Positions 1 to 64,000 of a DNA stretch of 64,000 nucleotides are shown here, in pieces. The stretch covers positions 7,702-71,701 of the forward strand of contig JAITOR010000075.1 of assembly GCA_031289855.1 (NCBI GenBank). The letters run 5' to 3'. The translations under genes were made by a program, and so were the position numbers. Origin of the DNA: Rickettsiales bacterium (GTDB taxonomy: Bacteria; Pseudomonadota; Alphaproteobacteria; Rickettsiales; UBA1997). Under the pieces are notes generated by a model. That model did no database searches. It was not told where the DNA came from and saw nothing but the letters and a program-made list of their open reading frames with translations. Each line of letters opens with the position of its first letter. Within the stretch, counting starts at the first letter, position 1.

Positions 1-420
<420 letters not shown>

Positions 421-569
421 TTATTTATTATATATTTAATAGTATAACATAAAAATTTAAAATCAAGTTAAAAAAAATAATTGAATTTAAACAAATGATA
501 TAATATTGAGAAAATAAATCCAAAATTATTATTACCATAAAATAATACTGGCAAATCGGATAAGTCTCT

Positions 570-1964
570 CTAATTTTCAAAATTTAATAAATTGTTTAAT
601 AACTTATTGTTTATTGTAACTTTATTTTTTTCCACCAAATATTTTTGTAACCTATCAAATTTTGTATCATTGTAACTCTTCCAAATTCTATTCATAAAAA
701 CATCACTTTCCACATATTTATCGTTGTCAGTTTTAATTTCCCTTATATCCTTTGTTTCTAAAAATGTTATGAGCCTTCTATCGTCACTTAAATATGCTGC
801 TGTATAACTTTTTGGTTCCCGCAATTTAAATACATTAGATAAAATTTCTTCACTATAATTTATGATATCATTCTTATATATTTCTTGATTTCTTAAAATT
901 TTAAATTTATAAGTATTTGTTGTATTTTGTTCCTGCAATTCCTTTATAACATTATTGGTCCAATTCATCGCACTATTGATGATATTTTCCTCATTTAACT
1001 TTTTTTTAATAATTGGTGTAGCCTCTTCAAGTGTTAAAATTCTTGCTCTTTGTAATTTTTCTATGTAATAAATTTTGTAATCATTTTTTTCTTTATGTAC
1101 CAAATCCGAAAAGGTTCCCTCCTCATATTGCATAAACTCATTACTTACGTCATCTGGTTTTGTTTTTGTAATTTGCTTTTTTAAACCAAATTCTTTTGCA
1201 ATTTCATCCAAATTTTTTGAAGCCAAGATTAAATCTTCCAACTCTGTTGCTGTAGTATTTGATTTATCTAAATTGATTTCAATGTATGAAATTTCCATTT
1301 CTTTCGGCATATCAAATCTGTTGGATAAATAATATTCTTTTATGTCTTCATCAGTAATAATTTTACCTTTTCCACCAGCATTTTTCACATCAATCGTGTA
1401 GACGTTTACAATGTAATATTTATTTTCATCCTCTAATAAATCTTTTGTAAGTTTATTGTTTGCAAGATTTGATGTCATTATTATTTGTCCCAAAATTTCT
1501 CTACCATTCGCAACACTTAAAATATCCAAATACATTTTTTCACTATATCCAATTTGAGAAATATTTGTTTTAAATATATCTTTATCAAATTTTCCATTAT
1601 TATTGGCAAAATTTTTGTTTACATAAATGTCTCTAAACATTATTTCTTTTGGAGATTTTAAATTTAATTTTTCAACTTGCAATTCAAATAAATTTTCATT
1701 TATAAACTCCCTTAATGCCAAAGCAATAAATTCTTGCGAATCAAAAATCGACAAATCATCAATAATATTTTGCTGCATAAGTTGGGTTCTTTTATTGTTT
1801 AAAAAAGTTAAAAAAGTATTTAAACTAATCTGTTTTTTATTGACCTTAATAAGATTAGTATCACTTATTCCATTAAAATAATTTATAATACCAAACAAAA
1901 TAAAACTTGCACTTAAAAAAATAAGCAAAGATTTTACAATAACACTCTTTAATTTTTCATTCAT
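570..1964 (-). CDS. PpiD-like periplasmic chaperone (SurA N-terminal domain type)
   Basis: ORF 570..2018. I moved the start to MNEKLKSV (1964), just ahead of a single N-terminal TM helix (SLLIFLSASFILFGIINYF). The long soluble domain has a PpiD-like layout. I saw no clear parvulin signature by eye. Confidence 0.5.
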   Translation of the reverse strand: MNEKLKSVIVKSLLIFLSASFILFGIINYFNGISDTNLIKVNKKQISLNTFLTFLNNKRTQLMQQNIIDDLSIFDSQEFIALALREFINENLFELQVEKLNLKSPKEIMFRDIYVNKNFANNNGKFDKDIFKTNISQIGYSEKMYLDILSVANGREILGQIIMTSNLANNKLTKDLLEDENKYYIVNVYTIDVKNAGGKGKIITDEDIKEYYLSNRFDMPKEMEISYIEINLDKSNTTATELEDLILASKNLDEIAKEFGLKKQITKTKPDDVSNEFMQYEEGTFSDLVHKEKNDYKIYYIEKLQRARILTLEEATPIIKKKLNEENIINSAMNWTNNVIKELQEQNTTNTYKFKILRNQEIYKNDIINYSEEILSNVFKLREPKSYTAAYLSDDRRLITFLETKDIREIKTDNDKYVESDVFMNRIWKSYNDTKFDRLQKYLVEKNKVTINNKLLNNLLNFEN

Positions 1965-2082
1965 TTCAATATTCGATAATAATTTCTTAAAGTGTATATG
2001 AATAAAATAAAAAAGCAAGCACTAAATTATTTACTTTACTTTTTAAATTTTTGTGATAATATTTGAAAAAATAGGAGTTAAT

Positions 2083-2700
2083 ATGTCTTATGAACACTTT
2101 GTCATCGTGCTTTCTTCCCCGTCTGGAACAGGTAAATCAACTTTAACTAAAAAGTTGTTGGAGAAATATAATAATATTAAATTATCAACTTCTGCAACCA
2201 CAAGGTCACCAAGAGAAGGCGAAAAGCATGGCTTCCATTATCATTTTATAACACAAGAAGAATTTGATAAAAAAGTTACAAATAATGAATTTTTAGAATA
2301 TGCCGGTGTATATGGAAAAAGTTATGGAACATTAAAAAGTGAAGTTGAAAATAGATGGATTAATAATGAAGATGTATTGCTTGATATAGACTGGCAAGGT
2401 AATTTGCTTGTATCAAAGCAATTAACCAATAAAGCACAGGTAATACGAATTTTTGTTTTACCACCTTCAATTAAAGAATTAAGACAAAGGTTGGAAGGTC
2501 GCGGCACTGATAGTCAAGAGATTATTGATAAAAGAATGGCAGACGCAAAAAATACAATCACTCATTACAATGAATATGATTATATCATTGTAAACGACAA
2601 TTTGGACAAGTGTTTTGAAAAACTTTGTATCTTAATTGAAGCAAAGAGGGTGGCAAATACAACAGTAAAACCAGTAATTGACAATCTATTAGGCGAATAA
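2083..2700 (+). CDS. gmk: guanylate kinase
   Basis: ORF 2053..2700. Start placed at MSYEHF (2083), downstream of AGGAG. It has the P-loop SSPSGTGKSTL, TTRSPREGE, and the YHF and SYGT motifs typical of Gmk. Confidence 0.9.
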   Translation: MSYEHFVIVLSSPSGTGKSTLTKKLLEKYNNIKLSTSATTRSPREGEKHGFHYHFITQEEFDKKVTNNEFLEYAGVYGKSYGTLKSEVENRWINNEDVLLDIDWQGNLLVSKQLTNKAQVIRIFVLPPSIKELRQRLEGRGTDSQEIIDKRMADAKNTITHYNEYDYIIVNDNLDKCFEKLCILIEAKRVANTTVKPVIDNLLGE

Positions 2701-2702
2701 TC

Positions 2703-3104
2703 ATGAGAATAATTAGAATAATAGAAAAACATTTTTCTTTAATATTGTTTATTCTTCTTGTGGTTTTATGTGTTTTGTTTGTGATAAGAGCCTTTATTCT
2801 TTTAATAATACATTTATTGGCATATTTGCACATTATAAACAGAGCAAAAAGGATAAAGAAGAGAAGAAATACAAGGGATGTGGCCACGATATTGAATGAA
2901 AAACTTGTGGTTAAAAAGGCGGAAGAATCTATTGTTGGATTTGCAAAACCGGTGGGCTTTTGGAGTAGTTTATTGTTGGGTGGCAAAATTACAGAGGTGT
3001 TTGATAAGGCTAAGAATGCGTCATTGAAAGATGATAGCAAAAGTTTTTGGGCCAGCGTTGCAGAGGCACAAGCAAAGGAAAATGCAAAAAATAAGAAAGG
3101 TTAA
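2703..3104 (+). CDS. hypothetical membrane protein (133 aa)
   Basis: The ATG lies 3 nt after the gmk stop. The N-terminal part is hydrophobic (LILFILLVVLCVLFVIRAFILLIIHLLAYL) and is followed by a basic, K-rich soluble tail. Preferred over the antisense ORF 2585..3040, which overlaps the gmk 3' end. Confidence 0.5.
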   Translation: MRIIRIIEKHFSLILFILLVVLCVLFVIRAFILLIIHLLAYLHIINRAKRIKKRRNTRDVATILNEKLVVKKAEESIVGFAKPVGFWSSLLLGGKITEVFDKAKNASLKDDSKSFWASVAEAQAKENAKNKKG

Positions 3105-3116
3105 TTAATTATCTAA

Positions 3117-3209
3117 TCACCATCCATTTTTGATAGCACCTCCCATCTCTTTGATATCTCCTCCTCCCAAAAAAGTTAGAGTAACTGCAATGAACAAAGA
3201 CACACTCAC
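3117..3209 (-). CDS. candidate small membrane peptide (30 aa) with an entericidin-like C-terminal motif
   Basis: Not in the ORF track (under 60 aa). A GTG-initiated ORF encodes (M)SVSLFIAVTLTFLGGGDIKEMGGAIKNGW. An internal ATG preceded by GGGAGGAGGAG would give only MGGAIKNGW. The GDIKEMGGAI segment resembles the EDIKHLGNSI core of the entericidin A/B family as I recall it, but there is no lipobox Cys. Confidence 0.25.
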   Translation of the reverse strand: MSVSLFIAVTLTFLGGGDIKEMGGAIKNGW

Positions 3210-3252
3210 TCAATTAAAAACACAATTAAAATAAAATTTATTTTTTTTTATA

Positions 3253-3284
3253 TACTTCCATACTTTACAGTTATGATATATAAT
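3253..3284 (+). promoter_or_regulatory. cassette copy A: TACTTCCAT-N17-TATAAT
   Basis: The sequence is tacTTCCATactttacagttatgataTATAAT. It is followed 6 nt later by an ATG at 3291. Confidence 0.45.
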
Positions 3285-3290
3285 ATAAAC

Positions 3291-3332
3291 ATGATTATAA
3301 TGTATATGTTGGATATGTGTTGCATATATTAA
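3291..3332 (+). other. candidate leaderless mini-ORF MIIMYMLDMCCIY
   Basis: The ATG lies 6 nt after the -10 of cassette copy A. It shares TATAATATAAACATG and the ATGTGTTG (Met-Cys-Cys) string with the luxS leader. Confidence 0.25.
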
Positions 3333-3363
3333 TTATTGATTGTTTTAAAAACAAAACTCACTT

Positions 3364-3398
3364 AATAAACAAAACCCTGTATTACTATAATACAAGGC
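3364..3398 (-). terminator. intrinsic terminator after the 340-aa gene
   Basis: The hairpin ccttgtatta/taatacagg (3376..3397, one bulge) is followed on the minus strand by gttttgtttatt. Confidence 0.55.
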
Positions 3399-3421
3399 TT
3401 TGTCAAATCACAAACAACTTC

Positions 3422-4444
3422 TCATCTGGGGGTGATGGTGGTGGTGGACGAAGATGCTGTTATTCTTGCTGCTAATGTTGCTCTATGGTCGTTTCGTGGT
3501 AAAAGCTTATCGGGTTGAATACCATCGAAAGGTTTAATACTATCAATACCATCACCACCTAAACATAAAGCCTTGATACACACAGATACATCTCTTCCCC
3601 CCTCAATATTTGCAATTACCTGATGAATCCAATCCTTATCACCACTATAATCGTCATTTTTCGCAACTTTTTTTGCATAATTGATAATTTCTTTAACTCC
3701 AATAGCCCCCTTGTTAAATTGGATATACTTTAGACGGAATTCACTAACTATGTCTTTTTTGACACTCATCTCCCCGTCATCTTTGTCGTCATCGTCACCG
3801 TCTCCTTCATCTCTAGCGGTTGTTCCATCTGCGGTTTTAGTAAAATTTCTAAGTCGTTTTAAGGTTTCCAATCTTAATACTGGGTTTACATTTATTTCCT
3901 TTATAGCAGTCATTTCTTGCGCAACTTCTTTGCTAATCTCTTCAAGTTTTTCACTTTTTTCTAAAACATTAGAATCCAATCCATCCAATAATTTTATGAA
4001 AGTATAATCTACTATTTTGTCAAAAACCTCCAGCGCTCTTAAATCAAAAACAATTTTGCCTTCCAACACCTCATCTGCCGCAGGTTGTCCGTCTGATGGC
4101 TCGCCATATTTAGCGAATGCCACTACATTCCTAAAAACTGTTTTTGCTTTTGCTACAAATTCTTTATTAATAGCATCAATCCTACCTTTTTCCTCTATTA
4201 TTTCAGGAGCAGCACCTGCTATTGCACCATCAGATCCCACTTGAACAAAAAGATTAAATTGAAAAGAATCTCTGTATCTTCCACCTCGTAAACCATTGAG
4301 AACTCCAATTTCATTATCAGTTAGTTCTTCACCCTTGGCATTTTTTTCATTAAGAATTTCTAAAAATGCCCTAAAGGGTATAAGTTTAAGTTTTCCATCA
4401 CTTGATGTCAAGTCCCTTGTTGTTTCATCTGCAGGCTCTGTCAT
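3422..4444 (-). CDS. hypothetical acidic protein (340 aa), no recognisable family
   Basis: A long ORF with no signal peptide. It has an acidic block DEGDGDDDDKDDGE and an S/T-rich C-terminus ITASSSTTTITPR. A terminator hairpin follows it. Confidence 0.6.
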   Translation of the reverse strand: MTEPADETTRDLTSSDGKLKLIPFRAFLEILNEKNAKGEELTDNEIGVLNGLRGGRYRDSFQFNLFVQVGSDGAIAGAAPEIIEEKGRIDAINKEFVAKAKTVFRNVVAFAKYGEPSDGQPAADEVLEGKIVFDLRALEVFDKIVDYTFIKLLDGLDSNVLEKSEKLEEISKEVAQEMTAIKEINVNPVLRLETLKRLRNFTKTADGTTARDEGDGDDDDKDDGEMSVKKDIVSEFRLKYIQFNKGAIGVKEIINYAKKVAKNDDYSGDKDWIHQVIANIEGGRDVSVCIKALCLGGDGIDSIKPFDGIQPDKLLPRNDHRATLAARITASSSTTTITPR

Positions 4445-4687
4445 AATTATTTCCTATAATTTATTAAACATAATCAATATTATCACAAAAAAAAAGCAAG
4501 TTTATTTGATTAATTATTAATATTATTTTTATTTATTTAATAATAATAATATTAGTGAAAGATAAACTCGTCATCTATAATGGATATAATATTAGAAAGT
4601 GTGATAATGAAAGTGATAAGGATAGGAATAACCAAAGAAGAATAGGGATAGAAGTATGATTAAAGGAATATAAAAATATTAAAATGG

Positions 4688-5488
4688 CTATTTACTCAAA
4701 TATTCATAAACCTCTTTTTTATTGTTGGCAAATCCCATTTTAACTATAAAATCACTAATATCTTTTACCCTCATAATTCCTTTTAAATTATCGTTTACAA
4801 GATTTATTTTTTCTTTATCAAAACTAACCTCACTCTCATTGTTTTTTAACAAAATAACAAATTCACCCCTAACTTTATCTTTATTTTCATTGTAATATTT
4901 CAAAACTTCACTAACCTTTCCATTTTTTATCTCTTCATACATTTTTGTAATCTCGCGACATACACAAATTTCAATGTTCCCTAAATTTTCAAAAATATCA
5001 TGCAAAGTAAATAAAATTCTTGCGGGACTTTCATATAAAATTATAGTTTCAGTTTTATACCTTAATTTCTGTAAATCTTTTTTGTTTTCTAAAAATCCCC
5101 AAAATAAAAATTTATCTGTTGGCATTCCACTCATAACCAATGAAGTTAAAACCGCGCTTGCCCCACAAATAGCAACAACTTTAATATTGTTTTTATGACA
5201 TTCGGCCACCAATTTATAACCAGGATCGCTGATTAAAGGCGTTCCTGCATCACTGACAAGTCCTACGTTTTTGCCTTCTTTTAATAATTTTATAATTCCA
5301 TTTCGCTCATTTTCATTCGAAAAATCATTGTAAACATGCAAAGATTTTTTTATTTCAAAATGTTGCAATAATTTGTCAGTAACTCTTGTATCTTCACAAA
5401 AAAGATAATCTATACCTTTTAAAATCTCTAATGCCCTTAAAGTAATGTCATTATAATTGCCAATTGGAGTTGAAATAATATGCAACAT
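4688..5488 (-). CDS. rsmI: 16S rRNA (cytidine1402-2'-O)-methyltransferase
   Basis: ORF 4688..5578. Start moved to MLHIISTPIGN (ATG 5488..5486), which overlaps the upstream stop as TAATG. It has the tetrapyrrole-methylase-type motifs TPIGNxxDITLRALEIL and CEDTRVT. Confidence 0.85.
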   Translation of the reverse strand: MLHIISTPIGNYNDITLRALEILKGIDYLFCEDTRVTDKLLQHFEIKKSLHVYNDFSNENERNGIIKLLKEGKNVGLVSDAGTPLISDPGYKLVAECHKNNIKVVAICGASAVLTSLVMSGMPTDKFLFWGFLENKKDLQKLRYKTETIILYESPARILFTLHDIFENLGNIEICVCREITKMYEEIKNGKVSEVLKYYNENKDKVRGEFVILLKNNESEVSFDKEKINLVNDNLKGIMRVKDISDFIVKMGFANNKKEVYEYLSK

Positions 5489-5796
5489 TAAAGTCCTGAA
5501 ATTAGTATTTTTTTTAAAAAAAACAAAATAGATGGAAAAATATTCATCATAAGATACGCAAGAATGGTTACGCAACAAACAAGAATCGGTAACATCATTA
5601 AAAAATTCAAAATAATTCTCAATTTTGCCAATGCTTTAGCGGCCTCTTTATTGTCGGCAGAACCTTGATCCATATTTACTGCCCTCTGTTGATCCGTTAT
5701 ATCGTCTTCAAATTTCTCCTCCACTATCTTTTCACCAAGTTTTTTCTTATTAACTTTATTCGAAAAATCAGCAAGAATATTAGTAGTGTCGTTCAT
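5488..5796 (-). CDS. hypothetical tail-anchored membrane protein (102 aa)
   Basis: The N-terminal half is soluble and acidic; the C-terminal stretch LRIILNFLMMLPILVCCVTILAYLMMNIFPSILFFL is hydrophobic. Its stop overlaps the rsmI start (TAATG). A TTGCTT-N17-TATACA promoter-like sequence lies upstream. Confidence 0.45.
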   Translation of the reverse strand: MNDTTNILADFSNKVNKKKLGEKIVEEKFEDDITDQQRAVNMDQGSADNKEAAKALAKLRIILNFLMMLPILVCCVTILAYLMMNIFPSILFFLKKILISGL

Positions 5797-5868
5797 TAAA
5801 CTTTGTATAACAAATTAAACAAAAAAAAGCAAATTTATTTAGCATAATTAAAAAACACTACAATAAAA

Positions 5869-7032
5869 CTATTCACCACATTTTAACATAACAAAAGCAT
5901 CTTCCCTTATCACATCGCCTCCAACTCTTTTCGTGGCATAAAATTTAATGTATGGTTTCGCTGTATACGGATCTCGTAAAATTCTTATATCTTCCCTATC
6001 AACTATTTGATAATATTTGAAATTTCCAAATAATATCGCAGGAATACCAGTATTCAATGCCAACATATATGATGTTTGATACACTGGGGAACCAAGTATT
6101 GTATCGTCCTTACCTCCAAGCAAAGCAGGTTGCCACAAATAATTACCACTCACACTATCCTTCAACATCCTAACTTTTGAAACAGTTTCTCTTGTCATAA
6201 CAAAACTGGCACCACTTACATATTTTTGATTTAACGAATAATATAGGTTTATTACATTTTCTTGATTAAAATCAGTTGCGGAATTTGAGATTATTTCCTC
6301 TATTGGTCTTGTTAAAATACCAGTTGGTTGGTTGACACCATCGCCCCCACCATTCAAAAATGCTTCTTCCTCTCTTTGCAAAAATTGTTCAGCCAATCTA
6401 TCAGCAATGTAATTTTCAATGTTAATAAAGCCATCATCCAATAATTTTTGCGACACCTTTGGTTGAGCCACCAATTCTTGTGCTTTAATTGTTGTTTTTG
6501 ATATGGTGGAACCACTTGTTTCCATTCTATTTTCAATTTCTCCAACCCATGCAGCAGAAAAATTTACATCATCCACAATTTCTAATGCCGAAGAACCTAC
6601 ATTCTGTACAGAACAAATTCTTCTCATAAAGCAAGAATTCTCTAACTCTCCTGCTATAATTTTTGACATATTTGGACTCAATAAATATCCACCATAGGAA
6701 CCAGATATTGCAGTTGTTAAATCAAATTTCCTTTCTAGATTCATAAGTGGAGCATCTACACCTTTTTTGATGTAATTATCTAATGCGGTTTTATATTCCA
6801 CATTTTCTCTTGATTCACATTTGCTCTCAAAACTTGGTCTTGAATTTGATATTTCAAGTTTCTCAATCTTTAACTTTTGCTCTTCAAGAGTATTGTTTAT
6901 TTTTGACAATTCATCAAGCAATAATACATCAGCACCTCCCTTTTTCTCAATTTGTTTTAATCTTTCATCATTTACTTGTTTGTAATGCTCCCATGCATTA
7001 CCGATTTTCTCTAACTTGTCGTTAATTTCCAT
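5869..7032 (-). CDS. HK97-family phage/GTA major capsid protein (387 aa)
   Basis: An N-terminal coiled-coil delta/scaffold-like segment (MEINDKLEKIGNAWEHYKQVNDERLKQIEKKG...) is followed by a region of about 280 aa with the Phage_capsid (HK97) look. GGAG lies 5 nt upstream of the ATG. No neighbouring phage genes. Confidence 0.75.
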   Translation of the reverse strand: MEINDKLEKIGNAWEHYKQVNDERLKQIEKKGGADVLLLDELSKINNTLEEQKLKIEKLEISNSRPSFESKCESRENVEYKTALDNYIKKGVDAPLMNLERKFDLTTAISGSYGGYLLSPNMSKIIAGELENSCFMRRICSVQNVGSSALEIVDDVNFSAAWVGEIENRMETSGSTISKTTIKAQELVAQPKVSQKLLDDGFINIENYIADRLAEQFLQREEEAFLNGGGDGVNQPTGILTRPIEEIISNSATDFNQENVINLYYSLNQKYVSGASFVMTRETVSKVRMLKDSVSGNYLWQPALLGGKDDTILGSPVYQTSYMLALNTGIPAILFGNFKYYQIVDREDIRILRDPYTAKPYIKFYATKRVGGDVIREDAFVMLKCGE

Positions 7033-7066
7033 AAAGTCTCCATAAAATTAAAATTGTTACAAAAAT

Positions 7067-7098
7067 ATTATTACACATTATCACAAATGAGGGAAGTA
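7067..7098 (-). promoter_or_regulatory. cassette copy B (divergent, 3 nt shorter), upstream of the capsid gene
   Basis: The minus strand reads atacTTCCCTcatttgtgataatgtgTAATAAT. It lies about 35-65 nt upstream of the capsid ATG at 7032. Confidence 0.35.
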
Positions 7099-7123
7099 TA
7101 AAAAATAAATATTTTTTTACTAC

Positions 7124-7152
7124 TTGCAAAGTGACAAATTATTTTATATAAT
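7124..7152 (+). promoter_or_regulatory. sigma70-type promoter of ftsI (TTGCAA-N17-TATAAT)
   Basis: The spacer is exactly 17 nt. The ATG at 7159 lies only 6 nt after the -10, which is leaderless geometry. Confidence 0.55.
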
Positions 7153-7158
7153 ATAAAT

Positions 7159-8781
7159 ATGAAAAGATATTCAATTAACAAAACTGATTATACATATTCA
7201 AGAAATAGGTTATTTTTTCTTGTTTTATGCGTTATTTTTTTGCTCTTTGTGTATGTGGGGAGAATTTTTTATTTATCGTGTTTTTATAAAAAAAATAATA
7301 TGGAACAAGAATATATTTTTACAAATACAAATATTATATCAAGGGATGCAATTAGAGTTGATATAGTTGATAAAAATGATGTTATTTTGGCAACTAATAT
7401 TAAATTGTATGATTTTTATTTAAATAAAGATTTAATAACAAACAATGAATCTACAATTGATATTATAGTTAAAATTTTTCCATTTTTAAATAAAGAAACT
7501 TTGTTAAAAAAAATTACAAACCATAAATCAAAGTTAATTTTGATTAAAAATGGCATAACAGAAAGTCAAAAAAATGAAATCAAAAAAACTATTTTTGGCT
7601 TTGAATTTATGGAAAGTTTAGTAAGAATATACCCACATCAAGAATTGTTTTCCCATATAATAGGTTTTACAAATAGCGATAAACATGGAATTGAAGGCCT
7701 TGAATTACAATATAACGATTATCTTGACAATAAGGATAATCCACCATTAAAACTCACTTTTGATAGTAGGATACAAGCAATTTTAAGGAAGCAATTATTG
7801 AAAGGTATGGAAAAATATAAGGCAAAGTCAATAATTGGCATTGTGGCAGAAGTAAAAACTGGAAATGTTTTGGCATTAGTGAACTTGCCAGACTTTAATC
7901 CAAATCAATTAAATGATGTAAAAAGGGATGTTATGTATAATAAAGTGACCTTTGGAGCATTTGAAATGGGCTCTATATTTAAAATATTTACAATTGCTAT
8001 GGCACTTGATGGAAACATAATTACGGAAAATGAGCAATTTGATTCTTCAAGTAAAATTGATATTGGAAAATATATAATAAAACAGGATTATTATAGCAAA
8101 AAAATGATAAATGCAAAAGAAATTTTACAAAAATCTTCAAACATTGGTGCCGCTCTTATTGGTTTAAAAGGTGGTGCAGATAATATGAAGCAATTTTATA
8201 AAAAAATAGGATTTTTTGATAAATTGCCAGTAAAATATCCATCATTGGCAATGCCACTTTATCCAAGGACTTGGCGGAAATCAAACACTATTACAACATC
8301 ATATGGATATGGAATGGCAGTTAGTCCGTTGCATATAATTATGGGTGTAAGTGGAATTGTGAATGAAGGAATTATGAATATTCCAAAGTTTGTGACGAGT
8401 GAAAAATATGAAAAAGTTGAAATCATTAGTCAAAAAACTTCAAAAATAATGCAAAACTATTTAAGAGATGTAGTGCAAAATGGAACTGGATTTAGAGCAA
8501 ATACACTCGGTTATTCTGTTGGTGGAAAAACTGGTTCTGCAAGGCTGTTAGGTAGAGGTGGGGAATATTTGGAAGGACAAATTATGGCAAATTTTGTGGG
8601 AATTTTTCCCATGAATAATCCGCATTATGTGGTGTATGTGATGGTTGAAAATCCGCAAGATAATAATTACAAAAAAAACATTGATATTGCAGCAAGTAAT
8701 GTAACTGCTCCCATTGTGTCGAAAATTATTGAAAACATAGCACCAATCCTGAATGTTGTCCCATATATTGAGGGATTGTAA
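7159..8781 (+). CDS. ftsI: peptidoglycan D,D-transpeptidase (class B PBP, FtsI/PBP2-like)
   Basis: It has an N-terminal TM anchor and the transpeptidase motifs SIFK (SxxK), SSN (SxN) and KTGS (KTG). Confidence 0.85.
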   Translation: MKRYSINKTDYTYSRNRLFFLVLCVIFLLFVYVGRIFYLSCFYKKNNMEQEYIFTNTNIISRDAIRVDIVDKNDVILATNIKLYDFYLNKDLITNNESTIDIIVKIFPFLNKETLLKKITNHKSKLILIKNGITESQKNEIKKTIFGFEFMESLVRIYPHQELFSHIIGFTNSDKHGIEGLELQYNDYLDNKDNPPLKLTFDSRIQAILRKQLLKGMEKYKAKSIIGIVAEVKTGNVLALVNLPDFNPNQLNDVKRDVMYNKVTFGAFEMGSIFKIFTIAMALDGNIITENEQFDSSSKIDIGKYIIKQDYYSKKMINAKEILQKSSNIGAALIGLKGGADNMKQFYKKIGFFDKLPVKYPSLAMPLYPRTWRKSNTITTSYGYGMAVSPLHIIMGVSGIVNEGIMNIPKFVTSEKYEKVEIISQKTSKIMQNYLRDVVQNGTGFRANTLGYSVGGKTGSARLLGRGGEYLEGQIMANFVGIFPMNNPHYVVYVMVENPQDNNYKKNIDIAASNVTAPIVSKIIENIAPILNVVPYIEGL

Positions 8782-8943
8782 ATAATGATAAAAATAAAAT
8801 TGTATATTATTAGAAAATTTGTGGAACATTAAGGATGTGATGGAAACGATTATAGGGAAAAAAAACGATTGAAAGAAATATAAAAATAGTGTGATAAATT
8901 TATTTGCTTTTTATTTTTAATATTTTAGAATGTGAAAAGAGCT

Positions 8944-9018
8944 TCCACAATAGCTCAGTGGTAGAGCAGTAGACTGTTAATCTATTGGTCGCAGGTCCGA
9001 TCCCTGCTTGTGGAGCCA
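8944..9018 (+). tRNA. tRNA-Asn (GTT)
   Basis: I folded the cloverleaf by hand. The acceptor tccacaa pairs with ttgtgga, the anticodon loop is ctGTTaa, the T arm is gcagg/cctgc, and the 3' CCA is encoded. Confidence 0.9.
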
Positions 9019-9020
9019 TT

Positions 9021-9671
9021 TTATATGCCAATCAGTTCTTCAAAACTATCGATAATATGGCCAGGTTTTGTTTTTTCCATATCTTCTTTGGTGTAATATC
9101 CCCATGACACACCAATTGTTTTGATGCCAGCATTTTTACCACCATCTATATCAGCATCTGTGTCTCCAATTATGTAAGAATTATTCTTATCAAAATTCAA
9201 TTCTTCCAAAATTTCCAAAATCAAATCAGGAGCAGGCTTTGGATTTTTGTTCCTTAATTTCACATCATCCCTTGTTTTAAATGTTGTAAAATATTTTTCT
9301 AAATCATAGTGTTTTAAAATTTGCATAGTGGAATTTTTTTCCCTTGAAGTGCAAATCGCCAATGTATTTCCATCGTTATATAACTTTTCAATGGTTTCTT
9401 TTGTTTTGTCAAATAAATTTGGCACATATTCCATATTTTTAATTTTATTTGTAATAAAAATAAATGCTTTATCCATTATTTCTCTTTGTTTGTCCTTTTC
9501 TACATTCCAACCAAAGTCATATAAATCTGGATTAGAATAGCCATAGCAAACTAAATCTACATTTGGTGTTGGCAAAGAATTATTTTTAGAATATTCGATA
9601 ATTCCTCTTTTTACGATTGTTTTTGTATCTGCAATAGTGCCATCAAAGTCAAAAATATATAAATTCTTCAT
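9021..9671 (-). CDS. HAD-superfamily hydrolase (phosphatase)
   Basis: Motif I is DFDGTIADT, with a downstream Ser/Thr motif and the GDTDADIDGGKNAG motif. Confidence 0.75.
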   Translation of the reverse strand: MKNLYIFDFDGTIADTKTIVKRGIIEYSKNNSLPTPNVDLVCYGYSNPDLYDFGWNVEKDKQREIMDKAFIFITNKIKNMEYVPNLFDKTKETIEKLYNDGNTLAICTSREKNSTMQILKHYDLEKYFTTFKTRDDVKLRNKNPKPAPDLILEILEELNFDKNNSYIIGDTDADIDGGKNAGIKTIGVSWGYYTKEDMEKTKPGHIIDSFEELIGI

Positions 9672-9769
9672 ATTGTTGTTATTGTATGATTTTGATTGTT
9701 TAAGTCAAATAATTTTGTTTTTTCTATTCAACTTTAGTATTTTTTACTTATACAATTCAACTAAAAATA

Positions 9770-10030
9770 AAATAGAGTGATTCTTTAAAATGGTTCACTC
9801 AAGACCATTCTTGCAATAACAAAATCTCTATTGAGATTAACCCGAAGGTTATGCAGCTAAAGCAAGGTCTGAATTATCTTCAGCATTTATGTTTTGAACT
9901 ATTACGGTTGTATCTTGCCGGACAAAATCATATTTTTCGATGTATGTCTAAGCTAATCATCCCCTTAAAAATGGTGGAGATGCCGAGTTCCGCCCTCGGG
10001 TCCATATCATTTATTATATATAACGTTTAT
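9770..10030 (-). ncRNA. ssrA: two-piece (circularly permuted) tmRNA; outer boundaries approximate
   Basis: On the minus strand the acceptor piece ends ...GGACCCGAGGGCGGAACTCGGCATCTCCACCA, with its 3' end at 9972. Seven nt later the coding piece starts GGGGATGATTAGCTTAGAC at 9964. GGGGATG pairs with CATCTCC and includes the G3:U70 alanine identity pair. The tag frame ends GCT GAA GAT AAT TCA GAC CTT GCT TTA GCT GCA TAA (9884..9849), giving ...AEDNSDLALAA. Confidence 0.8.
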
Positions 10031-10288
10031 CATCATAGTCATAAAGACGTACTTATTATAATATATATTACACAATAAGTCAAATTAATTCACCATAATT
10101 AAAAATAATTTTTTGATTTATTAAAATATAATAATATAAAATATTAATATTATTAATAATATGGTTATTTTGTAATTATGTTTTACCAGAAAAAAGGTTT
10201 TAGGATGAGATATGTTTTTATTGTAGTTATTGGCCTGTTACTGCTCTTTTATGTGATTGACAAAATATATTCAAATATAGGAGATTAT

Positions 10289-12076
10289 ATGACAATTAAA
10301 AAAAATACTGACAACTTAAACCATATGCCATCTTGGAATTTGGATGACCTGTATTTGTCGGTGGATGATGAAAAAATAAATAGTGATTTAATCCTTTTGA
10401 CTAAAAAAATTGCTACATTTAAATCTGTTTATAAAAATAATGTAAAAAAATTACCTGCAAACGAATTGTATAAATCATTGGAGGAATTTGAGGTTATACA
10501 AGAGATGGAATCAAAATTGAGTAGCTACGCATATTTGAAATATGCGGAAAATTTATCCGTTGATGAAAGTGTAAAATTTTATCAAAGTATTGTGGAAAAA
10601 TTAACAAAACTTGAAAGTGAATTAGTATTTTATACATTGGAAATCAATAAATTAGAACAAAAAAAGTTAGATCAATTTTACAAAGAAAGTAAAAGTTTAG
10701 CATATTATAAACAAGTTGTAGAAGATATGCGAGTTATGAAACCTTATCAACTTGAAGAAAACTTGGAAAAATTGTTGCTTGAAAAAAGTGTAAGTGGTAG
10801 AAATGCTTGGAGCAGGCTTTTTGATGAAACAATTGATAATATGGAATTTACATATAAAGATGAAAAATACAACGAAGCAAAAATGCTTGAAATGATGAAT
10901 GGTGGAAATAACAATGTAAGACGTGATACTTCAAAAATATTTGGTGAAACTTTGGGTAAAAATGCGAAACTTTTCGCATATATCACAAATACATTGGCGA
11001 AAGATAAAGAAATAAATGATACATGGAGAAAGTTTAAAACACCGATTTCCTCAAGAAATTTGAGTAATTTAATTGAAGATGATGTGGTGGAAAATTTAAG
11101 ACAAACCGTAAGAGCAAACTATGAAAAAACTGCTCATAGATACTATAAATGGAAGGCAAAACAATTTAAAAAAGAAAAATTACATTACAGTGACAGAAAT
11201 GCCCCACTTCCATTCTCTGATGACAAGTTATATACTTGGGAAGAAGCAAAAGAAATTGTTAGAGAGGCATACAATGATTTTTCACCAAAAATGAGGGAAA
11301 TTGGAGATAAATTTTTCGACAATAACTGGATAGATGTGCCAACAAGACAAGGGAAAAGGGGTGGCGGATTCATGTCTCCAACAACTCCAAAGGTTCATCC
11401 GTATATTTTGTTAAATTATACTGGCAGAACAAGAGATGTTATGACATTGGCCCATGAATTGGGACATGGAATACATCAAAGTTTGGCGGACAAACAGGGA
11501 TTTTTTATGAGTCAAACACCATTGACTTTGGCGGAAACTGCAAGTGTTTTTGGTGAACAATTGACATTTAGAAAATTATTAGCCAATGCAACTGGCAAAA
11601 ATAAAAAAGCAATTTTATCTGGTAAAATTGAGGATATGTTAAATACCGTTGTAAGGCAAACAGCATTTTTAGAATTTGAAATAAGAATTCACGATGAAAG
11701 AAAAAAAGGAGAAATTCCGTTAGAAAAAATAAACGAAATTTGGTTAGATGTGCAAAAAGAAAGTTTAGGTGCTGATAATTTCGAATGGGGTGAGGAATAT
11801 AAATATTACTGGACCTATATACCGCACTTTATACATAGCCCATTTTATGTTTACAGCTATGCTTTTGGTGATTGTTTGGTGAATTCTTTGTATAAAATCT
11901 ATCAAGAAAACCCAAATGGATTTCAAGATAAATATATTACATTGTTAAGTGCCGGTGGTTCAAAACGATACACGGAGTTATTAAAGCCACTTGGATTAAA
12001 TCCAAAAGATCCTTTATTTTGGCAAAAAGGAGTTGATGTTTTAATACAAATGATTGATGAATTGGAAAATATGTGA
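10289..12076 (+). CDS. pepF: oligoendopeptidase F (M3 family)
   Basis: The ORF opens at 10178. I prefer the ATG at 10289 (MTIKKNTDN...), which is preceded by AGGAGA. It contains the zinc motif HELGHGIH. Confidence 0.8.
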   Translation: MTIKKNTDNLNHMPSWNLDDLYLSVDDEKINSDLILLTKKIATFKSVYKNNVKKLPANELYKSLEEFEVIQEMESKLSSYAYLKYAENLSVDESVKFYQSIVEKLTKLESELVFYTLEINKLEQKKLDQFYKESKSLAYYKQVVEDMRVMKPYQLEENLEKLLLEKSVSGRNAWSRLFDETIDNMEFTYKDEKYNEAKMLEMMNGGNNNVRRDTSKIFGETLGKNAKLFAYITNTLAKDKEINDTWRKFKTPISSRNLSNLIEDDVVENLRQTVRANYEKTAHRYYKWKAKQFKKEKLHYSDRNAPLPFSDDKLYTWEEAKEIVREAYNDFSPKMREIGDKFFDNNWIDVPTRQGKRGGGFMSPTTPKVHPYILLNYTGRTRDVMTLAHELGHGIHQSLADKQGFFMSQTPLTLAETASVFGEQLTFRKLLANATGKNKKAILSGKIEDMLNTVVRQTAFLEFEIRIHDERKKGEIPLEKINEIWLDVQKESLGADNFEWGEEYKYYWTYIPHFIHSPFYVYSYAFGDCLVNSLYKIYQENPNGFQDKYITLLSAGGSKRYTELLKPLGLNPKDPLFWQKGVDVLIQMIDELENM

Positions 12077-13209
12077 TGAAAAAATATTTATTTGTTTTTT
12101 TAATATTGTTGTCTTGTAAATCAAAAAAAGAGATAGTGGGTGAGAGAATACAGATTTTTAAAGAAAATGATAAATTTGTAATAGAAAGCAAAGAAAAAAT
12201 AGAAGTTAATGGCAAATTAGAAACCTATACTTCATATTATGGCGATGGCTCAAATTTAAATGTGAATATTGAAAATTTTAAAGTTGATTTTGAGTTGCAA
12301 GATAAATATTTTTCCAACATAGTTTATGTGGATAAAACTTTGTATTATGTGGATAAAAATGGAAAATTGAATGGGAAATATAAGATTGCTGATGATATAA
12401 AATTTGCAAAATTGTCTTATGACAAGGATACTTTTTATTTAACAACTGGTAAAAATTTGGTTGTCGCATTTGAAAAAGACGGACATGTAAAATGGAGCAA
12501 GGAATTAAATGTTATACCAATTTCCGCACCCGTAATTGATGGAGACAGTTTGTATTTTATTACAAACAATAATAAAACTTTTTGTTTAAACGCAAAGAAT
12601 GGACAAATCAAATGGATACATTATGGCAACAATTCTACATCAAAAATATTAGGAGTTGCCAATCCAGTGGTTTATAATGATTATGTGATAAGCGGTTATT
12701 CCACCGGTGATTTAATCTTGATAAATCGTACGACGGGGCAAATGATTTTAAACATTAAACTATCTTACAAGGGTTTTTTTAATTCGCTGTTTGATTTAAC
12801 TGATACGGATAGCACACCAATTATAAAAAATGATGTTTTATATGCTTCGGCAAGCAGTGGGAATACAATAGCATTTAATTTAAAAAATATAAAAGTATTA
12901 TGGGAAAAAGAAATTTCAACCATTGCAAATATTTTGGTCAACAATAATACGATTTATTTGCTGGATACTAATAACACAATATTTGCCTTAAATAATAAAA
13001 ATGGTAAAGTCATTTGGTTCAAAAAACTTGAAGATAAAAAGAAGTTTAAAAGTTTAATGTTTGCAAATAGTAAAATTTATGCATTTAATGAGAATGGATA
13101 TCAAGTTATAAATAGTATGGGTGAAATTGAAAAAAAAGAGAAAGAAAGTTTAAAATTGTACGGTAAGACGATTAGTGTGGATGAAAAATTGTATGGAGTG
13201 GGAAAATAA
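12073..13209 (+). CDS. bamB: outer membrane protein assembly factor BamB-like lipoprotein
   Basis: The lipobox is FLILLSC. Repeated G-x-x-x-W propeller blades are visible (DGHVKWSKEL, NGQIKWIH, NIKVLWEKE, NGKVIWFKKL). The start overlaps the pepF stop as ATGA. Confidence 0.7.
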   Translation: MMKKYLFVFLILLSCKSKKEIVGERIQIFKENDKFVIESKEKIEVNGKLETYTSYYGDGSNLNVNIENFKVDFELQDKYFSNIVYVDKTLYYVDKNGKLNGKYKIADDIKFAKLSYDKDTFYLTTGKNLVVAFEKDGHVKWSKELNVIPISAPVIDGDSLYFITNNNKTFCLNAKNGQIKWIHYGNNSTSKILGVANPVVYNDYVISGYSTGDLILINRTTGQMILNIKLSYKGFFNSLFDLTDTDSTPIIKNDVLYASASSGNTIAFNLKNIKVLWEKEISTIANILVNNNTIYLLDTNNTIFALNNKNGKVIWFKKLEDKKKFKSLMFANSKIYAFNENGYQVINSMGEIEKKEKESLKLYGKTISVDEKLYGVGK

Positions 13210-13226
13210 AATATATTTATAAAAGG

Positions 13227-14303
13227 TCAAACATTTGCATTCGCTAATTTTCTAACTTCTTCGTCGGCTATTAATCCGTCAATAATTTCATCCAAATCAC
13301 CTTCATTTGTAATTTGGTCAATTTTATATAATGTTAAGTTTATCCTATGATCGGTTACTCTGCCCTGTGGATAATTATAGGTTCTAATCTTTTCACTTCT
13401 ATCACCGCTTCCAATTTGTTCCTTTCTATCTGCAGACCTTGCCTTATCTTTTTTGCTTCTTTCAATGTCATACAACCTTGCTCTTAAAACTTTCATTGCT
13501 TTTTCCATATTTTTATGTTGACTTCTTTCATCCTGCTGTTGAACCACAATACCTGTTGGTAAATGTGTTACCCTTACGGCACTATCTGTAGTATTTACGC
13601 ATTGCCCTCCTGGTCCACTACCTCTAAAAATATCAACCCTCAAATCTTTTTCTTCAATCCTTATATCCACATCTTCAACTTCCGGAAGTACAGCAACCGT
13701 TGTTGCTGATGTATGAACTCTACCCTTTTGCTCTGTTTCTGGCACTCTTTGAACCCTGTGAGCACCTGATTCGTATTTTAATTTTTTAAAAACATTTTGT
13801 CCTTTTATTGAAAATGTGGCATCTTTTACACCACCTAAATCTGTTTCGGCAAGTGCAATTATTTCAAATTTCCATCCTTGTTTTTCTGCATATCTTTGAT
13901 ACATTCTTAATAATACGGCACCAAAAAGTGAGGCCTCTTCACCTCCCGTTCCCGCTCTAATTTCAATGATTGCGTTTTTTTCATCATCCTCATCCTTTGA
14001 AAGTAACATAATTTCAATTCCTCTTCTTAACAATGGAACTTTTGCTCTTAATTCACCAATTTCATCTTCAACCACTTGTTTCATTTCATTATCCAAACCA
14101 CCAATCTTTATCATTTCCTCATCATCAGTAAGAGATTTATTGGCTTTTTGAAATTCTATAATTTTTTTCACCAAATCACTCAAATTTGATTGTTCTTTTG
14201 AGTATTTTACTATTTCTTCACCAGTAATTCCTTCCTGTTGTAGTTTTTGCCCCAAGTCATTATACTTGTTAACTATATCATTTAATTTATTTAAAAGAGT
14301 CAT
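13227..14303 (-). CDS. prfA: peptide chain release factor 1
   Basis: The GGQ motif ([16 protein letters not shown]) and an RF1-type PxT tripeptide ([13 protein letters not shown]) are both present. Confidence 0.95.
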
Positions 14304-14354
14304 AAAAGATTATTGAATATTTAAAATGTAAAATCAAATATTTAATTAATCTTC

Positions 14355-15308
14355 TTATTTTTGCATATCTTTTTCAATTTCCATTGCTGCAATCGCACCA
14401 TATCCAGCAGCAATTACCCCCTGTTTAAATTTTTTATTTACCACATCACCCACAGCATATACTCCATTAATATTGGTTTTTGCACCATCAGGTTGTGTTA
14501 CAATATAATCATTTTCATCCAATTGTAGATAAGTGTTTTTGAAAATTTTTGTTCCAGGTTCCCTTCCAATTGATATAAATACACCACTTAAATCGATTTG
14601 TTTTGTTTCATTGTTTTTTATATTTTTAATTTTGATACCACTAACTTTTGTGTCGCCAATTATTTCCTCTACTACATTTTCACCAACAATTTCTATATTC
14701 TTCGTATTCTTAATTTTTTCCAACATTTTGTCGCCCATTCTAAACTCATTTCGTCTATGTATTAAATACACTTTACTACATAAATGTGATAAATGTAAAG
14801 TTTCAGTGCCCGCTGAATTACCGCCGCCAACCACAGCAACATCTTTTCCTTTATGGAAATTTCCATCACAAACCGCACATGCTGAAACTCCACGACCTTT
14901 AAATTTTGTTTCACTTGCTATATTTAAATATTTTGCCTCTGCACCAGTGGCAATAACTATATAATTTGCCTCATAAATTTCATTATTTTCCGTTTTACAT
15001 TTAAAGGGTCGTTCATTAAAATTTATACTTACAATTTTTTCATAAAAAATCTCTGCACCTAATCGTTGTGTTTGTTGCATAATATTTGACATTAAATCGG
15101 CACCAAGTATACCATTTACAAACCCTGGATAATTTTCAACTTCAGTTGTAGTTATAAGTTGCCCTCCAATTTCTCCACCTGTAAAGAGGGCTACTTTTAA
15201 ATTATCTCTTGCTAAATATATTGCTGATGTATTACCAGCAGGTCCCGAACCTAATATTATAACATCATATTTATTTGTCATGTTTGAATTATGATTTGTT
15301 TTTAACAT
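14355..15308 (-). CDS. trxB: thioredoxin-disulfide reductase
   Basis: It has GSGPAG (FAD), the redox-active CAVCDG and GGGNSA (NADPH). The true start may be the internal MTNKYDVIILG at 15281. Confidence 0.9.
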   Translation of the reverse strand: MLKTNHNSNMTNKYDVIILGSGPAGNTSAIYLARDNLKVALFTGGEIGGQLITTTEVENYPGFVNGILGADLMSNIMQQTQRLGAEIFYEKIVSINFNERPFKCKTENNEIYEANYIVIATGAEAKYLNIASETKFKGRGVSACAVCDGNFHKGKDVAVVGGGNSAGTETLHLSHLCSKVYLIHRRNEFRMGDKMLEKIKNTKNIEIVGENVVEEIIGDTKVSGIKIKNIKNNETKQIDLSGVFISIGREPGTKIFKNTYLQLDENDYIVTQPDGAKTNINGVYAVGDVVNKKFKQGVIAAGYGAIAAMEIEKDMQK

Positions 15309-15321
15309 AAGTCAAAATTAT

Positions 15322-15351
15322 TTGACAAATATATATTTTACATGTTATAAT
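15322..15351 (+). promoter_or_regulatory. consensus sigma70 promoter (TTGACA-N18-TATAAT) of the luxS leader
   Basis: Both hexamers are perfect. The ATG of a 16-codon mini-ORF follows 6 nt after the -10. Confidence 0.6.
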
Positions 15352-15357
15352 ATAAAC

Positions 15358-15408
15358 ATGTTTAGTAAAAAAATAATTTCTGTTTGTATGTGTTGTGATA
15401 AGCAATGA
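15358..15408 (+). other. candidate leaderless leader peptide MFSKKIISVCMCCDKQ
   Basis: I read the ORF codon by codon from the sequence. It has three Cys and one Met in four consecutive codons (TGT ATG TGT TGT). The stop lies 31 nt before the leader terminator. Confidence 0.35.
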
Positions 15409-15438
15409 TATAGGCGGGTATGATTTTGTTTTTTGTTG

Positions 15439-15466
15439 TCATATCTTGCAAAAGATATGATTTTTT
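15439..15466 (+). terminator. intrinsic terminator/attenuator inside the luxS 5' leader
   Basis: A perfect 9-bp stem (tcatatctt/aagatatga) closes a GCAA tetraloop and is followed by a T6 run. The hairpin ends 9 nt before the luxS AAGGAG. Confidence 0.6.
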
Positions 15467-15484
15467 ATTAAAAAAAGGAGATTT

Positions 15485-15949
15485 ATGGTAAAACATATAG
15501 TAAAAAGTTTTAATTTAGACCACACAAAGGTCAAAGCACCTTTTATAAGATTGGCGGATGTAATAAAAACACCAAGTGGTAAAGATATAATCACAAAATT
15601 GGATTTGCGATTTACACAACCAAATAAGGAATTTTTGGATATGCCGTCAGCACATACTTTGGAACATTTGTTGGCAACATATTTAAGAGAAGGTAAAAAA
15701 TACAATATCATAGATTTATCTCCCATGGGTTGTCAAACTGGATTTTATATATCTTTATTTGATGAAATAAATTTAACAGAATTTAAGGAATATTTTATTT
15801 GGGGATTAAAAAAAGTATTAGAAACAATTGAAATACCGGGAGCCACTGAAATAGAATGCGGAAATTATAAAAGTCATTCATTGGAAGGGGCAAAAAAATT
15901 TGCAAAAAAAGTATTAGATAGCGAAATTGGAATAATGGAAACCTATTAA
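15485..15949 (+). CDS. luxS: S-ribosylhomocysteine lyase
   Basis: It begins SFNLDHTKVKAPFIRL, carries the metal-binding HTLEHL motif and has the expected size. AAGGAG lies 5 nt upstream of the ATG. Confidence 0.85.
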   Translation: MVKHIVKSFNLDHTKVKAPFIRLADVIKTPSGKDIITKLDLRFTQPNKEFLDMPSAHTLEHLLATYLREGKKYNIIDLSPMGCQTGFYISLFDEINLTEFKEYFIWGLKKVLETIEIPGATEIECGNYKSHSLEGAKKFAKKVLDSEIGIMETY

Positions 15950-16001
15950 GGTGCAAATATTATAAGTAATTTTCTTATTTAAATAATTATTGAATTATTT
16001 T

Positions 16002-16029
16002 TTGACAATTAAAAAATAATGTATATTAT
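16002..16029 (+). promoter_or_regulatory. sigma70-type promoter (TTGACA-N16-TATTAT) ahead of tRNA-Gly and tuf
   Basis: The hexamers and spacing were read from the sequence. It lies about 65 nt upstream of tRNA-Gly. Confidence 0.45.
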
Positions 16030-16094
16030 ATGAAATGTATATTTGTCGAACTACTCATCAATTGTGTAGGAGATAGTGTATAAACTTTATAGAA

Positions 16095-16168
<74 letters not shown>

Positions 16169-16197
16169 TTTAGTAATTATAAATTAAAGAGAAAAAT

Positions 16198-17388
16198 ATG
16201 GCAAAAGAAAATTTTGATAGGTCAAAAGTTCATGTGAATATTGGAACGATAGGACATGTTGACCATGGTAAGACTACATTAACTGCTGCGATTACGAAAG
16301 TTCTTGCAGAAAAAGGGGGTGCTGAATTTCAGGCATATGACCAAATTGATAAAGCACCAGAAGAGAAAGCAAGAGGTATTACAATTACTACGGCTCACGT
16401 TGAATATCAAACAGCAAAAAGACATTATGCTCACGTTGACTGTCCTGGACATGCCGATTATATAAAAAACATGATTACGGGTGCTGCACAAATGGATGGT
16501 GCGATTTTAGTTGTTTCTGCCGCTGATGGTCCAATGCCTCAAACAAGAGAACACATTTTATTAGCACAACAAGTTGGTGTACCATATATCGTAGTTTTCT
16601 TAAATAAATGCGACATGGTTGACGATAAAGAATTGTTAGATTTAGTTGAAATGGAAGTTAGAGAGTTATTGACTTCTTACAAATTTCCTGGTGACGTAAC
16701 ACCAATCATTAGAGGATCTGCTTTAAAAGCACTTGAAGGTGATAAAGGTGATTTGGGATACAAATCAATTGAAGCATTATTGGATGCAGTAGATTCTTAC
16801 ATTCCTGACCCAACAAGAACACTTGATAAACCATTCTTAATGCCAATTGAAGATGTATTTTCAATTTCAGGTAGAGGAACAGTTGTTACAGGTCGTGTTG
16901 AAAGAGGTATAGTAAAAGTTAACGAGGAAATTGAAATTGTGGGCTTGAAACCAACAATAAAAACTACTTGTACTGGTGTAGAAATGTTTAGAAAATTGCT
17001 TGACCAAGGGCAAGCCGGTGATAATGTTGGTGTATTATTGAGAGGAACAAAGAGAGAAGAAGTTGAAAGAGGACAAGTGCTTTGTAAACCAGGAACAATA
17101 ACTCCACATGCTAATTTTGAAGCAGAAATTTATGTGCTTACAAAAGAAGAAGGTGGACGACATACGGCATTTTTCAACAATTACAGACCACAATTTTATT
17201 TTAGAACTACGGATGTAACTGGAACTGTTACTTTGGGCGCTGATATAAAAATGGTTATGCCTGGTGATAACACTAAAATCACCGTTGAATTGATTTCACC
17301 AATTGCGATGGAAGAAGGATTGAAGTTCGCCATTAGAGAAGGTGGAAGAACAATCGGTGCTGGTGTAGTGTCAAAAATTATAAAATAG
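16198..17388 (+). CDS. tuf: elongation factor Tu
   Basis: The G motifs [14 protein letters not shown] and NKCD are present, with full-length EF-Tu similarity. Confidence 0.98.
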
Positions 17389-17400
17389 TTGTAAATTAAA

Positions 17401-17436
17401 GGAAGTTGGATTAAACTAACTTCCATTGGTTTTTGA
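17401..17436 (+). terminator. intrinsic terminator after tuf
   Basis: The stem ggaagtt/aacttcc is followed by a T-rich tract (attggttttt). Confidence 0.5.
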
Positions 17437-17447
17437 TTATTTATAGT

Positions 17448-17521
17448 AGGGGCATAGTTCAATGGTAGAATATCGGTCTCCAAAACCGCTTATGTAAGTT
17501 CGATTCCTACTGCCCCTGCCA
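17448..17521 (+). tRNA. tRNA-Trp (CCA)
   Basis: Hand-folded. The acceptor aggggca pairs with tgcccct and the anticodon loop is ctCCAaa. Its position between tuf and secE is the canonical one. Confidence 0.9.
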
Positions 17522-17542
17522 ATAAAATAAAGAGAAATAAAA

Positions 17543-17737
17543 ATGTTAGAATTAAGAAAGATAAAAAATTATATTGTAGATGTTAGAAATGAATATAGAA
17601 ATATAGAATTTCCAACAAGTCAAGATGTGACAAAAACTACAATTTCTATTGGAATTATAATTTTTATTGCAGCATGTATAGTGTGGCTCACTGACTTTTT
17701 AATTTCTTATGTTATTAAAATAATTTTTGGGATGTAA
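17543..17737 (+). CDS. secE: preprotein translocase subunit SecE
   Basis: A 64-aa protein with a single C-terminal TM helix, sitting in the conserved tRNA-Trp/secE/nusG position. Confidence 0.85.
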   Translation: MLELRKIKNYIVDVRNEYRNIEFPTSQDVTKTTISIGIIIFIAACIVWLTDFLISYVIKIIFGM

Positions 17738-17739
17738 AA

Positions 17740-18255
17740 ATGGCAAATTGGTATATATTAAATGTTATTGCGGGACAAGAAAAAAATGTTGAAGAAGAGA
17801 TAAAAGCACTTGCAAAAACATATTCGGTGATAAAAGATACATTTATTCCAGAGAAAAAAGTTGTGAGAACTATAAGAGGTAAAAAGCACGATTTATTGCA
17901 AAAATTATTTCCATGTTATGTGTTTATCAATATGGAAATGGAAAATGACGCAAGAATTGCAATTAAAAACTTGAATAGAGCATTGGATTTTCTTGGATAT
18001 GAAGGGAAACCAAAAATCGTTTCTGATGCTGAGGTTGAAACAATCAGAAGAAAAGTAGAACAAGATGATGGAAGTGCCGAGGAGAATGCTTATTCAATTG
18101 GTGATTCCGTGAAAATCACAGAAGGATCATTCGAATCATTCACTGGTATAGTGGAAGCGATAGATTTGGAAAAGAAAATTTTAAAAGTATCAATTTCTAT
18201 TTTTAGTAGACAAAATGATGTTGAGATTGAAACTAGTAAGGTTGAAAAGGTTTAA
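17740..18255 (+). CDS. nusG: transcription termination/antitermination factor NusG
   Basis: It starts WYILNVIAGQEKNV (NGN domain) and has a C-terminal KOW-like segment GDSVKITEGSFESFTGIV. Confidence 0.92.
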   Translation: MANWYILNVIAGQEKNVEEEIKALAKTYSVIKDTFIPEKKVVRTIRGKKHDLLQKLFPCYVFINMEMENDARIAIKNLNRALDFLGYEGKPKIVSDAEVETIRRKVEQDDGSAEENAYSIGDSVKITEGSFESFTGIVEAIDLEKKILKVSISIFSRQNDVEIETSKVEKV

Positions 18256-18271
18256 TTTAAAGGAGTGAAAA

Positions 18272-18712
18272 ATGGCAAAAGATAATAAAAAAGAGGTAAT
18301 TGGATTGATTAAATTACAAGTTCCATCAACCAAAGCGAATCCTGCACCACCTATAGGTCCAGCATTAGGACAAAAAGGTGTAAATATTATGGAATTTTGT
18401 AAGCAATTTAACGAAAGAAAGTTTGATTATCCTGCGGGAACTCCAATTCCTACAATAATTACGGTTTATAAGGATAAAAGTTTTACTTTTGAAACTAAAC
18501 AACCACCAGTAACTTATTTAATACAACAGGTAACAGGAATTAAAAAAGGTTCTTCTGCTGTAGGAAAAGAAATTATTGGTAAAATTACCAATAAGCAAAT
18601 TAAAGAAATTGCAGAGAAGAAAATGGTTGATATGAATGCCGATACAATAGAGCAAGCAGCGAGTATGATTGTAGGTTCGGCCACATCAATGGGTTTAGAA
18701 GTTGTTGAATAA
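18272..18712 (+). CDS. rplK: 50S ribosomal protein L11
   Basis: [34 protein letters not shown] is the L11 signature. Confidence 0.97.
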
Positions 18713-18725
18713 TTAGGAGATTAAA

Positions 18726-19400
18726 ATGGTTTTAAATAAAAAAGTAGAAGCGGATAAAACGATTAAAGCAAATGAAGCGATTGAACTACTAAAAAAAGCA
18801 TGTCAAGAAAAACAACGAAAATTCGTTGAAAACGTTGATGTTGCGATTAACTTGACTATTGACCCAAAACAAACGTCACAAAATATAAGGGGTTCAATAT
18901 CTTTACCATCTGGTACAGGTAAACAGGTTAAAGTAATTGTTTTGACAGAAGACGATTCTTTAGTAAAAGAAGCAAAAGAAGCAGGTGCTTCTGAGGCAGG
19001 TTTTACTGATTTAGTGACAAAAATTGAAGGTGGCTGGTTGGGTTTTGACTATATTGTGGCTACGCCAGATTCAATGAAAAAAATGGGTAAGTTGGCAAAA
19101 ATTTTAGGTCCAAGAGGCTTAATGCCTAACCCTAAAAATGGCAACATCACAACGGAAGTAGGAAAAGTTGTGAAAGAGATAACAAAAGGTAAAGTTAATT
19201 TTAAAAATGATAGGTTTGGTATCGTACATGTTGGAGTTGGAAAAATTAACTTCACCACTGATGATTTATTGGCAAATATCAAGGCAGTAATCTCTGCTTT
19301 GAAGGAAGCGAAACCCGAAGGTGTAAAGGGAAAATACATTAAAGATGTTTATTTGACAAGCACTATGGGACCGAGTTTTATAATTACTTTGGATAAATAA
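18726..19400 (+). CDS. rplA: 50S ribosomal protein L1
   Basis: Full-length L1 similarity (GTGKQVKVIVL, LGPRGLMPNPKNG). An intrinsic terminator follows. Confidence 0.96.
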   Translation: MVLNKKVEADKTIKANEAIELLKKACQEKQRKFVENVDVAINLTIDPKQTSQNIRGSISLPSGTGKQVKVIVLTEDDSLVKEAKEAGASEAGFTDLVTKIEGGWLGFDYIVATPDSMKKMGKLAKILGPRGLMPNPKNGNITTEVGKVVKEITKGKVNFKNDRFGIVHVGVGKINFTTDDLLANIKAVISALKEAKPEGVKGKYIKDVYLTSTMGPSFIITLDK

Positions 19401-19420
19401 TTTTTAACTTAAATACAAAA

Positions 19421-19448
19421 AAAAGAGTTAGCGATAACTCTTTTTTGT
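19421..19448 (+). terminator. intrinsic terminator after rplA
   Basis: The stem agagtta/taactct closes a GCGA loop and is followed by a T6 run. Confidence 0.65.
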
Positions 19449-19515
19449 TATTAAAGTAAAATGTATCAACATTAAAGTGATTACAATTGTTGTATTCATA
19501 TTTGATATTCATCAT

Positions 19516-19537
19516 TTCAATTAATGACTTAATTGAA
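19516..19537. promoter_or_regulatory. perfect palindrome TTCAATTAA-tgac-TTAATTGAA upstream of the giant gene
   Basis: The 9-bp arms were read directly from the sequence. It lies about 65-85 nt upstream of ATG 19600. A possible TTGTTT-N17-TACTAT promoter lies at 19548..19576. Confidence 0.35.
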
Positions 19538-19599
19538 AAATATTTATTTGTTTTTTTTAAAAAAATGTATTACTATATATCAAGTGTAAGAATTATTTT

Positions 19600-22500
19600 A
19601 TGTTTTTTAAAAAGTTTTTTTGTTCGTTATTATTGATTACCTTACTTGTCAGTTGCGAAGGTGCTAATTGCATTGATGCAAATGATTTTGGGGAGTTTGA
19701 CGTACATACAATGGCAATAGAATCACAAAAAACTTTATGTAAATGGGAAGAAACTGATACATCCGATGGAAACGGGGATTATGAAATTGAAAGATGTTTA
19801 AGAGATGCGAGTGGCGCAAGGAGTATTAGAAATCCAGATATAGATTGTACTATAACATTTAACGAGGGAACTTCTGGTTATGCAAAAGTAAAAGAAGCCT
19901 TAAAATCACAAAATATCACAAAAGGTTTTATGGAAAAATATTTTACTTTGAATAATGAAAGTCAGTGTGGAACGGATTATAAAAAATTATTGACCGCCTT
20001 TTATGCGGAAGGACTTGAGGACTGCATATCCACATGTGAAACAAAACATAAAGCATCAAATCCAGTGTCGGAAGATGTTTATGAACCTGAATGGAAGCCG
20101 GCAGATTTAATTTTAGAAGTTGGTAGAGAATTTTATATTAAAGCAACGGGTGAAATAGATTTGTTGGGAGAAAAGGAGCGAAGCGTTCAGTATCTTGCTG
20201 GTTCCATAAATATGAATAAAAAAACTACTATAAATACTATTTTTGCCATAAAAACTAATACTGATATGACGTTTTCTGGTAATTGGATTACAACAAAAAA
20301 CGGAGTTGTTGACAAAAATTATGGTGAGATTGATGGTAATCAACCAAATTTACAAAAAAGAATTGAATTTTTGAGAAGAGGTGTTATGTATTTACAACCA
20401 CTTCCCAGCGTTAAAATACAAGGTATGACCATAATTGGCGAAGTAAATGAGATAGGTTCTTATACCGGGCCAGATGTGGAATTAGATAAAACAAAAATTT
20501 CTTGTTTAGTGAATGAAAACTTACCTTATGATGGGTATCCTACCACTTGTAAAGTTGATTATGGAGTTGAAGAGTTACCTGATGATTTTTCTATAGCAGC
20601 ACTTACGGAATCTCAAAGAATAGCATTGGCAAATAATGAATTGTATAAGTTGGATCCTTTTATGTCAAAATCAAAGGCTGGATATGTATTGACGCCTGAC
20701 ATTATAGATTATATGACTAAAATGCCACTAAAAGGTTATAGTTGCGCAACAACATTTAATGCAAATTACGGAATTTATCGTAGAAATTGTGATGATGGAA
20801 AAATAGATAGAAGTATTGGATTTAATAATGGTTATTTAGTACCAAAAGCCTTTGTTTTTACAAATGAAACTCAGGGTGGAAATGATGATTATCAAATGGA
20901 TATAAATGGGTTGGTTTTTCCTGTAAAAATCATGGTAAGAGTTTATGGCGGAATAAGGGGAGAATGTAAAGTTGGTATAAAAATGCCAGCAGCATTAGGG
21001 GTAAACGATCTTGATCCTTCCAACGAAGTTGATGGATTTTACAAAGTTACTATTCCCGCTAATGATAAATGGCACTATATAAATGATATAAAAAACAAAC
21101 CAATAATATTTGGAAAAAATACATTTTTTACCATAAAAGAAACAACTGAAGGTAGAGTAAATGTAAGAAATGAAAATCAATATAATTTAGCTTTAAAAGT
21201 TGTGTCTCCAAGTTTTGATGAAGGTAATAGACCTCAGTGGACGGCTGCTCCTGGTGCTTCATTATATCCAAATACTTTTGTTGTGCCACCTATACCTTCA
21301 AAAGGCACGCCAAATGAAATTATTGACACAGAAAATCATCCAGCTCCTTGTGGCGAGGGTATGGTTGTTATGTTGATGCCACAAAATGAAATAGTGATAA
21401 AAGAAAGTGGATTTGTTTCAATCAAATCGTTTCTAAAAGACAAAATATATACTTGTAATGCCGCTGATGATGGAAGTGAAGTATTTTGTCAGGATGGTGC
21501 CAATGGTGGAGGTAATCCACCAATAAATAGAACATTTAATTTGAAATATACTATATTAAATCCAAATGTAAATGCATCCGCAACAACTTTTGCTGTTAAA
21601 TCTGAAAATTTTTATGAAAAATCAACCTCAGAAATTGTCGGCAGTTCAAATAAATATTATCCAAAGTTTAATGATTTAATGATACCAGTTTCAGCAATAG
21701 GTTCCGTGAGCACTACCACATGGAGTAGCAAATTTTTTGTTAGAAAAGGACAGGTCATTAGATTTGATGAAACCAGTTGGTTTGGCATTGAAGGATCCAA
21801 TGGAGATGGTTTTGAAGTAAAAGAAAAATTTTTAAAGTATGATAATTTTAATATCAAAAAAAACATAGGAGAAGGTTTAATAATGCATATTGAGAAAAGA
21901 CCATCTTTTTTATGCACAGGCGAAGCCGAAGAATCAATATTCAATTCATCTTGCCAAAAGATTAAAAAAGATGATGGAACTGTTGATTGCAGGGTTCCTT
22001 ATTCTCAATATTGTTCCACAATGAATTCACAGGCAGAAGTAGATAGATATTGTCCGCTCGGTTGTTATAAAGTGGAGGTTGGTGGCGGTGGAGAAGCAGA
22101 GCATAAAGTGGAAATAAATGAAGGATGGGGAATTGCTTTATTGAAAGGCGATAGTACAATCAAAAATCAATCATTTTATGTGGATAATAATGAGAAGGAA
22201 TCTAACAATTGCTCTTATCCTCCTGAGTCATTACCTGAAAGTTTTGAAGATCCAATGAGTGTACAAAAATGTATAGAATGTAGAAATTATATAGAAAGTA
22301 ATCCGGACGCTTCAATTGAATTGGTGAATAAGGTATCTTTAACTCAATGTTATGATTTAGAAAATTATACAGGAAGCATCAAGGTTTTAGAAAATAAAAA
22401 TCCCTTTATAAATAGTGAAACAGGAGAGGGTGATTATAATAAAAAGACATTTGATTTATTGGGTGTAAAAAAATTAAATAGTATATTTTCGCAAGATGCA

Positions 22501-25500
22501 AAATATGGAAACCTTGAAGGCTCATCCGTTGACTCTCAATATCAACAAAGCGATGGAACTTATACAAAGTTTATTTATAATTCACCAACTGAATTAAAAA
22601 CAGAAGAACCAAAAATAATTAAATTTTTAACTCTAAACATTGATGATAATTTGGATTTTTCTCCTTCATTTGCAGAGGATATTGGAAGATACAAAATTAC
22701 ACTTATGGAAGGTGATAAATTTATGAATGGAAAACAACTTTCTGTACTTATAGCTCACAAAGGTTGGGATAAAAAAAATTTTAGTCAACAATGTGAAACT
22801 GGTTTTTGTGTTAAACAATATGTTGTAAAATATGACACAAGTAAAGAAAGTGAAGGAGGTTTGGAACCTAATACAAATTATGGTAAAGAATTAAGCGATG
22901 TAAATGATTATGAATTTGATTCATTTGGAGATCTTGTAAGTAAAGCCAAAATAAGTGAAAAAAAACTCATTTTAACATCTATAAAAAATGGACTAACATC
23001 TTTTGATTTAGTTGAACCAAAAGAATATGAAGATTTAAGAATATATTTTAAAGTTATTGATAGATTGCAATACGCTCCAAAGGAAACATTTAATGATGAT
23101 TGTCCTTTAAATACCATAGCAGAATATGAAACACGTTATAGTTGTACAGGCGCAACATATGATGAATTAAAAACCATTACATGTGTTTCGACAATTAATA
23201 ATGTAAGTGAAACAATCAGTGCTTGCCCCATTAGTGCCACCGATACAGCCTGTTCAAAGACGAGTGCGGGTTCATATATTACACCACCATATAGCATTAA
23301 AGTAAAAGTTGGTTGTAATCATGGCTTATATTATAATAATAATGGTGGTTATTCAGTGAAAATACAATCTCCAAAAGTTTTCACAAGTTTAAATTCCGTA
23401 ACCGATATGGATAGCGCTATAAAAACCAATGTTTTGTCATGGGGGGTTACAAAAATTCAAGGTTTCACAATTAGAAGATTGCTAAATCCTTTTATGGAAG
23501 TTATGGAAGGAATAAATATGGGATTACTGAATTTTAGGGGAGGATTTGAACCTTGTGTGAAAGAAATTGGAGAAACTGTGTCTTCAAAATGCACCTATTA
23601 CAATCCAAAAACAGATATTTTCGATCCACAATTTGGTGCAGGTTGCACATACGATCAACCAAATTGCTTTATAACATGCAACCTAATAAATGAAAGCGAT
23701 CCAGGATATGCTGGTAAATGTAAAATTGTGAATGATAATGGTGGTTATATTAAAAACTTTTATTCAAGAGTTATATTGGATTCGCAATTTCATGCAGTAG
23801 TAAGAATTTTATTAACTTTAATGATGACATTTTTGGGTTTATATCATTTGATAGGTATGTCAGAAATAACAAGTAAAGAGATGCTTACAAGAATTACAAA
23901 GATTGGAATAATTTATTTATTTATAGGGGAAACTGGATGGTTTTATTACAATAGATTTATCGTTCAATTTTTTGTAAGAGGTGCCGATTATTTGTCTTAT
24001 GCAGTGGCAGGTGCATTTGAGGAGACTCCAGGACTTACAAGAGAATTCACAAAGGGAATCTTTCTTGATAAAACGGTATTATTTGGTGCCACCGATAGAA
24101 ATTTAGCATTAATATTTTCAGCTGAAGTAAATTACAAAATATTAGGTCTATTGTTTACAAGTTATCTCGGCTGGTTATATGTAATATTATTATATTCGGC
24201 TCTCATAAACTATGTTTTTGCCTCACTTAATGCTTTGGTTTTGTTTATGATGTCAAAATTTTTGCTGATGGTAATGTTGACATTTGGTCCAATATTCTTT
24301 GTGCTATTGATTTTTGAAAAAACAAAGACTGCATTTGACAAATGGGTAATGGCACTTGTGGGACATGTGGTGGAGCAAGTATCTTTAATGGTTGGATTAT
24401 CATTATTTAATATGTTGGTTTATAATTTTATAAAATTTGTATTGAATTTTAGAGTATGTTGGACCCAAGTGTGGATTGTTGAACTTCCATTATTAGGTAG
24501 TATAAAACTATTTAATTTTTGGAGAGCAACCACTGGTACCACAACCGTTACAACGGCAATGAATGCAATGCCAGGATTATTTAGAGTATTGATTATATAT
24601 ATCATTGCAGATTTAATGAAAGGATTTATAGAATTGGTGAGAAATTTTTCCAACGATATTGCAAAATCTGGTTTAAAATTAGGAGATAGGGTTGGTGGAA
24701 TTTTAGAAGAAGTTAACAGATATAAAGAGGGGGATGATGGTATAAAAGATTCTTTCACAAAAGGATTAAATGCCAAAAGAGATTCATTCTTTAAGAAGAT
24801 GGGATACCAGACAGAAGAAGAGGAAATGAAAGAACAAAGTGATGAAAAGAAAAATAATATAAAAATAAGACAGGGTGAAAATGCTGGAAAAGAGGCAAGA
24901 AATGATCTTGCCGCAAAGGCACATATAGAATCAACAAAAAAGGCAAAAGAATCTGCTGAAAAATTTGTAAATAATAAAGGAGATGCTGCTAAAAATAAAC
25001 ATCTTGAAGAAAAAGGTCAAGAGGCAAGAGAAGTGGCTGAAAATGCATTTAAATCTAAAAAAAATAACAAAAAATTGTCTCCAGAGGAACTTGAAAAAGG
25101 AGCAAGAGAAGAGGGAGATAAGGCCGAAAAAGAAGCAAAAGAAAATGCAGACAATATTAAGGAAGCAGAAAGTAAGGCAACAGAAGCAAAAGAGAAAGCA
25201 CAAAAAGATGTGACAGGTATAAAAGCAGCCGAAAAAGAAGCATATAAATCTTCATATAACGAAATGGCGAGCACAGAAAAACTTGATGAAGCTTACAAAA
25301 ATGCATTTACAGCAAAAGCCGGGGCGGATAATTGGGGCAAAGAGGCAAGCACAAAAGCTGATAGTGTATTTGGTTTCATTGCATCAAAGGCATGGCATGC
25401 CGCAAGAGATGGCAAAGCAAGCACAAAAGCTGATAGTAGCACAATAGATAAACAAAATGAGATGACAAAAGTTGTTAAAAAAGCAAAGGATAAGGACGAT

Positions 25501-26343
25501 AAAAAGGAATTTGATAAAAAACATGATGAAAAATTAAAAGAGGAAGGTCATGGATTTTTAGCAAGAAGATGGGCCATGAGAAAAAATGCTCTTACGGGTG
25601 GTAGAAAACATAGTGGAGTTGGTATAACGCCATTAGGAAAAACCACAAGTAATTATAGAGATGCAGCGCTTAAGGAACAAAATGAAAAGAAAAATAAAGA
25701 TAAAGAAATGCTTGAATACAGAAATGAAATAGCACAAGAATCAAGACAAAAGAAAATTGAATCTGACAGAGAACTTGAGAACCACAAAAAAACAGGGGAA
25801 TATAAAGAAGATTTAAGGGATGAAACAAATAAATTACAAAAAGAATGGATGAAGGAAAATAGTTTTACTTCGTATGATAAATTTATAAAAAATGGAACTG
25901 TTGAACAGAAAAAAGCATATGGAAAACTTGGAGAAAAGGCAAAAAAGAATGTTGAAAGTAAATATCTAAAAAAGAGAGCAGAGGCGAAAGCTGCTGAAGA
26001 AAAAGATGCATCTGCAACAGCATCAGAAGAGGCAACACCAAAAAAAACGGAAACAGAAGAGGCAACACTAAAATCAGAGGAGGAGGCAACATCAAAAAAA
26101 ACGGAAACAGAAGAGGCAACACCACCTGAAGCAGAAACAGGTGCTGAAGCCAATGATGCAACACAACCAGAGATACCGGAAGTTCCATCGGAAGTACTTC
26201 CTCAGCCTTTAGAGGGGGAGGCTATACCACCACCTAAAACGGAAATATCAGCAAAAAGAAGAAAAAAGGCATCACATCGCGGAAGAGCAACAATTCCGGA
26301 TGGTTCACCTGAACCAATGGATGAACCGGAGGAAACTGAATGA
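19600..26343 (+). CDS. giant (2,247 aa) lipoprotein with a VirB6/TrbL-like polytopic membrane core
   Basis: The lipobox is LLVSC, with Cys at aa 19. A Cys-rich soluble region of about 1,375 aa follows. A cluster of hydrophobic helices spans about aa 1396-1672 and contains TFGPIFFVLLIFEKTKTAFDKWVMALVGHVV. That segment parallels the VirB6 segment AIGPLILVGYIFDRTRDIAAKWIGQLITYGL of A. tumefaciens as I recall it. A K/E/A-rich low-complexity tail of about 575 aa carries short tandem repeats. Confidence 0.6.
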   Translation: MFFKKFFCSLLLITLLVSCEGANCIDANDFGEFDVHTMAIESQKTLCKWEETDTSDGNGDYEIERCLRDASGARSIRNPDIDCTITFNEGTSGYAKVKEALKSQNITKGFMEKYFTLNNESQCGTDYKKLLTAFYAEGLEDCISTCETKHKASNPVSEDVYEPEWKPADLILEVGREFYIKATGEIDLLGEKERSVQYLAGSINMNKKTTINTIFAIKTNTDMTFSGNWITTKNGVVDKNYGEIDGNQPNLQKRIEFLRRGVMYLQPLPSVKIQGMTIIGEVNEIGSYTGPDVELDKTKISCLVNENLPYDGYPTTCKVDYGVEELPDDFSIAALTESQRIALANNELYKLDPFMSKSKAGYVLTPDIIDYMTKMPLKGYSCATTFNANYGIYRRNCDDGKIDRSIGFNNGYLVPKAFVFTNETQGGNDDYQMDINGLVFPVKIMVRVYGGIRGECKVGIKMPAALGVNDLDPSNEVDGFYKVTIPANDKWHYINDIKNKPIIFGKNTFFTIKETTEGRVNVRNENQYNLALKVVSPSFDEGNRPQWTAAPGASLYPNTFVVPPIPSKGTPNEIIDTENHPAPCGEGMVVMLMPQNEIVIKESGFVSIKSFLKDKIYTCNAADDGSEVFCQDGANGGGNPPINRTFNLKYTILNPNVNASATTFAVKSENFYEKSTSEIVGSSNKYYPKFNDLMIPVSAIGSVSTTTWSSKFFVRKGQVIRFDETSWFGIEGSNGDGFEVKEKFLKYDNFNIKKNIGEGLIMHIEKRPSFLCTGEAEESIFNSSCQKIKKDDGTVDCRVPYSQYCSTMNSQAEVDRYCPLGCYKVEVGGGGEAEHKVEINEGWGIALLKGDSTIKNQSFYVDNNEKESNNCSYPPESLPESFEDPMSVQKCIECRNYIESNPDASIELVNKVSLTQCYDLENYTGSIKVLENKNPFINSETGEGDYNKKTFDLLGVKKLNSIFSQDAKYGNLEGSSVDSQYQQSDGTYTKFIYNSPTELKTEEPKIIKFLTLNIDDNLDFSPSFAEDIGRYKITLMEGDKFMNGKQLSVLIAHKGWDKKNFSQQCETGFCVKQYVVKYDTSKESEGGLEPNTNYGKELSDVNDYEFDSFGDLVSKAKISEKKLILTSIKNGLTSFDLVEPKEYEDLRIYFKVIDRLQYAPKETFNDDCPLNTIAEYETRYSCTGATYDELKTITCVSTINNVSETISACPISATDTACSKTSAGSYITPPYSIKVKVGCNHGLYYNNNGGYSVKIQSPKVFTSLNSVTDMDSAIKTNVLSWGVTKIQGFTIRRLLNPFMEVMEGINMGLLNFRGGFEPCVKEIGETVSSKCTYYNPKTDIFDPQFGAGCTYDQPNCFITCNLINESDPGYAGKCKIVNDNGGYIKNFYSRVILDSQFHAVVRILLTLMMTFLGLYHLIGMSEITSKEMLTRITKIGIIYLFIGETGWFYYNRFIVQFFVRGADYLSYAVAGAFEETPGLTREFTKGIFLDKTVLFGATDRNLALIFSAEVNYKILGLLFTSYLGWLYVILLYSALINYVFASLNALVLFMMSKFLLMVMLTFGPIFFVLLIFEKTKTAFDKWVMALVGHVVEQVSLMVGLSLFNMLVYNFIKFVLNFRVCWTQVWIVELPLLGSIKLFNFWRATTGTTTVTTAMNAMPGLFRVLIIYIIADLMKGFIELVRNFSNDIAKSGLKLGDRVGGILEEVNRYKEGDDGIKDSFTKGLNAKRDSFFKKMGYQTEEEEMKEQSDEKKNNIKIRQGENAGKEARNDLAAKAHIESTKKAKESAEKFVNNKGDAAKNKHLEEKGQEAREVAENAFKSKKNNKKLSPEELEKGAREEGDKAEKEAKENADNIKEAESKATEAKEKAQKDVTGIKAAEKEAYKSSYNEMASTEKLDEAYKNAFTAKAGADNWGKEASTKADSVFGFIASKAWHAARDGKASTKADSSTIDKQNEMTKVVKKAKDKDDKKEFDKKHDEKLKEEGHGFLARRWAMRKNALTGGRKHSGVGITPLGKTTSNYRDAALKEQNEKKNKDKEMLEYRNEIAQESRQKKIESDRELENHKKTGEYKEDLRDETNKLQKEWMKENSFTSYDKFIKNGTVEQKKAYGKLGEKAKKNVESKYLKKRAEAKAAEEKDASATASEEATPKKTETEEATLKSEEEATSKKTETEEATPPEAETGAEANDATQPEIPEVPSEVLPQPLEGEAIPPPKTEISAKRRKKASHRGRATIPDGSPEPMDEPEETE
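26026..26121 (+). repeat. intragenic imperfect tandem repeats (EEAT modules) in the tail of the giant gene
   Basis: GAAGAGGCAACA or GAGGAGGCAACA occurs at 26026, 26056, 26080 and 26110. AAAAAAAACGGAAACAGAAGAGGCAACA occurs twice. Confidence 0.8.
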
Positions 26344-26378
26344 AAGTAATAGAAAATAAAATAATTTTATAAATTTGT

Positions 26379-26906
26379 ATGACAGAAATTTTACAGACAG
26401 ATAGATTAATTGTTAGAACATTTGCAAAAAATGACTTTAGAAATTTCTTGTCATTAAATCAAGATAAGGAATTAATGCAATATTTTGATGAAGGTGTAAA
26501 ATCGCTTGAAAAATTAAGAATGAGATTTAATGAAATCATAGAACATCAGAGTAAATATGATTTTAGTTATTACAATTTTTTTTTAAAAGATACCAATGAA
26601 TATGTAGGACAAGGGGGTTGCTATTACAACTTTGACATGTCAATAAATGTTTGTTATGGTTTTTTAAAAAAATTTCATGGACAGGGATATGCGAGCGAGG
26701 CTGTGGGAAATGTATTGAAATATGAATTCAGTAAAAGAAATTTTAAAGAAGTTGTGATAAGAAGTGCAAAAGAAAATATTGCATCAATAAAATTAGCAGA
26801 AAGATTGGGTGGTGTAAAATTTAAGGAAGCAAAAACTTTGAGAGGAATGGAGGTTGTTTATTTCAAAATAGAAAAAGAAATTTTATTAAAAAAGTATGAT
26901 AAATAA
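26379..26906 (+). CDS. GNAT family N-acetyltransferase (RimJ/RimL-like)
   Basis: It starts TDRLIVRTF... and has the acetyl-CoA motif FHGQGYASEAV. The size is typical of the family. Confidence 0.65.
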   Translation: MTEILQTDRLIVRTFAKNDFRNFLSLNQDKELMQYFDEGVKSLEKLRMRFNEIIEHQSKYDFSYYNFFLKDTNEYVGQGGCYYNFDMSINVCYGFLKKFHGQGYASEAVGNVLKYEFSKRNFKEVVIRSAKENIASIKLAERLGGVKFKEAKTLRGMEVVYFKIEKEILLKKYDK

Positions 26907-27360
26907 AAAAGAAATAAGAACCATATATAAAAAAACAAAGTATAGCAAAAAAATTACAATAAATAGTCCTGATTTTGGTATGTCTCAAAAGATTATTTTA
27001 GGTGGATATAAAATTATTGATAATAGGGAAATAGAAATTCATTCCACTATACATAAAATACTTATTCCAAAGATTATAAGTGATACTGAAATGGTGTATG
27101 AAATTGATGGTAAAAAAACATTTCCATCAATTATATTTGTACCTTGCAGGGGATTAGATTTGTTTGGAAATAGAGTGGGTAGCGGAAAGGGATATTTTGA
27201 TAGGTATTTTGCATCCGTGCCACATAAAGATATAATAAAAATCGGTATTGTTAGAAATGAATTTTTGCAAAAATTTGATGAAATTGAAAATGAAAAACAT
27301 GATGTAAAAATGAATTATATTTTAAGTGAAGATGGGCTTTTACAAAAAGTTATAACATAA
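26896..27360 (+). CDS. 5-formyltetrahydrofolate cyclo-ligase
   Basis: It carries the signature GNRVGSGKGYFDRYF. It overlaps the GNAT gene by 11 nt. Confidence 0.7.
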   Translation: MINKKEIRTIYKKTKYSKKITINSPDFGMSQKIILGGYKIIDNREIEIHSTIHKILIPKIISDTEMVYEIDGKKTFPSIIFVPCRGLDLFGNRVGSGKGYFDRYFASVPHKDIIKIGIVRNEFLQKFDEIENEKHDVKMNYILSEDGLLQKVIT

Positions 27361-27404
27361 CATTAAATTTGCTTTTATAACAAAAAAACAATATCATTTC
27401 AAAT

Positions 27405-28259
27405 ATGTTGAAAGAGCAAAATTTAGCAAAATATACTTGGCTTCGTGTTGGTGGTAATGCAGAATACTTATATGAACCACAAAATAAGGAAGAGTTACAG
27501 AATTTTTTAAAAACCAATAAATTACCAATTACAATTATAGGTGGTGGCAGTAATTTACTTATTCGAGATGGCGGTATCAAGGGTGTAACCATAATAGTGA
27601 AATTTGAAGGAATTGAATTTGATGGTGATATTTTAAAAGTTAAGGCTGGAACTTTAAATTCTAAAATTTATAATTTTTGCAAAAATAATAACATTGGTGG
27701 CTATGAATTTTTAGGAACTATTCCCGGAACAATTGGTGGCGCAGTAAGAGGAAATGCTGGTTGTTATAAGAGTGAAATAAAAGATTTTACAATTGATGTT
27801 GAAACTATAAATTTTGATGGAAATATTAAAAAATATAGTAATGCCGATTGTAATTTTGAATACAGAAAAAATAATTTATCAAATGATTTGATTTTTACGG
27901 AAATTAGTTTAAATGCTGGCATAAAATCCACAAAAAATGAAATTGAAAACAAATTTAATGAATATATGCAAAAGCGAAAAGAAACACAGCCAGTGGGCGA
28001 AAAAACTGCTGGCTCTACTTTTAAAAATCCAATTGAAATGCCAGCATGGAAAGTAATACAAGAATTGGGGTGGCAAAACAAAGAAATTGATGGAACAAAA
28101 ATGAGTGAAAAACATGCAAATTTTCTAATAAACACTGGAAAAGCAAGAGCAAAAAGTGTTGAAAATTTGATAAACAGCATCATAAAAGATGCGAAAGAAA
28201 AATTAAAAATTGATTTAGAATTGGAAATTAAAATAGTTGGAGAAAAAAATAATGGATAA
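27405..28259 (+). CDS. murB: UDP-N-acetylenolpyruvoylglucosamine reductase
   Basis: The FAD-binding N-terminus reads TWLRVGGNAEYLYEPQ...IIGGGSNLLIRDGG, and AGSTFKNP lies further downstream. Confidence 0.9.
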   Translation: MLKEQNLAKYTWLRVGGNAEYLYEPQNKEELQNFLKTNKLPITIIGGGSNLLIRDGGIKGVTIIVKFEGIEFDGDILKVKAGTLNSKIYNFCKNNNIGGYEFLGTIPGTIGGAVRGNAGCYKSEIKDFTIDVETINFDGNIKKYSNADCNFEYRKNNLSNDLIFTEISLNAGIKSTKNEIENKFNEYMQKRKETQPVGEKTAGSTFKNPIEMPAWKVIQELGWQNKEIDGTKMSEKHANFLINTGKARAKSVENLINSIIKDAKEKLKIDLELEIKIVGEKNNG

Positions 28260-28794
28260 AATAAAAGAATATATAGAATTTTTATTAAAATGTAATGAAA
28301 AAATGAACTTAATAGGGTCATCCACCATCGCTGATATCGAGAACAGGCACATAAAAGATTGCTTGCAAATTATGAAATTTATACAGAATAAAGATATAAA
28401 ACTCGCAGATTTAGGAAGTGGTGCTGGCCTACCAGGCATTTTGTTATCAATAATGGGAGTTAAAGAGGTTCATTTGTTTGAAAAAAGTGCAAAAAAATGT
28501 GATTTTTTGGAAAAAGCAAAAAAATTTTCTAATAATAAAATTGTAGTTCAAAATGTAAATTTATATGATTATAAAGACAATACTTTTGACATCATAACAT
28601 CAAGAGCGCTTGGAAGTTTAAATATGCTTTTAGAGTTATCAAAAAATTTAAAAAAAAATGATAGCGAATTGATTTTTTTAAAAGGCAAAAAAGTGTACGA
28701 GGAAATTGAAGATGCAAAGACAAAACATAAATTTGAATATAAATTACATGATAGTGAAACCAGTGAAGAAGGAAAAATAATTATTATTAATTGA
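28237..28794 (+). CDS. rsmG: 16S rRNA (guanine527-N7)-methyltransferase
   Basis: The SAM motif is LADLGSGAGLPGILLSI, followed by TSRA. It overlaps the murB 3' end. Confidence 0.85.
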   Translation: MEKKIMDKIKEYIEFLLKCNEKMNLIGSSTIADIENRHIKDCLQIMKFIQNKDIKLADLGSGAGLPGILLSIMGVKEVHLFEKSAKKCDFLEKAKKFSNNKIVVQNVNLYDYKDNTFDIITSRALGSLNMLLELSKNLKKNDSELIFLKGKKVYEEIEDAKTKHKFEYKLHDSETSEEGKIIIIN

Positions 28795-28847
28795 ATTATT
28801 TTCAAAGTTATCTCTTATTTTTCCTAGACTTTTATCAAAAAATTAAT

Positions 28848-29282
28848 TTATTGATTTTCATACCTATTGAAAGTTTCAAATTCCGAAAAGAAAAAATTAA
28901 TTTCTCTTTGAACACTGATAATTGAATCAGAACCATGCACACAATTTCTTTGCACTGATTCACCAAACAATGCTCTAATTGTTCCTATTGAAGCTTCATG
29001 TGGATTAGTTTTTCCCATCAAAGCCCTGTTTTTATGTATCGCGTTCTCACCTTGTAATACTTGCACCACAATTGGACCAGATGTCATATAATCAACCAAT
29101 TCTTCAAAAAATACCTTTTCACTATGTTCCATATAAAAAAGTCTTGCATGATATTTTGTTAAATAAATCATTTTTTGAGCAGCAATTTTTAATCCTGATT
29201 CCTCAAAAATTGCATTTATTTTGCCAATTAAACTTCTTTCTACGGCATCTGGTTTAATAATGGATAAAGTTTTTTCAATCAT
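28848..29282 (-). CDS. ndk: nucleoside-diphosphate kinase
   Basis: ORF 28848..29336. Start trimmed to [14 protein letters not shown] (29282). The active-site region is NCVHGSDS. Confidence 0.92.
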
Positions 29283-29369
29283 AAATAATAAAATAATTAT
29301 ATAAATAAATAATATTGACAAAATAAAAAAAATCAAATAATATTGATTTAATAACTAAGATTTTGAAAA

Positions 29370-29798
29370 ATGAAAAATGCTACAATAGAGGATTGCTTAA
29401 AGTTAATCCCAAACAAGTTTGAATTAATACTTGAAACAAGTTACAGAGCTAAAACTCTTATCAATGGTTTTTCCCCATTATATGAAACTGACAAACTAAG
29501 CAATGTAGTTATTTCATTGAATGAAATTGGAAATAATTTATTAGATGTGGTGGAATTAAAAAAGATAACTGAAAATGATATTAAAAACAAAGAAAAGTTC
29601 TTTGATAACGAAAAAAACACAGAAGAAGTTGAAATTGTAAATGTTAAAAAAATAGAAAATGTTGATGGCGAAGAATTGAGTGTTGATGGGCAAGCAGATG
29701 AAATTGATATTGAAATAGATGAAGAAGAGGAAGATGACGAGATTAATTTAGGGCTTGATAACGTTGAAGATGAAATTGATGATGATGAAGAAAAATAA
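29370..29798 (+). CDS. rpoZ: DNA-directed RNA polymerase subunit omega with a long acidic C-terminal extension
   Basis: The N-terminus TIEDCLKLIPNKFELILETSYRAKTL matches the RpoZ core. The C-terminal 50 or so residues are mostly D/E. Confidence 0.8.
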   Translation: MKNATIEDCLKLIPNKFELILETSYRAKTLINGFSPLYETDKLSNVVISLNEIGNNLLDVVELKKITENDIKNKEKFFDNEKNTEEVEIVNVKKIENVDGEELSVDGQADEIDIEIDEEEEDDEINLGLDNVEDEIDDDEEK

Positions 29799-29809
29799 AG
29801 TAAATAAAA

Positions 29810-30940
29810 TTGTTTGTAGATGAAAAAAATAAACAAAATATATATTACTCAATAAATAAAAATGCAGATATTATTTATGAGTTGCGAGATGTGGGAGACT
29901 CGTGTCTGAAACAAAACTTTGTATCTGTAACTGAATTTAAAAAACCAAATGGAGTGAATCTGCATGAATATTGCAGTTTTGGTTATTACTGGCATCCAGA
30001 CCCTACGAAGCCCAATGGACTTCCATACATAAAAAAAGATGGTATAATAAATGTAGAGGCTAATAAAGGTTGTAAAGTGGCATTAAAAAATATGGCAGAA
30101 AGTGTTTTTCATCTTGCGGTGGCTGGACATTATTTGCAAAACAAGATTTATACAGATTATGCGATAAATCTTTTATATACTTGGTTTGTTGACAAGGATA
30201 CATATATGAATCCAAATTTAAAGTTCGCACAAATAATTCCAGGTATTGATATGATTAGAGGCATTGGAATTATAGATGGACTACCATTTATAACAATTTG
30301 TCATGCTCTTGAATATATTAATAATCCAATAATTGATGATATGAAAAAATGGTTTAGTGAGTATTTGCATTGGTTGAATAGTAGTGAATATGGAAGAATG
30401 TTGACTAAAAATAACAAAAATAATCATATATCCTATTACAATGCACAACTCATGTGTTATGCGATTTTCACAGACAATGAAAAAATCATCCAAGAGTGTG
30501 TTGAAAGATATAAAATAATTTTACAAACCCAAACAAATGATGAGTGTGCTTTTACTGCGGAATTAACGAGAACTAGAAGTTTACATTATTGTTTGTTTAT
30601 GTTGGAAAGTCTTGTTATTACCTGCGAATTAGCATTTCAAAGAGGCATAGATTTATGGAAATACACAACTAATTGTGGGAAGAATATAGAAAAATGTATA
30701 GATTTTATGTTTCCATACATTAAAAAGCCTTTTAGATGGCCATTTCCACAAATAATTGATGAATATATTGCGCCGCAATCTGGATTGCAACTTGGGGCAA
30801 TTAGGTTGGGAAGAGATGATTATAGAATATTGGATGAAAAAATGAGAGATGAAATGAAAACAATTTATCCTTTTCTTCATATCGATGAATTAAAGGTGCC
30901 TTGTATGGGTGAATTGTGTTTTTTGGAAGGATATTTCTAA
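29810..30940 (+). CDS. alginate lyase family protein (PF05426-like polysaccharide lyase)
   Basis: It has NNKNNHISYYNAQL (the NNHxYW-type motif) and AELTRTRSLHYCLFMLESLVITCELAFQRGIDLW, which resembles the AlgL-type core. It uses a TTG start and I saw no obvious signal peptide. Confidence 0.55.
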   Translation: MFVDEKNKQNIYYSINKNADIIYELRDVGDSCLKQNFVSVTEFKKPNGVNLHEYCSFGYYWHPDPTKPNGLPYIKKDGIINVEANKGCKVALKNMAESVFHLAVAGHYLQNKIYTDYAINLLYTWFVDKDTYMNPNLKFAQIIPGIDMIRGIGIIDGLPFITICHALEYINNPIIDDMKKWFSEYLHWLNSSEYGRMLTKNNKNNHISYYNAQLMCYAIFTDNEKIIQECVERYKIILQTQTNDECAFTAELTRTRSLHYCLFMLESLVITCELAFQRGIDLWKYTTNCGKNIEKCIDFMFPYIKKPFRWPFPQIIDEYIAPQSGLQLGAIRLGRDDYRILDEKMRDEMKTIYPFLHIDELKVPCMGELCFLEGYF

Positions 30941-30944
30941 CATA

Positions 30945-31814
30945 CTATCCTCTTGGGTGTATTTTTTTATAGACATCTAACAATCTTTTTTTATCAACCT
31001 TTGTGTATATTTGTGTTGTGGAAAGACTGCTATGTCCTAATAATTCCTGCAAACTTCTTAAATCAGCTCCGTTTTCCAATAAATGAGTCGCAAAAGAATG
31101 TCGTAGGGCATGTGGCGTAGTTGTTACGCTTAAATCAAGCATAGTTCTTGTTTTTTGTATAACCCGCTCAAACAAAGTTGCCGAATACTGCAAATTTCTT
31201 TTACTTCTAAACAAGTAATCGGTTGGCAGAATGGCAAATGGGCACTTTTTTACATAAATGTTTATTTTTTCAATAACAATCGGCAGCACAGGTAAATTTC
31301 GCATCTTGCCACCCTTTCCTTTGATAATAATCGTATTGTTAATATCACCCTTTTTTAAATTCAAAGCTTCGCTAATTCTCAAGCCGCATCCGTAAATCAA
31401 GGTGCAGATTGCAATATCACGAGCCACCTGCCATTCATCATTATGTATTTCGACCATCATTTCCATTATTTTTTCAATATTCATTACGTCAATTGCTTTT
31501 GGAATTCCCTTCTTTACCTTTGGATTTTTCACTACACTAATTATTGGATTATCAATCTTTTTGTGCTTTTTTAGGTATTTAAAGAAACTTTTCACACTGG
31601 ATAGATTTCTCGATAATGTGGCATTTTGCAAATTTAAATTCTTCTTACTGACCAACCAATTTCTAAAATCACTGTGTCGTAAGGTTTTTATATCTTTTGC
31701 ACCAATATAGTTAAAAAAATCGGTTAAATCCTCCCTATAGGCGGATACGGTGTGTTTTGAGTAATTTTTTTCACTTGCAATATACAACAAAAACTCATTT
31801 ATAAGTTTATTCAT
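30945..31814 (-). CDS. tyrosine recombinase, XerC/XerD family
   Basis: It has the ARDIAICTLIYGCGLRISEAL (Arg box) and HALRHSFATHLLENGADLRSLQELLGHSSLSTTQIYT (HxxR...Y) motifs. Confidence 0.88.
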   Translation of the reverse strand: MNKLINEFLLYIASEKNYSKHTVSAYREDLTDFFNYIGAKDIKTLRHSDFRNWLVSKKNLNLQNATLSRNLSSVKSFFKYLKKHKKIDNPIISVVKNPKVKKGIPKAIDVMNIEKIMEMMVEIHNDEWQVARDIAICTLIYGCGLRISEALNLKKGDINNTIIIKGKGGKMRNLPVLPIVIEKINIYVKKCPFAILPTDYLFRSKRNLQYSATLFERVIQKTRTMLDLSVTTTPHALRHSFATHLLENGADLRSLQELLGHSSLSTTQIYTKVDKKRLLDVYKKIHPRG

Positions 31815-31975
31815 TATATTAATGAAAATATGTCTTTAATTGGGTTGATGACATAATCGAACACATTTTCACTTAAAAAATCCCAATTATACCACAACAT
31901 AAAAATAAAGATAAAAAACATCAAAGCCCATTTTCCACCTATTTTTTCATAAAATTTTGCTAATTTTTCTTTCAT
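31814..31975 (-). CDS. candidate small membrane protein (53 aa)
   Basis: Not in the ORF track. It encodes MKEKLAKFYEKIGGKWALMFFIFIFMLWYNWDFLSENVFDYVINPIKDIFSLI. It has one TM helix, fills the yebC-xer gap exactly, and its stop overlaps the xer ATG as TAATG. Confidence 0.35.
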   Translation of the reverse strand: MKEKLAKFYEKIGGKWALMFFIFIFMLWYNWDFLSENVFDYVINPIKDIFSLI

Positions 31976-31977
31976 AA

Positions 31978-32727
31978 TTATCCTAATTTTTCTGCGATTT
32001 CATCGCTAAATTCAAAGTTATAATAAACATTTTGCACATCCTCATTATCTTCCAATATTTCAATAAATTTATTGATTTTTTCAGCCTTTTCCAAGTCATC
32101 AATCACAACAGACTCATTTGCCACCCATTTTAATGCCGCCTCACTTGGTTCTCCAAATTTTGCCATCAAAACATCTCTAACCTTTATAAAATTTTCAATA
32201 CTTGTTGTAATTTCATGGTATTCTTCATCACTCTCAACATTATCTCCACCCGCATTTATCACCTCTTCAAGCATAGTATTTTCATCCGCAACTTTTCCTT
32301 CAAAACCAATAATACCAATCTTTTTAAACATAAAACTTACACTTCCAGTTTCACCCATTGCTCCCCCATACTTTGAAAATGTTGAACGAATACTTGAGGC
32401 TGAACGATTTTTATTATCAGTTAATGCTTCCACAATAAGCGCAATACCACCAAAACCTCGTCCTTCATATCTTATTTCTTCCCAATTTTCACCAGCACCC
32501 ATTCCTGTTGCTTTTTTAATGGCATTTGTAATATTATCCTTTGGCATGCTTGCCGCTTTAGCAGCAATTACTGCACTTCGTAATCGTGGATTAAAGTCAG
32601 GATTTGGGTCACCTAATTTTGTTGCTATGGTTATTTCTTTCAATAGCTTCGTAAAATTTTTACCTCTTTTGGCATCAATAATTGCTTTTTTATGCTTTGT
32701 TGTTGCCCATTTTGAATGACCTGACAT
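31978..32727 (-). CDS. yebC: YebC/PmpR family DNA-binding transcriptional regulator
   Basis: ORF 31978..32784, trimmed to the canonical N-terminus MSGHSKWATTKHKKA. Confidence 0.92.
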   Translation of the reverse strand: MSGHSKWATTKHKKAIIDAKRGKNFTKLLKEITIATKLGDPNPDFNPRLRSAVIAAKAASMPKDNITNAIKKATGMGAGENWEEIRYEGRGFGGIALIVEALTDNKNRSASSIRSTFSKYGGAMGETGSVSFMFKKIGIIGFEGKVADENTMLEEVINAGGDNVESDEEYHEITTSIENFIKVRDVLMAKFGEPSEAALKWVANESVVIDDLEKAEKINKFIEILEDNEDVQNVYYNFEFSDEIAEKLG

Positions 32728-32788
32728 ATAATATATTAAATTATTATAATAAGATGTTACATGTTTTAAATAAATTTTCAACAAAATA

Positions 32789-33451
32789 TTATATATAGTT
32801 TTTAACCTGTTTATTTTGTATTGTTATGATTTTATCCAATTTTTTTGCCAACTCTTGATTATGTGTTACCATTAATAGTGCGGAACTATATTTTTGCACC
32901 ACTTGTAGCAATAATTCAAAAACATTATTTGCATTCTCCTCATCAAGATTGCCAGTAGGTTCATCTGCCAATATAATTTTTGGATTATTTATAATAGCCC
33001 TTGCGATTGATACTCTTTGCCTCTCTCCACCCGACAATTGATTTGGTCTATTATTTATTTTATCATTCAAATTCAAATCATTCAAAATTTCAATTGCACG
33101 AGATTTTAAATTTTTATTATCGATTAAACTTGGAATTAAAACATTTTCTAACACAGAAAATTCTGGTAACAAATTATGAAATTGAAACACAAAACCTATT
33201 TCATTTTTTCTAATTGCTGTCTTTTCGTTATCATTCAATAACGAAATATTCTTATCATTTATATAAATATTACCACTGGTGGCCGTATCTAATAAACCAC
33301 ATATTTGTAAAAATGTAGTTTTTCCACAACCAGAAGTTCCCACCATGGCTATACTTTCATTTTCATGAATCGTAAGAAAAGAATTTTTTATTATTTCATT
33401 TCCATCCTTATAGGTCTTATTTACACCCTCTAACCTTAAAATTTCTCGCAT
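32789..33451 (-). CDS. lolD: ABC transporter ATP-binding protein, LolD-like
   Basis: It has Walker A GTSGCGKTT, the signature LSGGERQR and Walker B ILADEPTGNLD. The family subtype was judged by eye only. Confidence 0.55.
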   Translation of the reverse strand: MREILRLEGVNKTYKDGNEIIKNSFLTIHENESIAMVGTSGCGKTTFLQICGLLDTATSGNIYINDKNISLLNDNEKTAIRKNEIGFVFQFHNLLPEFSVLENVLIPSLIDNKNLKSRAIEILNDLNLNDKINNRPNQLSGGERQRVSIARAIINNPKIILADEPTGNLDEENANNVFELLLQVVQKYSSALLMVTHNQELAKKLDKIITIQNKQVKNYI

Positions 33452-33462
33452 ATCATTCCATT

Positions 33463-34875
33463 TTATTTACATTTTCCACATTCTTCGCAATTATTTATAA
33501 CGGTTCTTTGAATAATGGTTTTTCGTCCATCTTTTGAGTTAACAGCCAATCCACCTAATGATGTTTCACGATATTTTGATTGTATATCTCTTCCAACCTG
33601 TTTAAGTGTCAAAATTGCCTGATCTAATGTTATAAATAAACTTTTTTTCTCTTTAATTGCTAATTTCGCACAAGTTATCGCTTTTACCGCATTTATGGCA
33701 TTTCTTTCAATACAAGGAATCTGCACTAATCCACCTATTGGATCACAAATAAGTCCCAAGTTATGAACTAATCCCATTACACTCGCATTTTCAATTTGCG
33801 AATCATTTCCACCCAATAGAGCACAAAGTCCAGCACTTGCCATAGCACATGCAACGCCAATTTCCGCTTGACATCCACCCTCCGCACCTGAAATTGTAGC
33901 ATTAGTTTTGCATAATATACCAATCACACCAGCAATTAACACGAATTTTTTTAAGTTTTCTATTGTGTATTTATTTTTGTAATATACTTCAATAAATTTT
34001 ACCACCGCTGGAATTAAAGCAGCTGCACCATTGGTTGGGGCAGTTATTAATTTACCCAAACTTGCATTCTCTTCTGCTCCAGCTAAAGCCCACAAAGCAA
34101 TCCAATCGAATACATTCAATGGGTCATCCTTTTCTTTTTTTAATTTTTTTAATAATACTGGAGCTCGTCTTGACAAATCTAATGTCCCTTCCAAATTACC
34201 CTTTCTATTCAAACCATTTTGTATCATTTCCTGCATCACATCAATCACTGTTTGCACCCGCTTGTTGATTTCTTCTTCACTTCTAAAACATTTTTCATTT
34301 TCTAATACTATTTCATAAATTGATTTTTTCTCCTCTTGACAAATCTCCATCAATCCTTGAAAATCCGCAAAATTATATTTTATTTTTTGTGTGAATTTTA
34401 TGCTATTTATTTCATCTTGCGTAATTACAAAACCTCCACCAACCGAGTAATATGTTTGACTAAAAATTACCCGTTTATTCTTATCTGTGGCTGTAATTAT
34501 CATACCATTACTATGATAGGATAACACATCGTTCTTATGGACTATAAAATTTTTCTTTCTATCATAATTTATTGGTTTTTTACCACTCAAAAATAATTTT
34601 TTTTCAGATTTGATTCTTTCAATTTCAATATCAATTTTATTAGGCTTTATATTCTCTGGTTGCCAGCCTTCAAGACCCAACTCTATTGCAAGATAAGTGG
34701 CATGACCCCTACCGGTCAATGCTAACGAGCCATACAAATCCACCACAATATTTTCAATGGTATCAATTCGTTTTTCCACATCCTTTAAAAACATATTAGC
34801 AGCAACCATAGGTCCAAATGTATGGGAACTTGAAGGTCCAATGCCAATTTTAAAAATATCAAAAATGCTTATCAT
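33463..34875 (-). CDS. sdaA: L-serine ammonia-lyase (iron-sulfur dependent, single chain)
   Basis: The N-terminus MISIFDIFKIGIGPSSSHTFGPM is diagnostic. The alpha-domain Cys residues are present. Confidence 0.9.
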   Translation of the reverse strand: MISIFDIFKIGIGPSSSHTFGPMVAANMFLKDVEKRIDTIENIVVDLYGSLALTGRGHATYLAIELGLEGWQPENIKPNKIDIEIERIKSEKKLFLSGKKPINYDRKKNFIVHKNDVLSYHSNGMIITATDKNKRVIFSQTYYSVGGGFVITQDEINSIKFTQKIKYNFADFQGLMEICQEEKKSIYEIVLENEKCFRSEEEINKRVQTVIDVMQEMIQNGLNRKGNLEGTLDLSRRAPVLLKKLKKEKDDPLNVFDWIALWALAGAEENASLGKLITAPTNGAAALIPAVVKFIEVYYKNKYTIENLKKFVLIAGVIGILCKTNATISGAEGGCQAEIGVACAMASAGLCALLGGNDSQIENASVMGLVHNLGLICDPIGGLVQIPCIERNAINAVKAITCAKLAIKEKKSLFITLDQAILTLKQVGRDIQSKYRETSLGGLAVNSKDGRKTIIQRTVINNCEECGKCK

Positions 34876-34923
34876 ACTTCGTGTATATAATAAAAAAATA
34901 AAAAGTAAATATATTTTTCAATA

Positions 34924-36003
34924 TTAGAAAAAAATTCCAAGATTTGCACTAAAATTATTGTTTGTCATTATATTATTTATCAAAACTCCTATTGAAACAT
35001 TTATTGAAAATTCATCATATACATTATATGCGCCCCCAACCACAATCTCCCTTGTAACTCTTTCTTTTTCTAATGCTGAATTCTCCTGCATTTTAACTCT
35101 GCCGTTCGTTTGTTGTTTTTGATATACACCAATAGAAACATGCATTGTGTTTTCTTTTCCGCTACTTTTTGTAAGAACAATATCACCGCCAATGCTATAA
35201 GATGTTACATTTGTTTTTTCCACTAACAAATGAATATATTGCATAGAAATACTTGGTATAAATGATATAAAATTCCTTATTATACCAACGTCCCTTCTCC
35301 TTGTGCCAAAAATTTTATCCTTATTCAAATTAACTAATGGTATTTTTCTTTCATTTCCTATTATATACTTTGTTTCATTTCTAATTTCGTATTTTTCAAG
35401 ATCTATGATGGCTTCTTTGTCATACAAAACAAAATTAAAACCAATTTCACCTTTTCCATACATATATCTTGTCGAATATTCATCCTTTGTGCTACCAATT
35501 GTTCCGAATCCAGCATTGAATAAAGAATAAAAATTTTCATCATTCGTTATTATTGAAACATTTGCAATTTGTGAATTTGCTTCAAATTTTTCCTCATCCT
35601 TTTTAGCCATTACTTGATTCAAAAGAAGAGAAAAACTAAGAATAAAATCATTGGATTTTATATCATAATTAAAAACACCACCATAATAAAAAAAATTGTG
35701 GTCGTTTTTTCGATTTAAGTATCCATAATCTCCCTCAAACCAAGAATTATTTTGTGAGTATGTTTCATTCGCATACAATTCATTGTAATTGTATACATTT
35801 TCTTTCTCCACAAATGGTATATTATTATGGCCAAATTTTCCGCCATACTTGTAGCTTTCATAGTATAAAATTCTTTTATGTAAATTGTTGAATAAAATAT
35901 TTAAACTTGACATTAAAACATCTGTGGTAAAATTATTGCCCATAGCAAAAATATTACAAATTAATGTAAAAAATAAAAAAATAAAAAGTGTTTTTTTTAT
36001 CAT
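34924..36003 (-). CDS. putative outer-membrane beta-barrel protein
   Basis: It has a signal peptide (LFIFLFFTLICNIFA), alternating aromatic/polar strands, and a C-terminal ...NLGIFF ending in Phe. Confidence 0.5.
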   Translation of the reverse strand: MIKKTLFIFLFFTLICNIFAMGNNFTTDVLMSSLNILFNNLHKRILYYESYKYGGKFGHNNIPFVEKENVYNYNELYANETYSQNNSWFEGDYGYLNRKNDHNFFYYGGVFNYDIKSNDFILSFSLLLNQVMAKKDEEKFEANSQIANVSIITNDENFYSLFNAGFGTIGSTKDEYSTRYMYGKGEIGFNFVLYDKEAIIDLEKYEIRNETKYIIGNERKIPLVNLNKDKIFGTRRRDVGIIRNFISFIPSISMQYIHLLVEKTNVTSYSIGGDIVLTKSSGKENTMHVSIGVYQKQQTNGRVKMQENSALEKERVTREIVVGGAYNVYDEFSINVSIGVLINNIMTNNNFSANLGIFF

Positions 36004-36518
36004 TTTTTATCCCTCAATTCTTTTATTAATAGCAAAAAAACTCCTACACATACAACACTATCTGCAATATTAAATGCTGGCCAGTGATATTGTTTTATAT
36101 GGAAATCTAAAAAATCAAATACTCCACCATAGATAATTCTATCATATAAATTTCCAATTCCGCCTCCAATTATTGCAGAATATGTATAAATCAAAAATTT
36201 ATCACCACTTTGCCAAGATAAATAAAATAAAAATCCAATTAAAATAGATGTTATTATGGATAAAATTATTTGCCCGTAAACAATGCCATTAAACATGCCA
36301 AAACTTACACCTGTATTTATGACTTTTACTATATTGAAAAAATATGTCATTTGTATATAATCGTATATTCCACCAGTTTTTACAGAAAATTCATCCACTT
36401 TTGCAAAGGCAATTCTTTTGCTCCATATATCGATTACAAAAATTGTAAAAATAATTGCAAAACCAATAAAAAAATATTTTTTATTTTTGAAAAACTGGAT
36501 CTTCAATTTTTTTTGCAT
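36000..36518 (-). CDS. lspA: lipoprotein signal peptidase
   Basis: Four TM segments are visible, with the motifs NTGVSFGMF and FNIADS. Confidence 0.88.
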   Translation of the reverse strand: MQKKLKIQFFKNKKYFFIGFAIIFTIFVIDIWSKRIAFAKVDEFSVKTGGIYDYIQMTYFFNIVKVINTGVSFGMFNGIVYGQIILSIITSILIGFLFYLSWQSGDKFLIYTYSAIIGGGIGNLYDRIIYGGVFDFLDFHIKQYHWPAFNIADSVVCVGVFLLLIKELRDKK

Positions 36519-37197
36519 ATTCTACCGCTTTTACTTTATACAACATTTGACTTTCTAATATAAGTTTTTTATAATTCGTTCTCTTCAACACATCTCGTAC
36601 TTCCTGTGTTTGAAGTTCTGGAGTTATTTCTTGCATTTTTCTAACCTCTTCATCCAAATCATAACCCTGTAACATTTGTCTAATGGGCGTGGTTACAACA
36701 TTTCCTATTTTTTTCCCTATTAAATCTTTTGTAAAAACATCCTTTTTACTCACCATTAATGTAAAAATCATTGGCTTTTGCACAATTGTATTAAAATCAT
36801 CTCCATTGAGCACCAATACTTTAATTTTAAGCAAATCTCCAACTTTTATTTTTTTACTTTTTGCAATGGCTTTATCTGTAAATTCCTCTTTTAACTGTTT
36901 GGCATCCATTTCTTTTTTTTCTTTTTTTTGATTTTCATTCAATTCTCTTTGCACCATTCTATTCATTTCTTCTCGTTCTCTTTTTTCCACTTCAAAATGT
37001 TCCTTTAATATAGCATTTTGCGGAATAATTTGAAATTTTCCCTTTTCCTTCTTTTTATCATTAAAAAAGTTTTTAAAATTCACATCTGATTGAGTAACAA
37101 ACAAAAACACAAGAAAAATCACACCAATCGTTCTTTTAATAATTTTTTTGTTTAAAAACATCAAAATTTTTTGTAAAACACTTTTTTCGTCGTCCAT
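36481..37197 (-). CDS. hypothetical membrane-anchored protein (238 aa)
   Basis: It has one N-terminal TM helix (IGVIFLVFLFV), a K/E-rich coiled segment and an unrecognised C-terminal domain. It overlaps the lspA start by 38 nt. Confidence 0.45.
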   Translation of the reverse strand: MDDEKSVLQKILMFLNKKIIKRTIGVIFLVFLFVTQSDVNFKNFFNDKKKEKGKFQIIPQNAILKEHFEVEKREREEMNRMVQRELNENQKKEKKEMDAKQLKEEFTDKAIAKSKKIKVGDLLKIKVLVLNGDDFNTIVQKPMIFTLMVSKKDVFTKDLIGKKIGNVVTTPIRQMLQGYDLDEEVRKMQEITPELQTQEVRDVLKRTNYKKLILESQMLYKVKAVEYAKKIEDPVFQK

Positions 37198-37282
37198 ATC
37201 TTTATATGATAATACAAAATAAATATAAAGTCAATAAAATAAACTTGCTTTATTATAAAATATTTTTACTATAAACTATAAT

Positions 37283-37939
37283 ATGGAAAATGTAGAATTA
37301 GATTATATTGATATCGTGCCAGATGTGGTTAATAATGTTATGATTTTGTTGCATGGCTATGGTTCATCTGCTGATGATTTAATACCGGTGGCTTTAAGTT
37401 TGAGAAGTTTATTACCCACAACTGCCTTTATTTTTGTCAATGCTCCTATTCCATGTGAAAAAGGCACTGGCGGTTATCAATGGTTTTCATTAAAAACTAT
37501 GAATTTATTTACAATTTTAAAGGAAATTAAAAAATCATATATGACATTAAATAAATTTATTGACAAACAACTTGATAGATTTAAATTAACAAACGAGTAT
37601 TTAATAATTGGTGGATTTTCACAAGGTGCCATGATGACACTCTATACTGGCCCAAGACGATTAGAAGTTCCAATGGGGCTCATAGCTTTTTCTGGCATGA
37701 TGCCAGATACGATGGAAACTATAAGCAAAGAAATAAAAGTTCGTCCTGAAACTTGTTTGATACATGGAACGGCTGATGCCGTGGTGCCTTATGCAAGTAT
37801 GGGGCAGGCAGAAGAATTATTGAAAGAATTGGATATTCCGTATGAAGCCTTTACGGTTGAAGAAATGGGACATGAAATCAATGATGAGGCATTGGAATAT
37901 GCGAAAGAGTTTATAACAAAAATATGCAATAAATATTGA
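37283..37939 (+). CDS. alpha/beta hydrolase, phospholipase/carboxylesterase family
   Basis: It has LLHGYGSSADDL, the nucleophile elbow GFSQGA and HGTADAVVP. Confidence 0.7.
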   Translation: MENVELDYIDIVPDVVNNVMILLHGYGSSADDLIPVALSLRSLLPTTAFIFVNAPIPCEKGTGGYQWFSLKTMNLFTILKEIKKSYMTLNKFIDKQLDRFKLTNEYLIIGGFSQGAMMTLYTGPRRLEVPMGLIAFSGMMPDTMETISKEIKVRPETCLIHGTADAVVPYASMGQAEELLKELDIPYEAFTVEEMGHEINDEALEYAKEFITKICNKY

Positions 37940-37944
37940 TTTTG

Positions 37945-38919
37945 TTACAATATTAATAGTTTTCTTGATATACTTTTTATTCTTTTATCTTCACTTTTTC
38001 TTAATAAAAAATATCCCGTCAATCTTTCGGCAATCATACCAATATCTCTAAATTTTCTACTATCTTTTGGTAATTTTTCCTCTAATTTAAATAATATAGG
38101 AAATATCCAATTGGAATATTCAAAAAATAATTCTCTCTTCATTATAAATATATTATTAAAATAAATTTTGTCACCCTCAAAAAATTTTTTCACATCTTGA
38201 TATTGTGATGGGTATTTATCTTTAATAAAAGTCATGGTTTCATTAAAAATATCTATACTAACCGCTTTGTTATATGGCATCATGTATTGAAAGTAAACGC
38301 TTAAAACGTTTCTTAACTGTGTTGTTACTAAATCCATACCCTCCATAACATCTTCTATTGCTCTGTATTCCAGCAGTTTTCCATAATGATAAACTCCAAT
38401 ATATTCCGGATTTCCAATTTTATCATAGTTTTTCCATGCCCAATAAATACCAGTCATCTCATTCCAATATCTATTGTAGCGAGAAACATTGTCACCAGTA
38501 TCATCACCTATCATGTTATCATTCAACCATTTATGGGGGTGGAGCAGAGTTTTTTTATAGTGCTCTTTGAAATCAGTTGCTATTTCTTCACCTACCTTGG
38601 CAATACTTCTACCACAATGTATTGGAAGTATTACTTTGTTTTGCCAAAGTGTATAAGGTTTGTGATAACAGGCAATAATTTTGATGTTATATCTTGTTTT
38701 ATCATCTGGATTATCATATCTGTATTTTTTTATTTCAATTGGTTTTTTTAAATTAATTTGCTCCTCAAGTTGAGCCAATATTGTTCTATCAAATGTACAA
38801 TGTGAATAAAATTTTTTTAAATTAACTGCCAATTGTTCTATCAAATATACATATGAATGAAATGAAATTAAAATAAATGATATGACGATAATATTTGAAT
38901 AATATTTATTTTTTAACAT
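37945..38919 (-). CDS. DUF4422-domain putative glycosyltransferase, paralog 1
   Basis: An N-terminal TM anchor is followed by IKIIACYHKP...LPIHCGR...GDDTGDNVS...YWAWKNY...IGVYHYGK and FIMKRELFFEYSNWIFPILF. This is the DUF4422 pattern (DNTGDNIS...YWxWKN...HYRR). It is clearly homologous to 50606..51604. Confidence 0.65.
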   Translation of the reverse strand: MLKNKYYSNIIVISFILISFHSYVYLIEQLAVNLKKFYSHCTFDRTILAQLEEQINLKKPIEIKKYRYDNPDDKTRYNIKIIACYHKPYTLWQNKVILPIHCGRSIAKVGEEIATDFKEHYKKTLLHPHKWLNDNMIGDDTGDNVSRYNRYWNEMTGIYWAWKNYDKIGNPEYIGVYHYGKLLEYRAIEDVMEGMDLVTTQLRNVLSVYFQYMMPYNKAVSIDIFNETMTFIKDKYPSQYQDVKKFFEGDKIYFNNIFIMKRELFFEYSNWIFPILFKLEEKLPKDSRKFRDIGMIAERLTGYFLLRKSEDKRIKSISRKLLIL

Positions 38920-38972
38920 TTTATTATGTTATTAATTAAAAAATAAAAAACAAATTTAATTAATAAGTTTTT

Positions 38973-38987
38973 TCATGTCTTTTTCAT
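38973..38987 (-). other. mini-uORF ATG AAA AAG ACA TGA (MKKT) in the leader of DUF4422 paralog 1
   Basis: AGGAA precedes it. A homologous mini-ORF is present in the copy E leader. Confidence 0.3.
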
Positions 38988-39021
38988 AATTATATTCCTA
39001 TATTTTGTTAATATTATTTAT

Positions 39022-39053
39022 ATTATACATCATAAGTGTAAAGTGCGGAAGTA
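39022..39053 (-). promoter_or_regulatory. cassette copy C, upstream of DUF4422 paralog 1
   Basis: The minus strand reads tacTTCCGCactttacacttatgatgTATAAT. The predicted leader to ATG 38919 is about 96 nt. Confidence 0.5.
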
Positions 39054-39090
39054 TATAAATAAAAAATATTATAAAATTATTTTTCAAAAG

Positions 39091-39122
39091 TACTTCCATA
39101 CTTAAAATAAATAAGTTATACT
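39091..39122 (+). promoter_or_regulatory. cassette copy C-prime, divergent partner facing kpsF
   Basis: The sequence is tacTTCCATacttaaaataaataagtTATACT. It is in inverted orientation to copy C, 37 nt away, and lies about 90 nt upstream of kpsF. Confidence 0.4.
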
Positions 39123-39213
39123 CAAAATAACAATTACCAAAAAATTGCTAAAATTGAATATAATTTTTTGCTTTTTTATTTATTAATATTATTGTATCAG
39201 TTAGGGAGATTTT

Positions 39214-40182
39214 ATGAAATATATCAAATTTGGAGAGCATTCTTTAAATATTGAAATAAAGGCAATGCAATCACTTTTACAACATTCTTTAAACGATGTT
39301 TTTGAGAAAGTTGTGGGAACAATTTTAAATACAAAGGGACGAATTATTGTAAGTGGTATCGGTAAACCAGGTTATATAGCACACAAAATTGCAGCAACCC
39401 TTGCTTCCACTGGCACACCAGCCTATTATATACACTCTGATGAAGCCAGTCATGGAGATTTGGGAATGGTAAGTAATAACGACACAATCATTATGTTGTC
39501 AGCCTCCGGTGAGTCAAAAGAATTGAAAGATTTAATACATTATGCGAAAAGATTGGAAATTCCACTTATTGGACTCACAAGAAATAAAGATTCTTTTTTA
39601 GCCCAAATGTCTGATATTCCAGTGGTCCTTGAGGATATTGAGGAAACCAACGTGCTTAAATCACCCACAACTTCAAGTTTAATGTTCCTTGCTTATTTTG
39701 ATGCGATAATCACTGCCCTGATAAATGTAAAAGGCTTTGATGTTGAAAAATATAAATTATTGCATCCAGGCGGAAAGCTTGGGGCAAGTATGCTTAAAGT
39801 TAAAGAAGTTATGTCAACAGATGCCCCACTTTGCTATGATACTGACGACATAAAAAAGGTCGTTGATGTTATGATAAAAGTAAATAAAGGTTGTGTTGGT
39901 ATTATAAATAAAAACGATGATTTAGTTGGCATTATTGCTGATGGTGATTTTAAGAGAAATATACTTGTTTACAAAGATCTTTTGGAAGCAAAAATCGTCG
40001 ATATAATGGTTAAAAATCCACTTACCATAAATGAAAATCAATTTGCAATCGATGCTGTAAGTATTATGCAAGGAAATAATATTAAAAAAAGATATGTGCA
40101 AAATCTTTTTGTGCTAAATGATTACAAAAAAGTTGTGGGACATTTGCATATACAACAATTGCTATTGGCAGGCGTATTATGA
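39214..40182 (+). CDS. kpsF: arabinose-5-phosphate isomerase (KpsF/GutQ family)
   Basis: The SIS domain reads GIGKPGYIAHKIAATLASTGTPAYYIH...SGES, and a tandem CBS pair lies at the C-terminus. Confidence 0.88.
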   Translation: MKYIKFGEHSLNIEIKAMQSLLQHSLNDVFEKVVGTILNTKGRIIVSGIGKPGYIAHKIAATLASTGTPAYYIHSDEASHGDLGMVSNNDTIIMLSASGESKELKDLIHYAKRLEIPLIGLTRNKDSFLAQMSDIPVVLEDIEETNVLKSPTTSSLMFLAYFDAIITALINVKGFDVEKYKLLHPGGKLGASMLKVKEVMSTDAPLCYDTDDIKKVVDVMIKVNKGCVGIINKNDDLVGIIADGDFKRNILVYKDLLEAKIVDIMVKNPLTINENQFAIDAVSIMQGNNIKKRYVQNLFVLNDYKKVVGHLHIQQLLLAGVL

Positions 40183-40910
40183 AAAAGATATTAGTTTTAC
40201 TTCCATTGTTTTTGATATCTTGTGCTTCACAAGATATGGGGCAACCAAGGGTAAAATTGGTGGATTCACAGGGCAATCCTGTAAAATTGAATAAAATTGT
40301 TCCAAAATTTAATGCTGAGCAATTAGAAAAACAAAGAGAGACGGTGGATAGAACGCAAAATAGTGAGAATAGAAAAGTTGAAATAACGAAATTTAAACAA
40401 ATAAATACTAATTTTGATATTGAATCTGACGATAACATTATAAATAATGAAGCGAATGAAGGTAATGGTATAGGTAATGCTTACCCGGATGAACTTTTTG
40501 CAGATAGAATTACAAATTACAATTATAATTATACGCAACAAATGCAAAATGAATCACCAAAGAAGGAGAGTAAAGTTGTGGTGGTGAATACTGAAGAAAT
40601 AAAGGCAACACCACCACCTTCTTCCCAACCAAAAACCACACCAATACCAGCACCATCACCTACCATCAAAAACAAAAAAGGTTATTATATACAAATAGGA
40701 ATTTATAGTGAAAAGAAAAATGCACAAAATATGTATAATAAATTTAAAAAAATAAATATGGGAGAAATTAGTGAATATGTGGACAAAAATGGAAAAGTAA
40801 AATATAAAGTTGCATTAGGACCATATAATGAAAGGAAATATGCTGGCATAGATATGAATAAAATAATAAATACGGGGCATTACGATGTGTATATCGCAGA
40901 ACAAAAATAG
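40179..40910 (+). CDS. SPOR domain lipoprotein
   Basis: The lipobox is LFLISC. A P/S/T linker follows, then a C-terminal SPOR-like fold (GYYIQIGIYSEKKNAQNMYNKF...YKVALGPY). Confidence 0.7.
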   Translation: MKKILVLLPLFLISCASQDMGQPRVKLVDSQGNPVKLNKIVPKFNAEQLEKQRETVDRTQNSENRKVEITKFKQINTNFDIESDDNIINNEANEGNGIGNAYPDELFADRITNYNYNYTQQMQNESPKKESKVVVVNTEEIKATPPPSSQPKTTPIPAPSPTIKNKKGYYIQIGIYSEKKNAQNMYNKFKKINMGEISEYVDKNGKVKYKVALGPYNERKYAGIDMNKIINTGHYDVYIAEQK

Positions 40911-41496
40911 ATTATTATTAGTATTATTATTGCTTTTGACATCTTGTGAAGCATTGTTATCGTATGAACCTACGAAAAGATCTAATGATGATTTTTTAGA
41001 TACATATGGTACAAAAATTGAAAGGGCAAAGGAAAAACATTATCAAAGCATAAAGGAACAAAATTATCAAGGTGCAACTTTTGAAAATACTGCTATGGGT
41101 AGAGAAAAAGCAAGAGAAATGGAATTTTTGGTGTCAAATGAAGAAAACAAGCCATACAAGGAGTTAGAAAATGCTGGTGGTATAGGAATTAAGTATTTAT
41201 CGGATAATGTTGATAGATATAAAGAGGATGAAATTGATATTTTCAGCACCATACAACCTGAGGATGATGATTTTGTTCGTTTTAATAAGGGAACGAAAGA
41301 TTATACTGAAATTGATAACCGAGAATTACAGGAAGATTATGATAAAATTATGGAAGATGGTAGTGTGGAAAGATATGAAGCAAGATTGAAAAAACTCAAA
41401 GAAGATGAACAAAAGCAAAATGACACTGGAACTTTGAATAAAATGACGAAAGGACTTAAAAAGTTTGGAGCAACGGTTAAAGGGTTGTTGAAATAA
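40885..41496 (+). CDS. hypothetical lipoprotein (203 aa)
   Basis: The lipobox is LLLLTSC. The mature part is acidic and charged, with no recognised family. Confidence 0.5.
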   Translation: MCISQNKNRLLLVLLLLLTSCEALLSYEPTKRSNDDFLDTYGTKIERAKEKHYQSIKEQNYQGATFENTAMGREKAREMEFLVSNEENKPYKELENAGGIGIKYLSDNVDRYKEDEIDIFSTIQPEDDDFVRFNKGTKDYTEIDNRELQEDYDKIMEDGSVERYEARLKKLKEDEQKQNDTGTLNKMTKGLKKFGATVKGLLK

Positions 41497-41499
41497 TTA

Positions 41500-41871
41500 T
41501 TTACTTCAACATTTCTATGTACTTCGCCAATCCTTTTTTCACCTATATCTCCATTCTTTCTCTTTTTCGTTTACTTCATCCTGATTATTTCCATTTTTGC
41601 ATAATCTATCTACGTTGGATATAACTATTTTATCTTCTTTTTTTGTTGTTCGTTCTATTAATTCTGAAAAAACCACTTTTTGATAAAATAAAGTATTGAC
41701 AATTTCTCATAAGTTCCAATTCGAAATATAGTTCACTATCATTATTCATATCAAAATAATTAAATGAATATTTATATTTGATATATCTTTTACAAGATTT
41801 TGTAATATATTATTATTCAATCTTGCCTTCACTAAATTCATAGAACTTGAAAAGATAAATGTAATATTCAT
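41500..41871 (-). pseudogene. degraded ORF downstream of cassette copy D
   Basis: On the minus strand, an ATG at 41871 opens a 41-codon ORF (MNITFIFSSSMNLVKARLNNNILQNLVKDISNINIHLIILI). The reading then continues in two other frames (MNNDSELYFELELMRNCQYFILSKSGFFRINRTNNKKRR, then KKEDKIVISNVDRLCKNGNNQDEVNEKEKEWRYR). One frame break lies at a poly-A run. Ancestral identity unknown. Confidence 0.3.
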
Positions 41872-41875
41872 TTAT

Positions 41876-41907
41876 ATTATACATCATAAGTGTAAAGTAC
41901 GGAAGTA
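41876..41907 (-). promoter_or_regulatory. cassette copy D, upstream of the degraded ORF
   Basis: The minus strand reads tacTTCCGTactttacacttatgatgTATAAT. It is nearly identical to copy C over more than 44 nt. Confidence 0.45.
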
Positions 41908-41985
41908 CATAAAGAAAATAAATATTAATTATTATAATTGTTTTTTGTTTTTATTTCAAATTTACACGTTATATATTAATTATAT

Positions 41986-42063
41986 TTCACAATATAAATT
42001 CACAATATAGATTCACAATACAAATTTACAATACAAATCCACAACGCATCTTCACAATCTATT
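41986..42063. repeat. tandem array, 6 x 13 bp, core TTCACAATA
   Basis: Units start at 41986, 41999, 42012, 42025, 42038 and 42051. The cores read ttcacaata, ttcacaata, ttcacaata, tttacaata, tccacaacg and ttcacaatc. Confidence 0.8.
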
Positions 42064-42248
42064 TATTTATCGAACAACATATTTAATTCATTAAATATCA
42101 CCCAGTTAAATATGTTTTTTCAATTAATTATTTATATGTTTATGTTGTTATTGATAATCAATTATATAATCTTATTATATAACAATAAAACCAAATACGC
42201 AAATTAATATTACACTATGCCTATATTTTTATTTTTAAGCCACATTTT

Positions 42249-43268
42249 TTGTTTATGAGGTGTATGTTTCTGAAAAATTTGACAAAAAAAAAACAGCATC
42301 ATAATAAAGTGTTAATAAATAAAAATACAATGGTCAATGAAGACAAAAACTTTTCTTCAAATGAAGGAATTGAAAAATTTGAAACAAATATTCTTGATGA
42401 AGTAAAACAATATTTGGAAAAAGGTGAAATGCAAGAAAGCGAAAAATATTTTTTAAATGGAATTATTAGAAAATATAAACCTAAAAAATTATTGGAAGTT
42501 GGAGTTTCGGCTGGTGGTTCGAGTATAATTATGTTAAATGCAATAAAAGAGTATGATGCAAGATTATATTCGGTGGATTATAGTAAAAAATACTATCGAG
42601 ACAATACCAAAGAAACTGGCTACTTGGTTCAAGAAAATGTTCCACATTTAGCAAATAAATATAAATTATATACCGGTAATATAGCGGCAAATTTTATGGA
42701 AGAAATTGGAGGTGATATAGATTTGTGTTTGTTGGATACTGTGCACTCGATACCGGGAGAATTGCTTGATATTTTAATGATTTTGCCCTTCATGAAAAAA
42801 GATGGAATAATTGTTTTACACGACACATCTTATCATTGTTTCAAAAACACTGCTTATTCAAATGGGATATTGTTTAGTGTCATAAAGGCCAATAAATTAC
42901 AACCATTGATGAATGAAGATTCTATTCCATTGCCAAATATTGGAGCATTTCAATTAATGAATGACACCATGCAATATGCAAGTGATATATTTCTTTCGTT
43001 AAATTTGCCATGGCAATATTTGCCATCCGATGCTTGTATACAAGAGGCCATCAAGTTGTATTTAAAATATTACAAGGAAAAGGATATAAAAATTTTAGAA
43101 AAAATATTTCTTTACAATAAGAAGATATGTGAGAATAAAATAAAGTACAAAGGAATTAATGTTGCTTGTAAAAAATATAAAAAATATCCAAAATGGCTTA
43201 TATATTTTTTGTGTTGGTTCGTGGTGAAGAAAATAAATAGAAACAAAATGAGGAAAAAATATATATAA
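42249..43268 (+). CDS. class I SAM-dependent methyltransferase with a C-terminal TM segment
   Basis: Motif I is LLEVGVSAGGSSIIML, the post-I segment is acidic, and LCLLDTVHS...DGIIVLHD follows. The C-terminal hydrophobic stretch is WLIYFLCWFVV. The start is uncertain (TTG at 42249, or ATG at 42255 or 42264). Confidence 0.6.
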   Translation: MFMRCMFLKNLTKKKQHHNKVLINKNTMVNEDKNFSSNEGIEKFETNILDEVKQYLEKGEMQESEKYFLNGIIRKYKPKKLLEVGVSAGGSSIIMLNAIKEYDARLYSVDYSKKYYRDNTKETGYLVQENVPHLANKYKLYTGNIAANFMEEIGGDIDLCLLDTVHSIPGELLDILMILPFMKKDGIIVLHDTSYHCFKNTAYSNGILFSVIKANKLQPLMNEDSIPLPNIGAFQLMNDTMQYASDIFLSLNLPWQYLPSDACIQEAIKLYLKYYKEKDIKILEKIFLYNKKICENKIKYKGINVACKKYKKYPKWLIYFLCWFVVKKINRNKMRKKYI

Positions 43269-43307
43269 TACTTGATTTATTAAAAACATATGGTATTATA
43301 AAAATAT

Positions 43308-43384
43308 GCACTCATAGCTTAACTGGATAGAGCATTGGTCTTCGGAACCACAGATTGGGGGTTCAAATCCCTCTGGGTGCACCA
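43308..43384 (+). tRNA. tRNA-Arg (TCG)
   Basis: Hand-folded. The acceptor gcactca pairs with tgggtgc, the anticodon loop is ctTCGga, the T arm is ggggg/ccctc, and CCA is encoded. Confidence 0.85.
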
Positions 43385-43502
43385 TATAATTTTTGGAAAT
43401 TTTCCCTCGTATTTTCCCGTTGTGTTTATAGTGTGAGATGGTTTTCTATTTCTTTTTTTGCATGGTTAGTTCCATCAACTTTAATACCAAATTACATGTT
43501 TG

Positions 43503-44216
43503 TTAGTTGTTCTTAATCACAGTATATTCGCCTTCTCCGTTTATTACTTTTTTAAAAGAGTCTTTTTCGTCAATCTTAAAAACCAATATTGGCATCTTAT
43601 TATCCCTTGCCAATGTTAAAGCTGTTGGATCCATAACTCTAATATCTTTCTTTATGGCTTCGTTAAACGAAATTTCATCATACCTAATCGCATCAGGATA
43701 TTTCATTGGATCTTTATCATATACACCCTTTACTTTTGTTCCTTTTAATACCGCATCACATTGCATTTCACTTGCTCTCAAAACTGATGCTGTATCGGTG
43801 GTAAAAAAGGGACTTCCAAGTCCCGCCACAAATATAACCACTCGATTTTTTTCCAAATGTCTAATCGCTTTTCTCATTATATATGGTTCACAAACTTTGT
43901 TTATCTCGATGGCCGACTGCATTCTCACTTCCACACCAAGTTTTTCAATACAGGCCTGTAATGCAATGCCATTCATGGCTGTTGCCAACATACCCATATA
44001 ATCCGCACTCACTCTGTCCATCACTTCTGTTGATACCTGCACCCCTCTAAATATATTGCCACCACCCACAACTATTGCAATTTCTGCCCCCATTTTATGT
44101 ATGTCCGTAATTTCTTTACAAGTTTTTTGTAAAGCCGCCATGTCATGCCCAAAAGCATTTCCACCCATTAAAGATTCACCCGATACTTTGAATAAAATTC
44201 GTTTATATTTTAGCAT
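43503..44216 (-). CDS. pyrH: UMP kinase
   Basis: It has YKRILFKVSGESL, VVGGGNIFRG and full-length PyrH similarity. Confidence 0.95.
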   Translation of the reverse strand: MLKYKRILFKVSGESLMGGNAFGHDMAALQKTCKEITDIHKMGAEIAIVVGGGNIFRGVQVSTEVMDRVSADYMGMLATAMNGIALQACIEKLGVEVRMQSAIEINKVCEPYIMRKAIRHLEKNRVVIFVAGLGSPFFTTDTASVLRASEMQCDAVLKGTKVKGVYDKDPMKYPDAIRYDEISFNEAIKKDIRVMDPTALTLARDNKMPILVFKIDEKDSFKKVINGEGEYTVIKNN

Positions 44217-44310
44217 TTTTAAAATCCTACAAGTTATTTAAAAACTATTTTAATCATAGTATATAATTTTTAATTATGCAAATTTATATTTTTATGCAAT
44301 TTTAATTTGC

Positions 44311-44339
44311 TTGACTTATTGTTTTTTGTATGTTATAAT
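44311..44339 (+). promoter_or_regulatory. sigma70-type promoter (TTGACT-N17-TATAAT) of the HAD gene
   Basis: The hexamers are near consensus. The ATG at 44346 lies 6 nt after the -10. Confidence 0.55.
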
Positions 44340-44345
44340 ACGAGT

Positions 44346-45134
44346 ATGTTCGTTAAACCATTTATTATTTGGGATTTTGATGGCACATTGGTGGATAGTG
44401 AAAGATTTTTTAAAGATATAATTTATAGTTATTTGCAGGGTAGGGGATATGCCAAAGATCTAAGTAAGTTTAGTGATTACTTTTACTTCAAAAGTATGGC
44501 AGGCAAGCCTGATGGTAAAATGTTTGAAGTCATGGCTGATGCTGGAATAATTGAAAAAAATATCGTTAAACCTGAAATTTATGATGGAGATTTTTTTAGA
44601 TATGCGGAAGATAGATTTAAAAATATAAAACTTGGTGAATTAAAATTGACAAAAGGTATGGATAAAATATTGGATGCACTTTATCAAAAATACGATATGT
44701 GTATTGCAACATCTGCTCATAGGGATGATTTTTTGAAAAAATGTTATTCCGTAAATAATGAAATTATAAATGGTATGAGAAAATTTTCTGCCACAGAGGT
44801 GCCGGATGATTATAAATATTTAAATTTTGACAAATATAAAACAAAAACAAAGCCAAATCCATCTGTTTTTATTTATGCTTTTGAAAATTGCAAAGAAGTA
44901 GATTATCCTGATATTTTTAATAATTTTACTGGAAAAGTTGTTATTTTTGAGGATTCAAAATCTGGATGTGAAGCAGGAAGAAATTTCAAAGAGTTTTTTA
45001 AAGATACAATTGTTGTGGGATATATTGGTGGGGAGCATAGGCCAGATGGTGAAGAATTAAAAAAAAGTGGTGCTGATTACATAGTAAAGGACAGAAAGGA
45101 TGTTGTGGATTTATTTTGTAATGTTGTTCCGTGA
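44346..45134 (+). CDS. HAD-superfamily hydrolase
   Basis: The ORF opens at 44307 (TTG). I prefer the ATG at 44346 (MFVKPFIIWDFDGTLVDSE, with motif I DFDGT). That ATG lies 6 nt after a consensus -10, which suggests a leaderless mRNA. Confidence 0.7.
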   Translation: MFVKPFIIWDFDGTLVDSERFFKDIIYSYLQGRGYAKDLSKFSDYFYFKSMAGKPDGKMFEVMADAGIIEKNIVKPEIYDGDFFRYAEDRFKNIKLGELKLTKGMDKILDALYQKYDMCIATSAHRDDFLKKCYSVNNEIINGMRKFSATEVPDDYKYLNFDKYKTKTKPNPSVFIYAFENCKEVDYPDIFNNFTGKVVIFEDSKSGCEAGRNFKEFFKDTIVVGYIGGEHRPDGEELKKSGADYIVKDRKDVVDLFCNVVP

Positions 45135-45220
45135 CATTATATTAATTAAATATTCGATATTTAGTAATTATAACAAAATATAATATTGATTTTTTATTAT
45201 ATTATAATAATATACATTAT

Positions 45221-45712
45221 ATGTATAGTTCCAGTAAAGTTGAGTTTAATTTTTTAAAAAATGTAATAGTGTTTTTCGCTATTATTGTTTTTTTGGTTCT
45301 CCCATCAATCGTTAGACGATACATACCATTTTTTACAACCTTTCCAAATGTAGTTTCTTTCTTGCTTTTTACTTATTATTTTGAAGAAGAAAGAAAATAT
45401 TTTTTATATTTCATTTTTGGATTTATTTTTGATGTTTTGAATGTTTTACCATTTGGTTTTTCATCATGTATTTGGTTAATAAATCTATCTTTTACGGGAT
45501 ATTTTAAAAAATCAATAAATTTTAATAAATATTATTTTTTACTTTTTGATTTTTTGAATATGTTTTTTTCATTTTTTACTATGTTATTTTTGTATCAAAA
45601 CACTTATAGTTTTTGGTATTATTTATGGCAATATATAGTAAATGGATTTTGGTTTATTATATTTTTTAATTATATTTACACTCCATTAAATAAAAGAAGT
45701 AAAGTAAGATGA
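45221..45712 (+). CDS. hypothetical polytopic membrane protein (163 aa)
   Basis: There are four or five hydrophobic segments and many F/Y/W residues. I could not support any family assignment. Confidence 0.45.
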   Translation: MYSSSKVEFNFLKNVIVFFAIIVFLVLPSIVRRYIPFFTTFPNVVSFLLFTYYFEEERKYFLYFIFGFIFDVLNVLPFGFSSCIWLINLSFTGYFKKSINFNKYYFLLFDFLNMFFSFFTMLFLYQNTYSFWYYLWQYIVNGFWFIIFFNYIYTPLNKRSKVR

Positions 45713-46005
45713 TAAAAAATAAAAATAGTTTTATTGCAATATTGATTGGGCTTTTACCTCATTGTTTTTGTTGTGGAATTCCCTTTGCCGTAATACTAAT
45801 AAATCTTTTTTTTGGCACAAATATAGTATTTCAACTTAAATTTTTTAATGAATGGACTGAATATTTATTGTTTGCAATATCGGGTTTTTTTATAACAAAA
45901 TTATATCTAACAAAAGATAAAAGCAGGGAAGAGAGAATTATTTTATATATTACAACTGGAATTTTTATATTTAATTTAATTGGACATTTGGTATTTGATG
46001 CTTAA
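45709..46005 (+). CDS. hypothetical small membrane protein (98 aa) with an HCFCCG motif
   Basis: There are three hydrophobic segments. The start overlaps the upstream stop as ATGA. Confidence 0.4.
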   Translation: MIKNKNSFIAILIGLLPHCFCCGIPFAVILINLFFGTNIVFQLKFFNEWTEYLLFAISGFFITKLYLTKDKSREERIILYITTGIFIFNLIGHLVFDA

Positions 46006-48013
46006 ACTTTTTTTTATTTTTAGTTTGTTTTGTGGCATTGTAAATGCTACTAATGTTGAAAATTTATTTTATAACACAAACAAAGATATTAAATTGAAAA
46101 TGGAATTCACCGAAAAAGATGAAAAAATTTTCAAAAATACATTAAAAATGATTGAAAAAAAAGATTTCCCTAAAGCATTGTCTTTGGCAAATTCTATGGA
46201 AAGTGAATATTTACGAGATGGTATGATAATTTATGTTTTGTGGCAAAAATACAAAATGATTGATAACGAGGATATAGATAACAATTTTGCTGATTTAATG
46301 GCTTTTATTGAAAGATATAAATATCTGCCAGATATAGAAAATTTAAAAAGAAATTTGGAAAATATGTATTTAAAGAGTGATATTTCGAATGAATATGTGG
46401 AAAACTATTTTAAAAACAATAAACCTATTAAAATTGAAACCGCAATCAAACTATTAAAAAATGGAATTTTAACCAACCACATAAAAGTATTTAACGATTA
46501 TGAATTGTATGGTGAAAATTTGGTATATTTTATAAATCTTTTTAAAGACAAGTTAAATACAAATGGATATGTAAATAAAATTGAATCCTTAATTTTGAAT
46601 AAAAAATTTATTGATGCGAGATATATAATGAAATTTTTGAATAAAAACGATGCTTCTTTATATGAAACGATTATACAAATAAATACAACTCCAAAAAACT
46701 TTAATGAACTTTTAAAAGGAATATCATATTTTTCAAAAAGTAATGAATTGTTATTGTATACAAAATTTATGTATTATCAAAAAAAAGGAGATAATGAAGA
46801 GGCAAAAAAATTGATAATGGAAGTGCCCCGAGATTCAAAGTTTATTGATAAATGGTGGTATTATCAAAAATATTATGTTAGAGAGTATTTAAAGGACAAA
46901 GATTATGTTAAATCGTATTTTTTGGCAACAAATCAAAATTTAAAAAGAGGAACTATTGATTATGCAGAAGCAGAATGGTTAGCTGGTTGGGTTGCACTTG
47001 ATTTTTTAAATGAAAAAGGATTAGCATACAAACATTTTAAAAATTTGTTTGATAATGTATCGTATCCCGCAAGTAAAGCAAGAGCCGCATATTGGCTGGG
47101 TAGGGTGGATGAGGATATGGCAAATATAAAAAATGCTTTAAGATGGTATGAAATTGGCACACAATTCTCTTTATATTATTATGGACAATTATCTTGGTAT
47201 GCAAAAAACAGAATAACGCAAACAGCATCTTTAACTAATGAAATGCCACTTCCAAAACAACCTACATTCACTCAAAATGAAGAAAACGATGCCATAAATA
47301 ATGAAATTGCAGGATTAGCATATTTGGTGGCAAAAACCGGTGGAGAAAGAAAAATTTACATTGAACTTTTTAGAAGTGCAATAATTAGTGCAAAAAGCAC
47401 TGGTGAAAAAGTTGCGATTTTTGAAATTGTAAAAAATATAAAAGATGAAGTATTAATTACAAATATAGCAAAGTTTTTAGCGTATAGACAAATTTATTTT
47501 ATAGATAATTTATTTCCAACTCTAACCATGATAAATTTAAAAAACTCAAACTCACATTTAATACATGCAATCATAAAACAGGAAAGTGGATTTCATGTAT
47601 TGGCTTCAAGTAGGGTTGGAGCAAGTGGATTTATGCAAATTATGCCGGCAACAGCAAAAATTTTAGCCAAACAATTAAAATTAAAATACAATAAAAAGCA
47701 ATTACAAACAAATCCAATTTATAATATTTTGTTAGGTTCTCAATATATAAACTCATTAATTAGTCAGTTCGATGGATCGGAAGTCTTGGCAATTGCTTCA
47801 TATAATGCTGGCCCTGGTGCTGTAAAACGATGGATTAGTAGGTATGGGGATCCAAGAAAAATGACAGAAATTAGAGATATTGTGCGATGGATTGAAAGCA
47901 TTGAATATAACGAAACAAGAGATTATGTGCAAAAAGTGGTTGAAAATGGTGTGGTGTATCAATATATAATTGGGAGTTGGGATGGTGTAGGGGGGGGATA
48001 TCATGTGAAATAA
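45998..48013 (+). CDS. slt: soluble lytic murein transglycosylase (Slt70-like)
   Basis: The ORF opens at 45980. The start was set at MLKLFFIFSLFCGIVNA (a signal peptide). A superhelical N-domain precedes the catalytic ESGFHVLASSRVGASGFMQIMPATA and ASYNAGPGAV motifs. Confidence 0.85.
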   Translation: MLKLFFIFSLFCGIVNATNVENLFYNTNKDIKLKMEFTEKDEKIFKNTLKMIEKKDFPKALSLANSMESEYLRDGMIIYVLWQKYKMIDNEDIDNNFADLMAFIERYKYLPDIENLKRNLENMYLKSDISNEYVENYFKNNKPIKIETAIKLLKNGILTNHIKVFNDYELYGENLVYFINLFKDKLNTNGYVNKIESLILNKKFIDARYIMKFLNKNDASLYETIIQINTTPKNFNELLKGISYFSKSNELLLYTKFMYYQKKGDNEEAKKLIMEVPRDSKFIDKWWYYQKYYVREYLKDKDYVKSYFLATNQNLKRGTIDYAEAEWLAGWVALDFLNEKGLAYKHFKNLFDNVSYPASKARAAYWLGRVDEDMANIKNALRWYEIGTQFSLYYYGQLSWYAKNRITQTASLTNEMPLPKQPTFTQNEENDAINNEIAGLAYLVAKTGGERKIYIELFRSAIISAKSTGEKVAIFEIVKNIKDEVLITNIAKFLAYRQIYFIDNLFPTLTMINLKNSNSHLIHAIIKQESGFHVLASSRVGASGFMQIMPATAKILAKQLKLKYNKKQLQTNPIYNILLGSQYINSLISQFDGSEVLAIASYNAGPGAVKRWISRYGDPRKMTEIRDIVRWIESIEYNETRDYVQKVVENGVVYQYIIGSWDGVGGGYHVK

Positions 48014-48040
48014 AAAACCCTCTTAAAAGAGGATTTTTTG
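48012..48040. terminator. bidirectional terminator between slt and the SBP gene
   Basis: The sequence is aaaaaCCCTCTTaaAAGAGGattttttg, flanked by A and T runs. Confidence 0.55.
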
Positions 48041-48053
48041 TTATTGTATAAAA

Positions 48054-48812
48054 CTATAAATGGAAATTCCATTTTTTTCTAATTTTAGCCAAAGTTCCAT
48101 CTTTTTCTAAATCAACTATTGCTTGTAAAATCTTTTTTGCCAATTTTGGATTTTTCTTTGTTATGGCAGATACGCCGGATGATGAAGAGAATTCTTCTGA
48201 CAAGTTTTTCAATTGATTTGATCTTGTGCTTTTTTTCATGTAGTAAGCATTTACCACACTGTCATTCACCACAACATCAATCTTGTTTTGAATTAAAGAC
48301 TCATACATAACTTCGGCTGAATCAAAAAATGCAAGTTTATCTTCACCATACCTTTTGGCACCTTCTTCAGCAGCAAGAGTTCCTTGAACCACACCAATTT
48401 TAACATTTTTGCCATTTTTAACATCATCTTCGTTTTTTAAAGTTGTGTTATTTTTATTTATAATAGCGGTTAATCCACATTCCATAATAGGTTGAGATAA
48501 AGTAACTTTGTCTCTTTTCACGTCAGATTCATCAACCGTTACGATTAAATCAATTTTTCCTGATGTGATGCCAACCAATGCTCCAGGATATTCAAGGTTT
48601 ATAATATCTGCTTTTTCTCCAATTTTTTTTGAAATCGCATTTATCACATCTACTTCAAAGCCTTCTAACTCTCCTTTTTCATTATAAATCGCAAATGGAG
48701 GGTATGAAGCATCTACTGCCGCACTAAATGCATTAGCATAATTAGGGTTAATAAACATTGATAAGATAGCACTTACCAAACATAAAAGAACAAAAACTAC
48801 TTTTTTTTTCAT
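48054..48812 (-). CDS. amino-acid ABC transporter substrate-binding protein (family 3)
   Basis: ORF 48054..48842, trimmed to MKKKVVFVLL (signal peptide). YPPFAIYNEKGELEGFEVDVINAISKKIG is typical of the family. No permease or ATPase gene lies adjacent. Confidence 0.75.
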   Translation of the reverse strand: MKKKVVFVLLCLVSAILSMFINPNYANAFSAAVDASYPPFAIYNEKGELEGFEVDVINAISKKIGEKADIINLEYPGALVGITSGKIDLIVTVDESDVKRDKVTLSQPIMECGLTAIINKNNTTLKNEDDVKNGKNVKIGVVQGTLAAEEGAKRYGEDKLAFFDSAEVMYESLIQNKIDVVVNDSVVNAYYMKKSTRSNQLKNLSEEFSSSSGVSAITKKNPKLAKKILQAIVDLEKDGTLAKIRKKWNFHL

Positions 48813-48918
48813 TTCTTTTCCTTTACCAATAAAAATTAACAAAATAATACATTATAATTAAAATAAAATTTTAATATATGGTTATTAAAAATCATTTTTT
48901 TAATAATGCAAATTAAAA

Positions 48919-48947
48919 TTGACTTTTAATATTATTATTGTTAGAAT
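48919..48947 (+). promoter_or_regulatory. sigma70-type promoter (TTGACT-N17-TAGAAT) of the MBOAT gene
   Basis: Read from the sequence. It lies 15 nt upstream of ATG 48963. Confidence 0.5.
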
Positions 48948-48962
48948 ACGATTAATTAAATT

Positions 48963-50432
48963 ATGTTTTGTGATTTTATGTCATTTGTTATTCCCACATT
49001 TTTGTTTATTTTTTTACCATTTTTGGCAGTTTTTAATTTGTTAGTTAATGTGCGAGTCGGTAAAAATAACAATGCAATTGTAAAAAATAAGTTTTTGTAT
49101 TACTTGACATATTTTAAAATATCAGTGTCAAACACAACAAAAATTCAAAATTTTTTATTATTTGTAGCGAATTTGCTTTTTTATGCTTTTTCTGATTTAA
49201 GAATGTTAAATTTTGTAATTCCACTTGCTTTTGTAACATTTGCTGGTGGCGTTCTTATTGAAAAAATAAAATTTAAAAAAACAACAACTCTATTTTTTGT
49301 TTTGATGAATACTATAATTTTATCATTCTTTAAATATTGGAAGTTGGATGGAGTAATTGCTCCAATTGGAATTTCTTTTATTTACTTTAAATTAGTATCT
49401 TATCTTGTTGATATTTATTATAAAAAAATAAAGGCAACAAATGATTTTTATAACTTCTTGCAATATATAATGTTTTTTCCACAAGTTTTAATGGGGCCTA
49501 TTCAACGATATAATGACTTTAATAAAGAATTACAAAGTAGAAGGATTACTTTTGATGAATCTATTATTGGGGTTAAAAGATTTGTTTTTGGCCTTGCAAA
49601 AAAAATACTTATTGCTGATGTATTGGGGGAGGTTGTGAATAAAATTTTTGCTTTACAGGTCGTAGATTTTAATACACATATTGCTTGGTTGGGTGCTATT
49701 TTTTATACTTTTCAACTTTATTACGATTTTTCTGGTTTCACTGATATGTCAATTGGTGTAGCAAAAATATTTGGTTTTAATAATATACCTGAAAATTTTG
49801 ATTATCCATACTTGTCAAAATCTATAACGGAATTTTGGAGAAAGTGGCACATAACACTTGGTTCGTGGTTTAGAGATTATGTATATATACCACTTGGGGG
49901 CAACAAAGTTAGTAAATTTAGAATGTATGTAAATCTTTGGATTGTATTTTTATTGACTGGTATATGGCATGGACAAGGAATATTTTCATTAGATATTTTA
50001 CATTCTGGAATTTGGATTTTTGTTGTATGGGGAATATGGCATGGATTTTTCAATTGTATTGAAAAAGTAACAGGATGGAATAAACCGAAAGAAAGAAAAA
50101 TAATGTCCGCAATTCAACACATTTACTGCCTTCTTGTTGTAATGTTTGGTTGGGTTATTTTTAGAAGCAAAGATTTAGAATATGCTTTTGATTATTTAAA
50201 AAATATGTTTGGTGTATTAAAAATAAATTCACAGTTTGCAAACTGGTATTATATAGATAGAGTTAGTTTGTTGACATTAGCGGTGGCGATTTTATGTTCT
50301 TTTCCTGTGTTTAAAAAATGGAAAGAAGGAAGTAATTTGTTGATTAACATATGGATAGTCATACTATTGATTGTGAGTGTTGCATTTGTATCTGCGAATA
50401 CATATCAAAGTTTTTTATATTTTCAATTTTAA
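48963..50432 (+). CDS. MBOAT family O-acyltransferase (AlgI/PatA/DltB-like)
   Basis: The protein is polytopic. FWRKWHITLGSWFRDYVYIPLGGN, together with downstream WHG histidines, is the MBOAT hallmark. Confidence 0.8.
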   Translation: MFCDFMSFVIPTFLFIFLPFLAVFNLLVNVRVGKNNNAIVKNKFLYYLTYFKISVSNTTKIQNFLLFVANLLFYAFSDLRMLNFVIPLAFVTFAGGVLIEKIKFKKTTTLFFVLMNTIILSFFKYWKLDGVIAPIGISFIYFKLVSYLVDIYYKKIKATNDFYNFLQYIMFFPQVLMGPIQRYNDFNKELQSRRITFDESIIGVKRFVFGLAKKILIADVLGEVVNKIFALQVVDFNTHIAWLGAIFYTFQLYYDFSGFTDMSIGVAKIFGFNNIPENFDYPYLSKSITEFWRKWHITLGSWFRDYVYIPLGGNKVSKFRMYVNLWIVFLLTGIWHGQGIFSLDILHSGIWIFVVWGIWHGFFNCIEKVTGWNKPKERKIMSAIQHIYCLLVVMFGWVIFRSKDLEYAFDYLKNMFGVLKINSQFANWYYIDRVSLLTLAVAILCSFPVFKKWKEGSNLLINIWIVILLIVSVAFVSANTYQSFLYFQF

Positions 50433-50507
50433 TACTCATTATGTTATTTGCTTTTTTTTATTCAAACATTGTTTTATTGCGACTTGTAGAGGTAAATTCC
50501 CCCCATA

Positions 50508-50533
50508 AGAGAGAGAGAGAGAGAGAGAGAGAG
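50508..50533. repeat. (AG)13 dinucleotide microsatellite
   Basis: There are 26 nt of perfect AG alternation. A C6 run precedes it and a polypyrimidine tract (50544..50579) follows. Confidence 0.95.
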
Positions 50534-50605
50534 TAAATACACACTTTTTCCCCATCCTTTTTCTCTTCTTCCTCCTCCCATGTTTTTTAGAATAGTGGGG
50601 TATAT

Positions 50606-51604
50606 ATGAATAAAATATTGCTCAATTTATGTTCCATTTTTATAATAAAAAAGAAAAAAAGAGAGTATTTTAAAATAAGATACAAAAATAAAACTTTATT
50701 AAGTTGTTTTTGTCCAAAAAAAATTTCGAACATGATTGATAAAATAAATAGAATAGACAATATTGACACAAATAATAGATATAATCGTATAAACATACAA
50801 ACCAATAGGGATTATTCCATAGAAGGTTGGAAATATGATAATCCATTGGATAAAACGAAATATGATATAAAAATTATCATTACTTATCACAGACCAGCAT
50901 TTTTGTTTCAACATAAAGTTTTGCTTCCTATACATGGTGGTAGGGATATAAAAGACAATAATATTATAAAAAGTGGTGCTGGAGAATTTATAAAAAGCGA
51001 ACAATCGATAAAATGGCTGCAAGATAATATGATTGGTGATAACACGGGAGACAATATTTCTTATATGAATAAAAATATAAGCATTGAGTCATCCTTGTAT
51101 TGGGTTTGGAAACATTATGATGAGATTGGAAATCCAGCCTATATTGGTAATTTTCATTTTAGGAAATTATTTCCATTTAGTGCCTTACATGATTATGCAA
51201 TTTATGATTTAATCTTGCCTATTAAAAGACAAACTGGAAAAGGATGTGATCTTTTAAATGAAATAAATGAAATCACAATGAATATTATAAAAAAACACTC
51301 ACCAGAATTAGTTGAAGAGATAAGAAAATGGTATTTAAAAGAAGCGAAAGACATTTATTATGATGAGATGTATATAATGACAAAAAAATTGTTTTTTGAA
51401 TATTGTGAATGGATTTTTCCAATTATATTTGATTTATACGAAGTTACAACAAAACAAAAAATACAAATTTGCTCTTGGGATATCAAAGGAGATGTGAGGC
51501 AAGTCGCTTGGGTTGTTGAAAGATTGACGGGCTGGTGGTTGTGGAAAAAAACACAAGATAAAAATATCAAATACAAAGAAATGCCCATAGTTATTATTGA
51601 ATAG
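50606..51604 (+). CDS. DUF4422-domain putative glycosyltransferase, paralog 2
   Basis: IKIIITYHRP...LPIHGGR...GDNTGDNIS...YWVWKHY...IGNFHFRK and YIMTKKLFFEYCEWIFPIIF show homology to 37945..38919. Confidence 0.65.
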   Translation: MNKILLNLCSIFIIKKKKREYFKIRYKNKTLLSCFCPKKISNMIDKINRIDNIDTNNRYNRINIQTNRDYSIEGWKYDNPLDKTKYDIKIIITYHRPAFLFQHKVLLPIHGGRDIKDNNIIKSGAGEFIKSEQSIKWLQDNMIGDNTGDNISYMNKNISIESSLYWVWKHYDEIGNPAYIGNFHFRKLFPFSALHDYAIYDLILPIKRQTGKGCDLLNEINEITMNIIKKHSPELVEEIRKWYLKEAKDIYYDEMYIMTKKLFFEYCEWIFPIIFDLYEVTTKQKIQICSWDIKGDVRQVAWVVERLTGWWLWKKTQDKNIKYKEMPIVIIE

Positions 51605-51747
51605 TTTTGTGTTGTTTTCTTTGTGTTTCATTTATGTTAAAAATTCTTATGACTTATGTTGTATAAACATACTTTACTATTTTTTTTATTTTTAATATTA
51701 ATCACTTCTTTTTGTCAAGTTGGTAGGAATTCACACATTAACTATTG

Positions 51748-51778
51748 AATAAATTTAATATTTTTTATTAAATTTATT
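51748..51778. terminator. perfect 13-bp AT-only inverted repeat between convergent genes
   Basis: The sequence is AATAAATTTAATA-ttttt-TATTAAATTTATT. The stem is weak because it is all A:T. Confidence 0.3.
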
Positions 51779-51877
51779 GCATTGGAATACCACATCACAT
51801 ACATCACCATCATTCATTAAAATTAATTGGCTATGTTTTTGAGAAAATAAAAATCGCATTTTTAAATATATTACACC

Positions 51878-52282
51878 CTATTCTGTAATTGCAACGCTTT
51901 TTTTTCCAAGTTTTGTCAAGTCTTCTTTAATTCTGGCACTTTTTCCTGTTAAATCTCGTAAATAATAAAGTTTTGCTTTATTTACAATGCCACTCTTTAC
52001 AACTTTAATTTCTTCCACCAATGGAGAATGAAATTGAAATTTTCTTTCAACACCAATTCCAGCACTTATTTTTCTTACCACAAATGTGGCATTAAAATTT
52101 TTTGCATCCTTACTTTTTGCGAGCACTGTTCCTTCGAAATTTTGAAGTCTTGTGTTTGCTCCTTCAGTAATTCTGTATCCAACTGATATAGTGTCGCCAA
52201 CATTGAACTCTATAAATTTTTTTGCATTTTCAGCAATTTTTTGCTTTTTTGCATTGTTAAACTTTTCTACTAAATTTACCAT
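51878..52282 (-). CDS. rplS: 50S ribosomal protein L19
   Basis: ORF 51878..52366, trimmed to MVNLVEKFN (52282), which is preceded by AAGGAGA. The L19 core is FNVGDTISVGYRITEG...RLQNFEG. Confidence 0.92.
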   Translation of the reverse strand: MVNLVEKFNNAKKQKIAENAKKFIEFNVGDTISVGYRITEGANTRLQNFEGTVLAKSKDAKNFNATFVVRKISAGIGVERKFQFHSPLVEEIKVVKSGIVNKAKLYYLRDLTGKSARIKEDLTKLGKKSVAITE

Positions 52283-52298
52283 AATACATTTCTCCTTA

Positions 52299-52661
52299 TT
52301 ATTTTTCTGGTCTATCAACAAATTCAATAATTGCCATTGGGGCAGCATCACCAGTTCTAAAACCATATTTCAAAACTCTTGTATAACCACCACTTCTATT
52401 GGTAAATCTTTTGGCAATTTCAAACAATTTGTTCACCACATCATTGTCTCTCAATACAGCCAACGCTCTTCGTCTGTCTGCCAGTGTTCCTTTTTTACCC
52501 AATGTAATCAATTTTTCCACCACAGGTCTTAAATCTTTTGCCCTTGGTAAAGTTGTCTTAATTTGTTCGCTCTTGATTAAAGAAGCTGATAAATTTTGCA
52601 ACATTGATTTTCTATGTGCACTTGGCATATTAAATTTTCTACCACTCATTCCATGTCTCAT
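52299..52661 (-). CDS. rplQ: 50S ribosomal protein L17
   Basis: [24 protein letters not shown] is the canonical L17 N-terminus. Confidence 0.96.
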
Positions 52662-52670
52662 TTTTTTCTC

Positions 52671-53672
52671 CTATTTATTTTTATCTTCAATAATTTTTTC
52701 CCAGTTTGGAATTATAGTACCAAAACTCAATCCCAACGATTTTAAAGTTTCCTTTATTTCAGTTAATGATTTTTTACCAAAATTTGGTAAATTTGTCATT
52801 TCTGATTCCTGTTTTTGAATTAAATCACCAATGCAATTTATATCCATGGCTTTTAAACAATTAAAACTTCTAACCGATAAATCAATATCCTCAATCTTTT
52901 TTAAGAATGAAGGATTTATTTCATTTTTTTTATCAGTGGCTTCGACTTTTTTAACTTTCTTTTCAAAATCATTAAATTTAGTAAATATATCTAATTGAGA
53001 TTGTAAAATTTTAGCTCCGAATGAAATTGTTTCCAACGGATCAATCGTCTTTTTTGTTTTTACTTTCAATTCCAACATATCGTAATTAATTTTATTTCCT
53101 TGTCTTGCATCAGTAACTTTGTAAGATACATTTTCAACTAAATTAAATAGAGAATCAATCTTAATTACACCAGCCTCTTTTACACTATCAGTGAAAGATG
53201 CAGGTTGATAACCAATTCCATATTCTGCCACCATTTCCGCTTCAAAAGATATGCCACTTTTTTCAATATTACATATCACAAAATCCCTATTAAGAATCTC
53301 ACCACCATTTTCAATTTTAATATCCCTTGCCAATACTTCACCTTTTTCATGCACTTTAATAACTAATTTTGATGGAGTGGTTGTTTCTTTTGTAAAAAGA
53401 ATGTTTTTTATATTCATTATTATTTCATAAACATCCTCTCTAATACCTTCAATTGTATCATATTCATGAAACACACCATTGATTTTGACTGATGTTACTG
53501 CAAAACCACCAATTGAACTTAATAATACTCGTCTTAAAGCATTTCCTAATGTAATACCATATCCTTTTTCCAATGGTTTCGCTATAAAAATTGCCTCAGT
53601 ATCACTTATTTTTTTAATTTCAACTTCGGGAGTATTTATCAAATTGTTCCAATTATTTTGTAAATTAACCAT
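52671..53672 (-). CDS. rpoA: DNA-directed RNA polymerase subunit alpha
   Basis: It has the NTD (GYGITLGNALRRVLLSS) and the CTD (LSVRSFNCLKAMDINCIGDL). Confidence 0.96.
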   Translation of the reverse strand: MVNLQNNWNNLINTPEVEIKKISDTEAIFIAKPLEKGYGITLGNALRRVLLSSIGGFAVTSVKINGVFHEYDTIEGIREDVYEIIMNIKNILFTKETTTPSKLVIKVHEKGEVLARDIKIENGGEILNRDFVICNIEKSGISFEAEMVAEYGIGYQPASFTDSVKEAGVIKIDSLFNLVENVSYKVTDARQGNKINYDMLELKVKTKKTIDPLETISFGAKILQSQLDIFTKFNDFEKKVKKVEATDKKNEINPSFLKKIEDIDLSVRSFNCLKAMDINCIGDLIQKQESEMTNLPNFGKKSLTEIKETLKSLGLSFGTIIPNWEKIIEDKNK

Positions 53673-53693
53673 ACTTTAATCCTTTTAATATTA

Positions 53694-54098
53694 TTAAACC
53701 CTTCTTCTTTTTGGTGCTCTACAACCATTGTGTGGAAGATGTGTTAAATCTTCAATACTTGTAACCACAATATTGCTACCCAAAAGAATTCTCAAAGCAG
53801 ATTCTCTACCTACTCCACCACCCAACACTTGTACCTTTGCAGTTTGTAAGCCACATTCTTTTGCTTTTTCAACTGCTTCATTTGTGGCTACTTGTGCGGC
53901 ATATGGAGTTGATTTTTTTGAACCCCTAAAACCCATTTTTCCAGCAGATGACCAAGATATAACATTACCTTGTGTATCAGCAACTGAAACGATCGTATTG
54001 TTAAATGATGCTTGAATTGAAATTATTCCTGCAAGGACATTTCTTTTCTTTTTTGCAATCTTTTTAACATTCGCTTTACTATTTTTTGTATTTTCCAT
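53694..54098 (-). CDS. rpsK: 30S ribosomal protein S11
   Basis: It has [30 protein letters not shown] and [13 protein letters not shown]. Confidence 0.97.
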
Positions 54099-54106
54099 AT
54101 ATTTAC

Positions 54107-54526
54107 CTAACCTTTTTTACCAACAACAAGTTTTTTACCAGCAATTGCCACTGCCTTACCCTTTTTAGTTCTGCCATTAGAATGTGTTCTTTGACCTCTT
54201 ACAGGCAATTTCTTCACATGTCTAATACCTTTATAACAACCTAAATCGATAAGCCTCTTAATGGCTGATTGTGATTTTCTTCTTAAATCACCCTCCACGA
54301 GCAAGACTACATTTCCGTTAGAATTAGCATCGCCTTCGCCTTGTTTAACTATTAAATTTCTAACTTTCGTTAGAGTTGTTTCATCTACTTCAGGAGTTCT
54401 TAATTTTGCATCAATATTCAATTCTTTGCATATTTTTTCTGCTCTAGTCCTTCCTACACCATAAATGTATGTTAACGCTATAACAAATCTCTTGTTTAAA
54501 GGCACATTAACACCTGCTATTCTCAC
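54107..54526 (-). CDS. rpsM: 30S ribosomal protein S13 (with an internal insertion of about 13 aa)
   Basis: ORF 54107..54544. The start was set at GTG 54526, giving (M)RIAGVNVP, with GAGGTG upstream. The S13 core is GDLRRK...[15 protein letters not shown]...LPVRGQRT. Confidence 0.9.
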
Positions 54527-54533
54527 TACCAAA

Positions 54534-55208
54534 TTACACCTCACTATTGTTGTTAGTAATATTCAAGATACTCTTGATTTCTTGATTTATACTTTTTAAA
54601 TCTTTTACACTATCAATAAAAAAAGTCAAATTATTTTTTGCATAAAAATAAGTTATGTCGCAAATATTTGAATTGTAAATCTTATTTCTCTTTATAATAG
54701 AATCGATTTCACTATCATCCACCCTGCTGATTAACTTATCTCCACATACATCACACACATCACTAATCATTGGTCGTTTTGTGAGTAAATTATAAGTTGC
54801 ACCACATTTGCCGCAACTTACTCTGTTCCTAATTCTATTAATCAAAACCATTTCATCCAAATTGAATATAAAAACTTTTTTTAAATCAATTACTGGATAT
54901 TTTATTAAATATTTACTGGCCAATTCTGCTTGATTTAGCGTTCGTGGAAAGCCATCGATAATTATTTTATTTTCTGGTATTCTTTTCATTTCATTGGAAC
55001 ATAATTTTAAAATTATCTCATCGGACACTAATGAGCCTTTATCAATTAAACCTTGAATTTGTTTACCAATAGTGCTTCCTTTTTCTACTTCTTTTCTTAA
55101 CAAATGACCAGTTGAAAAAGATGTGTAACCATACTCTTTTAATAATTCCGCTTGAGTTCCTTTGCCACTTCCTGGAGGCCCTAAAAAAATTATAACTTCT
55201 TTTGTCAT
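54534..55208 (-). CDS. adk: adenylate kinase
   Basis: It has the P-loop GPPGSGKGTQA and a zinc lid CGKCGATYN...CDVCGDKL. Confidence 0.95.
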   Translation of the reverse strand: MTKEVIIFLGPPGSGKGTQAELLKEYGYTSFSTGHLLRKEVEKGSTIGKQIQGLIDKGSLVSDEIILKLCSNEMKRIPENKIIIDGFPRTLNQAELASKYLIKYPVIDLKKVFIFNLDEMVLINRIRNRVSCGKCGATYNLLTKRPMISDVCDVCGDKLISRVDDSEIDSIIKRNKIYNSNICDITYFYAKNNLTFFIDSVKDLKSINQEIKSILNITNNNSEV

Positions 55209-55211
55209 ATT

Positions 55212-56480
55212 TTACCTTACCCTTATTTTTCGTTGTTTATTTATACCATTATACTTGTTTGAAAACATGTATGATTGAATTTGTGTTAATAAGTCTGTAA
55301 TAGTATTTATAATAATCAATAATCCAGTTCCCCCTATACTTAAAGGAATATTATATTTCTTTGTTATGGTTTGAGGCACTAAACACACCACACATAAATA
55401 AATGGCACCAATAATAGTAATTCTATTTATAATTTTCTTCAAAAACTTTTGTGTCGCATCTCCTGGTCTAATACCAAGCACAAAACAATTATTTTTTTTT
55501 AAATTATCGACCACTTCTTTTGTATCAAAAACAATATCCGCATAGAAAAAAGAAAAGAAAACAATTAAAATAATAAACAAATTTATATATAATGGTGTGC
55601 CTTCCTGTAAATATTCTGCAATCATTGTGCTAGTTTCTCCTGTAAAAAGTTTAGCAATAACAAAAGGAAACATTAAAATTGAACTTGCAAAAATAGGTGG
55701 AATCACACCTGACATATTCAATTTAAGAGGAATGTATGAATTGTCATCATTCGTTTTGCTTTGTGCCATCATGCCTCTATTTGGGTATTGTATTTTAATT
55801 TTTCTAATCGCTTTTTCACAATACACGATAAGTAACATTAAAATTATAAAAATTGCAAAGATGATTATCAAAAATGGAAAAGAATATGCCCCTTTTTTTG
55901 ATAGTTCAAATATTTGTGCAAAACTTCCAGGTAATTCACTAACGATACCAAGCGCAATTAAAAGTGATATTCCGTTTCCAATTCCATTTTGTGTTATTTT
56001 ATCACCTAACCATATTAAACTCATGGTTCCAGCAGTTAAAGAAAAAATAGTTGTATATAAAAATATGTTAGAATTGGATATGAAGGCTGATTTTTCAAGA
56101 TTTGAAAATGCAAAATAAATTCCAGCTGATTGAAAAATGGCCAACACAAGAGTTAAATATTTTGTATATTGATTTAATTTCTTTTTACCATATTCTCCTT
56201 CTTTTTTTAACTCTTCAAGCCCTTTATATACGGATGTCATCAGTTGAATAATAATTGAAGCCGTAATGTAGGGCATAATATTCAAGGCAAAAATACTCAT
56301 TCTTGAAAATGCTCCACCAGAAAACATATTCAAGAGCCCAAAAATACTTCCCGTATCACTATTAAAGAATTCTTTTATAACTTCACCATCAATTCCGGGT
56401 AAAAATATAAAAGTCCCAATTCTATACAATATCAAAAGTGCTATTGTGTAGAATATTTTCTGTTTTAATTCTTCTGTCAT
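55212..56480 (-). CDS. secY: preprotein translocase subunit SecY
   Basis: A 10-TM protein of the right size with SecY blocks (NIMPYITASIIIQL, GGTGLLI). Confidence 0.95.
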   Translation of the reverse strand: MTEELKQKIFYTIALLILYRIGTFIFLPGIDGEVIKEFFNSDTGSIFGLLNMFSGGAFSRMSIFALNIMPYITASIIIQLMTSVYKGLEELKKEGEYGKKKLNQYTKYLTLVLAIFQSAGIYFAFSNLEKSAFISNSNIFLYTTIFSLTAGTMSLIWLGDKITQNGIGNGISLLIALGIVSELPGSFAQIFELSKKGAYSFPFLIIIFAIFIILMLLIVYCEKAIRKIKIQYPNRGMMAQSKTNDDNSYIPLKLNMSGVIPPIFASSILMFPFVIAKLFTGETSTMIAEYLQEGTPLYINLFIILIVFFSFFYADIVFDTKEVVDNLKKNNCFVLGIRPGDATQKFLKKIINRITIIGAIYLCVVCLVPQTITKKYNIPLSIGGTGLLIIINTITDLLTQIQSYMFSNKYNGINKQRKIRVR

Positions 56481-56636
56481 AAAAAAATAATACTAATTAC
56501 TTTCTATTAATATAATCTATTTTTAAAATGTCAATAAAATAAAATGTTATTATGTTGCATTTTAGAAAAAATTATTTAACACTTGTCTTTTTTATATTTT
56601 AAGACATATTTTTTAATTATGCAGTATAAAAAAAAA

Positions 56637-57995
56637 CTAAACTATTAACACATTGTGCAAAACTTCCAATGCTTTGTTTTTGTTTTCCTCTGCCACCACA
56701 ATTCCAATATTATTTTTTGTATTTCCAATACTTGACATTAAAACTTCGATTTTATTTTTACTCAATGCTTCAAAAGTTTTTGCCAATGCATCTCCTGATG
56801 TTATATTACCACCTATAATTGAAATTTTTGTCACATTATCGCTAATTTTGACATTAGAAATATCATTAAATTCTTTTAATGTAGATTTTGTTAATAAACT
56901 ACTTTTAATTGTAAATGAAACACTTGCTTCGCTTGTGGCAACCATATCAATTTGAATATTGTTTTTGTCGGCAATAATTCCCATTTTTGCAATAAATCCA
57001 ACATTACTAAACATATCTTCATTTTCCAAGTGAACTATTGAATATACACCATCTGCGATAAGTCCTTTTACTCCATCATCGTTATTTTCAGATTTAATCA
57101 ATGTGCCAGGATTAGATTTATCAAATACATTCCTGATAACTACTTCAATTCCATAGTATGTAGCAACTATTGTTTTTGGATGCAAAACTTTGGCACCGGC
57201 TCTTGCAATTTCACTTGCTATGCCACGACTTAAAACCTTCCAAGATACAGCATTTTTAATAATCCTTGGGTCAGCGGACATAATTCCATTGGCATCCGTC
57301 CATATTTCAACAATGCATGCATTTATGGATACACCGACTATTGAAGCGCTGAAATCGCTGGCACCTCTTCCCATTAATTGTATCTCTCTATTGGAATTTG
57401 CACCATAAAATCCACTCATTACAAAAACGATACCTTTTTCAAGTTTACTTGACAATTTTTTGAATTGTCTTTTTGTTTGTTTAAAATTAGCATCCGCTGA
57501 CAAATAGCCGCCTTCCGTTCGTATTAAATTTTTGGAATTAACTTGTTCTGCCTTAATTCCTTGTTCAATTAAACATAATTCCATTAAATATGATGAAATA
57601 AATTCCCCAGATGAAGCTACTTCGGCATGCAATTTTTCATTGTATTCGCCAATAAGTATAATTCCATTAAAAATATTATACAAATAATCAAATCTATTAT
57701 CTATAATTTTTTTATATTTTTCCTGTTGAGATATATTTGTGGTTAAAGACTCAATAATGTCGTAATGTCTTTGTTTTATAGCCTTAAAAACTTCATTAAA
57801 TTCCTTTTTCTTTTTGTTTTTTGCTAATTGTAACATATTTAACAATATGTCAGTCATTTTTGATATTGCAGACACAACAACAAAAGGTGTTTTTCCTTCT
57901 TTTACACGTTCTATAATAACGGCTGCAGAATCTTTTATGCTATCGGCAGTTCCCATTGAAGTTCCACCAAATTTTAAAACAGCAATTTTTTTCAT
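56637..57995 (-). CDS. lysC: aspartate kinase
   Basis: ORF 56637..58049, trimmed to MKKIAVLKFGGTSMG (57995). It has an amino-acid kinase fold and C-terminal ACT-like repeats. Confidence 0.85.
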   Translation of the reverse strand: MKKIAVLKFGGTSMGTADSIKDSAAVIIERVKEGKTPFVVVSAISKMTDILLNMLQLAKNKKKKEFNEVFKAIKQRHYDIIESLTTNISQQEKYKKIIDNRFDYLYNIFNGIILIGEYNEKLHAEVASSGEFISSYLMELCLIEQGIKAEQVNSKNLIRTEGGYLSADANFKQTKRQFKKLSSKLEKGIVFVMSGFYGANSNREIQLMGRGASDFSASIVGVSINACIVEIWTDANGIMSADPRIIKNAVSWKVLSRGIASEIARAGAKVLHPKTIVATYYGIEVVIRNVFDKSNPGTLIKSENNDDGVKGLIADGVYSIVHLENEDMFSNVGFIAKMGIIADKNNIQIDMVATSEASVSFTIKSSLLTKSTLKEFNDISNVKISDNVTKISIIGGNITSGDALAKTFEALSKNKIEVLMSSIGNTKNNIGIVVAEENKNKALEVLHNVLIV

Positions 57996-58067
57996 TTTAA
58001 CTCCTATAAAACCTATATATAAAATATAATTAATAGTTTTTATTGTCAATTTTATTAAAAATTAAAT

Positions 58068-58096
58068 TTGCAAAAAGATATTGTATATATTATAAT
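58068..58096 (+). promoter_or_regulatory. sigma70-type promoter (TTGCAA-N17-TATAAT) of the 387-aa hypothetical gene
   Basis: Read from the sequence. A 44-nt leader with GAGG follows before the ATG. Confidence 0.5.
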
Positions 58097-58140
58097 GAAA
58101 TAATCCCCCCTATTATTAATAAAACAAGATGAGGTAAAAG

Positions 58141-59304
58141 ATGAGTGAAATTGTATTGCAAGAAAGAAGTTTGATAGAAAGAAAAATTGAATTTTTAAAT
58201 TCAAATTTTGATGAATGTGGAAAAGTTCTTGATTTTTTAGATGAAATGGAATATTTTTATCCCGTTTCTGGTGAACACTTAACATTTGAGATAAAAAATA
58301 AAGATCTTATAATAATGTCATCGGATATTTTTGAATATACATTCGAGAGTGAAAATAGAAATAATAAAGAGTGTATAATGCTTCTTTATTTGCTTGGAAT
58401 TATAAATTTAACTGCTGATGAATTAGAAAATTTTGGTTTAGATAGAAATTTGGAGCCATTTGATATATTGAAGGCAGAAAGAGAGGAACGAGAAGCAATA
58501 GAGCGACGAAATGCACCAATTGTACATAGAACTTTGACATCAGAAGAATCAAGGGAAAGAAGGGCAAGTTTTGATGCAAAGATTGCTGCTTTTATAGGAA
58601 GAGTAAGAAAACCCAAAAAGAGAACAAAGTATAGTTGGAAAATTATTGTTGCGCTTGAAACGGCAGAATATTTCACAAAAAATATAGATTTGATTATTAA
58701 GGAGGGACTTACAAAGGGAGAAATAATTTTAAAAAATACTGATAATTACACTTCATCTCAAAAAATCGATGAAACAATGGCAAGATATTTATGTGAATTT
58801 GGCATCATTTCACCTTTTAATTTAAAAGATATATGTAAGTTAGAAGTAAAACCAATATCGTTAATACCAAATGCAACACCAGATCCAAAGCCAATTAAAC
58901 AAATAGCGGTTTCGGATGTAACAACAATAAACGAAATTTTAGAAAAATATCTCACGAAATATGATGAGGAGCGCGGATTTGAAATTTTGAAAGAAATGCT
59001 TGGTAAAGATATAATTTTGTATGTAGAAAAAAATATATTGTTAAAACTAACATTGACTGATAACGATGAAAAATTTATGCTAACAATGTATGAAAGTGAT
59101 TTTATAGAAGAAAAAAAAATCAGAGATGTATTTATTGAATGCAGAATGGGTGAAGAACTTATCGAATTGGACGTAGTTAAAGGAATATTAAAACCAAGAT
59201 TACAAGATACATATGTGGAAAGGCAAGCGCAAAGACAAGCACGAGAACAGGCACAAAGAACGCAACAAGCAAGAAGTAGGGGAATAATAGGTTTTTTACA
59301 TTGA
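58141..59304 (+). CDS. hypothetical protein (387 aa), no recognisable family
   Basis: It has a consensus promoter (58068..58096) and a GAGG ribosome-binding site. There is no signal peptide. The central segment is basic, and the C-terminus is Q/R-rich (RQAQRQAREQAQRTQQARSRGIIGFLH). Confidence 0.6.
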   Translation: MSEIVLQERSLIERKIEFLNSNFDECGKVLDFLDEMEYFYPVSGEHLTFEIKNKDLIIMSSDIFEYTFESENRNNKECIMLLYLLGIINLTADELENFGLDRNLEPFDILKAEREEREAIERRNAPIVHRTLTSEESRERRASFDAKIAAFIGRVRKPKKRTKYSWKIIVALETAEYFTKNIDLIIKEGLTKGEIILKNTDNYTSSQKIDETMARYLCEFGIISPFNLKDICKLEVKPISLIPNATPDPKPIKQIAVSDVTTINEILEKYLTKYDEERGFEILKEMLGKDIILYVEKNILLKLTLTDNDEKFMLTMYESDFIEEKKIRDVFIECRMGEELIELDVVKGILKPRLQDTYVERQAQRQAREQAQRTQQARSRGIIGFLH

Positions 59305-59351
59305 TTGCCTTAATTTACAAAAAAATAGGCAATATTATTTTGTTGCCTATT

Positions 59352-60527
59352 TTATTTTTTAAAATATTTCTTTATTGTTTCAGCCAATGCTTCCACTATC
59401 TTATCTCTGTAACTTGCACTCCTTATCATCCTTTCTTCATTATTATTTGAAATAAATCCAATTTCCAACAAAATTGATGCCGTATTCGCCCCAGTTAAAA
59501 CAGCAAAATTTGCAAATTTTCTCATATTGCTACTTAAACTTCTTACATTTCGTTTTTTAAGTTCCTGTTCCAAATATCCAGCAAATTTTTTTGAATCATT
59601 CATTGCCTTTACTCTTGATAAATCAACAAGTGTATTTATTGTGTCCTGATATTCACCATATAAATCTGCACCACTTATAATATCAGATTTATTTTCTTTT
59701 TGGGCTAATTGTGCCGTTCTTGTGTCACTTGCTGTTTGTGATAAAGTATAAATCGAAAGCCCTTTTGCATTCCTGTTTGTCGTAGCATCGGCATGTATAG
59801 AAATGAACAAATCTCCTTTTCTTTTTCTTGCAAATGCAATTCTATCCATCAATTCGATGTAAGTATCGTTATTTCTTGTTAAATACACGCTATAAAGTCC
59901 AGTTTTATCCAAAATTTCCTTCAAGGATTTTGCATAGATTAGGGTAAGAATTTTTTCTTTTGTCCCCCTTTGGCCTTGAGCCCCTGGGTCTTTCCCACCA
60001 TGTCCCGCATCTATTATGATTACGGGTTTTGTTTTGGGAATTGAGGTAAGTTTGCTTTCCTTTTTCGTTTTTGTTTTTTTTGGCTCTTCTATCCTTTTTG
60101 TATTCAAATCGTCTATTAAGGTTTCTATTTTATCTTTTTTTTCCTCCTTTTCAAATTCTAAATCTATAACTATCCTATGATATTTATTATTTTTATCTGG
60201 TTTTAAATAAAAATCTTTAATACTTTTCGGTTTTATGTTTAGGTCAAACACAATCCTTGAATCCGTATTTGAAAATTTTCCAATCCTCAAAGAATCAACG
60301 ACTTCATTTGATGCAAATGATGGAGCTTTGACATTATAGTTTTCTGTACTTTGCAAATCAATTACCAATCTATCAGGATTTTTCAATAAAAATGGATTGT
60401 AATTTATTTTCGTGCTATTGTCTATCACAATCCTTTCGGTGTATTTTCCTGTATTTAATCTAATATTTGATACAATATTTGCATACAATGTATTTACACA
60501 CAATAAAAGTAAAATTATTTTTCGCAT
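59352..60527 (-). CDS. amiC: N-acetylmuramoyl-L-alanine amidase (AMIN + Amidase_3, AmiC-like)
   Basis: A signal peptide and an AMIN-like N-domain precede the catalytic motifs IIIDAGHGGKDPGA and ISIHADA. The ATG overlaps the upstream stop as TAATG. Confidence 0.85.
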   Translation of the reverse strand: MRKIILLLLCVNTLYANIVSNIRLNTGKYTERIVIDNSTKINYNPFLLKNPDRLVIDLQSTENYNVKAPSFASNEVVDSLRIGKFSNTDSRIVFDLNIKPKSIKDFYLKPDKNNKYHRIVIDLEFEKEEKKDKIETLIDDLNTKRIEEPKKTKTKKESKLTSIPKTKPVIIIDAGHGGKDPGAQGQRGTKEKILTLIYAKSLKEILDKTGLYSVYLTRNNDTYIELMDRIAFARKRKGDLFISIHADATTNRNAKGLSIYTLSQTASDTRTAQLAQKENKSDIISGADLYGEYQDTINTLVDLSRVKAMNDSKKFAGYLEQELKKRNVRSLSSNMRKFANFAVLTGANTASILLEIGFISNNNEERMIRSASYRDKIVEALAETIKKYFKK

Positions 60528-61381
60528 TATTTTTTTGCTGATTTAAATTTATTGACAGCGGCCTTTCCCAACTGATCACTCTCTGCTTTTTGTTTTTCTT
60601 CTTTTTCCGCTATTTGTTCTCTTTCCAAGGATTGTAGTTTTACAAAAATATAGGCCAAATAAATATACATTATATCCCAAATACATAGTTTGATGAAAAA
60701 AGTAGCCTGTATTCCAAATTTAAAGTTAAATTTTATAATCGCAAGCCCCACCAATTCTTCCACACCAAAAACGACTAATGTTGTTATAATTAATGAAAAC
60801 ATAAGTTTTAACAAATTTCCCTTTGTAAGATTTCTGCTTCTATCGAGTGCTTTAATGCCCACTGGAATATATATATCGCCAGTTTTACTTGTGGCAATTT
60901 TATTATTCAAGTCTCCCACAGCACTCAAAAATATACCAAAAATATACCAAAAGGCGAACAAAATTCCGGGTATTATCCCCAACACAAATAATAATAAAAT
61001 TAATATATAATAGGTAATTAAGGTTCCAAAAACACTAAAAAATCTAGTGCAACTTAATGTTAAAAGTTCCATAATGTCATTTTTGGTCCCTTTTCTCATA
61101 ATCGTAATTGTATTGCCATATAAAATGACTTTAAAAGTTGTCAAAATCGTCAATAGTAACCCGTAATATGAGATGTAAAATAAAATACTAAAGCCAAAAT
61201 AATTATACAAAAATGTTCTATATTTAATTTGTAAAAATGGCCTATAGTAAAAAAACATTGCCACACCATTCGCAAAAAGAATATAAAAAATATGCTTTAA
61301 ATAATATCTTAACGACTTAACAACATTACTTAAATATAATGATTTCATTTTAAGTTCGTAAGATGGAGATCCCTTTGCCAT
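60527..61381 (-). CDS. hypothetical polytopic membrane protein (284 aa) with a K/E-rich C-terminal tail
   Basis: There are five or six hydrophobic segments. Cassette copy E and its leader precede the gene. Confidence 0.55.
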   Translation of the reverse strand: MAKGSPSYELKMKSLYLSNVVKSLRYYLKHIFYILFANGVAMFFYYRPFLQIKYRTFLYNYFGFSILFYISYYGLLLTILTTFKVILYGNTITIMRKGTKNDIMELLTLSCTRFFSVFGTLITYYILILLLFVLGIIPGILFAFWYIFGIFLSAVGDLNNKIATSKTGDIYIPVGIKALDRSRNLTKGNLLKLMFSLIITTLVVFGVEELVGLAIIKFNFKFGIQATFFIKLCIWDIMYIYLAYIFVKLQSLEREQIAEKEEKQKAESDQLGKAAVNKFKSAKK

Positions 61382-61443
61382 AATATTATTATAAACATTG
61401 TTTAATTAATATAATAATAGATAAAATATTAAAATCAATATTT

Positions 61444-61458
61444 TTATGTTTTTTTCAA
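61444..61458 (-). other. mini-uORF TTG AAA AAA ACA TAA (MKKT) in the leader of the 284-aa membrane protein gene
   Basis: AGGAGG lies 5 nt upstream of the TTG. Confidence 0.3.
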
Positions 61459-61490
61459 ATCGTCCTCCTAATTTTATTAATGTTATTTGT

Positions 61491-61522
61491 ATTATATATC
61501 ATAAAAGCAAATCATGGAAGTA
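61491..61522 (-). promoter_or_regulatory. cassette copy E, upstream of the 284-aa membrane protein
   Basis: The minus strand reads tacTTCCATgatttgcttttatgataTATAAT. The leader to ATG 61381 is about 105 nt and is homologous to the copy C leader. Confidence 0.5.
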
Positions 61523-61645
61523 TTTTTTGAAAATAAATTTTTAATTGTTTTAAAATTACGAAATGGTCAAATCGTGAAGCGTTTATTAATGAGTTAAGGT
61601 ATCAATATTGTTGTGGGAAAACTCTCTATTTCTTTCATCGTTATT

Positions 61646-62932
61646 TTAGAGTTCCCTTTCTCCTGTCGCTTTTACTTGCTGATTTTGTTTTCTTTTTTCA
61701 ATTCTTTTTTCTTCCGCTTCTTTACTTGCTTTTTCCTCGGCCTCCTTTTTTCTATCTATTGTTTTTTGTTCGGTCATTGATGTTCTATAATCAGTTTGCC
61801 TTGTATATCTTTGCAATCGTGAATCGGCAAATATTTGTCTATCATCTGCCATTGCAAACCTAGTTACTTTTCCCATTGCTTGAAAAACAGAAAACAATAC
61901 TCTTCCATCAAGTTTTTTCTTGCCCACAAGGTCAAAAAATTCCCCCGCTCCCTTTGCGGCTTTTTTTGCTTTTTCAATTTTATCCTTGTCTTCTTTCTCA
62001 TCAAAAATTCCTGTACTAACAAATGCTTTTGTAAAGGCCTCTTCGAAATCTTTTCCTGATAATCCCTTACTCATTCCCTTTTGCATTATTTTATCAAAAT
62101 CAAGCAATTCTGCTTTTATTTTTGGATTTATATTAAGAGCAACTTGAATTTTACTTCTTGCATTTTTTATGAAATTAAAAACTTCTTTTACATCTGCTAT
62201 TTTTGGATCAGAGAAAACTTCTCTTGCATTTTGGAAGTTAGTGTTTGCCTCTCTTATCGCTTTCTTCACATCTGGTAATGCCGCTTCAACTTTTTCTAAT
62301 GCACTCTTTTGATGTTTTCCTCCCCTCATCTCTGTATCATTTAATAATTTTCCAGTTTGTTTTCTAATTTCTTTTGCCACGCCACCCACTAAATCATCAA
62401 CTTGATCTGTAAAACTATTAGCCAATGCATTCGGTACTGATACATAAAGACTTATTACCATGCCAACAAGATTGATTGGAGGCGGTAAAAATAAATATAC
62501 AGAGGCACCTGTTACACCGCCACCCACACCTCCCACAACAGTTCCCATACAATCAATGGCATCACCATCATCATAGCCTTCTTCATTGGGCTTTTTAAAA
62601 AAAAATGTTGAACTATTTGATAGGCCACCCAATGGTAATCTTTGCACTAAATTTCCTAAGAAATTATGTTTTTTTCCAGTATCCGAAAAAACAGAAATAT
62701 TGTCCTCATAATTTGGTGCAGTGAGTGTGCCATAATTGTGGATTGTCATATCATATGCATCAAATGAAATGGCATTAGAATCGAACATTTCTGATTCCGG
62801 TGGGATTTTTGTTGTATTAATTAATTTTGCCATAAATTCTGATGGAGATTCTGATTCTATTTTTGCATCAACAAATATATCGTTCACGCTATCTAACATT
62901 TCTATTTTTGTTCTTGTCGTATCATCCGCCAT
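61646..62932 (-). CDS. hypothetical protein (428 aa) with a bilobed hydrophobic hairpin
   Basis: It has a consensus promoter (62963..62991) and GGAGG 4 nt before the ATG. There is no signal peptide. The Gly-rich bilobed hydrophobic segment is GTVVGGVGGGVTGASVYLFLPPPINLVGMVISLYVSV. The C-terminal region is helical and K/E-rich. Confidence 0.6.
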   Translation of the reverse strand: MADDTTRTKIEMLDSVNDIFVDAKIESESPSEFMAKLINTTKIPPESEMFDSNAISFDAYDMTIHNYGTLTAPNYEDNISVFSDTGKKHNFLGNLVQRLPLGGLSNSSTFFFKKPNEEGYDDGDAIDCMGTVVGGVGGGVTGASVYLFLPPPINLVGMVISLYVSVPNALANSFTDQVDDLVGGVAKEIRKQTGKLLNDTEMRGGKHQKSALEKVEAALPDVKKAIREANTNFQNAREVFSDPKIADVKEVFNFIKNARSKIQVALNINPKIKAELLDFDKIMQKGMSKGLSGKDFEEAFTKAFVSTGIFDEKEDKDKIEKAKKAAKGAGEFFDLVGKKKLDGRVLFSVFQAMGKVTRFAMADDRQIFADSRLQRYTRQTDYRTSMTEQKTIDRKKEAEEKASKEAEEKRIEKRKQNQQVKATGEREL

Positions 62933-62962
62933 TTAACCTCCATTACATTACTTTATAATATA

Positions 62963-62991
62963 ATAATAACATAAAAAATGATATTTGTCAA
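62963..62991 (-). promoter_or_regulatory. sigma70-type promoter (TTGACA-N17-TATTAT) of the 428-aa hypothetical gene
   Basis: This is the minus-strand reading. GGAGG follows 4 nt before the ATG. Confidence 0.5.
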
Positions 62992-63091
62992 CAATTATAA
63001 AAAGAGATAGAAAAAAGAAGAAGTTAGTTATAGCGATATAATGAAAATAAATTAAAATTGATTTTTTATTTTTACAGATTATAGTCGCAAA

Positions 63092-64000
63092 ATGCTTAAG
63101 GTTCAAAACTTATCAGTATCATTTGCAGGGAAAGAAGTTTTTAACGACATAAACTTCATTATAAATCCTAATGAAAAAATCGGTTTAATTGGTAGAAATG
63201 GTTGTGGAAAAACTACACTTTTTAAAATTTTAGCCGATCAAATAAAAGATTTTGATGGTAAAATTACAAAATCAGATTCATACAGGATAGGTTATTTGCA
63301 ACAACATTTAAAATTTACAGAGCAAACCGTGATAGACGAAGCCTGCACCGCTTTGCCAGATTACAAAGAAGGATTTGTGTGGGATGCGGAAAGAATATTG
63401 TCTCAATTGGAATTTAGTGAGGAGGATAAATTAAGGAATCCACAAGAGTTTAGTGGTGGATGGCAAATAAGATTAAATCTTGCAAAACTTTTGATAAGTG
63501 AACCAGATTTATTGTTACTTGATGAACCTACTAACTATCTTGATATTATATCAATTCGCTGGTTAAAGCAATTTTTAAAAAATTACAATGGAGCGATATT
63601 GATAATTACCCATGATAGGGACTTTATGGATGACATCATAAGTCACACCATGATAATACATCGAGGAACTACGATTAAGATTGATGGAAACACGAAAGAT
63701 ATGTATAGAAAGATAGAAGAAGATGAGCAAAATTATGAAAAAACAAGGTTAAATGTAAAGAAAAAACGAGAACAGGTGCAAAAATGGATTGACAGATTTG
63801 GTGCAAAGGCTACTCTGGCCAGCCAAGCGAAATCAAAGGAAAAGATGTTAAATAAAATGGATGATAGGGATGAATTGCAGGATATAAAAAGTTTAGATTT
63901 TAATTTTAAATGCAGAGAATTCACTGGAAATTCCAATATGATGGATGTCAAAAATTTGGCATTTAGATATTCTGTTGATTATGCTCCCTTATTTCAAAAA
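63092..64000 (+). CDS. ABC-F family ATPase, N-terminal 303 codons; continues past the window end
   Basis: Not in the ORF track because no stop lies in the window. It starts MLKVQNLSVSFAGKEVF and has Walker A GRNGCGKTT, the signature FSGGWQIRLNLAKLL and Walker B LLLDEPTNYLD. A linker rich in K/E/Q follows. Confidence 0.8.
   Translation, partial: MLKVQNLSVSFAGKEVFNDINFIINPNEKIGLIGRNGCGKTTLFKILADQIKDFDGKITKSDSYRIGYLQQHLKFTEQTVIDEACTALPDYKEGFVWDAERILSQLEFSEEDKLRNPQEFSGGWQIRLNLAKLLISEPDLLLLDEPTNYLDIISIRWLKQFLKNYNGAILIITHDRDFMDDIISHTMIIHRGTTIKIDGNTKDMYRKIEEDEQNYEKTRLNVKKKREQVQKWIDRFGAKATLASQAKSKEKMLNKMDDRDELQDIKSLDFNFKCREFTGNSNMMDVKNLAFRYSVDYAPLFQK

Follow-up and report, generated by a model that had tools for sequence, protein, structure and literature searches.

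Background

Homologues of RcGTA genes are found in Rickettsiales only as small clusters, mostly singletons (Shakya et al. 2017, PMC5721377). Capsid and portal genes are widely retained in Rickettsiales as well as in Holosporaceae, and Rickettsiaceae carry several scattered clusters; the head domains, with dN/dS values of 0.04–0.60, are under purifying selection, no particles were seen by TEM, and HGT is explicitly discussed against repurposing for host interaction or encapsulin-like storage (George et al. 2022, PMC9254644). Why tiny symbiont genomes keep phage-head genes, and what such "head-only" GTAs are for, is a real open puzzle. The Wolbachia "GTA" (PMC10299305), a WO-phage-derived element, was considered and found not relevant to the capsid described here.

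Four described systems are close enough to be compared with the capsid gene found in the window, i.e. the whole 64-kb stretch of DNA analyzed. The first is RcGTA g5 (Rcc01687; 6TB9, 6TBA, 6TSU), about 36–37% identical to the window capsid, and also its best fold match. Both proteins feature an N-terminal domain of about 100 residues and an HK97-fold shell, with a GGY located after the predicted maturation site. The RcGTA gene, however, belongs to a contiguous g1–g15 cluster, where it directly follows the portal and protease genes, while the window gene is alone; moreover, the clade of the window capsid falls outside the canonical large-cluster clade in a neighbor-joining (NJ) tree, and no CtrA box is found near the gene. 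HK97 gp5, after which the TIGR01554 profile is named, shares the fold and the same logic of a delta domain plus a shell, but its gene lies in the genome of an infectious phage, and its sequence similarity is distant. Encapsulins are also stand-alone HK97-fold shell genes in cellular genomes; yet they have no delta domain, belong to another Pfam family and are encoded beside their cargo, and none of these features applies to the window capsid. Finally, cf-PICIs are integrase-bearing islands, which also carry packaging and connector genes. The head protein of one of them, EcCI2 (PDB 9GYI), comes second among the solved capsids by sequence and is close in fold, but no integrase or packaging island surrounds the window gene.

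The locus is a further example of the published pattern of scattered GTA head genes in reduced alphaproteobacterial symbionts. It shares with the Rickettsiales and Holosporaceae cases (PMC9254644, PMC5721377) a reduced, AT-rich, symbiont-type host, the occurrence as small clusters or singletons and the signature of purifying selection; the same two functional hypotheses apply (PMC9254644). It differs from them in coming from an uncultured MAG lineage, absent from both analyses, and in a fragmentation which looks extreme by comparison, g5 being without head partners in every context read.

Results and discussion

The capsid gene

The features of the gene and of its upstream region are listed below, with coordinates and strand.

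5869..7032, minus strand: major capsid protein gene, coding for an RcGTA g5-like HK97-fold capsid (387 aa plus stop codon)
6727..7032, minus strand: N-terminal delta (scaffolding) domain, codons 1–102, delimited from AF2 helices, phmmer alignment to 3qpr, conservation and dN/dS
5872..6726, minus strand: mature shell domain, codons 103–387, with N-arm, E-loop, P- and A-domains of the HK97 fold
7038..7041, minus strand: Shine-Dalgarno-like GGAG, as read from the sequence, 5 nt 5' of the ATG at 7032
7033..7158, no strand assigned: AT-rich intergenic region of 126 bp, divergently common to the capsid gene and the PBP/ftsI gene

The gene is a single uninterrupted ORF of 387 codons plus stop, starting with ATG. 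An in-frame TAA at 7048–7050, five codons upstream of the ATG, leaves no alternative start. An exact copy of the encoded protein is on record at NCBI as MDR3290451.1 ("MAG: phage major capsid protein [Rickettsiales bacterium]"), from a 73,745-bp contig; a search for further DNA around the capsid gene yielded a 5.7-kb Logan contig only, and the 340-aa protein encoded downstream is not on record. It matches the whole PF05065 profile, Phage_capsid (E = 2e-70, 237.8 bits against a cut-off of 24.2, residues 114–385), and, end to end, the 385 positions of the TIGR01554 HK97 major-capsid model, "major_cap_HK97" (E = 1.3e-88, 297.7 bits against a cut-off of 27.5, residues 2–385); PHROG 10, major head protein, is also matched. 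By these family profiles, the ORF is a full-length HK97-family major capsid protein. The preliminary description, which had reported an intact, full-length capsid ORF with its own ribosome binding site, is borne out on both points: the ORF is uninterrupted, and a GGAG precedes its ATG. The gene has an expressed look.

Within the PDB, the best sequence match is the RcGTA capsid Rcc01687 (6TB9/6TBA; E = 1.4e-55), followed by the family of the cf-PICI EcCI2 head protein (E = 9e-25), while HK97 gp5 is found at about E = 1e-5. The assignment to an HK97/GTA type, also made in the preliminary description, agrees with these scores, the RcGTA capsid being closer than HK97 gp5. Among the phages of GenBank, the top two matches (35.5%) are RcGTA-order clusters, deposited as "Bacteriophage sp."; genuine phage capsids (SfII, Pseudomonas D14E and others) come close behind, at 32–34%. 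Overall, identity ranges from 32 to 35% for true phage capsids, against 34–38% for canonical GTA capsids. Homology to RcGTA g5 is therefore evident, though true phage capsids are nearly as similar; since the two sets of identities are alike, the "GTA" label rests on the gene order of sister lineages and on the literature, and not on capsid similarity alone.

Fold, delta domain and candidate maturation site

The fold was predicted by AlphaFold2 from 41 homologues (mean pLDDT 73). In the model, long N-terminal helices (residues 2–30, 36–63, 75–90 and 94–100) precede a mixed alpha/beta shell domain. When the model was compared to the PDB by Foldseek, the RcGTA capsid chains 6tb9 and 6tsu ranked first (E = 5e-25 to 2e-22, target-normalised TM-score 0.67–0.75); the matches include RcGTA, Mycofy1, EcCI2 and HK97 capsids, with probability 1.00. 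The shell domain is predicted, on the basis of this model, to adopt the HK97 fold. Both by sequence and by predicted fold, RcGTA g5 is the closest solved relative, HK97 gp5 being far more distant.

The N-terminal region had been previously noticed as a "coiled-coil scaffold-like segment". Its first 100 residues or so are indeed helical in the AF2 model and, in a phmmer alignment spanning residues 18–321, match HK97 Prohead I, including its "scaffolding domain delta" (3qpr). Because of the N-terminal helices and of this alignment, the segment is an HK97-type delta domain.

The delta domain ends at E100-x-K102, where E100 and K102 are invariant in all 41 of the 41 clade members. The two residues are located 11 residues ahead of GGY; in RcGTA, E-G-K is found 9 residues ahead of GGY, and the motif is therefore shifted by two residues in an ungapped alignment. 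The longest modelled RcGTA chains comprise about 297 of 386 residues, which fits the loss of 90–100 N-terminal residues; the N-terminus of the mature RcGTA capsid is presumably "ALNSAV...". By its position and conservation, E100-x-K102 may be regarded as a candidate prohead-protease maturation site. No protease gene is found in the window. A domain of use only for assembly and a candidate cleavage motif are both conserved, which argues for a working assembly-and-maturation pathway.

Gene content of the window

The window is AT-rich (26–34% GC) and gene-dense. The genes closest to the capsid gene are the following.

7159–8781, plus strand: class B PBP/FtsI-type transpeptidase, upstream of the capsid gene and divergent from it
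5488–5796, same strand as the capsid gene: orphan ORF of 102 aa, hydrophobic at its C-terminus, separating the capsid gene from rsmI
4688–5488, minus strand: rsmI, downstream of the capsid gene
3422–4444: orphan acidic 340-aa ORF, further downstream, where gmk is also found beyond rsmI

The neighbors originally indicated, ftsI and rsmI, are thus both present, with the orphan 102-aa ORF intervening on the rsmI side; the stop codon of this ORF overlaps the rsmI start. Housekeeping genes flank the capsid gene on both sides (gmk, rsmI, ftsI, a HAD hydrolase, pepF, bamB-like, prfA), and all recognizable genes of the window have housekeeping or cell envelope functions: among them are translation genes, rpoA, secY, murB and prfA. 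A permuted alphaproteobacterial tmRNA is also present, as well as a 2,247-aa VirB6/TrbL-like protein, typical of Rickettsiales type IV secretion. The tmRNA and tRNA-Asn genes are located 2–3 kb from the capsid gene. The sole tyrosine recombinase in the window is a XerC/D-like gene, 24 kb away from it; no integrase, att repeat or tRNA gene adjoining the capsid gene was found, and the direct repeats include nothing beyond AT-rich matches.

Partner genes were searched for at several levels. All window ORFs of at least 110 aa were scanned against Pfam, and nine ORFs, most of those with no Pfam match, were scanned against PHROGs (60527–61381 and 61646–62932 were left out). HMMs for g2–g15, built from 80 RcGTA-like IMG/VR loci, were run on the six-frame translation of the window: g5 alone was matched (E = 5e-111), all other profiles scoring E > 1. 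Portal, protease, g6 and g7 proteins from AT-rich lineages, used as phmmer queries, found no match in the window. In agreement with the preliminary description, none of these searches revealed a gene for a portal, protease, terminase or tail protein in the 64 kb. The possibility that GTA genes were hidden among the Pfam-negative ORFs was rejected, since PHROGs (on the nine ORFs), GTA HMMs and phmmer were all negative. There is, in particular, no RcGTA-order head-tail cluster: the absence of any g2–g4 or g6–g15 homologue from the window places the locus in the "small cluster/singleton" class (Shakya et al. 2017, PMC5721377).

Relatives of the capsid and their genomic contexts

The window capsid belongs to a clade of at least 120 sequence clusters, found on AT-rich, Rickettsiales-type contigs. 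The best 120 clusters from a collection of 5.8 billion proteins are 50–68% identical to it and 386–433 aa long, except for one entry of 341 aa; wherever an organism name is given among them, it is Rickettsiales. Three GTDB matches are Rickettsiales MAGs, on short contigs. GCA_036245235.1 is the closest relative.

Eight further contexts of the capsid gene, all distinct, were read on contigs of 24–31% GC; each time it lies amid unrelated housekeeping genes. Pairs of neighbors include N6-methyltransferase/rmuC, dnaE/yebC, dsbD-type genes/ABC ATPase, plsY/sspB (near virB3/B4/B6) and others. No portal or protease gene adjoins the capsid gene in L002, L003, L005, L006, L011, L013 or the short contigs L008–L010. 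No portal, protease or terminase gene is found within 10 kb of it in any clade member read, and about 200 kb of clade DNA contain no head partner. In contrast, a portal and/or protease gene lies beside the capsid gene in 71 of the 80 metagenome capsid loci listed, and likewise adjoins it in most of the 80 IMG/VR loci; the metagenome matches listed are for the most part canonical GTA clusters.

Some tail genes are found in the same kind of contigs. In L005, the sole context read with both genes downstream of the capsid, g5 is followed at 1.5–2 kb, in RcGTA order, by g8 (PHROG 176, tail terminator) and g12 (DUF2460, E = 1.5e-55). A lone g8, again coding for a tail terminator, lies 7 kb from the capsid gene in L003; in L100, g12 is a singleton, located between ATP synthase genes and ychF. 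Proteases of the g4 type occur in other Rickettsiales MAGs; among the g12 and g4 homologues retrieved from the large protein collection, none has an MDR329... accession.

Origin of the clade

Phylogenetic relations were evaluated by an NJ tree (Kimura distances, about 380 columns, 100 bootstraps), a simple tree with weak deep nodes. The Rickettsiales-type capsid clade is monophyletic (100/100). It is placed as sister (87/100) to three AT-rich lineages (31–37% GC), found by a protease search, or by a metagenome scan in the case of L103. Their gene orders, interrupted by housekeeping genes in L184, are as follows.

L184: g3-(OMP, EVE)-g4-g5-x-g6-g7-g8-x-x-miaB-x-ahpC-x-g12-g13
L183: g5-g3-g6-g7-x-EVE-g4
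L103: g4...g5...g6-g7

A graded series may be drawn, from contiguous RcGTA-order clusters, through the loosened ones of the sister lineages, to the isolated genes of the window clade, which looks like an end point of fragmentation. Descent from an RcGTA-order cluster is indicated by synteny, as seen in L184 and in the g5...g8...g12 succession of L005, together with the 87/100 support in the NJ tree; an RcGTA-related ancestry of the capsid gene appears well founded on these grounds. Gene order is, in this respect, a stronger argument for the origin than the simple NJ tree.

Selection and residence in the host genome

The capsid gene has a GC content of 33% (GC3 24%), and no housekeeping gene tested is nearer to the pooled host genes in codon usage. 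Selection was evaluated by dN/dS ratios (NG86); dS is saturated in nearly all pairs, and omega values are therefore to be read as rough upper bounds. For the window gene and its closest relative, dN is 0.227 and dS 1.37 (saturated), which puts omega at about 0.17 or less; in the least saturated pair within the clade (dN = 0.043, dS = 0.95), omega is 0.045. Overall, omega is at most about 0.05–0.2. When the window is compared to L006, dN is 0.275 for the capsid gene and 0.174 for yebC, the two being within about 1.6-fold of each other.

Conservation extends to both domains. Of the 72 columns which are invariant across 41 clade sequences, 14 are in the delta domain; mean identity to the window protein is 57.9% for delta and 57.5% for the shell, with omega values of 0.05–0.17. 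The gene is, from these comparisons, under purifying selection over its whole length, and not decaying. A dN/dS check against orthologues had been proposed in the preliminary description: omega is well below 1 and no sign of decay emerges. Codon usage, monophyly and low omega values all point to vertical inheritance with the host under purifying selection. The host-like codon usage and the lack of an adjoining integrase, att repeat or tRNA gene speak for a long residence in the chromosome. The core of the preliminary description, that of an intact gene kept alone in the window, is in agreement with the full ORF, the lack of partners in the 64 kb and the purifying selection.

Possible roles of an isolated capsid gene

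The capsid probably belongs to a GTA-derived head module that has been fragmented, with the partner genes, at least those for the protease and the portal, at other loci. The gene would correspond to g5 in an RcGTA-like phage remnant that is fixed in the chromosome and inherited vertically, and the other genes of the remnant would be scattered around a reduced, AT-rich Rickettsiales genome, in the "small cluster/singleton" state. The subunit would use its delta domain to self-assemble into a small procapsid and would be trimmed near E100-x-K102 by a prohead protease of the g4 type from another locus; the capsid would then work with a portal, and possibly a terminase, from other loci. Since no partner gene (portal, protease, terminase or adaptor) was found in the window, nor in the 10 kb around any capsid gene of the clade, cooperation with dispersed partners is what we infer, rather than what is directly read from the locus. 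The preliminary description had suggested either scattered GTA genes that still cooperate or a domesticated new role. Its scattered-GTA part receives indirect support from relatives which carry g8 and g12 off-cluster, and from the loosened clusters of sister lineages; it does not stand as a novelty, because the phenomenon and both interpretations are already in print (PMC9254644), and the suggestion restates a published question.

Domestication of the capsid alone would imply that portal, terminase and tail were lost, leaving a self-scaffolding shell, either encapsulin-like or secreted and host-interacting, with no packaging through a portal. The lack of an adjacent portal or protease in any clade context read, and of any head partner in the clade DNA, is in line with such a fate; strong purifying selection shows that the capsid has a function, and storage compartments and host interaction are both listed as possibilities in PMC9254644. 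The delta domain and E-x-K are, however, conserved as strongly as the shell, which fits a protease-dependent maturation, and g4 proteases are available in other Rickettsiales MAGs; moreover, the tail-terminator g8 and distal-tail g12 kept by clade relatives would be pointless for a closed shell. Features of encapsulins are also missing: the sole Pfam match is Phage_capsid, no encapsulin-family match being returned, a delta domain is present, and none of the neighbors (ftsI, the orphan 102-aa ORF, rsmI) is cargo-like. On balance, domestication of this kind seems rather unlikely. A GTA reduced to a self-scaffolding shell without portal and terminase, as an independent and recent conversion to an encapsulin-like compartment or to a host-directed particle, is rated as unlikely; should it be true, the invariant delta domain would be an internal scaffold or a cargo tether, and not a disposable assembly aid.

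Two further readings have very little in their favor. That the capsid gene stands apart from every other phage-type gene, in a genome that is being reduced, might suggest the remnant of a prophage or GTA in decay, an incipient pseudogene merely uninterrupted so far. The ORF, however, is full-length and matched at every profile position; intact homologues, 50–68% identical, are found in 120 or more sequence clusters, omega values are far below 1, with dN within about 1.6-fold of that of yebC, codon usage is host-like and 72 columns are invariant across 41 sequences. Such a pseudogene is most improbable, and this reading is close to refuted. Equally improbable is an active mobile element, either a prophage or a cf-PICI-like satellite, with other genes just beyond the window or not recognizable. 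About 9.7 kb of the 73.7-kb contig do extend beyond the window, the cf-PICI EcCI2 head protein represents the second-best PDB family, and the tmRNA and tRNA-Asn genes, typical integration sites, are only a few kb away. Against it, both flanks are made of housekeeping genes, with no phage modules, and the composition is fully host-like, with no foreign signature; integrase, repressor and replication genes are missing nearby, as are att-like repeats, and each relative has different neighbors, contrary to what is expected for a conserved mobile island.

The locus adds to the puzzle of head-only GTAs a well-populated and extremely fragmented environmental Rickettsiales clade, which, along with its sister lineages, provides a stepwise series from an intact cluster to isolated genes. 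By itself, it does not make the puzzle testable, the organism being an uncultured MAG of which the window alone was covered.

Sequence signals and repeats around the capsid gene

A weak sigma-70-like site is found on the capsid strand at 7137–7108 (TTGTCA-18-AATATT, 9/12); promoter-like sites, however, are not above chance (17 seen, 12 +/- 3 expected). CtrA boxes (TTAA-N7-TTAA), taken as a proxy for control of the CtrA/GafA type known from RcGTA-like agents, are absent from 7033..7158 and from the 5 kb around the capsid gene, and 8 occur across the window, against 16.7 expected. Downstream of the capsid gene there is no convincing intrinsic terminator, the predicted fold being no better than that of shuffled sequences (z = 0.64).

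The preliminary description had also mentioned a divergent copy of the cassette upstream of the gene. This was not confirmed: when the capsid was compared by tblastn to the whole window, it matched only itself, the next best match having E = 1.7. The 340-aa downstream ORF, considered as a second capsid copy, proved unrelated to the capsid. The repeats found nearby are AT-rich only: a promoter-like similarity of 62 nt between 3233–3294 and 7101–7162 (71% identity) and a 32-nt motif, present at 3084, 4485 and 5819.

Surroundings of the capsid gene

The lone RcGTA g5-like capsid gene lies 2-3 kb from two RNA genes, and two orphan reading frames are found on its strand:

3422-4444 (-), orphan ORF of 340 aa, an acidic protein whose C-terminus is Ser/Thr-rich
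5488-5796 (-), orphan ORF of 102 aa, with a hydrophobic C-terminus
8944-9018 (+), tRNA-Asn
9771-10087 (-), permuted (two-piece) alphaproteobacterial tmRNA (147 bits)

Genes for tmRNA and tRNAs are typical integration sites for phages; neither an integrase nor an att repeat was found beside these two. The 340-aa ORF has no match in Pfam, NCBIfam or PHROG, no homologue was found in related loci, and a protein with this start is not present in database records. The stop codon of the 102-aa ORF overlaps the start of rsmI (TAATG).

The preliminary description had reported a divergent copy of the capsid cassette upstream of the gene, a claim which found no support. Its source may be a 62-nt similarity (71% identity) between positions 7101-7162, in the promoter and start region of ftsI, and positions 3233-3294, which are intergenic and contain no ORF; the similarity itself is possibly a chance match within AT-rich DNA. 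In the ftsI promoter region the sequence is TTGCAA-17-TATAAT, ending 6 nt upstream of the annotated ATG, a hint that the mRNA is leaderless or that the start was mis-called.

Genes associated with GTA genes in other loci

In three separate AT-rich sister lineages with loosened GTA clusters, a gene coding for an EVE-domain (PUA-like) protein is located upstream of g4, the prohead protease gene, in divergent orientation:

L103, 2109-2504 (-), one small gene between EVE gene and g4
L183, 9573-9974 (-), directly upstream of g4
L184, 9548-9967 (-), directly upstream of g4

Apart from this pairing, the order of the GTA genes differs among the three lineages. The pairing could reflect a conserved functional link between the EVE gene and the head module, or simply synteny that has been inherited. 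In the 64-kb window, no gene of this kind was observed.

Two contigs carrying g12 (DUF2460 distal tail) as a singleton, both of 24% GC and similar to AT-rich Rickettsiales-type contigs, feature a type II CRISPR-Cas locus, coding for a Cas9 of about 1,181 aa, Cas1 and Cas2, at 5-10 kb from the singleton:

L100, 15723-20564
L101, 17018-20594

Type II CRISPR-Cas systems are unusual in Rickettsiales.

The two capsid matches deposited in GenBank as "Bacteriophage sp." (MW091529.1 and MW462191.1) are actually GTA clusters in RcGTA order. In MW462191.1, a 103-kb "phage" contig, the cluster adjoins genes for a penicillin-binding protein and a LysE transporter, and the record is therefore bacterial chromosome.

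Other genes of the window

15485-15949 (+), LuxS, S-ribosylhomocysteinase (E=5e-47)
19600-26343 (+), giant ORF of 2,247 aa
29810-30940 (+), alginate lyase family protein (E=6e-65)
37945-38919, 42249-43268, 48963-50432 and 50606-51604, two DUF4422 glycosyltransferase-like genes, a methyltransferase and an MBOAT acyltransferase

The latter four genes suggest a region modifying surface polysaccharide. The giant ORF, which contains one TrbL/VirB6 domain (residues 1405-1609), is similar to the enlarged VirB6-like proteins found in type IV secretion systems of Rickettsiales. LuxS and the alginate lyase family protein are both encoded in this 29%-GC Rickettsiales MAG; neither would be expected for a strictly intracellular, reduced genome. 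In two relatives from the clade of the window capsid (L002 and L011), AI-2E-family transporters are encoded close to the capsid gene.

Follow-up and report, generated by a model that had tools for sequence, protein, structure and literature searches.

The luxS locus and its leader

The DNA analysed here, referred to as the window, is a 64-kb stretch of a Rickettsiales assembly with a GC content of 29%. It encodes a two-piece tmRNA of alphaproteobacterial type, detected when the entire window was scanned against Rfam at gathering score, and a VirB6/TrbL-like ORF of 2247 aa. The gene of interest is luxS, whose product is 100% identical to a protein of a 'Rickettsiales bacterium' metagenome-assembled genome (MAG) in a protein search. 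It is divergent from trxB, with prfA on the far side of trxB, and the region between trxB and luxS measures 176 nt. Pfam annotation of ~55 ORFs found no gene of Cys/Met pathways in the window besides luxS. Two promoters, with their -35 boxes back to back, serve trxB and the luxS leader, and the locus contains the following features:

15281..15315, reverse strand: promoter and predicted leaderless start of trxB (TTGACT-16-CATAAT, 6 nt, ATG at 15281), with Pyr_redox_2 matching from residue 5
15322..15351, forward strand: sigma-70-type promoter with -35 box TTGACA (15322-27), 18-nt spacer and extended -10 box TGtTATAAT (15343-51)
15358..15408, forward strand: mini-ORF MFSKKIISVCMCCDKQ, 16 codons plus stop (15406-15408), predicted to be leaderless
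15379..15418, forward strand: hairpin 1 (helix 1:2) of the predicted fold, a putative anti-antiterminator and possible pause hairpin
15385..15396, forward strand: putative regulatory codons TGT ATG TGT TGT, for Cys10, Met11, Cys12 and Cys13 of 16
15414..15449, forward strand: predicted antiterminator (helix 2:3), in which GCGGGUAUGAU (15414-24) pairs with GUCAUAUC-U-UGC (15438-49) over 11 bp
15438..15466, forward strand: predicted intrinsic terminator (helix 3:4), its stem of 10 bp (nine Watson-Crick, one G-U) closed by a GCAA tetraloop and followed by T6 (15461-66)
15475..15480, forward strand: luxS Shine-Dalgarno (SD) sequence AAGGAG, 4 nt 5' of the ATG
15485..15949, forward strand: luxS, S-ribosylhomocysteine lyase of 154 aa (Pfam LuxS, 4.8e-47), the putative regulated gene

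A preliminary description of this DNA had reported a TTGACA-N18-TATAAT promoter at 15322-15351, an ATG at 15358 opening the Cys-rich ORF with TGT ATG TGT TGT in succession, a 9-bp stem with GCAA loop and T6 (15439-15466), and AAGGAG (15475-15480) followed by the luxS ATG at 15485. All of these are present where it placed them. To this inventory we add the TG at 15343-44 that extends the -10 box, the G-U pair that closes the stem and brings it to 10 bp, and the Pfam match of the luxS product.

A cysteine-rich mini-ORF at the predicted transcription start

The leader promoter scores 12/12 and is the sole such site in the 64-kb window. A 12/12 promoter also turns up in 13 of 100 shuffled windows; by itself, the promoter is near the chance level for an AT-rich window of this size. 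Counted from the -10 hexamer, the mini-ORF begins at the seventh base, with the A of its ATG at 15358 (TATAAT ataaac ATG); transcription is predicted to start at this position, and no SD sequence precedes the mini-ORF. Three Cys codons, two of them in tandem, fall within its last seven sense codons. Among the 780 ATG-initiated ORFs of 10-30 codons in the window, three have at least three Cys including a CC pair, and Cys accounts for 1.1% of all residues in the window proteins. The codon content points to Cys as the amino acid that would be sensed; as the mini-ORF has one internal AUG only, Met is less likely. A run of three Cys codons is short, which counts against an attenuator. A second ORF in the leader (ORF2, 15420-15491) was rejected as a leader peptide: its sole SD-like motif, AGGCGGG, ends 1 nt 5' of its AUG, and its length is ordinary.

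A scan of strong promoter-like sites across the window found the same arrangement, an ATG 5-9 nt downstream of a -10 box, at five other ORFs:

ATG 7159: PBP, TATAAT ataaat ATG, first Pfam domain beginning at residue 63
ATG 9671: HAD hydrolase, -10 box to ATG within 5-9 nt
ATG 15281, reverse strand: trxB, CATAAT tcaaac ATG
ORF at 37197: -10 box to ATG within 5-9 nt, no Pfam match
ATG 44346: HAD hydrolase, TATAAT acgagt ATG

In trxB and both HAD hydrolases, the Pfam models start at residues 4-7, which indicates that their ATGs are the true N-termini. SD-like motifs precede only about 17 of 58 window ORFs. Since real genes of the window show the spacing of -10 box, 5-9 nt and ATG, leaderless initiation of the mini-ORF is plausible in this genome.

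A putative terminator and competing helices

The hairpin upstream of luxS is perfect over 15439-15460, TCATATCTT-GCAA-AAGATATGA, and runs directly into T6. With the closing G-U pair, its arms span 15438-47 and 15452-61 and its predicted energy is -10.7 kcal/mol. The T-tract ends 18 nt upstream of the luxS ATG. It is the top hairpin-plus-T-run of the window; perfect hairpins of at least 9 bp with a T-run occur in 15 of 40 shuffled windows, with about 0.6 expected per shuffled window, and by itself the hairpin is near the chance level for a 29%-GC window. It is present in a single copy in the window, which excludes a repeated element. The remaining hairpin-plus-T-run matches have A/T-only stems of 7-8 bp, occur at chance frequency and are mostly intragenic, so that the hairpin does not represent a typical terminator of this genome; canonical terminators are scarce elsewhere in the window, a point against an attenuator.

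Folding of the leader predicts two further helices, which together with the terminator make a set of three that exclude one another. Hairpin 1 pairs 15379-15389 with 15408-15418 and carries an inner stem of 15392-96 with 15402-06; at -13.0 kcal/mol (z -3.45), it is equalled by 0 of 200 shuffles. It encloses the codons for Cys10, Met11, Cys12 and Cys13 as well as the stop codon of the mini-ORF, and it sequesters GCGGG (15414-18), the segment common to helices 1:2 and 2:3. The antiterminator, helix 2:3, has an energy of -9.8 kcal/mol and a U-rich loop of 13 nt, and it takes up nine of the ten bases of the terminator 5' arm together with part of the terminator loop. With the terminator arm held fixed, helix 2:3 is equalled in energy and pairing by 12 of 2000 shuffles of 15409-15437, and by 28 of 4000 natural 29-mers from the window. 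It is the minimum-energy fold as long as region 1 is masked and the terminator 3' arm has yet to be made. The preliminary description had found a weak 5-bp antiterminator only (15407-11 with 15441-45); this pairing does appear in one alternative fold, but it is not the strongest available, given the 11-bp helix.

The mini-ORF stop codon lies 8 nt upstream of the antiterminator, which gives a trpL-like layout of helices 1:2, 2:3 and 3:4, and the positions of the stop and Cys codons fit the classical attenuator model as far as the predicted fold goes. The leader as a whole folds at -26.4 kcal/mol on the forward strand (z -4.25, with 0 of 200 shuffles equal) and at -8.0 kcal/mol on the reverse strand. 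Because it relies on G-U pairs, the structure would be specific to the luxS-sense RNA. The luxS SD (15475-80) lies outside the helices of the leader fold. In a longer fold, weak pairing between U-rich and A-rich segments is seen near this SD.

Masking simulations were used to follow the folds with a ribosome on the leader. With the ribosome at the stop codon, the probability of the antiterminator is 0.000 and that of the terminator 0.999. At equilibrium, the complete terminator prevails whatever the position of the ribosome (P of at least 0.92), the stalled states included (0.92-0.98). A purely thermodynamic switch is thus rejected, the terminator being dominant in all masked states. Because this dominance extends to the stalled states, the simulations imply that any switch must be a kinetic, co-transcriptional one. 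Helix 3:4 of the E. coli trp leader is likewise more stable than helix 2:3, and classical attenuators also switch kinetically.

All p-values given here were computed post hoc, with the hypothesis already formed. It is the clustering of all parts, in the correct order, in a single intergenic region of 176 nt that goes beyond chance.

Related luxS loci and alternative explanations

In a search of 5.8 billion protein clusters, the nearest other LuxS shares 85% identity. Searches of GTDB species genomes found only LuxS of at most 56% identity, and a LuxS scan of metagenome contigs, swamped by the conserved MGCQTGFY motif, only proteins of at most 54% identity; a degenerate pattern of the leader had no match in metagenome contigs. 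Our related set comprises 11 relatives with 73-85% LuxS identity (12 loci, one a short duplicate). Their gene context differs from that of the window in every case and none is syntenic, including:

L081, L083, L170: luxS with pfs
L082, L088, L089: luxS behind unrelated DNA
L085: luxS behind prfA, on the same strand
L086: luxS behind an EamA gene
L087: Cys-type operon of Cys_Met_Meta_PP, PALP and luxS
L172: Cys-type operon of PALP, Hexapep/methyltransferase and luxS

In the clade of this LuxS protein, luxS is thus repeatedly embedded in Cys-type operons (the last two of these loci). The preliminary description had proposed that orthologous leaders be compared and would have taken the lack of both mini-ORF and hairpin in them as a refutation. 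A Cys mini-ORF together with a terminator is found within 200 nt upstream of luxS at 0 of the 11 closest loci, none of them syntenic and all with LuxS of at most 85% identity, and none of the related loci has an Rfam family. Measured by that condition, the outcome speaks against the attenuator. As none is syntenic, however, these loci do not carry orthologous leaders; the missing conservation removes support yet does not disprove function. In a wider survey, 7 of 89 luxS loci have a Cys-rich upstream mini-ORF. Two were checked, and both the CCC ORF in Cutibacterium porci and the ORF shared by L083 and L084 overlap upstream genes. With none recurrent among the 89 loci, a Cys mini-ORF was rejected as a general luxS feature.

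These results bear on a reading by chance, in which the promoter truly serves luxS while the ORF, the hairpin and the alternative pairings are non-functional products of AT-rich DNA. We regard it as unlikely. In its favour, the feature is missing from all 11 relatives, open frames of 16 codons are common at 29% GC, 13% of shuffled windows contain a perfect promoter and about 38% a perfect hairpin of at least 9 bp with a T-run, and the post hoc nature of the p-values weighs on the same side. Against this, features that are individually rare (the Cys ORF at 0.4%, the antiterminator at 0.6-0.7%, hairpin 1 at 0/200) coincide within 110 nt in a functional order, and a T6-tailed hairpin 18 nt before the ATG would lower luxS expression and be selected against unless used.

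The lack of conservation favouring a regulatory design would also suit an independent unit of ~105-110 nt, acting as an sRNA, a 16-aa Cys-rich micropeptide or both, with luxS expressed by constitutive leakage and no sensing of Cys. The region does have a promoter, a short structured RNA and a terminator, and at -10.7 kcal/mol with two G-C pairs in its stem the terminator is moderate enough for leakage to be plausible. The 18 nt between T-tract and start codon, however, leave no space for a promoter of luxS itself, so luxS probably depends on the leader promoter; the overlapping alternative helices and the location of the Cys codons within helix 1 would be left as unexplained coincidences, and no sRNA family was matched in Rfam. 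We consider such a unit rather unlikely.

Rfam was searched with stretches of 1.5 kb and 161 nt at E <= 10 and with the entire window at gathering score. No family was found in the leader; the only matches, all above E = 2, were noise from models of eukaryotic snoRNAs and miRNAs. Known riboswitches (SAM, SAH and preQ1 classes), T-boxes and sRNA families were thereby rejected at E <= 10, and the riboswitch that the preliminary description had offered as an alternative, with SAM and SAH models in mind, gains no support. A non-ribosomal antitermination leader, with the mini-ORF incidental and an unrecognised riboswitch (for SAH, SRH or homocysteine), an RNA-binding protein or a tRNA as its input, would account for the strong strand-specific structure, for a terminator and antiterminator that exclude each other as in riboswitch expression platforms, and for the RNA control of luxS-pathway genes elsewhere (PMC2940859, PMC2566862), but it is improbable: besides the Rfam result, hairpin 1, which would have to be the aptamer, is a simple G-U-rich hairpin of 40 nt that has neither a multi-helix junction nor a pseudoknot, no homologues for covariation were found by protein search or in metagenome contigs, and the Cys codons, stop spacing and leaderless start would all be coincidental.

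A candidate cysteine-responsive attenuator

The reading that we prefer, at a probability of about one half, is ribosome-mediated attenuation of transcription: the region would read the charging of Cys-tRNA and thereby set the luxS mRNA level. This reading builds on the sequence parts, their order, energies and shuffle statistics and on the leaderless gene starts in the genome, from which we infer where transcription starts, that the mini-ORF is translated, that the transcript terminates and that the leader responds to Cys. RNA synthesis would begin at or beside the A of the ATG at 15358, directed by the near-ideal promoter, and a 70S ribosome would initiate on the AUG at the 5' end and translate all 16 codons of the leader.

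When Cys-tRNA is abundant, the ribosome would reach the UGA at 15406-08 and cover ~15391-15420, the edge of its footprint falling at about 15418-15420, over GCGGG of the antiterminator. With GCGGG masked, the terminator (15438-15461 plus U6) would form, and the RNA would end ~20 nt before the luxS start codon. Without translation, hairpin 1 (15379-15418) would hide GCGGG and termination would be expected as well. When Cys-tRNA is scarce, the ribosome would stall with Cys12 or Cys13 (15391-96) in the A site and melt hairpin 1. For Cys13 (15394) in the A site, protection would extend to about 15406-15409, so that 15414-24 stays free. In this stalled state, 15414-15424 would pair with 15438-15449 before the terminator 3' arm is synthesised; once the antiterminator has formed, RNA polymerase would read through and luxS would be expressed.

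Homocysteine, the product of LuxS, is a precursor of Cys via reverse transsulfuration. Induction of luxS under Cys shortage would make sense because LuxS supplies this precursor. That the window has no further gene of Cys or Met pathways counts against the attenuator.

The preliminary description had proposed an attenuator sensing either Cys or Met. The Cys codons, the leaderless geometry, the 11-bp antiterminator and the anti-antiterminator speak for it, and none of the 11 related loci shares the leader. The attenuator interpretation is thus partly supported, in a sharper form: Cys over Met, a leaderless start, and kinetic switching among helices 1:2, 2:3 and 3:4.

Discussion

The leader of luxS is a plausible candidate for a new example of the class of leader-peptide attenuators. 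The class is already textbook and the target, luxS, is new; with a single example in an uncultured organism, the significance is modest. More tentatively, and with odds that we place clearly on the doubtful side, the leader may be an attenuator with a leaderless uORF that works through an intrinsic terminator, not by hiding a ribosome-binding site, and that couples LuxS (AI-2/homocysteine) to tRNA-Cys charging in a Rickettsiales-like bacterium in which leaderless genes appear to be frequent. If true, this would extend the idea of the mycobacterial 'Cys ribulon' to the Alphaproteobacteria and to transcription termination. Leaderless sensory uORFs would not be restricted to Actinobacteria, and similar ones may have been overlooked in reduced, AT-rich genomes. 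Expression of luxS, and hence release of AI-2, would report the sulfur amino-acid status of this organism. One physiological logic would have evolved separately in two forms, the clostridial Cys T-box, which increases homocysteine supply through LuxS at low Cys-tRNA, and a minimal 110-nt leader-peptide device. Apart from any regulatory role, the many genes of this MAG that appear to begin at the predicted transcription start are relevant to gene calling in such genomes.

Comparison with known systems

Classical attenuators (trpL, hisL, pheL, thrL) resemble the luxS leader in having a short promoter-proximal ORF with regulatory codons near its stop, overlapping helices 1:2, 2:3 and 3:4 with a U-tract behind the terminator, and a stop codon just 5' of region 2. 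The leader peptide of E. coli trpL has 14 codons, compared with 16 here. Unlike them, the luxS leader has no SD sequence and is apparently leaderless, precedes luxS instead of a biosynthetic operon, and belongs to no conserved family. To our knowledge, Cys is not among the amino acids sensed by the classical proteobacterial attenuators.

A closer counterpart in architecture is the uORFC-8-2 motif, which is found exclusively before cysS in Rhodobacterales, with 145 aligned examples (PMC8632094). Its tandem Cys codons lie in the first of two stems, the second being a terminator stem with a U-run behind it, and sensing of Cys-tRNA has been proposed (PMC8632094). By description, the luxS leader shares this architecture of a tandem-Cys uORF in the first stem, a terminator stem and a U-run. 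Both are alphaproteobacterial and place the tandem Cys late in the peptide, at codons 14-15 in uORFC-8-2 and 12-13 here. The luxS leader differs in standing before luxS and not cysS, in a Rickettsiales-like, 29%-GC MAG, and as a single example.

In mycobacteria, leaderless polycysteine sORFs (the 'Cys ribulon') attenuate cys operons, and a ribosome stalled at their Cys codons relieves attenuation through RNA remodelling (10.1101/834739). At Ms5788A the structure hides the ribosome-binding site, a translational attenuation with no terminator (10.1101/834739). The features by which these sORFs are defined are also found at luxS: an sORF that is leaderless, as judged from promoter geometry, with at least two consecutive Cys codons, as the first cistron ahead of a cysteine-related gene. 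Unlike the mycobacterial sORFs, the luxS leader has a predicted intrinsic terminator upstream of the SD, does not come from Actinobacteria and shows no homology to them. Candidate Cys leader peptides with Cys runs near the stop codon have also been described for actinobacterial cys/cbs operons, where recognisable terminators are lacking (PMC1262725), whereas a canonical terminator and an antiterminator are predicted in the luxS leader.

The clostridia provide a precedent for the regulatory logic. Cys-specific T-boxes acting by premature termination control the LuxS/MccA/MccB route of Clostridium perfringens (PMC2940859), and Cys-specific T-box leaders precede clostridial ubiG-mccBA-luxS, of the methionine-to-cysteine pathway (PMC2940859, PMC2566862). 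Input (uncharged tRNA-Cys), output (terminator read-through) and the LuxS pathway are the same as proposed here. A T-box binds the tRNA directly through a large conserved RNA, whereas the sensor of the ~110-nt luxS leader would be a translating ribosome. LuxS, MccA and MccB also supply cysteine by reverse transsulfuration in Helicobacter pylori (PMC2923134). Given the clostridial T-box precedent and the Cys-type luxS operons, induction of luxS at low Cys-tRNA would follow a known regulatory logic.

The luxS leader cannot be assigned to the uORFC-8-2 family or to the mycobacterial one, with which it was compared by description, because its gene and taxon place it outside both. On the predicted features, it would join the leaderless start of the mycobacterial sORFs with the terminator read-out of the Rhodobacterales motif, at a different gene.

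Apparent leaderless gene starts in the window

Many genes of the window appear to be leaderless, as judged from sequence: a −35 box and a −10 hexamer placed 5–9 nt 5′ of the ATG precede the genes for a PBP, two HAD hydrolases, trxB and prfA, and one further ORF. An SD-like motif was found in only ~17 of the 58 ORFs.

Predicted leaderless starts in the window
7152–7161: PBP
9671–9686 (−): second HAD hydrolase
14303–14314 (−): prfA
15281–15293 (−): trxB
37197–37212 (−): the further ORF
44339–44348: HAD hydrolase

For trxB, the ATG at 15281 suits the promoter and is also in keeping with the Pfam model; the start at 15308, which gives the longest ORF, is probably wrong. At 15311–15326 the luxS-leader promoter and the divergent trxB promoter sit with their −35 boxes back to back, and together these boxes make the inverted repeat GTCAAA-N4-TTTGAC. 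This repeat could simply reflect the two promoters, or a dimeric regulator could also use it as its operator.

Small ORFs in and near the luxS leader

Besides the Cys mini-ORF, two small ORFs were noted, one beginning in the leader and one beyond luxS.

15420–15491: second small ORF of the leader, MILFFVVISCKRYDFLLKKGDLW
16002–16029: promoter TTGACA-16-TATTAT
16002–16076: this promoter with a 13-codon ORF, MYICRTTHQLCRR and stop, whose ATG (16035) lies 5 nt after it

The second leader ORF begins within the antiterminator arm and crosses the terminator, and its TAA stop (15489–15491) overlaps codons 2–3 of luxS. If it were translated, ribosome passage would melt the terminator; because it lacks a good SD, it is probably incidental. 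The 13-codon ORF is located directly 5′ of tRNA-Gly(TCC) (16095–16168) and tuf.

The LuxS clade and its upstream DNA

The window's luxS (15485–15949) and the related metagenome loci L081–L089 and L170–L172 encode a separate LuxS clade, 62–85% identical. It is found in AT-rich MAGs that carry Rickettsiales or Elusimicrobiota labels and come from a single JGI sample set. Gene contexts vary widely across the clade, with luxS lying within Cys-type operons in L087 and L172 and paired with pfs in L081, L083 and L170.

Upstream of luxS, L088 (225–245) and L089 (2443–2463) have in common the motif TTGATTTATTATTTATTT, ~40–60 nt from the gene; further upstream, beyond the motif, their DNA is unrelated. 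The motif may be a conserved promoter or operator. L089 additionally carries two copies of a ~70-nt repeat (2130–2330; aagtttttgttgagagatta...ttcaacagaagcttaa...attatcattaattagaaaaa), followed by a strong G+C-rich hairpin (2370–2393, −18.3 kcal/mol). In L085 (LuxS 79% identical), luxS lies 3′ of prfA on the same strand, and, in the stretch 1897–1914, TGT TGT TGT GTT stands in frame immediately 5′ of the luxS ATG, with neither an SD nor an upstream in-frame start. This GU-rich tract is similar to the TGTTGT repeats of the window's leader (15391–15396 and 15432–15437).

LuxS is unusual in Alphaproteobacteria, which mostly use SAH hydrolase instead. Its presence in these MAGs thus suggests horizontal transfer.

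VirB6-like and phage/GTA-type genes

The window also carries a major capsid gene of phage/GTA type as well as one for a tyrosine recombinase (5869–7032 and 30945–31814), and GTA tail genes adjoin luxS in the related locus L082 (2985–5453). These genes may be gene-transfer agent remnants.

19600–26343: 2,247-aa ORF with one TrbL/VirB6 domain (residues 1405–1609)

The type IV secretion systems of Rickettsiales typically include giant VirB6-like proteins.

Follow-up and report, generated by a model that had tools for sequence, protein, structure and literature searches.

A recurrent TACTTCC box in the place of the −35 hexamer of promoter-like modules in a Rickettsiales bacterium, and its conservation upstream of RcGTA-type capsid genes

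Phage T4 middle promoters and PhoB pho-box promoters combine a σ70 −10 hexamer with a protein-read box at about −30 to −40, which is the MotA box, (a/t)(a/t)(a/t)TGCTTtA, in the former and 7-nt direct repeats with an 11-bp period in the latter. Consensus pairs described for other σ factors are GGAAC-N16-17-CGTT (ECF/EcfG), CTTGAA-N13-17-CCCCATNT (RpoH), TGGCAC-N5-TTGC (σ54) and TAAA-N15-GCCGATAA (σ28), and the UP-element consensus is reportedly AAAWWTWTTTT. By our comparison, the closest published functional analogue of the elements described here is GTA control in Caulobacter, where GafY assists RNA polymerase at GTA promoters whose −35 is degenerate, and where a promoter given a consensus −35 instead no longer depends on its activator (PMC11150451). 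In Rhodobacter, GafA binds near the −10/−35 of RcGTA promoters and has its contact point in the omega subunit of RNA polymerase (PMC9638019). Reports of GafA homologues concern Rhodobacterales and Hyphomicrobiales and no Rickettsiales-like lineage, and neither GafA nor GafY has a published consensus that could be set against TACTTCC.

We analysed a stretch of 64,000 nt (hereafter, the window) from contig JAITOR010000075.1 of a Rickettsiales bacterium (GCA_031289855.1), which has a G+C content of 29%, is 11% intergenic, carries an alphaproteobacterial two-piece tmRNA and a tuf-tRNA-Trp-nusG-rplK-rplA block in the usual arrangement, and encodes proteins only 50–70% identical to those of the nearest relatives. 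Directly after rplA, where rplJ-rplL-rpoB would normally be expected, lies an ORF of 2247 aa (19600-26343, +) with internal repeats (30- and 24-nt periodic units at 25996-26140). RNA polymerase omega (29370-29798, +; 142 aa) has its Rpb6 domain in residues 8–59 only, beyond which comes a long tail that is very acidic (DEIDIEIDEEEEDDE...).

The promoter-like modules found in this window, which are built around a TACTTCC heptamer, resemble the GafA and GafYZ promoters, from which structural and auxiliary RcGTA-type genes are expressed, in the RcGTA-type genes that they would drive, in their σ70-type −10 and in their degenerate −35. They differ in that the GafY element was mapped, with IHF, at −123 to −113 (PMC11150451), whereas the box described here is at −38 to −32; this is the only block conserved across lineages and sequences further upstream are unalignable, so that a far-upstream activator site has no counterpart here. 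Moreover, GTA genes occur here as scattered single units with their own boxes, unlike the one long operon with anti-termination of the Gaf systems, and no homologue of GafA (DUF6456), GafY or GafZ was found in the window or in the loci fetched from relatives. To MotA and PhoB promoters the resemblance would be one of working principle, not of membership, the box sequences being unrelated to TACTTCC and neither factor being expected in this lineage. The TACTTCC box is a clade-specific element of a familiar kind.

The TACTTCC module and its copies in the window

The occurrence of the TACTTCC box is real and clearly non-random. A search for TACTTCC-N19-TATAAT with at most one mismatch yielded seven matches in the window, all intergenic, against 0.23 expected, and none of 100 shuffled windows reached seven. 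The heptamer alone occurs 15 times, six of them intergenic, and these six are precisely the sites of a preliminary description of the window, which had reported a six-copy cassette of 45–60 bp; all six coordinates were recovered by the search, together with a seventh match at 7121-7152 (+). A profile built from five good copies (A, B, C, E, F) recovered these same copies, by construction, with E values from 1e-10 to 4e-14, and elsewhere in the window it matched only the upstream half of the site at 39091 (+), copy D, at model positions 9–38 and with E = 0.1; the site at 7121 (+), site G, was not recovered. Five members of the six-copy cassette stand as full modules, the sixth, D, only as a half-copy, and we take the ~65-nt module to be present in five full copies (3253+, 7067−, 39022−, 41876− and 61491−), besides which there are one half-copy (39091+) and one look-alike (7121+) (Table 1).

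Table 1. Copies of the TACTTCC module, associated features and ordinary promoters of the window.
Feature	Coordinates	Strand	Details
Copy A, full module	3228..3296	+	box 3253-3259; −10 TATAAT 3279-3284
RcGTA-type major capsid gene (HK97-fold), solitary	5869..7032	−	target of the box across lineages
Copy B, most divergent	7053..7123	−	box 7092-7098; −10 AATAAT 7067-7072
Site G, canonical relative of the module	7101..7162	+	TAC-TTGCAA 7124-7129, N17, TATAAT 7147-7152
Mini-ORF, leader of copy C	38973..38987	−	ATG AAA AAG ACA TGA (MKKT-stop); AGGA Shine-Dalgarno
Copy C	39010..39083	−	box 39047-39053; −10 39022-39027
Copy D, half-copy	39056..39123	+	box 39091-39097; −10-like TATACT 39117-39122
Copy E	41864..41932	−	box 41901-41907; −10 41876-41881
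Mini-ORF, leader of copy F	61444..61458	−	TTG AAA AAA ACA TAA (MKKT-stop); AGGAGG Shine-Dalgarno
Copy F	61479..61547	−	box 61516-61522; −10 61491-61496
Ordinary promoter, luxS side			TTGACA-N18-TATAAT
Ordinary promoter, tRNA-Gly/tuf			TTGACA-N16-TATTAT
Ordinary promoter			TTGACT-N16-TACAAT
Ordinary promoter			TTGACT-N17-TATCAT
Ordinary promoter			TTGACT-N17-TAGAAT
Ordinary promoter, twice (one is site G)			TTGCAA-N17-TATAAT
Ordinary promoter			TTGACA-N17-TATTAT

A full copy consists of an A/T-rich tract at about −60 to −40, often AAATTTATTTT, the TACTTCC heptamer at about −38 to −32 and hence in the place of the −35 hexamer, a 19-nt spacer, TATAAT (AATAAT in B) and, usually, ATAAATA. This anatomy (A/T-rich UP-like tract, box at the −35 place, consensus −10) supports the promoter-like nature proposed in the preliminary description. 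The hexamer at the −35 position proper is TTCC[A/G/C][T/C], from which 17 nt lead to a −10 that reads TATAAT in A, C, E and F, AATAAT in B and TATACT in D, the −10 of D having previously been given as TATAAT. Among the five full copies the box is 100% and the −10 83–100% identical. Spacer identity is 79–95% among A, C and E, 58–74% to F and 37–53% to B, with 34% for random sequence. The conserved spacer, ACTTTACA[C/G]TTATGAT[G/A], exists as had been described, except that it belongs to A (3253), C (39022) and E (41876) and not to A, C and D; likewise, the near-identical pair is not 39022/39091 but 39022/41876 (88% over 59 nt; 95% in the spacer). The extent of 45–60 bp is to be corrected: similarity spans about −30 to +6 in every one of the five copies and reaches about +50 for 39022/61491, C and F being 85% identical in the leader (+1 to +20), unlike the others.

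Kinship among the copies is mosaic, C resembling E in the spacer and F in the leader. From these alignments, a single module seems to have been copied recently, and somewhat mosaically, to give A, C, E and F, and B looks like an old member in which the box and the −10 alone have been retained. That these two blocks are kept while the spacer of B drifts amounts to a block pattern of constraint. Because spacer likeness is confined to the copies of this genome and unconserved in relatives, it reflects recent duplication of the module, and the earlier argument from spacer conservation to an additional factor is not supported, since that conservation concerns A, C and E (partly F) only.

Four assignments made earlier, to a capsid gene, a DUF4422 gene, a degraded ORF and a gene for a 284-aa protein, hold. 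Copy B precedes the ATG of the RcGTA-type capsid gene by 35 nt, copy C is 103 nt upstream of DUF4422 glycosyltransferase paralogue 1 (37945-38919, −), and copy F 110 nt upstream of the gene for a 284-aa multi-pass membrane protein (60527-61381), which is followed by an AMIN/Amidase_3 amidase gene (59352-60527). Copy E is followed only by frame-shifted ORF fragments (41497-41850, −), which were rejected as a DUF4422 paralogue on comparison; one of them, SELYFELELMRNCQYFILSKSGFF, resembles the C-terminal motif of family-11 fucosyltransferases, and the fragments are probably a decayed glycosyltransferase gene. Copy A lies between convergent genes and has no intact gene downstream, only a 13-codon ORF and a hairpin at ~3375-3400. 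The idea that copy A transcribes an sRNA was discarded, the fold downstream being unremarkable (z = −1.28) and an Rfam match being absent. Neighbouring proteins of unknown function (340, 428, 133 and 387 aa) gave no similarity to solved GTA structural proteins, PHROGs or NCBIfam.

A single back-to-back arrangement had been reported, between DUF4422 paralogue 1 and kpsF; it holds for C and D, whose boxes are 44 bp apart, and there is a second at 7067(−)/7121(+), where B and G stand back to back between the capsid and penicillin-binding protein (PBP) genes. Copy D faces the kpsF-SPOR operon (39214 onward) and has only the A/T tract and TACTTCCATACTT (box plus ATACTT) in common with the family. 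At site G, the ATG of the PBP gene (7159) is only 6 nt past the TATAAT (window 7147-7161, +), and a PBP transcript from this site may be leaderless. The leaders of C and F contain homologous mini-ORFs that encode the same MKKT-stop with different start and stop codons and that could encode a leader peptide or be relics.

Two further intergenic features were noted. Tandem 13-nt repeats (unit TTCACAATACAAA, 4.5–5.6 copies) at 41986-42058, which are part of an intergenic region of 752 nt, at 80–150 nt upstream of copy E, and whose core on the other strand, TTGTGAA/TTGTGGA, resembles the DnaA box complement, could be an iteron, regulator-binding or origin-like array. A perfect (AG)13 after a C run (50508-50533), in the 173 nt that precede DUF4422 paralogue 2 (50606-51604), looks like a contingency promoter that would make this glycosyltransferase phase-variable.

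Canonical promoters and other sigma factors

Scanning of other upstream regions in the window for −35/−10 pairs identified TTGACA/TTGACT/TTGCAA-N16-18-TAnnnT promoters at eight other units (Table 1), whose −35 hexamers match TTGACA at 5–6 of six positions, compared to two of six for TTCC[A/G/C][T/C] in all copies of the module. The use of TTGACA-type hexamers by these units indicates that the housekeeping σ reads a normal −35, which sets TACTTCC apart, and the TACTTCC sites are evidently, judged by their hexamers, a promoter class distinct from the canonical promoters of the window. It also upholds the earlier view of TTCCNN as a poor σ70 −35, since the other units use TTGACA, TTGACT or TTGCAA. 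With canonical σ70 promoters bearing an UP element the module has in common a TATAAT −10 at 17 nt after TTCCNN, within the usual 16–18 nt, and an UP-like tract, AAATTTATTTT, which we take to fit the UP-element consensus; it differs in its −35 and in that another heptamer is invariant. Site G, which is 71% identical to copy A, departs from the box in a single base (TACTTGC) that creates TTGCAA, and can be viewed as the natural equivalent of the consensus −35 swap in Caulobacter.

A second σ70-family protein might use TACTTCC or ACTTCC as its −35 and share a TATAAT-like −10, with no separate activator. The distance from the box to the −10-like hexamer is indeed fixed, at 18–20 nt, in all 12 sites, and the invariant box marks a class distinct from the window's canonical promoters. 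However, the −10s are indistinguishable from the σ70 consensus, although most alternative σ factors have their own −10, and a σ gene is absent from the window; we consider such a σ factor unlikely. To our knowledge, the box matches no RpoH, ECF/EcfG, σ28 or σ54 consensus, and on inspection of the aligned sites the corresponding pairs were not found.

Two other assignments were rejected. On the opposite strand, GGAAGTA taken as an ECF-like −35 is not followed by a G/C-containing −10, and in each of the five lineages it would face away from the capsid gene. As for CtrA-regulated promoters, TTAA-N7-TTAA(C) with at most one mismatch had no positionally consistent match in the 12 sites.

Capsid loci and other sites in related lineages

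The capsid protein encoded downstream of copy B has RcGTA Rcc01687 as its best PDB match (E = 1.4e-55; next match, 9e-25), and many orthologues at 51–67% identity are present in related gut and termite-gut MAGs. Capsid loci were fetched from four lineages, L023 (GCA_036245235.1), L024, L026 and L028, with amino-acid identities of 67%, 63%, 61% and 51% respectively; L022, at 100%, is the same strain and no independent lineage. An exact TACTTCC in sense orientation was found upstream of the capsid orthologue in all four, 58–133 nt from the start codon and followed after 18–20 nt by −10-like hexamers (TATGAT, TACAAA, TATAAA and AATAAT), so that, with the window, box and −10-like hexamer precede capsid gene g5 in five of five lineages. 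Nothing beyond box and −10 in these upstream regions was alignable by MAFFT, the gene neighbourhood of the capsid differs in every lineage, and at the local base composition a 200-nt upstream region would contain the heptamer by chance with a probability of ~0.011 per lineage. Retention of the exact heptamer amid unalignable flanks argues for a bound factor. Two points of the preliminary description are thereby strengthened at the level of sequence: the additional bound factor, which the heptamer before the capsid in four lineages supports, and the conservation in related genomes that it had proposed to look for, which is present in each of the four lineages fetched.

The capsid gene is solitary in the window, L023, L024 and L026 (10001 onward), with no portal, protease or terminase nearby, and the protein stays 61–67% identical in these three relatives despite their differing neighbourhoods. 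A few other GTA-type genes remain beside the capsid gene only in L028, which is more distant, with gaps of 170–390 nt between them.

Further sites in relatives are TACTTCC-N20-TATAAT upstream of a DUF2460 gene in L028, the homologue of RcGTA g12, whose product matches Rcc01695, the distal tail protein of RcGTA (E = 1.1e-44), and TACTTCC-N19-TAATAT before an 85-aa gene in L021. The −10-like hexamers of the relatives score 4–6 of six against TATAAT, those of L024 (TACAAA) and L026 (TATAAA) being without the usually invariant final T. A match of at least five of six at 18–20 nt downstream occurs at four of the relatives' six sites, compared to a frequency of 0.085 at random intergenic positions of the same loci (binomial probability ~7e-4, own calculation). 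RcGTA-type genes downstream of the box are thus g5 in five lineages and the g12 homologue of L028, and the other copies in the window precede genes unrecognised as GTA genes. The box is absent from the 284-aa/amidase operon in L149 and from kpsF in L008, L020 and L021, and the 284-aa/amidase operon of L150 has only a variant, TTCTTCC, with other spacing. Judged by these orthologues, conservation of the box across lineages is found at structural genes of the RcGTA type and not at envelope genes. The surface or accessory regulon first envisaged is narrowed accordingly: its cross-lineage targets are RcGTA g5 (five of five) and g12 (one lineage), and the envelope targets are unconserved.

In L150, the region upstream of the 284-aa/amidase operon orthologue (~9880-9915) reads TTCTTCCATAC...TATGATATAGT and has TTCCATAC and TATGATATAG in common with the L023 capsid promoter and with copy F, at a different spacing. 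A PadR gene is divergent to this element.

Wider searches gave little. Scans of genome and metagenome contig collections for TACTTCC-N4-TTT-N4-TWATG-N3-WATAAT returned single matches only, mostly in unrelated taxa; six of 11 metagenome-contig matches are one locus, on contigs probably of a relative with a 57%-identical KpsF. Matches in viral contigs were also single, no phage contig among the matches listed having several copies. Rfam covariance models had no match at the gathering score for the module region, a permissive search giving only a chance SAM-II match (18.5 bits against a gathering score of 44), and a full-text literature search for TACTTCC yielded nothing relevant.

These data bear on two alternatives. 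The modules could be ordinary constitutive σ70 promoters in which an UP-like tract and a perfect −10 offset a weak −35, the heptamer persisting by descent or copying: A, C, E and F do derive from one another (spacer identity of 58–95%) and site G has the same build with a canonical −35. Yet descent fails to explain an exact heptamer before capsid genes whose products are 51–67% identical, with randomised spacers and flanks and differing neighbourhoods, given the low chance expectation per lineage, and we find this explanation quite improbable. Alternatively, the module could be a selfish or neutral dispersed repeat of the MITE or REP kind that looks like a promoter through its AT-richness, as its presence in several copies in one genome, the lack of an intact gene downstream of A and E and the mosaic relations between copies might suggest; Neisseria Correia and Rickettsia palindromic elements are also short, multi-copy and intergenic, and some supply promoters. 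Unlike these elements, the module is without inverted termini or a palindrome and is not inserted into genes, its copies being all intergenic and devoid of inverted arms or a palindromic fold. It lacks an Rfam match, is not repeated in any phage contig among the matches listed, and across lineages has only its functional blocks, box and −10, conserved, at orthologous genes and always in sense orientation. That it is such a repeat would be extremely surprising. A role at the RNA level, such as anti-Shine-Dalgarno pairing, is unlikely, as the box stands anywhere from 58 to 133 nt before the start codon but at a fixed distance from the −10.

A factor-dependent promoter as a proposed mechanism

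The motif, its excess, its intergenic place and orientation, its distinctness and its cross-lineage conservation with fixed −10 spacing are direct observations. A consensus −10, a fixed distance to the box, an invariant heptamer and free variation elsewhere are what is expected of a factor-dependent promoter with its factor at the −35. We therefore favour, with moderate confidence, the reading that these are σ70-type promoters in which the −35 would be replaced by the site of a putative activator or σ-region-4-like factor. RNA polymerase with the housekeeping σ would read the −10, and the alpha subunits would probably contact the A/T tract. As TTCCNN is unfit as a −35, recognition of the TACTTCC box would fall to a dedicated DNA-binding factor, for which an activator or a σ-region-4-like protein touching polymerase at the −35 position is the likeliest candidate, and the promoters would fire only with this factor present. 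We thus infer that transcription starts at these sites, that a trans-acting factor occupies the box and that this factor activates. No candidate for the regulator was found in the window.

The same conservation would fit an operator overlapping the −35, at which a repressor silences GTA-type and other costly genes until induction, and GTA genes are tightly repressed in model species, by RogA in Caulobacter (PMC11150451). Operators are, however, usually palindromic, whereas the box occurs in single copies without a dyad partner and forms inverted pairs only where two divergent promoters meet; moreover, a promoter with TTCCNN as −35 and no activator would be weak and would hardly need repression. 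A repressor operator is, to us, very improbable.

Counted against a factor acting at the box are the two of five full copies (A and E) that have no intact downstream gene, the lack of conservation at envelope targets (L149, L150 and kpsF in relatives) and the absence of the final T from the −10-like hexamers of L024 and L026. A consensus −10 and an UP-like tract might also be enough for activity without any factor.

On this reading the box is old and would mark a small co-regulated set with RcGTA-type capsid g5 and distal tail g12 as its conserved core, the RcGTA-type genes of the clade being scattered as single-gene units. In this genome the module appears to have been copied recently (A, C, E, F), so that it now precedes genes for envelope and polysaccharide functions as well as a pseudogene, and one copy stands at an empty site. 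A tentative extension, which we regard as possible yet doubtful, is that these are the remains of a broken-up RcGTA cluster and that TACTTCC is the site of a putative master activator, a counterpart of GafA or GafYZ, acting also on envelope, lysis-like (membrane protein and amidase) and polysaccharide genes. In that event the box would pick out an entire GTA regulon, in a lineage for which GTA production is not known.

Should the box be an ordinary promoter variant, its value would be limited to annotation. Hardly any promoter classes are known from uncultured, AT-rich gut bacteria of the Rickettsiales-like kind, and an invariant 7-nt box at a fixed spacing allows the co-regulated genes to be listed simply from MAGs of the clade. 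It makes testable whether GTAs are assembled from dispersed genes in these bacteria, and how such assembly would be controlled.

Follow-up and report, generated by a model that had tools for sequence, protein, structure and literature searches.

Does a long dinucleotide repeat ahead of a surface-glycan type gene influence the expression of this gene, or is it a passenger in the spacer? The question is posed by a perfect (AG)13 microsatellite between an MBOAT O-acyltransferase gene and a DUF4422 gene. Both lie in a stretch of 64,000 nucleotides, here called the window, from a metagenome-assembled genome (MAG) labelled 'Rickettsiales bacterium'. A preliminary description of this DNA had implied that changes in repeat length alter promoter spacing and thereby switch the DUF4422 gene, possibly together with read-through from the MBOAT gene.

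The AG block and its flanking genes

The two genes are co-directional and are separated by a spacer of 173 nt (50433-50605, + strand). The spacer carries a C6 run (50499-50504) immediately 5' of the AG repeat. The repeat itself spans 50508-50533, i.e. -98 to -73 counted from the ATG (50606); according to Tandem Repeats Finder it has a period of 2, 13.0 copies and 100% matches. A mixed linker, TAAATACACA (50534-50543), lies between the purine and the pyrimidine tracts and constitutes a predicted hairpin loop. The pyrimidine tract, ctttttccccatcctttttctcttcttcctcctccc, follows at 50544-50579 (-62 to -27). Of its 36 nt 35 are pyrimidines, interrupted by a single A, and it resembles a degenerate CT/CTT/CCT repeat. 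Next is a T6 run followed by TAGAAT (50583-50593, the hexamer at 50588-50593), a candidate -10 box without a usable -35. Finally, GTGGGG (50595-50600) is a weak Shine-Dalgarno-like element 5 nt 5' of the ATG. The preliminary description had located the C6 run, (AG)13, the pyrimidine tract, TAGAAT and the ATG at 50606 correctly. An upstream ORF of nine codons is also present (ATG 50580 to TGA 50607-50609, MFFRIVGYI). It overlaps the DUF4422 start as ATGA and is without a preceding Shine-Dalgarno element.

The upstream gene (48963-50432, + strand; NCBI MDR3290492.1) encodes an AlgI/DltB-like O-acyltransferase of the MBOAT family (Pfam PF03062, E 4e-24). An alignment with five homologues demonstrated that it is complete up to the invariant C-terminus ...NTYQSFLYFQF; the true start probably is M6 at 48978. 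An alginate-lyase-family gene (29810-30940, + strand) is located in the same window as this AlgI-like gene. The downstream gene (50606-51604, + strand; NCBI MDR3290493.1) codes for a DUF4422/GT111 (WbbM-like) protein of 332 amino acids. It scored 79.8 bits against Pfam DUF4422 (PF14393; cut-off 25) and matched the GT111 domain of Klebsiella pneumoniae WbbM (PDB 6U4B) with E 3e-13. DUF4422 has been equated with GT111 (PMC12269835). Both matches bear out the initial assignment as a putative glycosyltransferase, and by similarity the product is a probable galactofuranosyltransferase. The gene had been labelled the second of two DUF4422 paralogs, and rightly so: paralog 1, 37% identical, is at 37945-38919 on the minus strand.

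The start codon of the DUF4422 gene is backed by homologues. The N-terminus MNK[IL]LLN..C.FIIKK is common with the homologue P0003 (MNKLLLNIICCFIIKKENRDKF in P0003 versus MNKILLNLCSIFIIKKKKREYF in the window gene). Between the repeat and ATG 50606 the DUF4422 frame contains two stops, at 50534-50536 (TAA) and 50588-50590. Because the start is secure and the in-frame stops bar an extension through the repeat, the AG/pyrimidine block is strictly intergenic. A translational frameshift switch was rejected, given the in-frame stops at 50534 and 50588 and the N-terminus confirmed by homologues.

Both flanking proteins, MDR3290492.1 and MDR3290493.1, are encoded on one 73,745-bp contig of the MAG. 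A two-piece alphaproteobacterial tmRNA (9771-10087, minus strand) and a VirB6/TrbL-like ORF of 2247 amino acids (19600-26343, + strand; with a 30-nt tandem repeat, 3.6 copies, at 26024-26124) are consistent with the Rickettsiales label. Two further features of the window are recorded here. An HK97-type phage capsid gene (5869-7032, minus strand) is a prophage or gene-transfer-agent remnant. A 13-nt direct-repeat array, TTCACAATA(C/T)AAA in 4.5 copies plus degenerate TCCACAA copies (41986-42058), sits in an unusually long AT-rich spacer of 752 nt (41497-42248) upstream of a methyltransferase gene; its core is similar to a DnaA-box or an iteron-type binding site.

Singularity of the repeat in the window and among relatives

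How exceptional is such a tract in this DNA? A repeat scan of the 64-kb window found one other dinucleotide repeat of at least 5 units, an (AT)5. The AG-repeat lengths jump from (AG)3 to (AG)13 with no intermediates. Up to 4-5 units the dinucleotide-repeat counts fit a first-order Markov expectation, with (AG)13 as the single outlier, and in none of 30 first-order Markov simulations of the window did an (AG) repeat reach 5 or more units. Therefore, (AG)13 did not arise by chance, nor is it the tail of a genome-wide slippage process. A single, uninterrupted outlier in a genome of 29% GC argues against a genome-wide neutral process. Phase-variable dinucleotide repeats are called at 6 units or more (PMC6321876). 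With 13 perfect units the tract exceeds twice this cut-off and is of hypermutable length.

Composition sets the block apart as well. Among the non-coding tracts of at least 30 nt in the window, two alone consist of at least 93% purines or pyrimidines, namely the purine run at 50504-50539 and the pyrimidine run at 50542-50588. The GC content of the window is 29.4%. The spacer has a mean GC of 0.353, the highest among the 24 spacers of at least 60 nt, and its 81-nt core reaches 47%, a level otherwise found mostly in spacers that carry tRNAs or tmRNA. The preliminary description was thus right in calling the block richer in GC than the DNA around it.

Five G/C homopolymers of at least 6 nt are present in the 64 kb (at 3597, 23441, 47990, 50499 and 58105) compared to about 1.1 expected. 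The C6 run at 58105-58110 follows a 10/12 promoter-like site (58067-58096) and precedes the ATG (58141) of a 387-amino-acid ORF without a Pfam match; its context, AAT-CCCCCC-TA, is similar to that of the C6 run adjoining the AG repeat. The run at 47990-47997 is a G8, five codons 5' of the stop in an ORF with an SLT (lytic transglycosylase) domain (45980-48013). About 0.03 such runs are expected per 64 kb according to our own base-frequency estimate, and the length is above the poly-G cut-off for phase-variable tracts (at least 7). A one-base slip in this G8 would merely swap or lengthen the C-terminal tail.

Exact-protein look-ups of MBOAT and DUF4422 gave no match. One scan each of genome and metagenome contigs returned relatives at 26-32% identity only and no second copy of the locus of this species. 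The sole additional sequence from this organism was a Logan contig of the run SRR14710898, which does not extend to the repeat; the protein clusters of the two flanking genes contained no Logan fragments. The nearest relatives compared were the Ta2D MAG GCA_036245235.1 (MBOAT 63% identical) and a JGI contig. In these relatives MBOAT is followed by unrelated genes read from the other strand (SPOUT, TrmE) or by a further MBOAT gene plus YebC. Each of the DUF4422 homologues either abuts an upstream gene, murF-like or coding for an outer-membrane protein, or has a divergent promoter region. Hence the MBOAT-DUF4422 adjacency is not conserved in the Ta2D MAG and the JGI contig. No GA repeat was detected upstream of the DUF4422 homologues P0002, P0003 and P0004, and the AT-rich 294-nt spacer upstream of paralog 1 is free of simple-sequence repeats. 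Because the relatives have neither the gene adjacency nor the repeat, the AG block is lineage-specific and located at a gene-order break. Since the tract is absent in all paralogs and homologues examined and the adjacency is not conserved, a conservation argument for a function cannot be made.

Two further candidates were discarded. Paralog 1 as a second contingency gene was dismissed; the 'AATGA x6' reported by Tandem Repeats Finder at 38856-38885 is an imperfect AT-rich stretch and no true repeat. The block is also not a degenerate duplicate of the purine-rich 5' end of the gene (ATAAAAAAGAAAAAAAGAGAG at 50645): the alignment score of 17 was no better than that of shuffles or of other 200-nt pieces of the window.

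The Ta2D relative carries tracts of its own. A G6 run (gcggggggtggg) is present in contig L009 at 942-947, 74-79 nt upstream of the P0003 start, which is roughly the position of the AG repeat in the window. Contig L010 (BTIB01000024.1) contains two direct copies of about 175 nt each at 4506-4740. Each copy carries TTGACA-N17-TAAAAT, then ATGAGTGGGA(T/C)TTTTT and then a run of G8 or G7. The order of promoter-like box, start codon and poly-G is a classical contingency-gene layout, here in the closest available relative. Together, the G8 and C6 tracts of the window and the tracts in Ta2D suggest that simple-sequence repeats are in use in this clade.

Transcription, folding and possible roles of the block

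Is the spacer transcribed? The best promoter-like site of the region, TTGACT-17-TAGAAT with a TG element (48919-48947, + strand; 10/12 matches), precedes the MBOAT gene and is the likely source of transcripts entering the spacer. A scan of 50300-50800 revealed no terminator-like site. An intrinsic terminator formed by the block itself was rejected; between the predicted stem, which has many G.U pairs, and the U6 there is a gap of about 11 nt. Canonical terminators do exist elsewhere in the window, for example at 48019-48032 after the SLT-domain ORF and at 59322-59353. Because a promoter-like site upstream of MBOAT is combined with the lack of a terminator-like site, the spacer is probably transcribed. 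The read-through from MBOAT into DUF4422 that the preliminary description had considered is plausible, given that no terminator-like site separates the two genes.

The sense RNA 50495-50592 was predicted to fold with -22.7 kcal/mol (z -2.56; 2 of 200 shuffles folded as well). The repeat, as the left arm, pairs with the CU-rich tract as the right arm, and about 21.5 repeat-to-tract pairs are expected in the ensemble. In silico, stability grows monotonically with repeat number by about 1-2 kcal/mol per added AG unit. Replacement of the pyrimidine tract by native spacer 36-mers resulted in a mean fold of -8.0 kcal/mol, and 2 of 198 replacements were as good as the native tract. When the pyrimidine tract alone was shuffled with its composition preserved, 719 of 1000 shuffles paired at least as well. 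For this reason the modelled pairing is taken to follow composition and not a selected register. GTGGGG was predicted to be mostly paired with ..CUCCCA.. at any repeat number. Control of ribosome-binding-site sequestration by repeat number was rejected: the unpaired probability was about 0.1 at all n = 0-20. The predicted accessibility of the AUG was likewise constant across repeat numbers. A DNA cruciform (-3.6 kcal/mol, z +0.26) was also discarded, and a structured minus-strand RNA (z -0.77) found no support. Rfam 15 contained no family that matched at the gathering threshold. The best hit was mir-328 with 27 bits versus the required 70, and the sub-threshold matches over 50504-50579 were to generic miRNA-precursor-like hairpins.

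We tentatively prefer, with a probability of about 40%, the reading that (AG)13 is a slippage-prone repeat which gives graded, heritable changes in GT111 expression, acting either via the transcribed leader or from a position upstream of a promoter. From the established behaviour of such long repeats we infer that replication slippage would add or remove AG units at high frequency. Because the tract is outside of a -35/-10 spacer and outside of the reading frame, a change in length would not be able to toggle the gene by promoter spacing or frameshift. Of the two routes for graded tuning we prefer the purine/pyrimidine leader. Transcripts of the spacer would come from MBOAT by read-through or be initiated at TTGTTT-18-TAAATT, a weak promoter that extends up to C6. 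The AG arm of the transcript would pair with the CU-rich arm to form a long, G.U-rich hairpin, and its stability might alter pausing, processing or stability of the GT111 message, comparable to the hmw1A leader of Haemophilus influenzae. Alternatively, the repeat may act as DNA, 65-95 bp upstream of the -35-less TAGAAT promoter, comparable to the (GAA)n repeat of vlhA. Graded tuning is favoured because a surface-glycan type enzyme is encoded downstream and because the flanking genes are intact. It is weakened because there is just one long repeat in 64 kb, and genomes with contingency loci usually have many.

Nearly as likely, the tract is a neutral microsatellite. It would then have originated by slippage expansion, or from a small insertion, in a dispensable spacer left by a lineage-specific rearrangement and would affect neither of the two genes. 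Its length may vary even so; the pyrimidine tract would represent the remains of a second repeat. Decaying host-restricted genomes do carry long neutral repeats such as the VNTR loci of Mycobacterium leprae. A neutral origin is in line with the lack of conservation in relatives and paralogs and with the position at a synteny break. Nor is the order of the pyrimidine tract optimised for pairing, a promoter is not defined, and the predicted accessibility of the ribosome-binding site does not depend on repeat number. Against it, the window displays no tendency to dinucleotide slippage elsewhere and no intermediate lengths. Furthermore, where mutation is biased towards AT, a G-containing repeat would not be expected to stay free of interruptions, except if it arose very recently or is actively kept up, and the tract is immediately in front of an envelope glycosyltransferase gene.

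Distinctly less probable is that the pyrimidine tract serves as a Rho-loading (rut) site which ends MBOAT transcription and is modulated by sequestration in the AG-repeat hairpin. The 48-nt segment 50534-50581 contains 19 C and no G and ranks third on the + strand of the window by C-minus-G, and an intrinsic terminator is missing after MBOAT although such terminators are used elsewhere (48019-48032 and 59322-59353). At the usual scale of 78 nt, however, the region is ordinary (rank about 5000 of 64000). With about 75% of the tract predicted to be paired with the repeat, Rho loading would be hindered. Moreover, termination would land in the GT111 gene which itself is without a convincing promoter.

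A classical transcriptional phase switch, in which the repeat alters the spacing and turns a TAGAAT promoter on and off, is very unlikely. In its favour, TAGAAT (50588-50593) agrees with the -10 consensus in 5 of 6 positions, and the same hexamer is the -10 element of the promoter-like site of MBOAT, where it is also near the ATG. Against it, the best candidate -35 hexamers match in 1-2 of 6 positions, and no hexamer pair scoring 9/12 or better was found on the + strand of the spacer 50433-50605. The repeat measures 26 bp, and TAGAAT is 54 bp beyond its 3' end. It can therefore not serve as the -35/-10 spacer: 26 bp do not fit into 16-18 bp, and the tract is outside any hexamer pair. Transcription would start about 7 nt after TAGAAT, and a leader of about 5 nt would remain from which the ribosome-binding site GTGGGG has been removed. 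With a 26-bp tract, no hexamer pair of at least 9/12 and a TAGAAT without a -35, the change in promoter spacing implied by the preliminary description was not upheld.

Could the block be an artefact of assembly or amplification, i.e. a chimeric join of contigs at low complexity or an inserted chimeric read? The sequence derives from a single MAG assembly. An independent Logan assembly of the same run (SRR14710898) yielded a contig which stops at 51395, short of the repeat, and does not cross it. Yet this contig is 100% identical to the window over 51395-54084, and the 26-nt tract is shorter than a sequencing read. Both flanks are alike in composition and have complete genes, and the nearest homologues are in the same Rickettsiales MAG group. 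An artefact is thus highly improbable. Position 51395, where the Logan contig breaks, falls within the DUF4422 gene, and the sequence there shares about 80% identity with a third paralog (L005 1979-2039); cross-talk between paralogs or a mixture of strains in the assembly graph may be the cause. Finally, that the repeat is part of a small minus-strand gene switched by frameshift (MGKKCVFT(LS)4Y..., 38 amino acids, 50439-50555) has a negligible chance: three minus-strand ORFs of 28-38 amino acids, one per frame, do span the tract, but all are below 40 amino acids, a size expected by chance, lack a well-placed ribosome-binding site and a homologue, and are directed into the 3' end of MBOAT.

Comparison with known repeat-controlled genes

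Simple-sequence repeats that work as promoter-spacer switches are (TA)n in hifA/B of H. influenzae, poly-A in vlp of Mycoplasma hyorhinis and poly-G/C in porA and opc of Neisseria meningitidis. As in the present locus, these repeats are intergenic, precede genes for surface structures and are subject to slipped-strand mispairing. They differ in that their repeats are between -35 and -10, which is not the case here. The (CTCTT)n of the Neisseria opa genes is an H-DNA-forming repeat that is part of the coding region and acts by frameshift. (AG)13 is a perfect homopurine/homopyrimidine mirror repeat for which an intramolecular triplex is possible in principle, and in this respect it is similar to opa; in contrast to opa it is intergenic.

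More similar is the (GAA)n repeat of the vlhA (pMGA) genes in Mycoplasma gallisepticum, an all-purine repeat upstream of the core promoter and outside of the -35/-10 spacer (PMC6258824). Like the bacterium examined here, M. gallisepticum has an AT-rich, reduced and host-associated genome. The distance from the vlhA repeat to the mapped start site downstream is about 40 nt, and only with exactly 12 units are the genes expressed (PMC6258824). The mechanism is incompletely understood (PMC6258824). The vlhA repeat and its conserved flanks are common to dozens of paralogs, whereas the AG repeat is restricted to one locus and is missing from the paralogs of the gene.

For Rickettsiales, a literature search yielded no more than a survey of short (AG)3 repeats in Anaplasma (PMC4516964), and loci of this kind are not known to have been characterised in the order. 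Judged by its sequence, the AG block qualifies as a genuine candidate for a contingency-type repeat ahead of a glycan gene. Should its length be constant, or should it have no effect, it would be of little consequence, an isolated microsatellite at the junction of a rearrangement. Either way it is a handy marker for strain typing of this organism. If it varies and tunes GT111, stochastic regulation of envelope glycans would extend from the usual mucosal pathogens, Haemophilus, Neisseria, Helicobacter, Campylobacter and Mycoplasma, to an uncultured Rickettsiales-like lineage.

For the leader route, the relevant precedent is hmw1A of H. influenzae. In its leader, a hairpin built from a repeat arm and a G-rich arm undergoes RNase III processing, and the level of expression follows the number of repeats (PMC12721329). 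In hmw1A/hmw2A the (ATCTTTC)n repeat is upstream of the start codon of a surface-related gene and supplies the left arm of the hairpin (PMC12721329), as the AG repeat is predicted to do. In both cases the right arm is of complementary composition: a pyrimidine-rich repeat faces a G-rich arm in hmw, and a purine repeat faces a C/U-rich arm in the window. The hairpin arms occupy similar positions, from -175 to -54 in hmw compared to -98 to -27 in the window, and hmw expression responds in a graded manner, not on/off. There are differences, too. The hmw unit has 7 nt and the hairpin 122 nt, compared to a 2-nt unit and about 75 nt. In hmw, transcription of the repeat, RNase III cleavage and length variation have been demonstrated, whereas the hairpin of the AG block is an in-silico prediction. 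In the window, the right arm pairs no better than its own shuffles. Graded tuning in its fullest form, namely an hmw-like leader module by which a population of a Rickettsiales-like, obligately host-associated bacterium would maintain heritable, graded differences in a galactofuranosyl-type surface glycan, is put forward as a rather unlikely proposition. If true, it would be the first repeat-driven contingency locus described in Rickettsiales and would imply that surface-glycan heterogeneity is selected even in protist- or arthropod-associated intracellular life. The poly-G runs at 47990 and in Ta2D (L010) would then be further members of a phase-variable set. Should the tract vary and tune GT111, it would join hmw as the second example of a recently described architecture, a leader hairpin with a repeat as one of its two arms.
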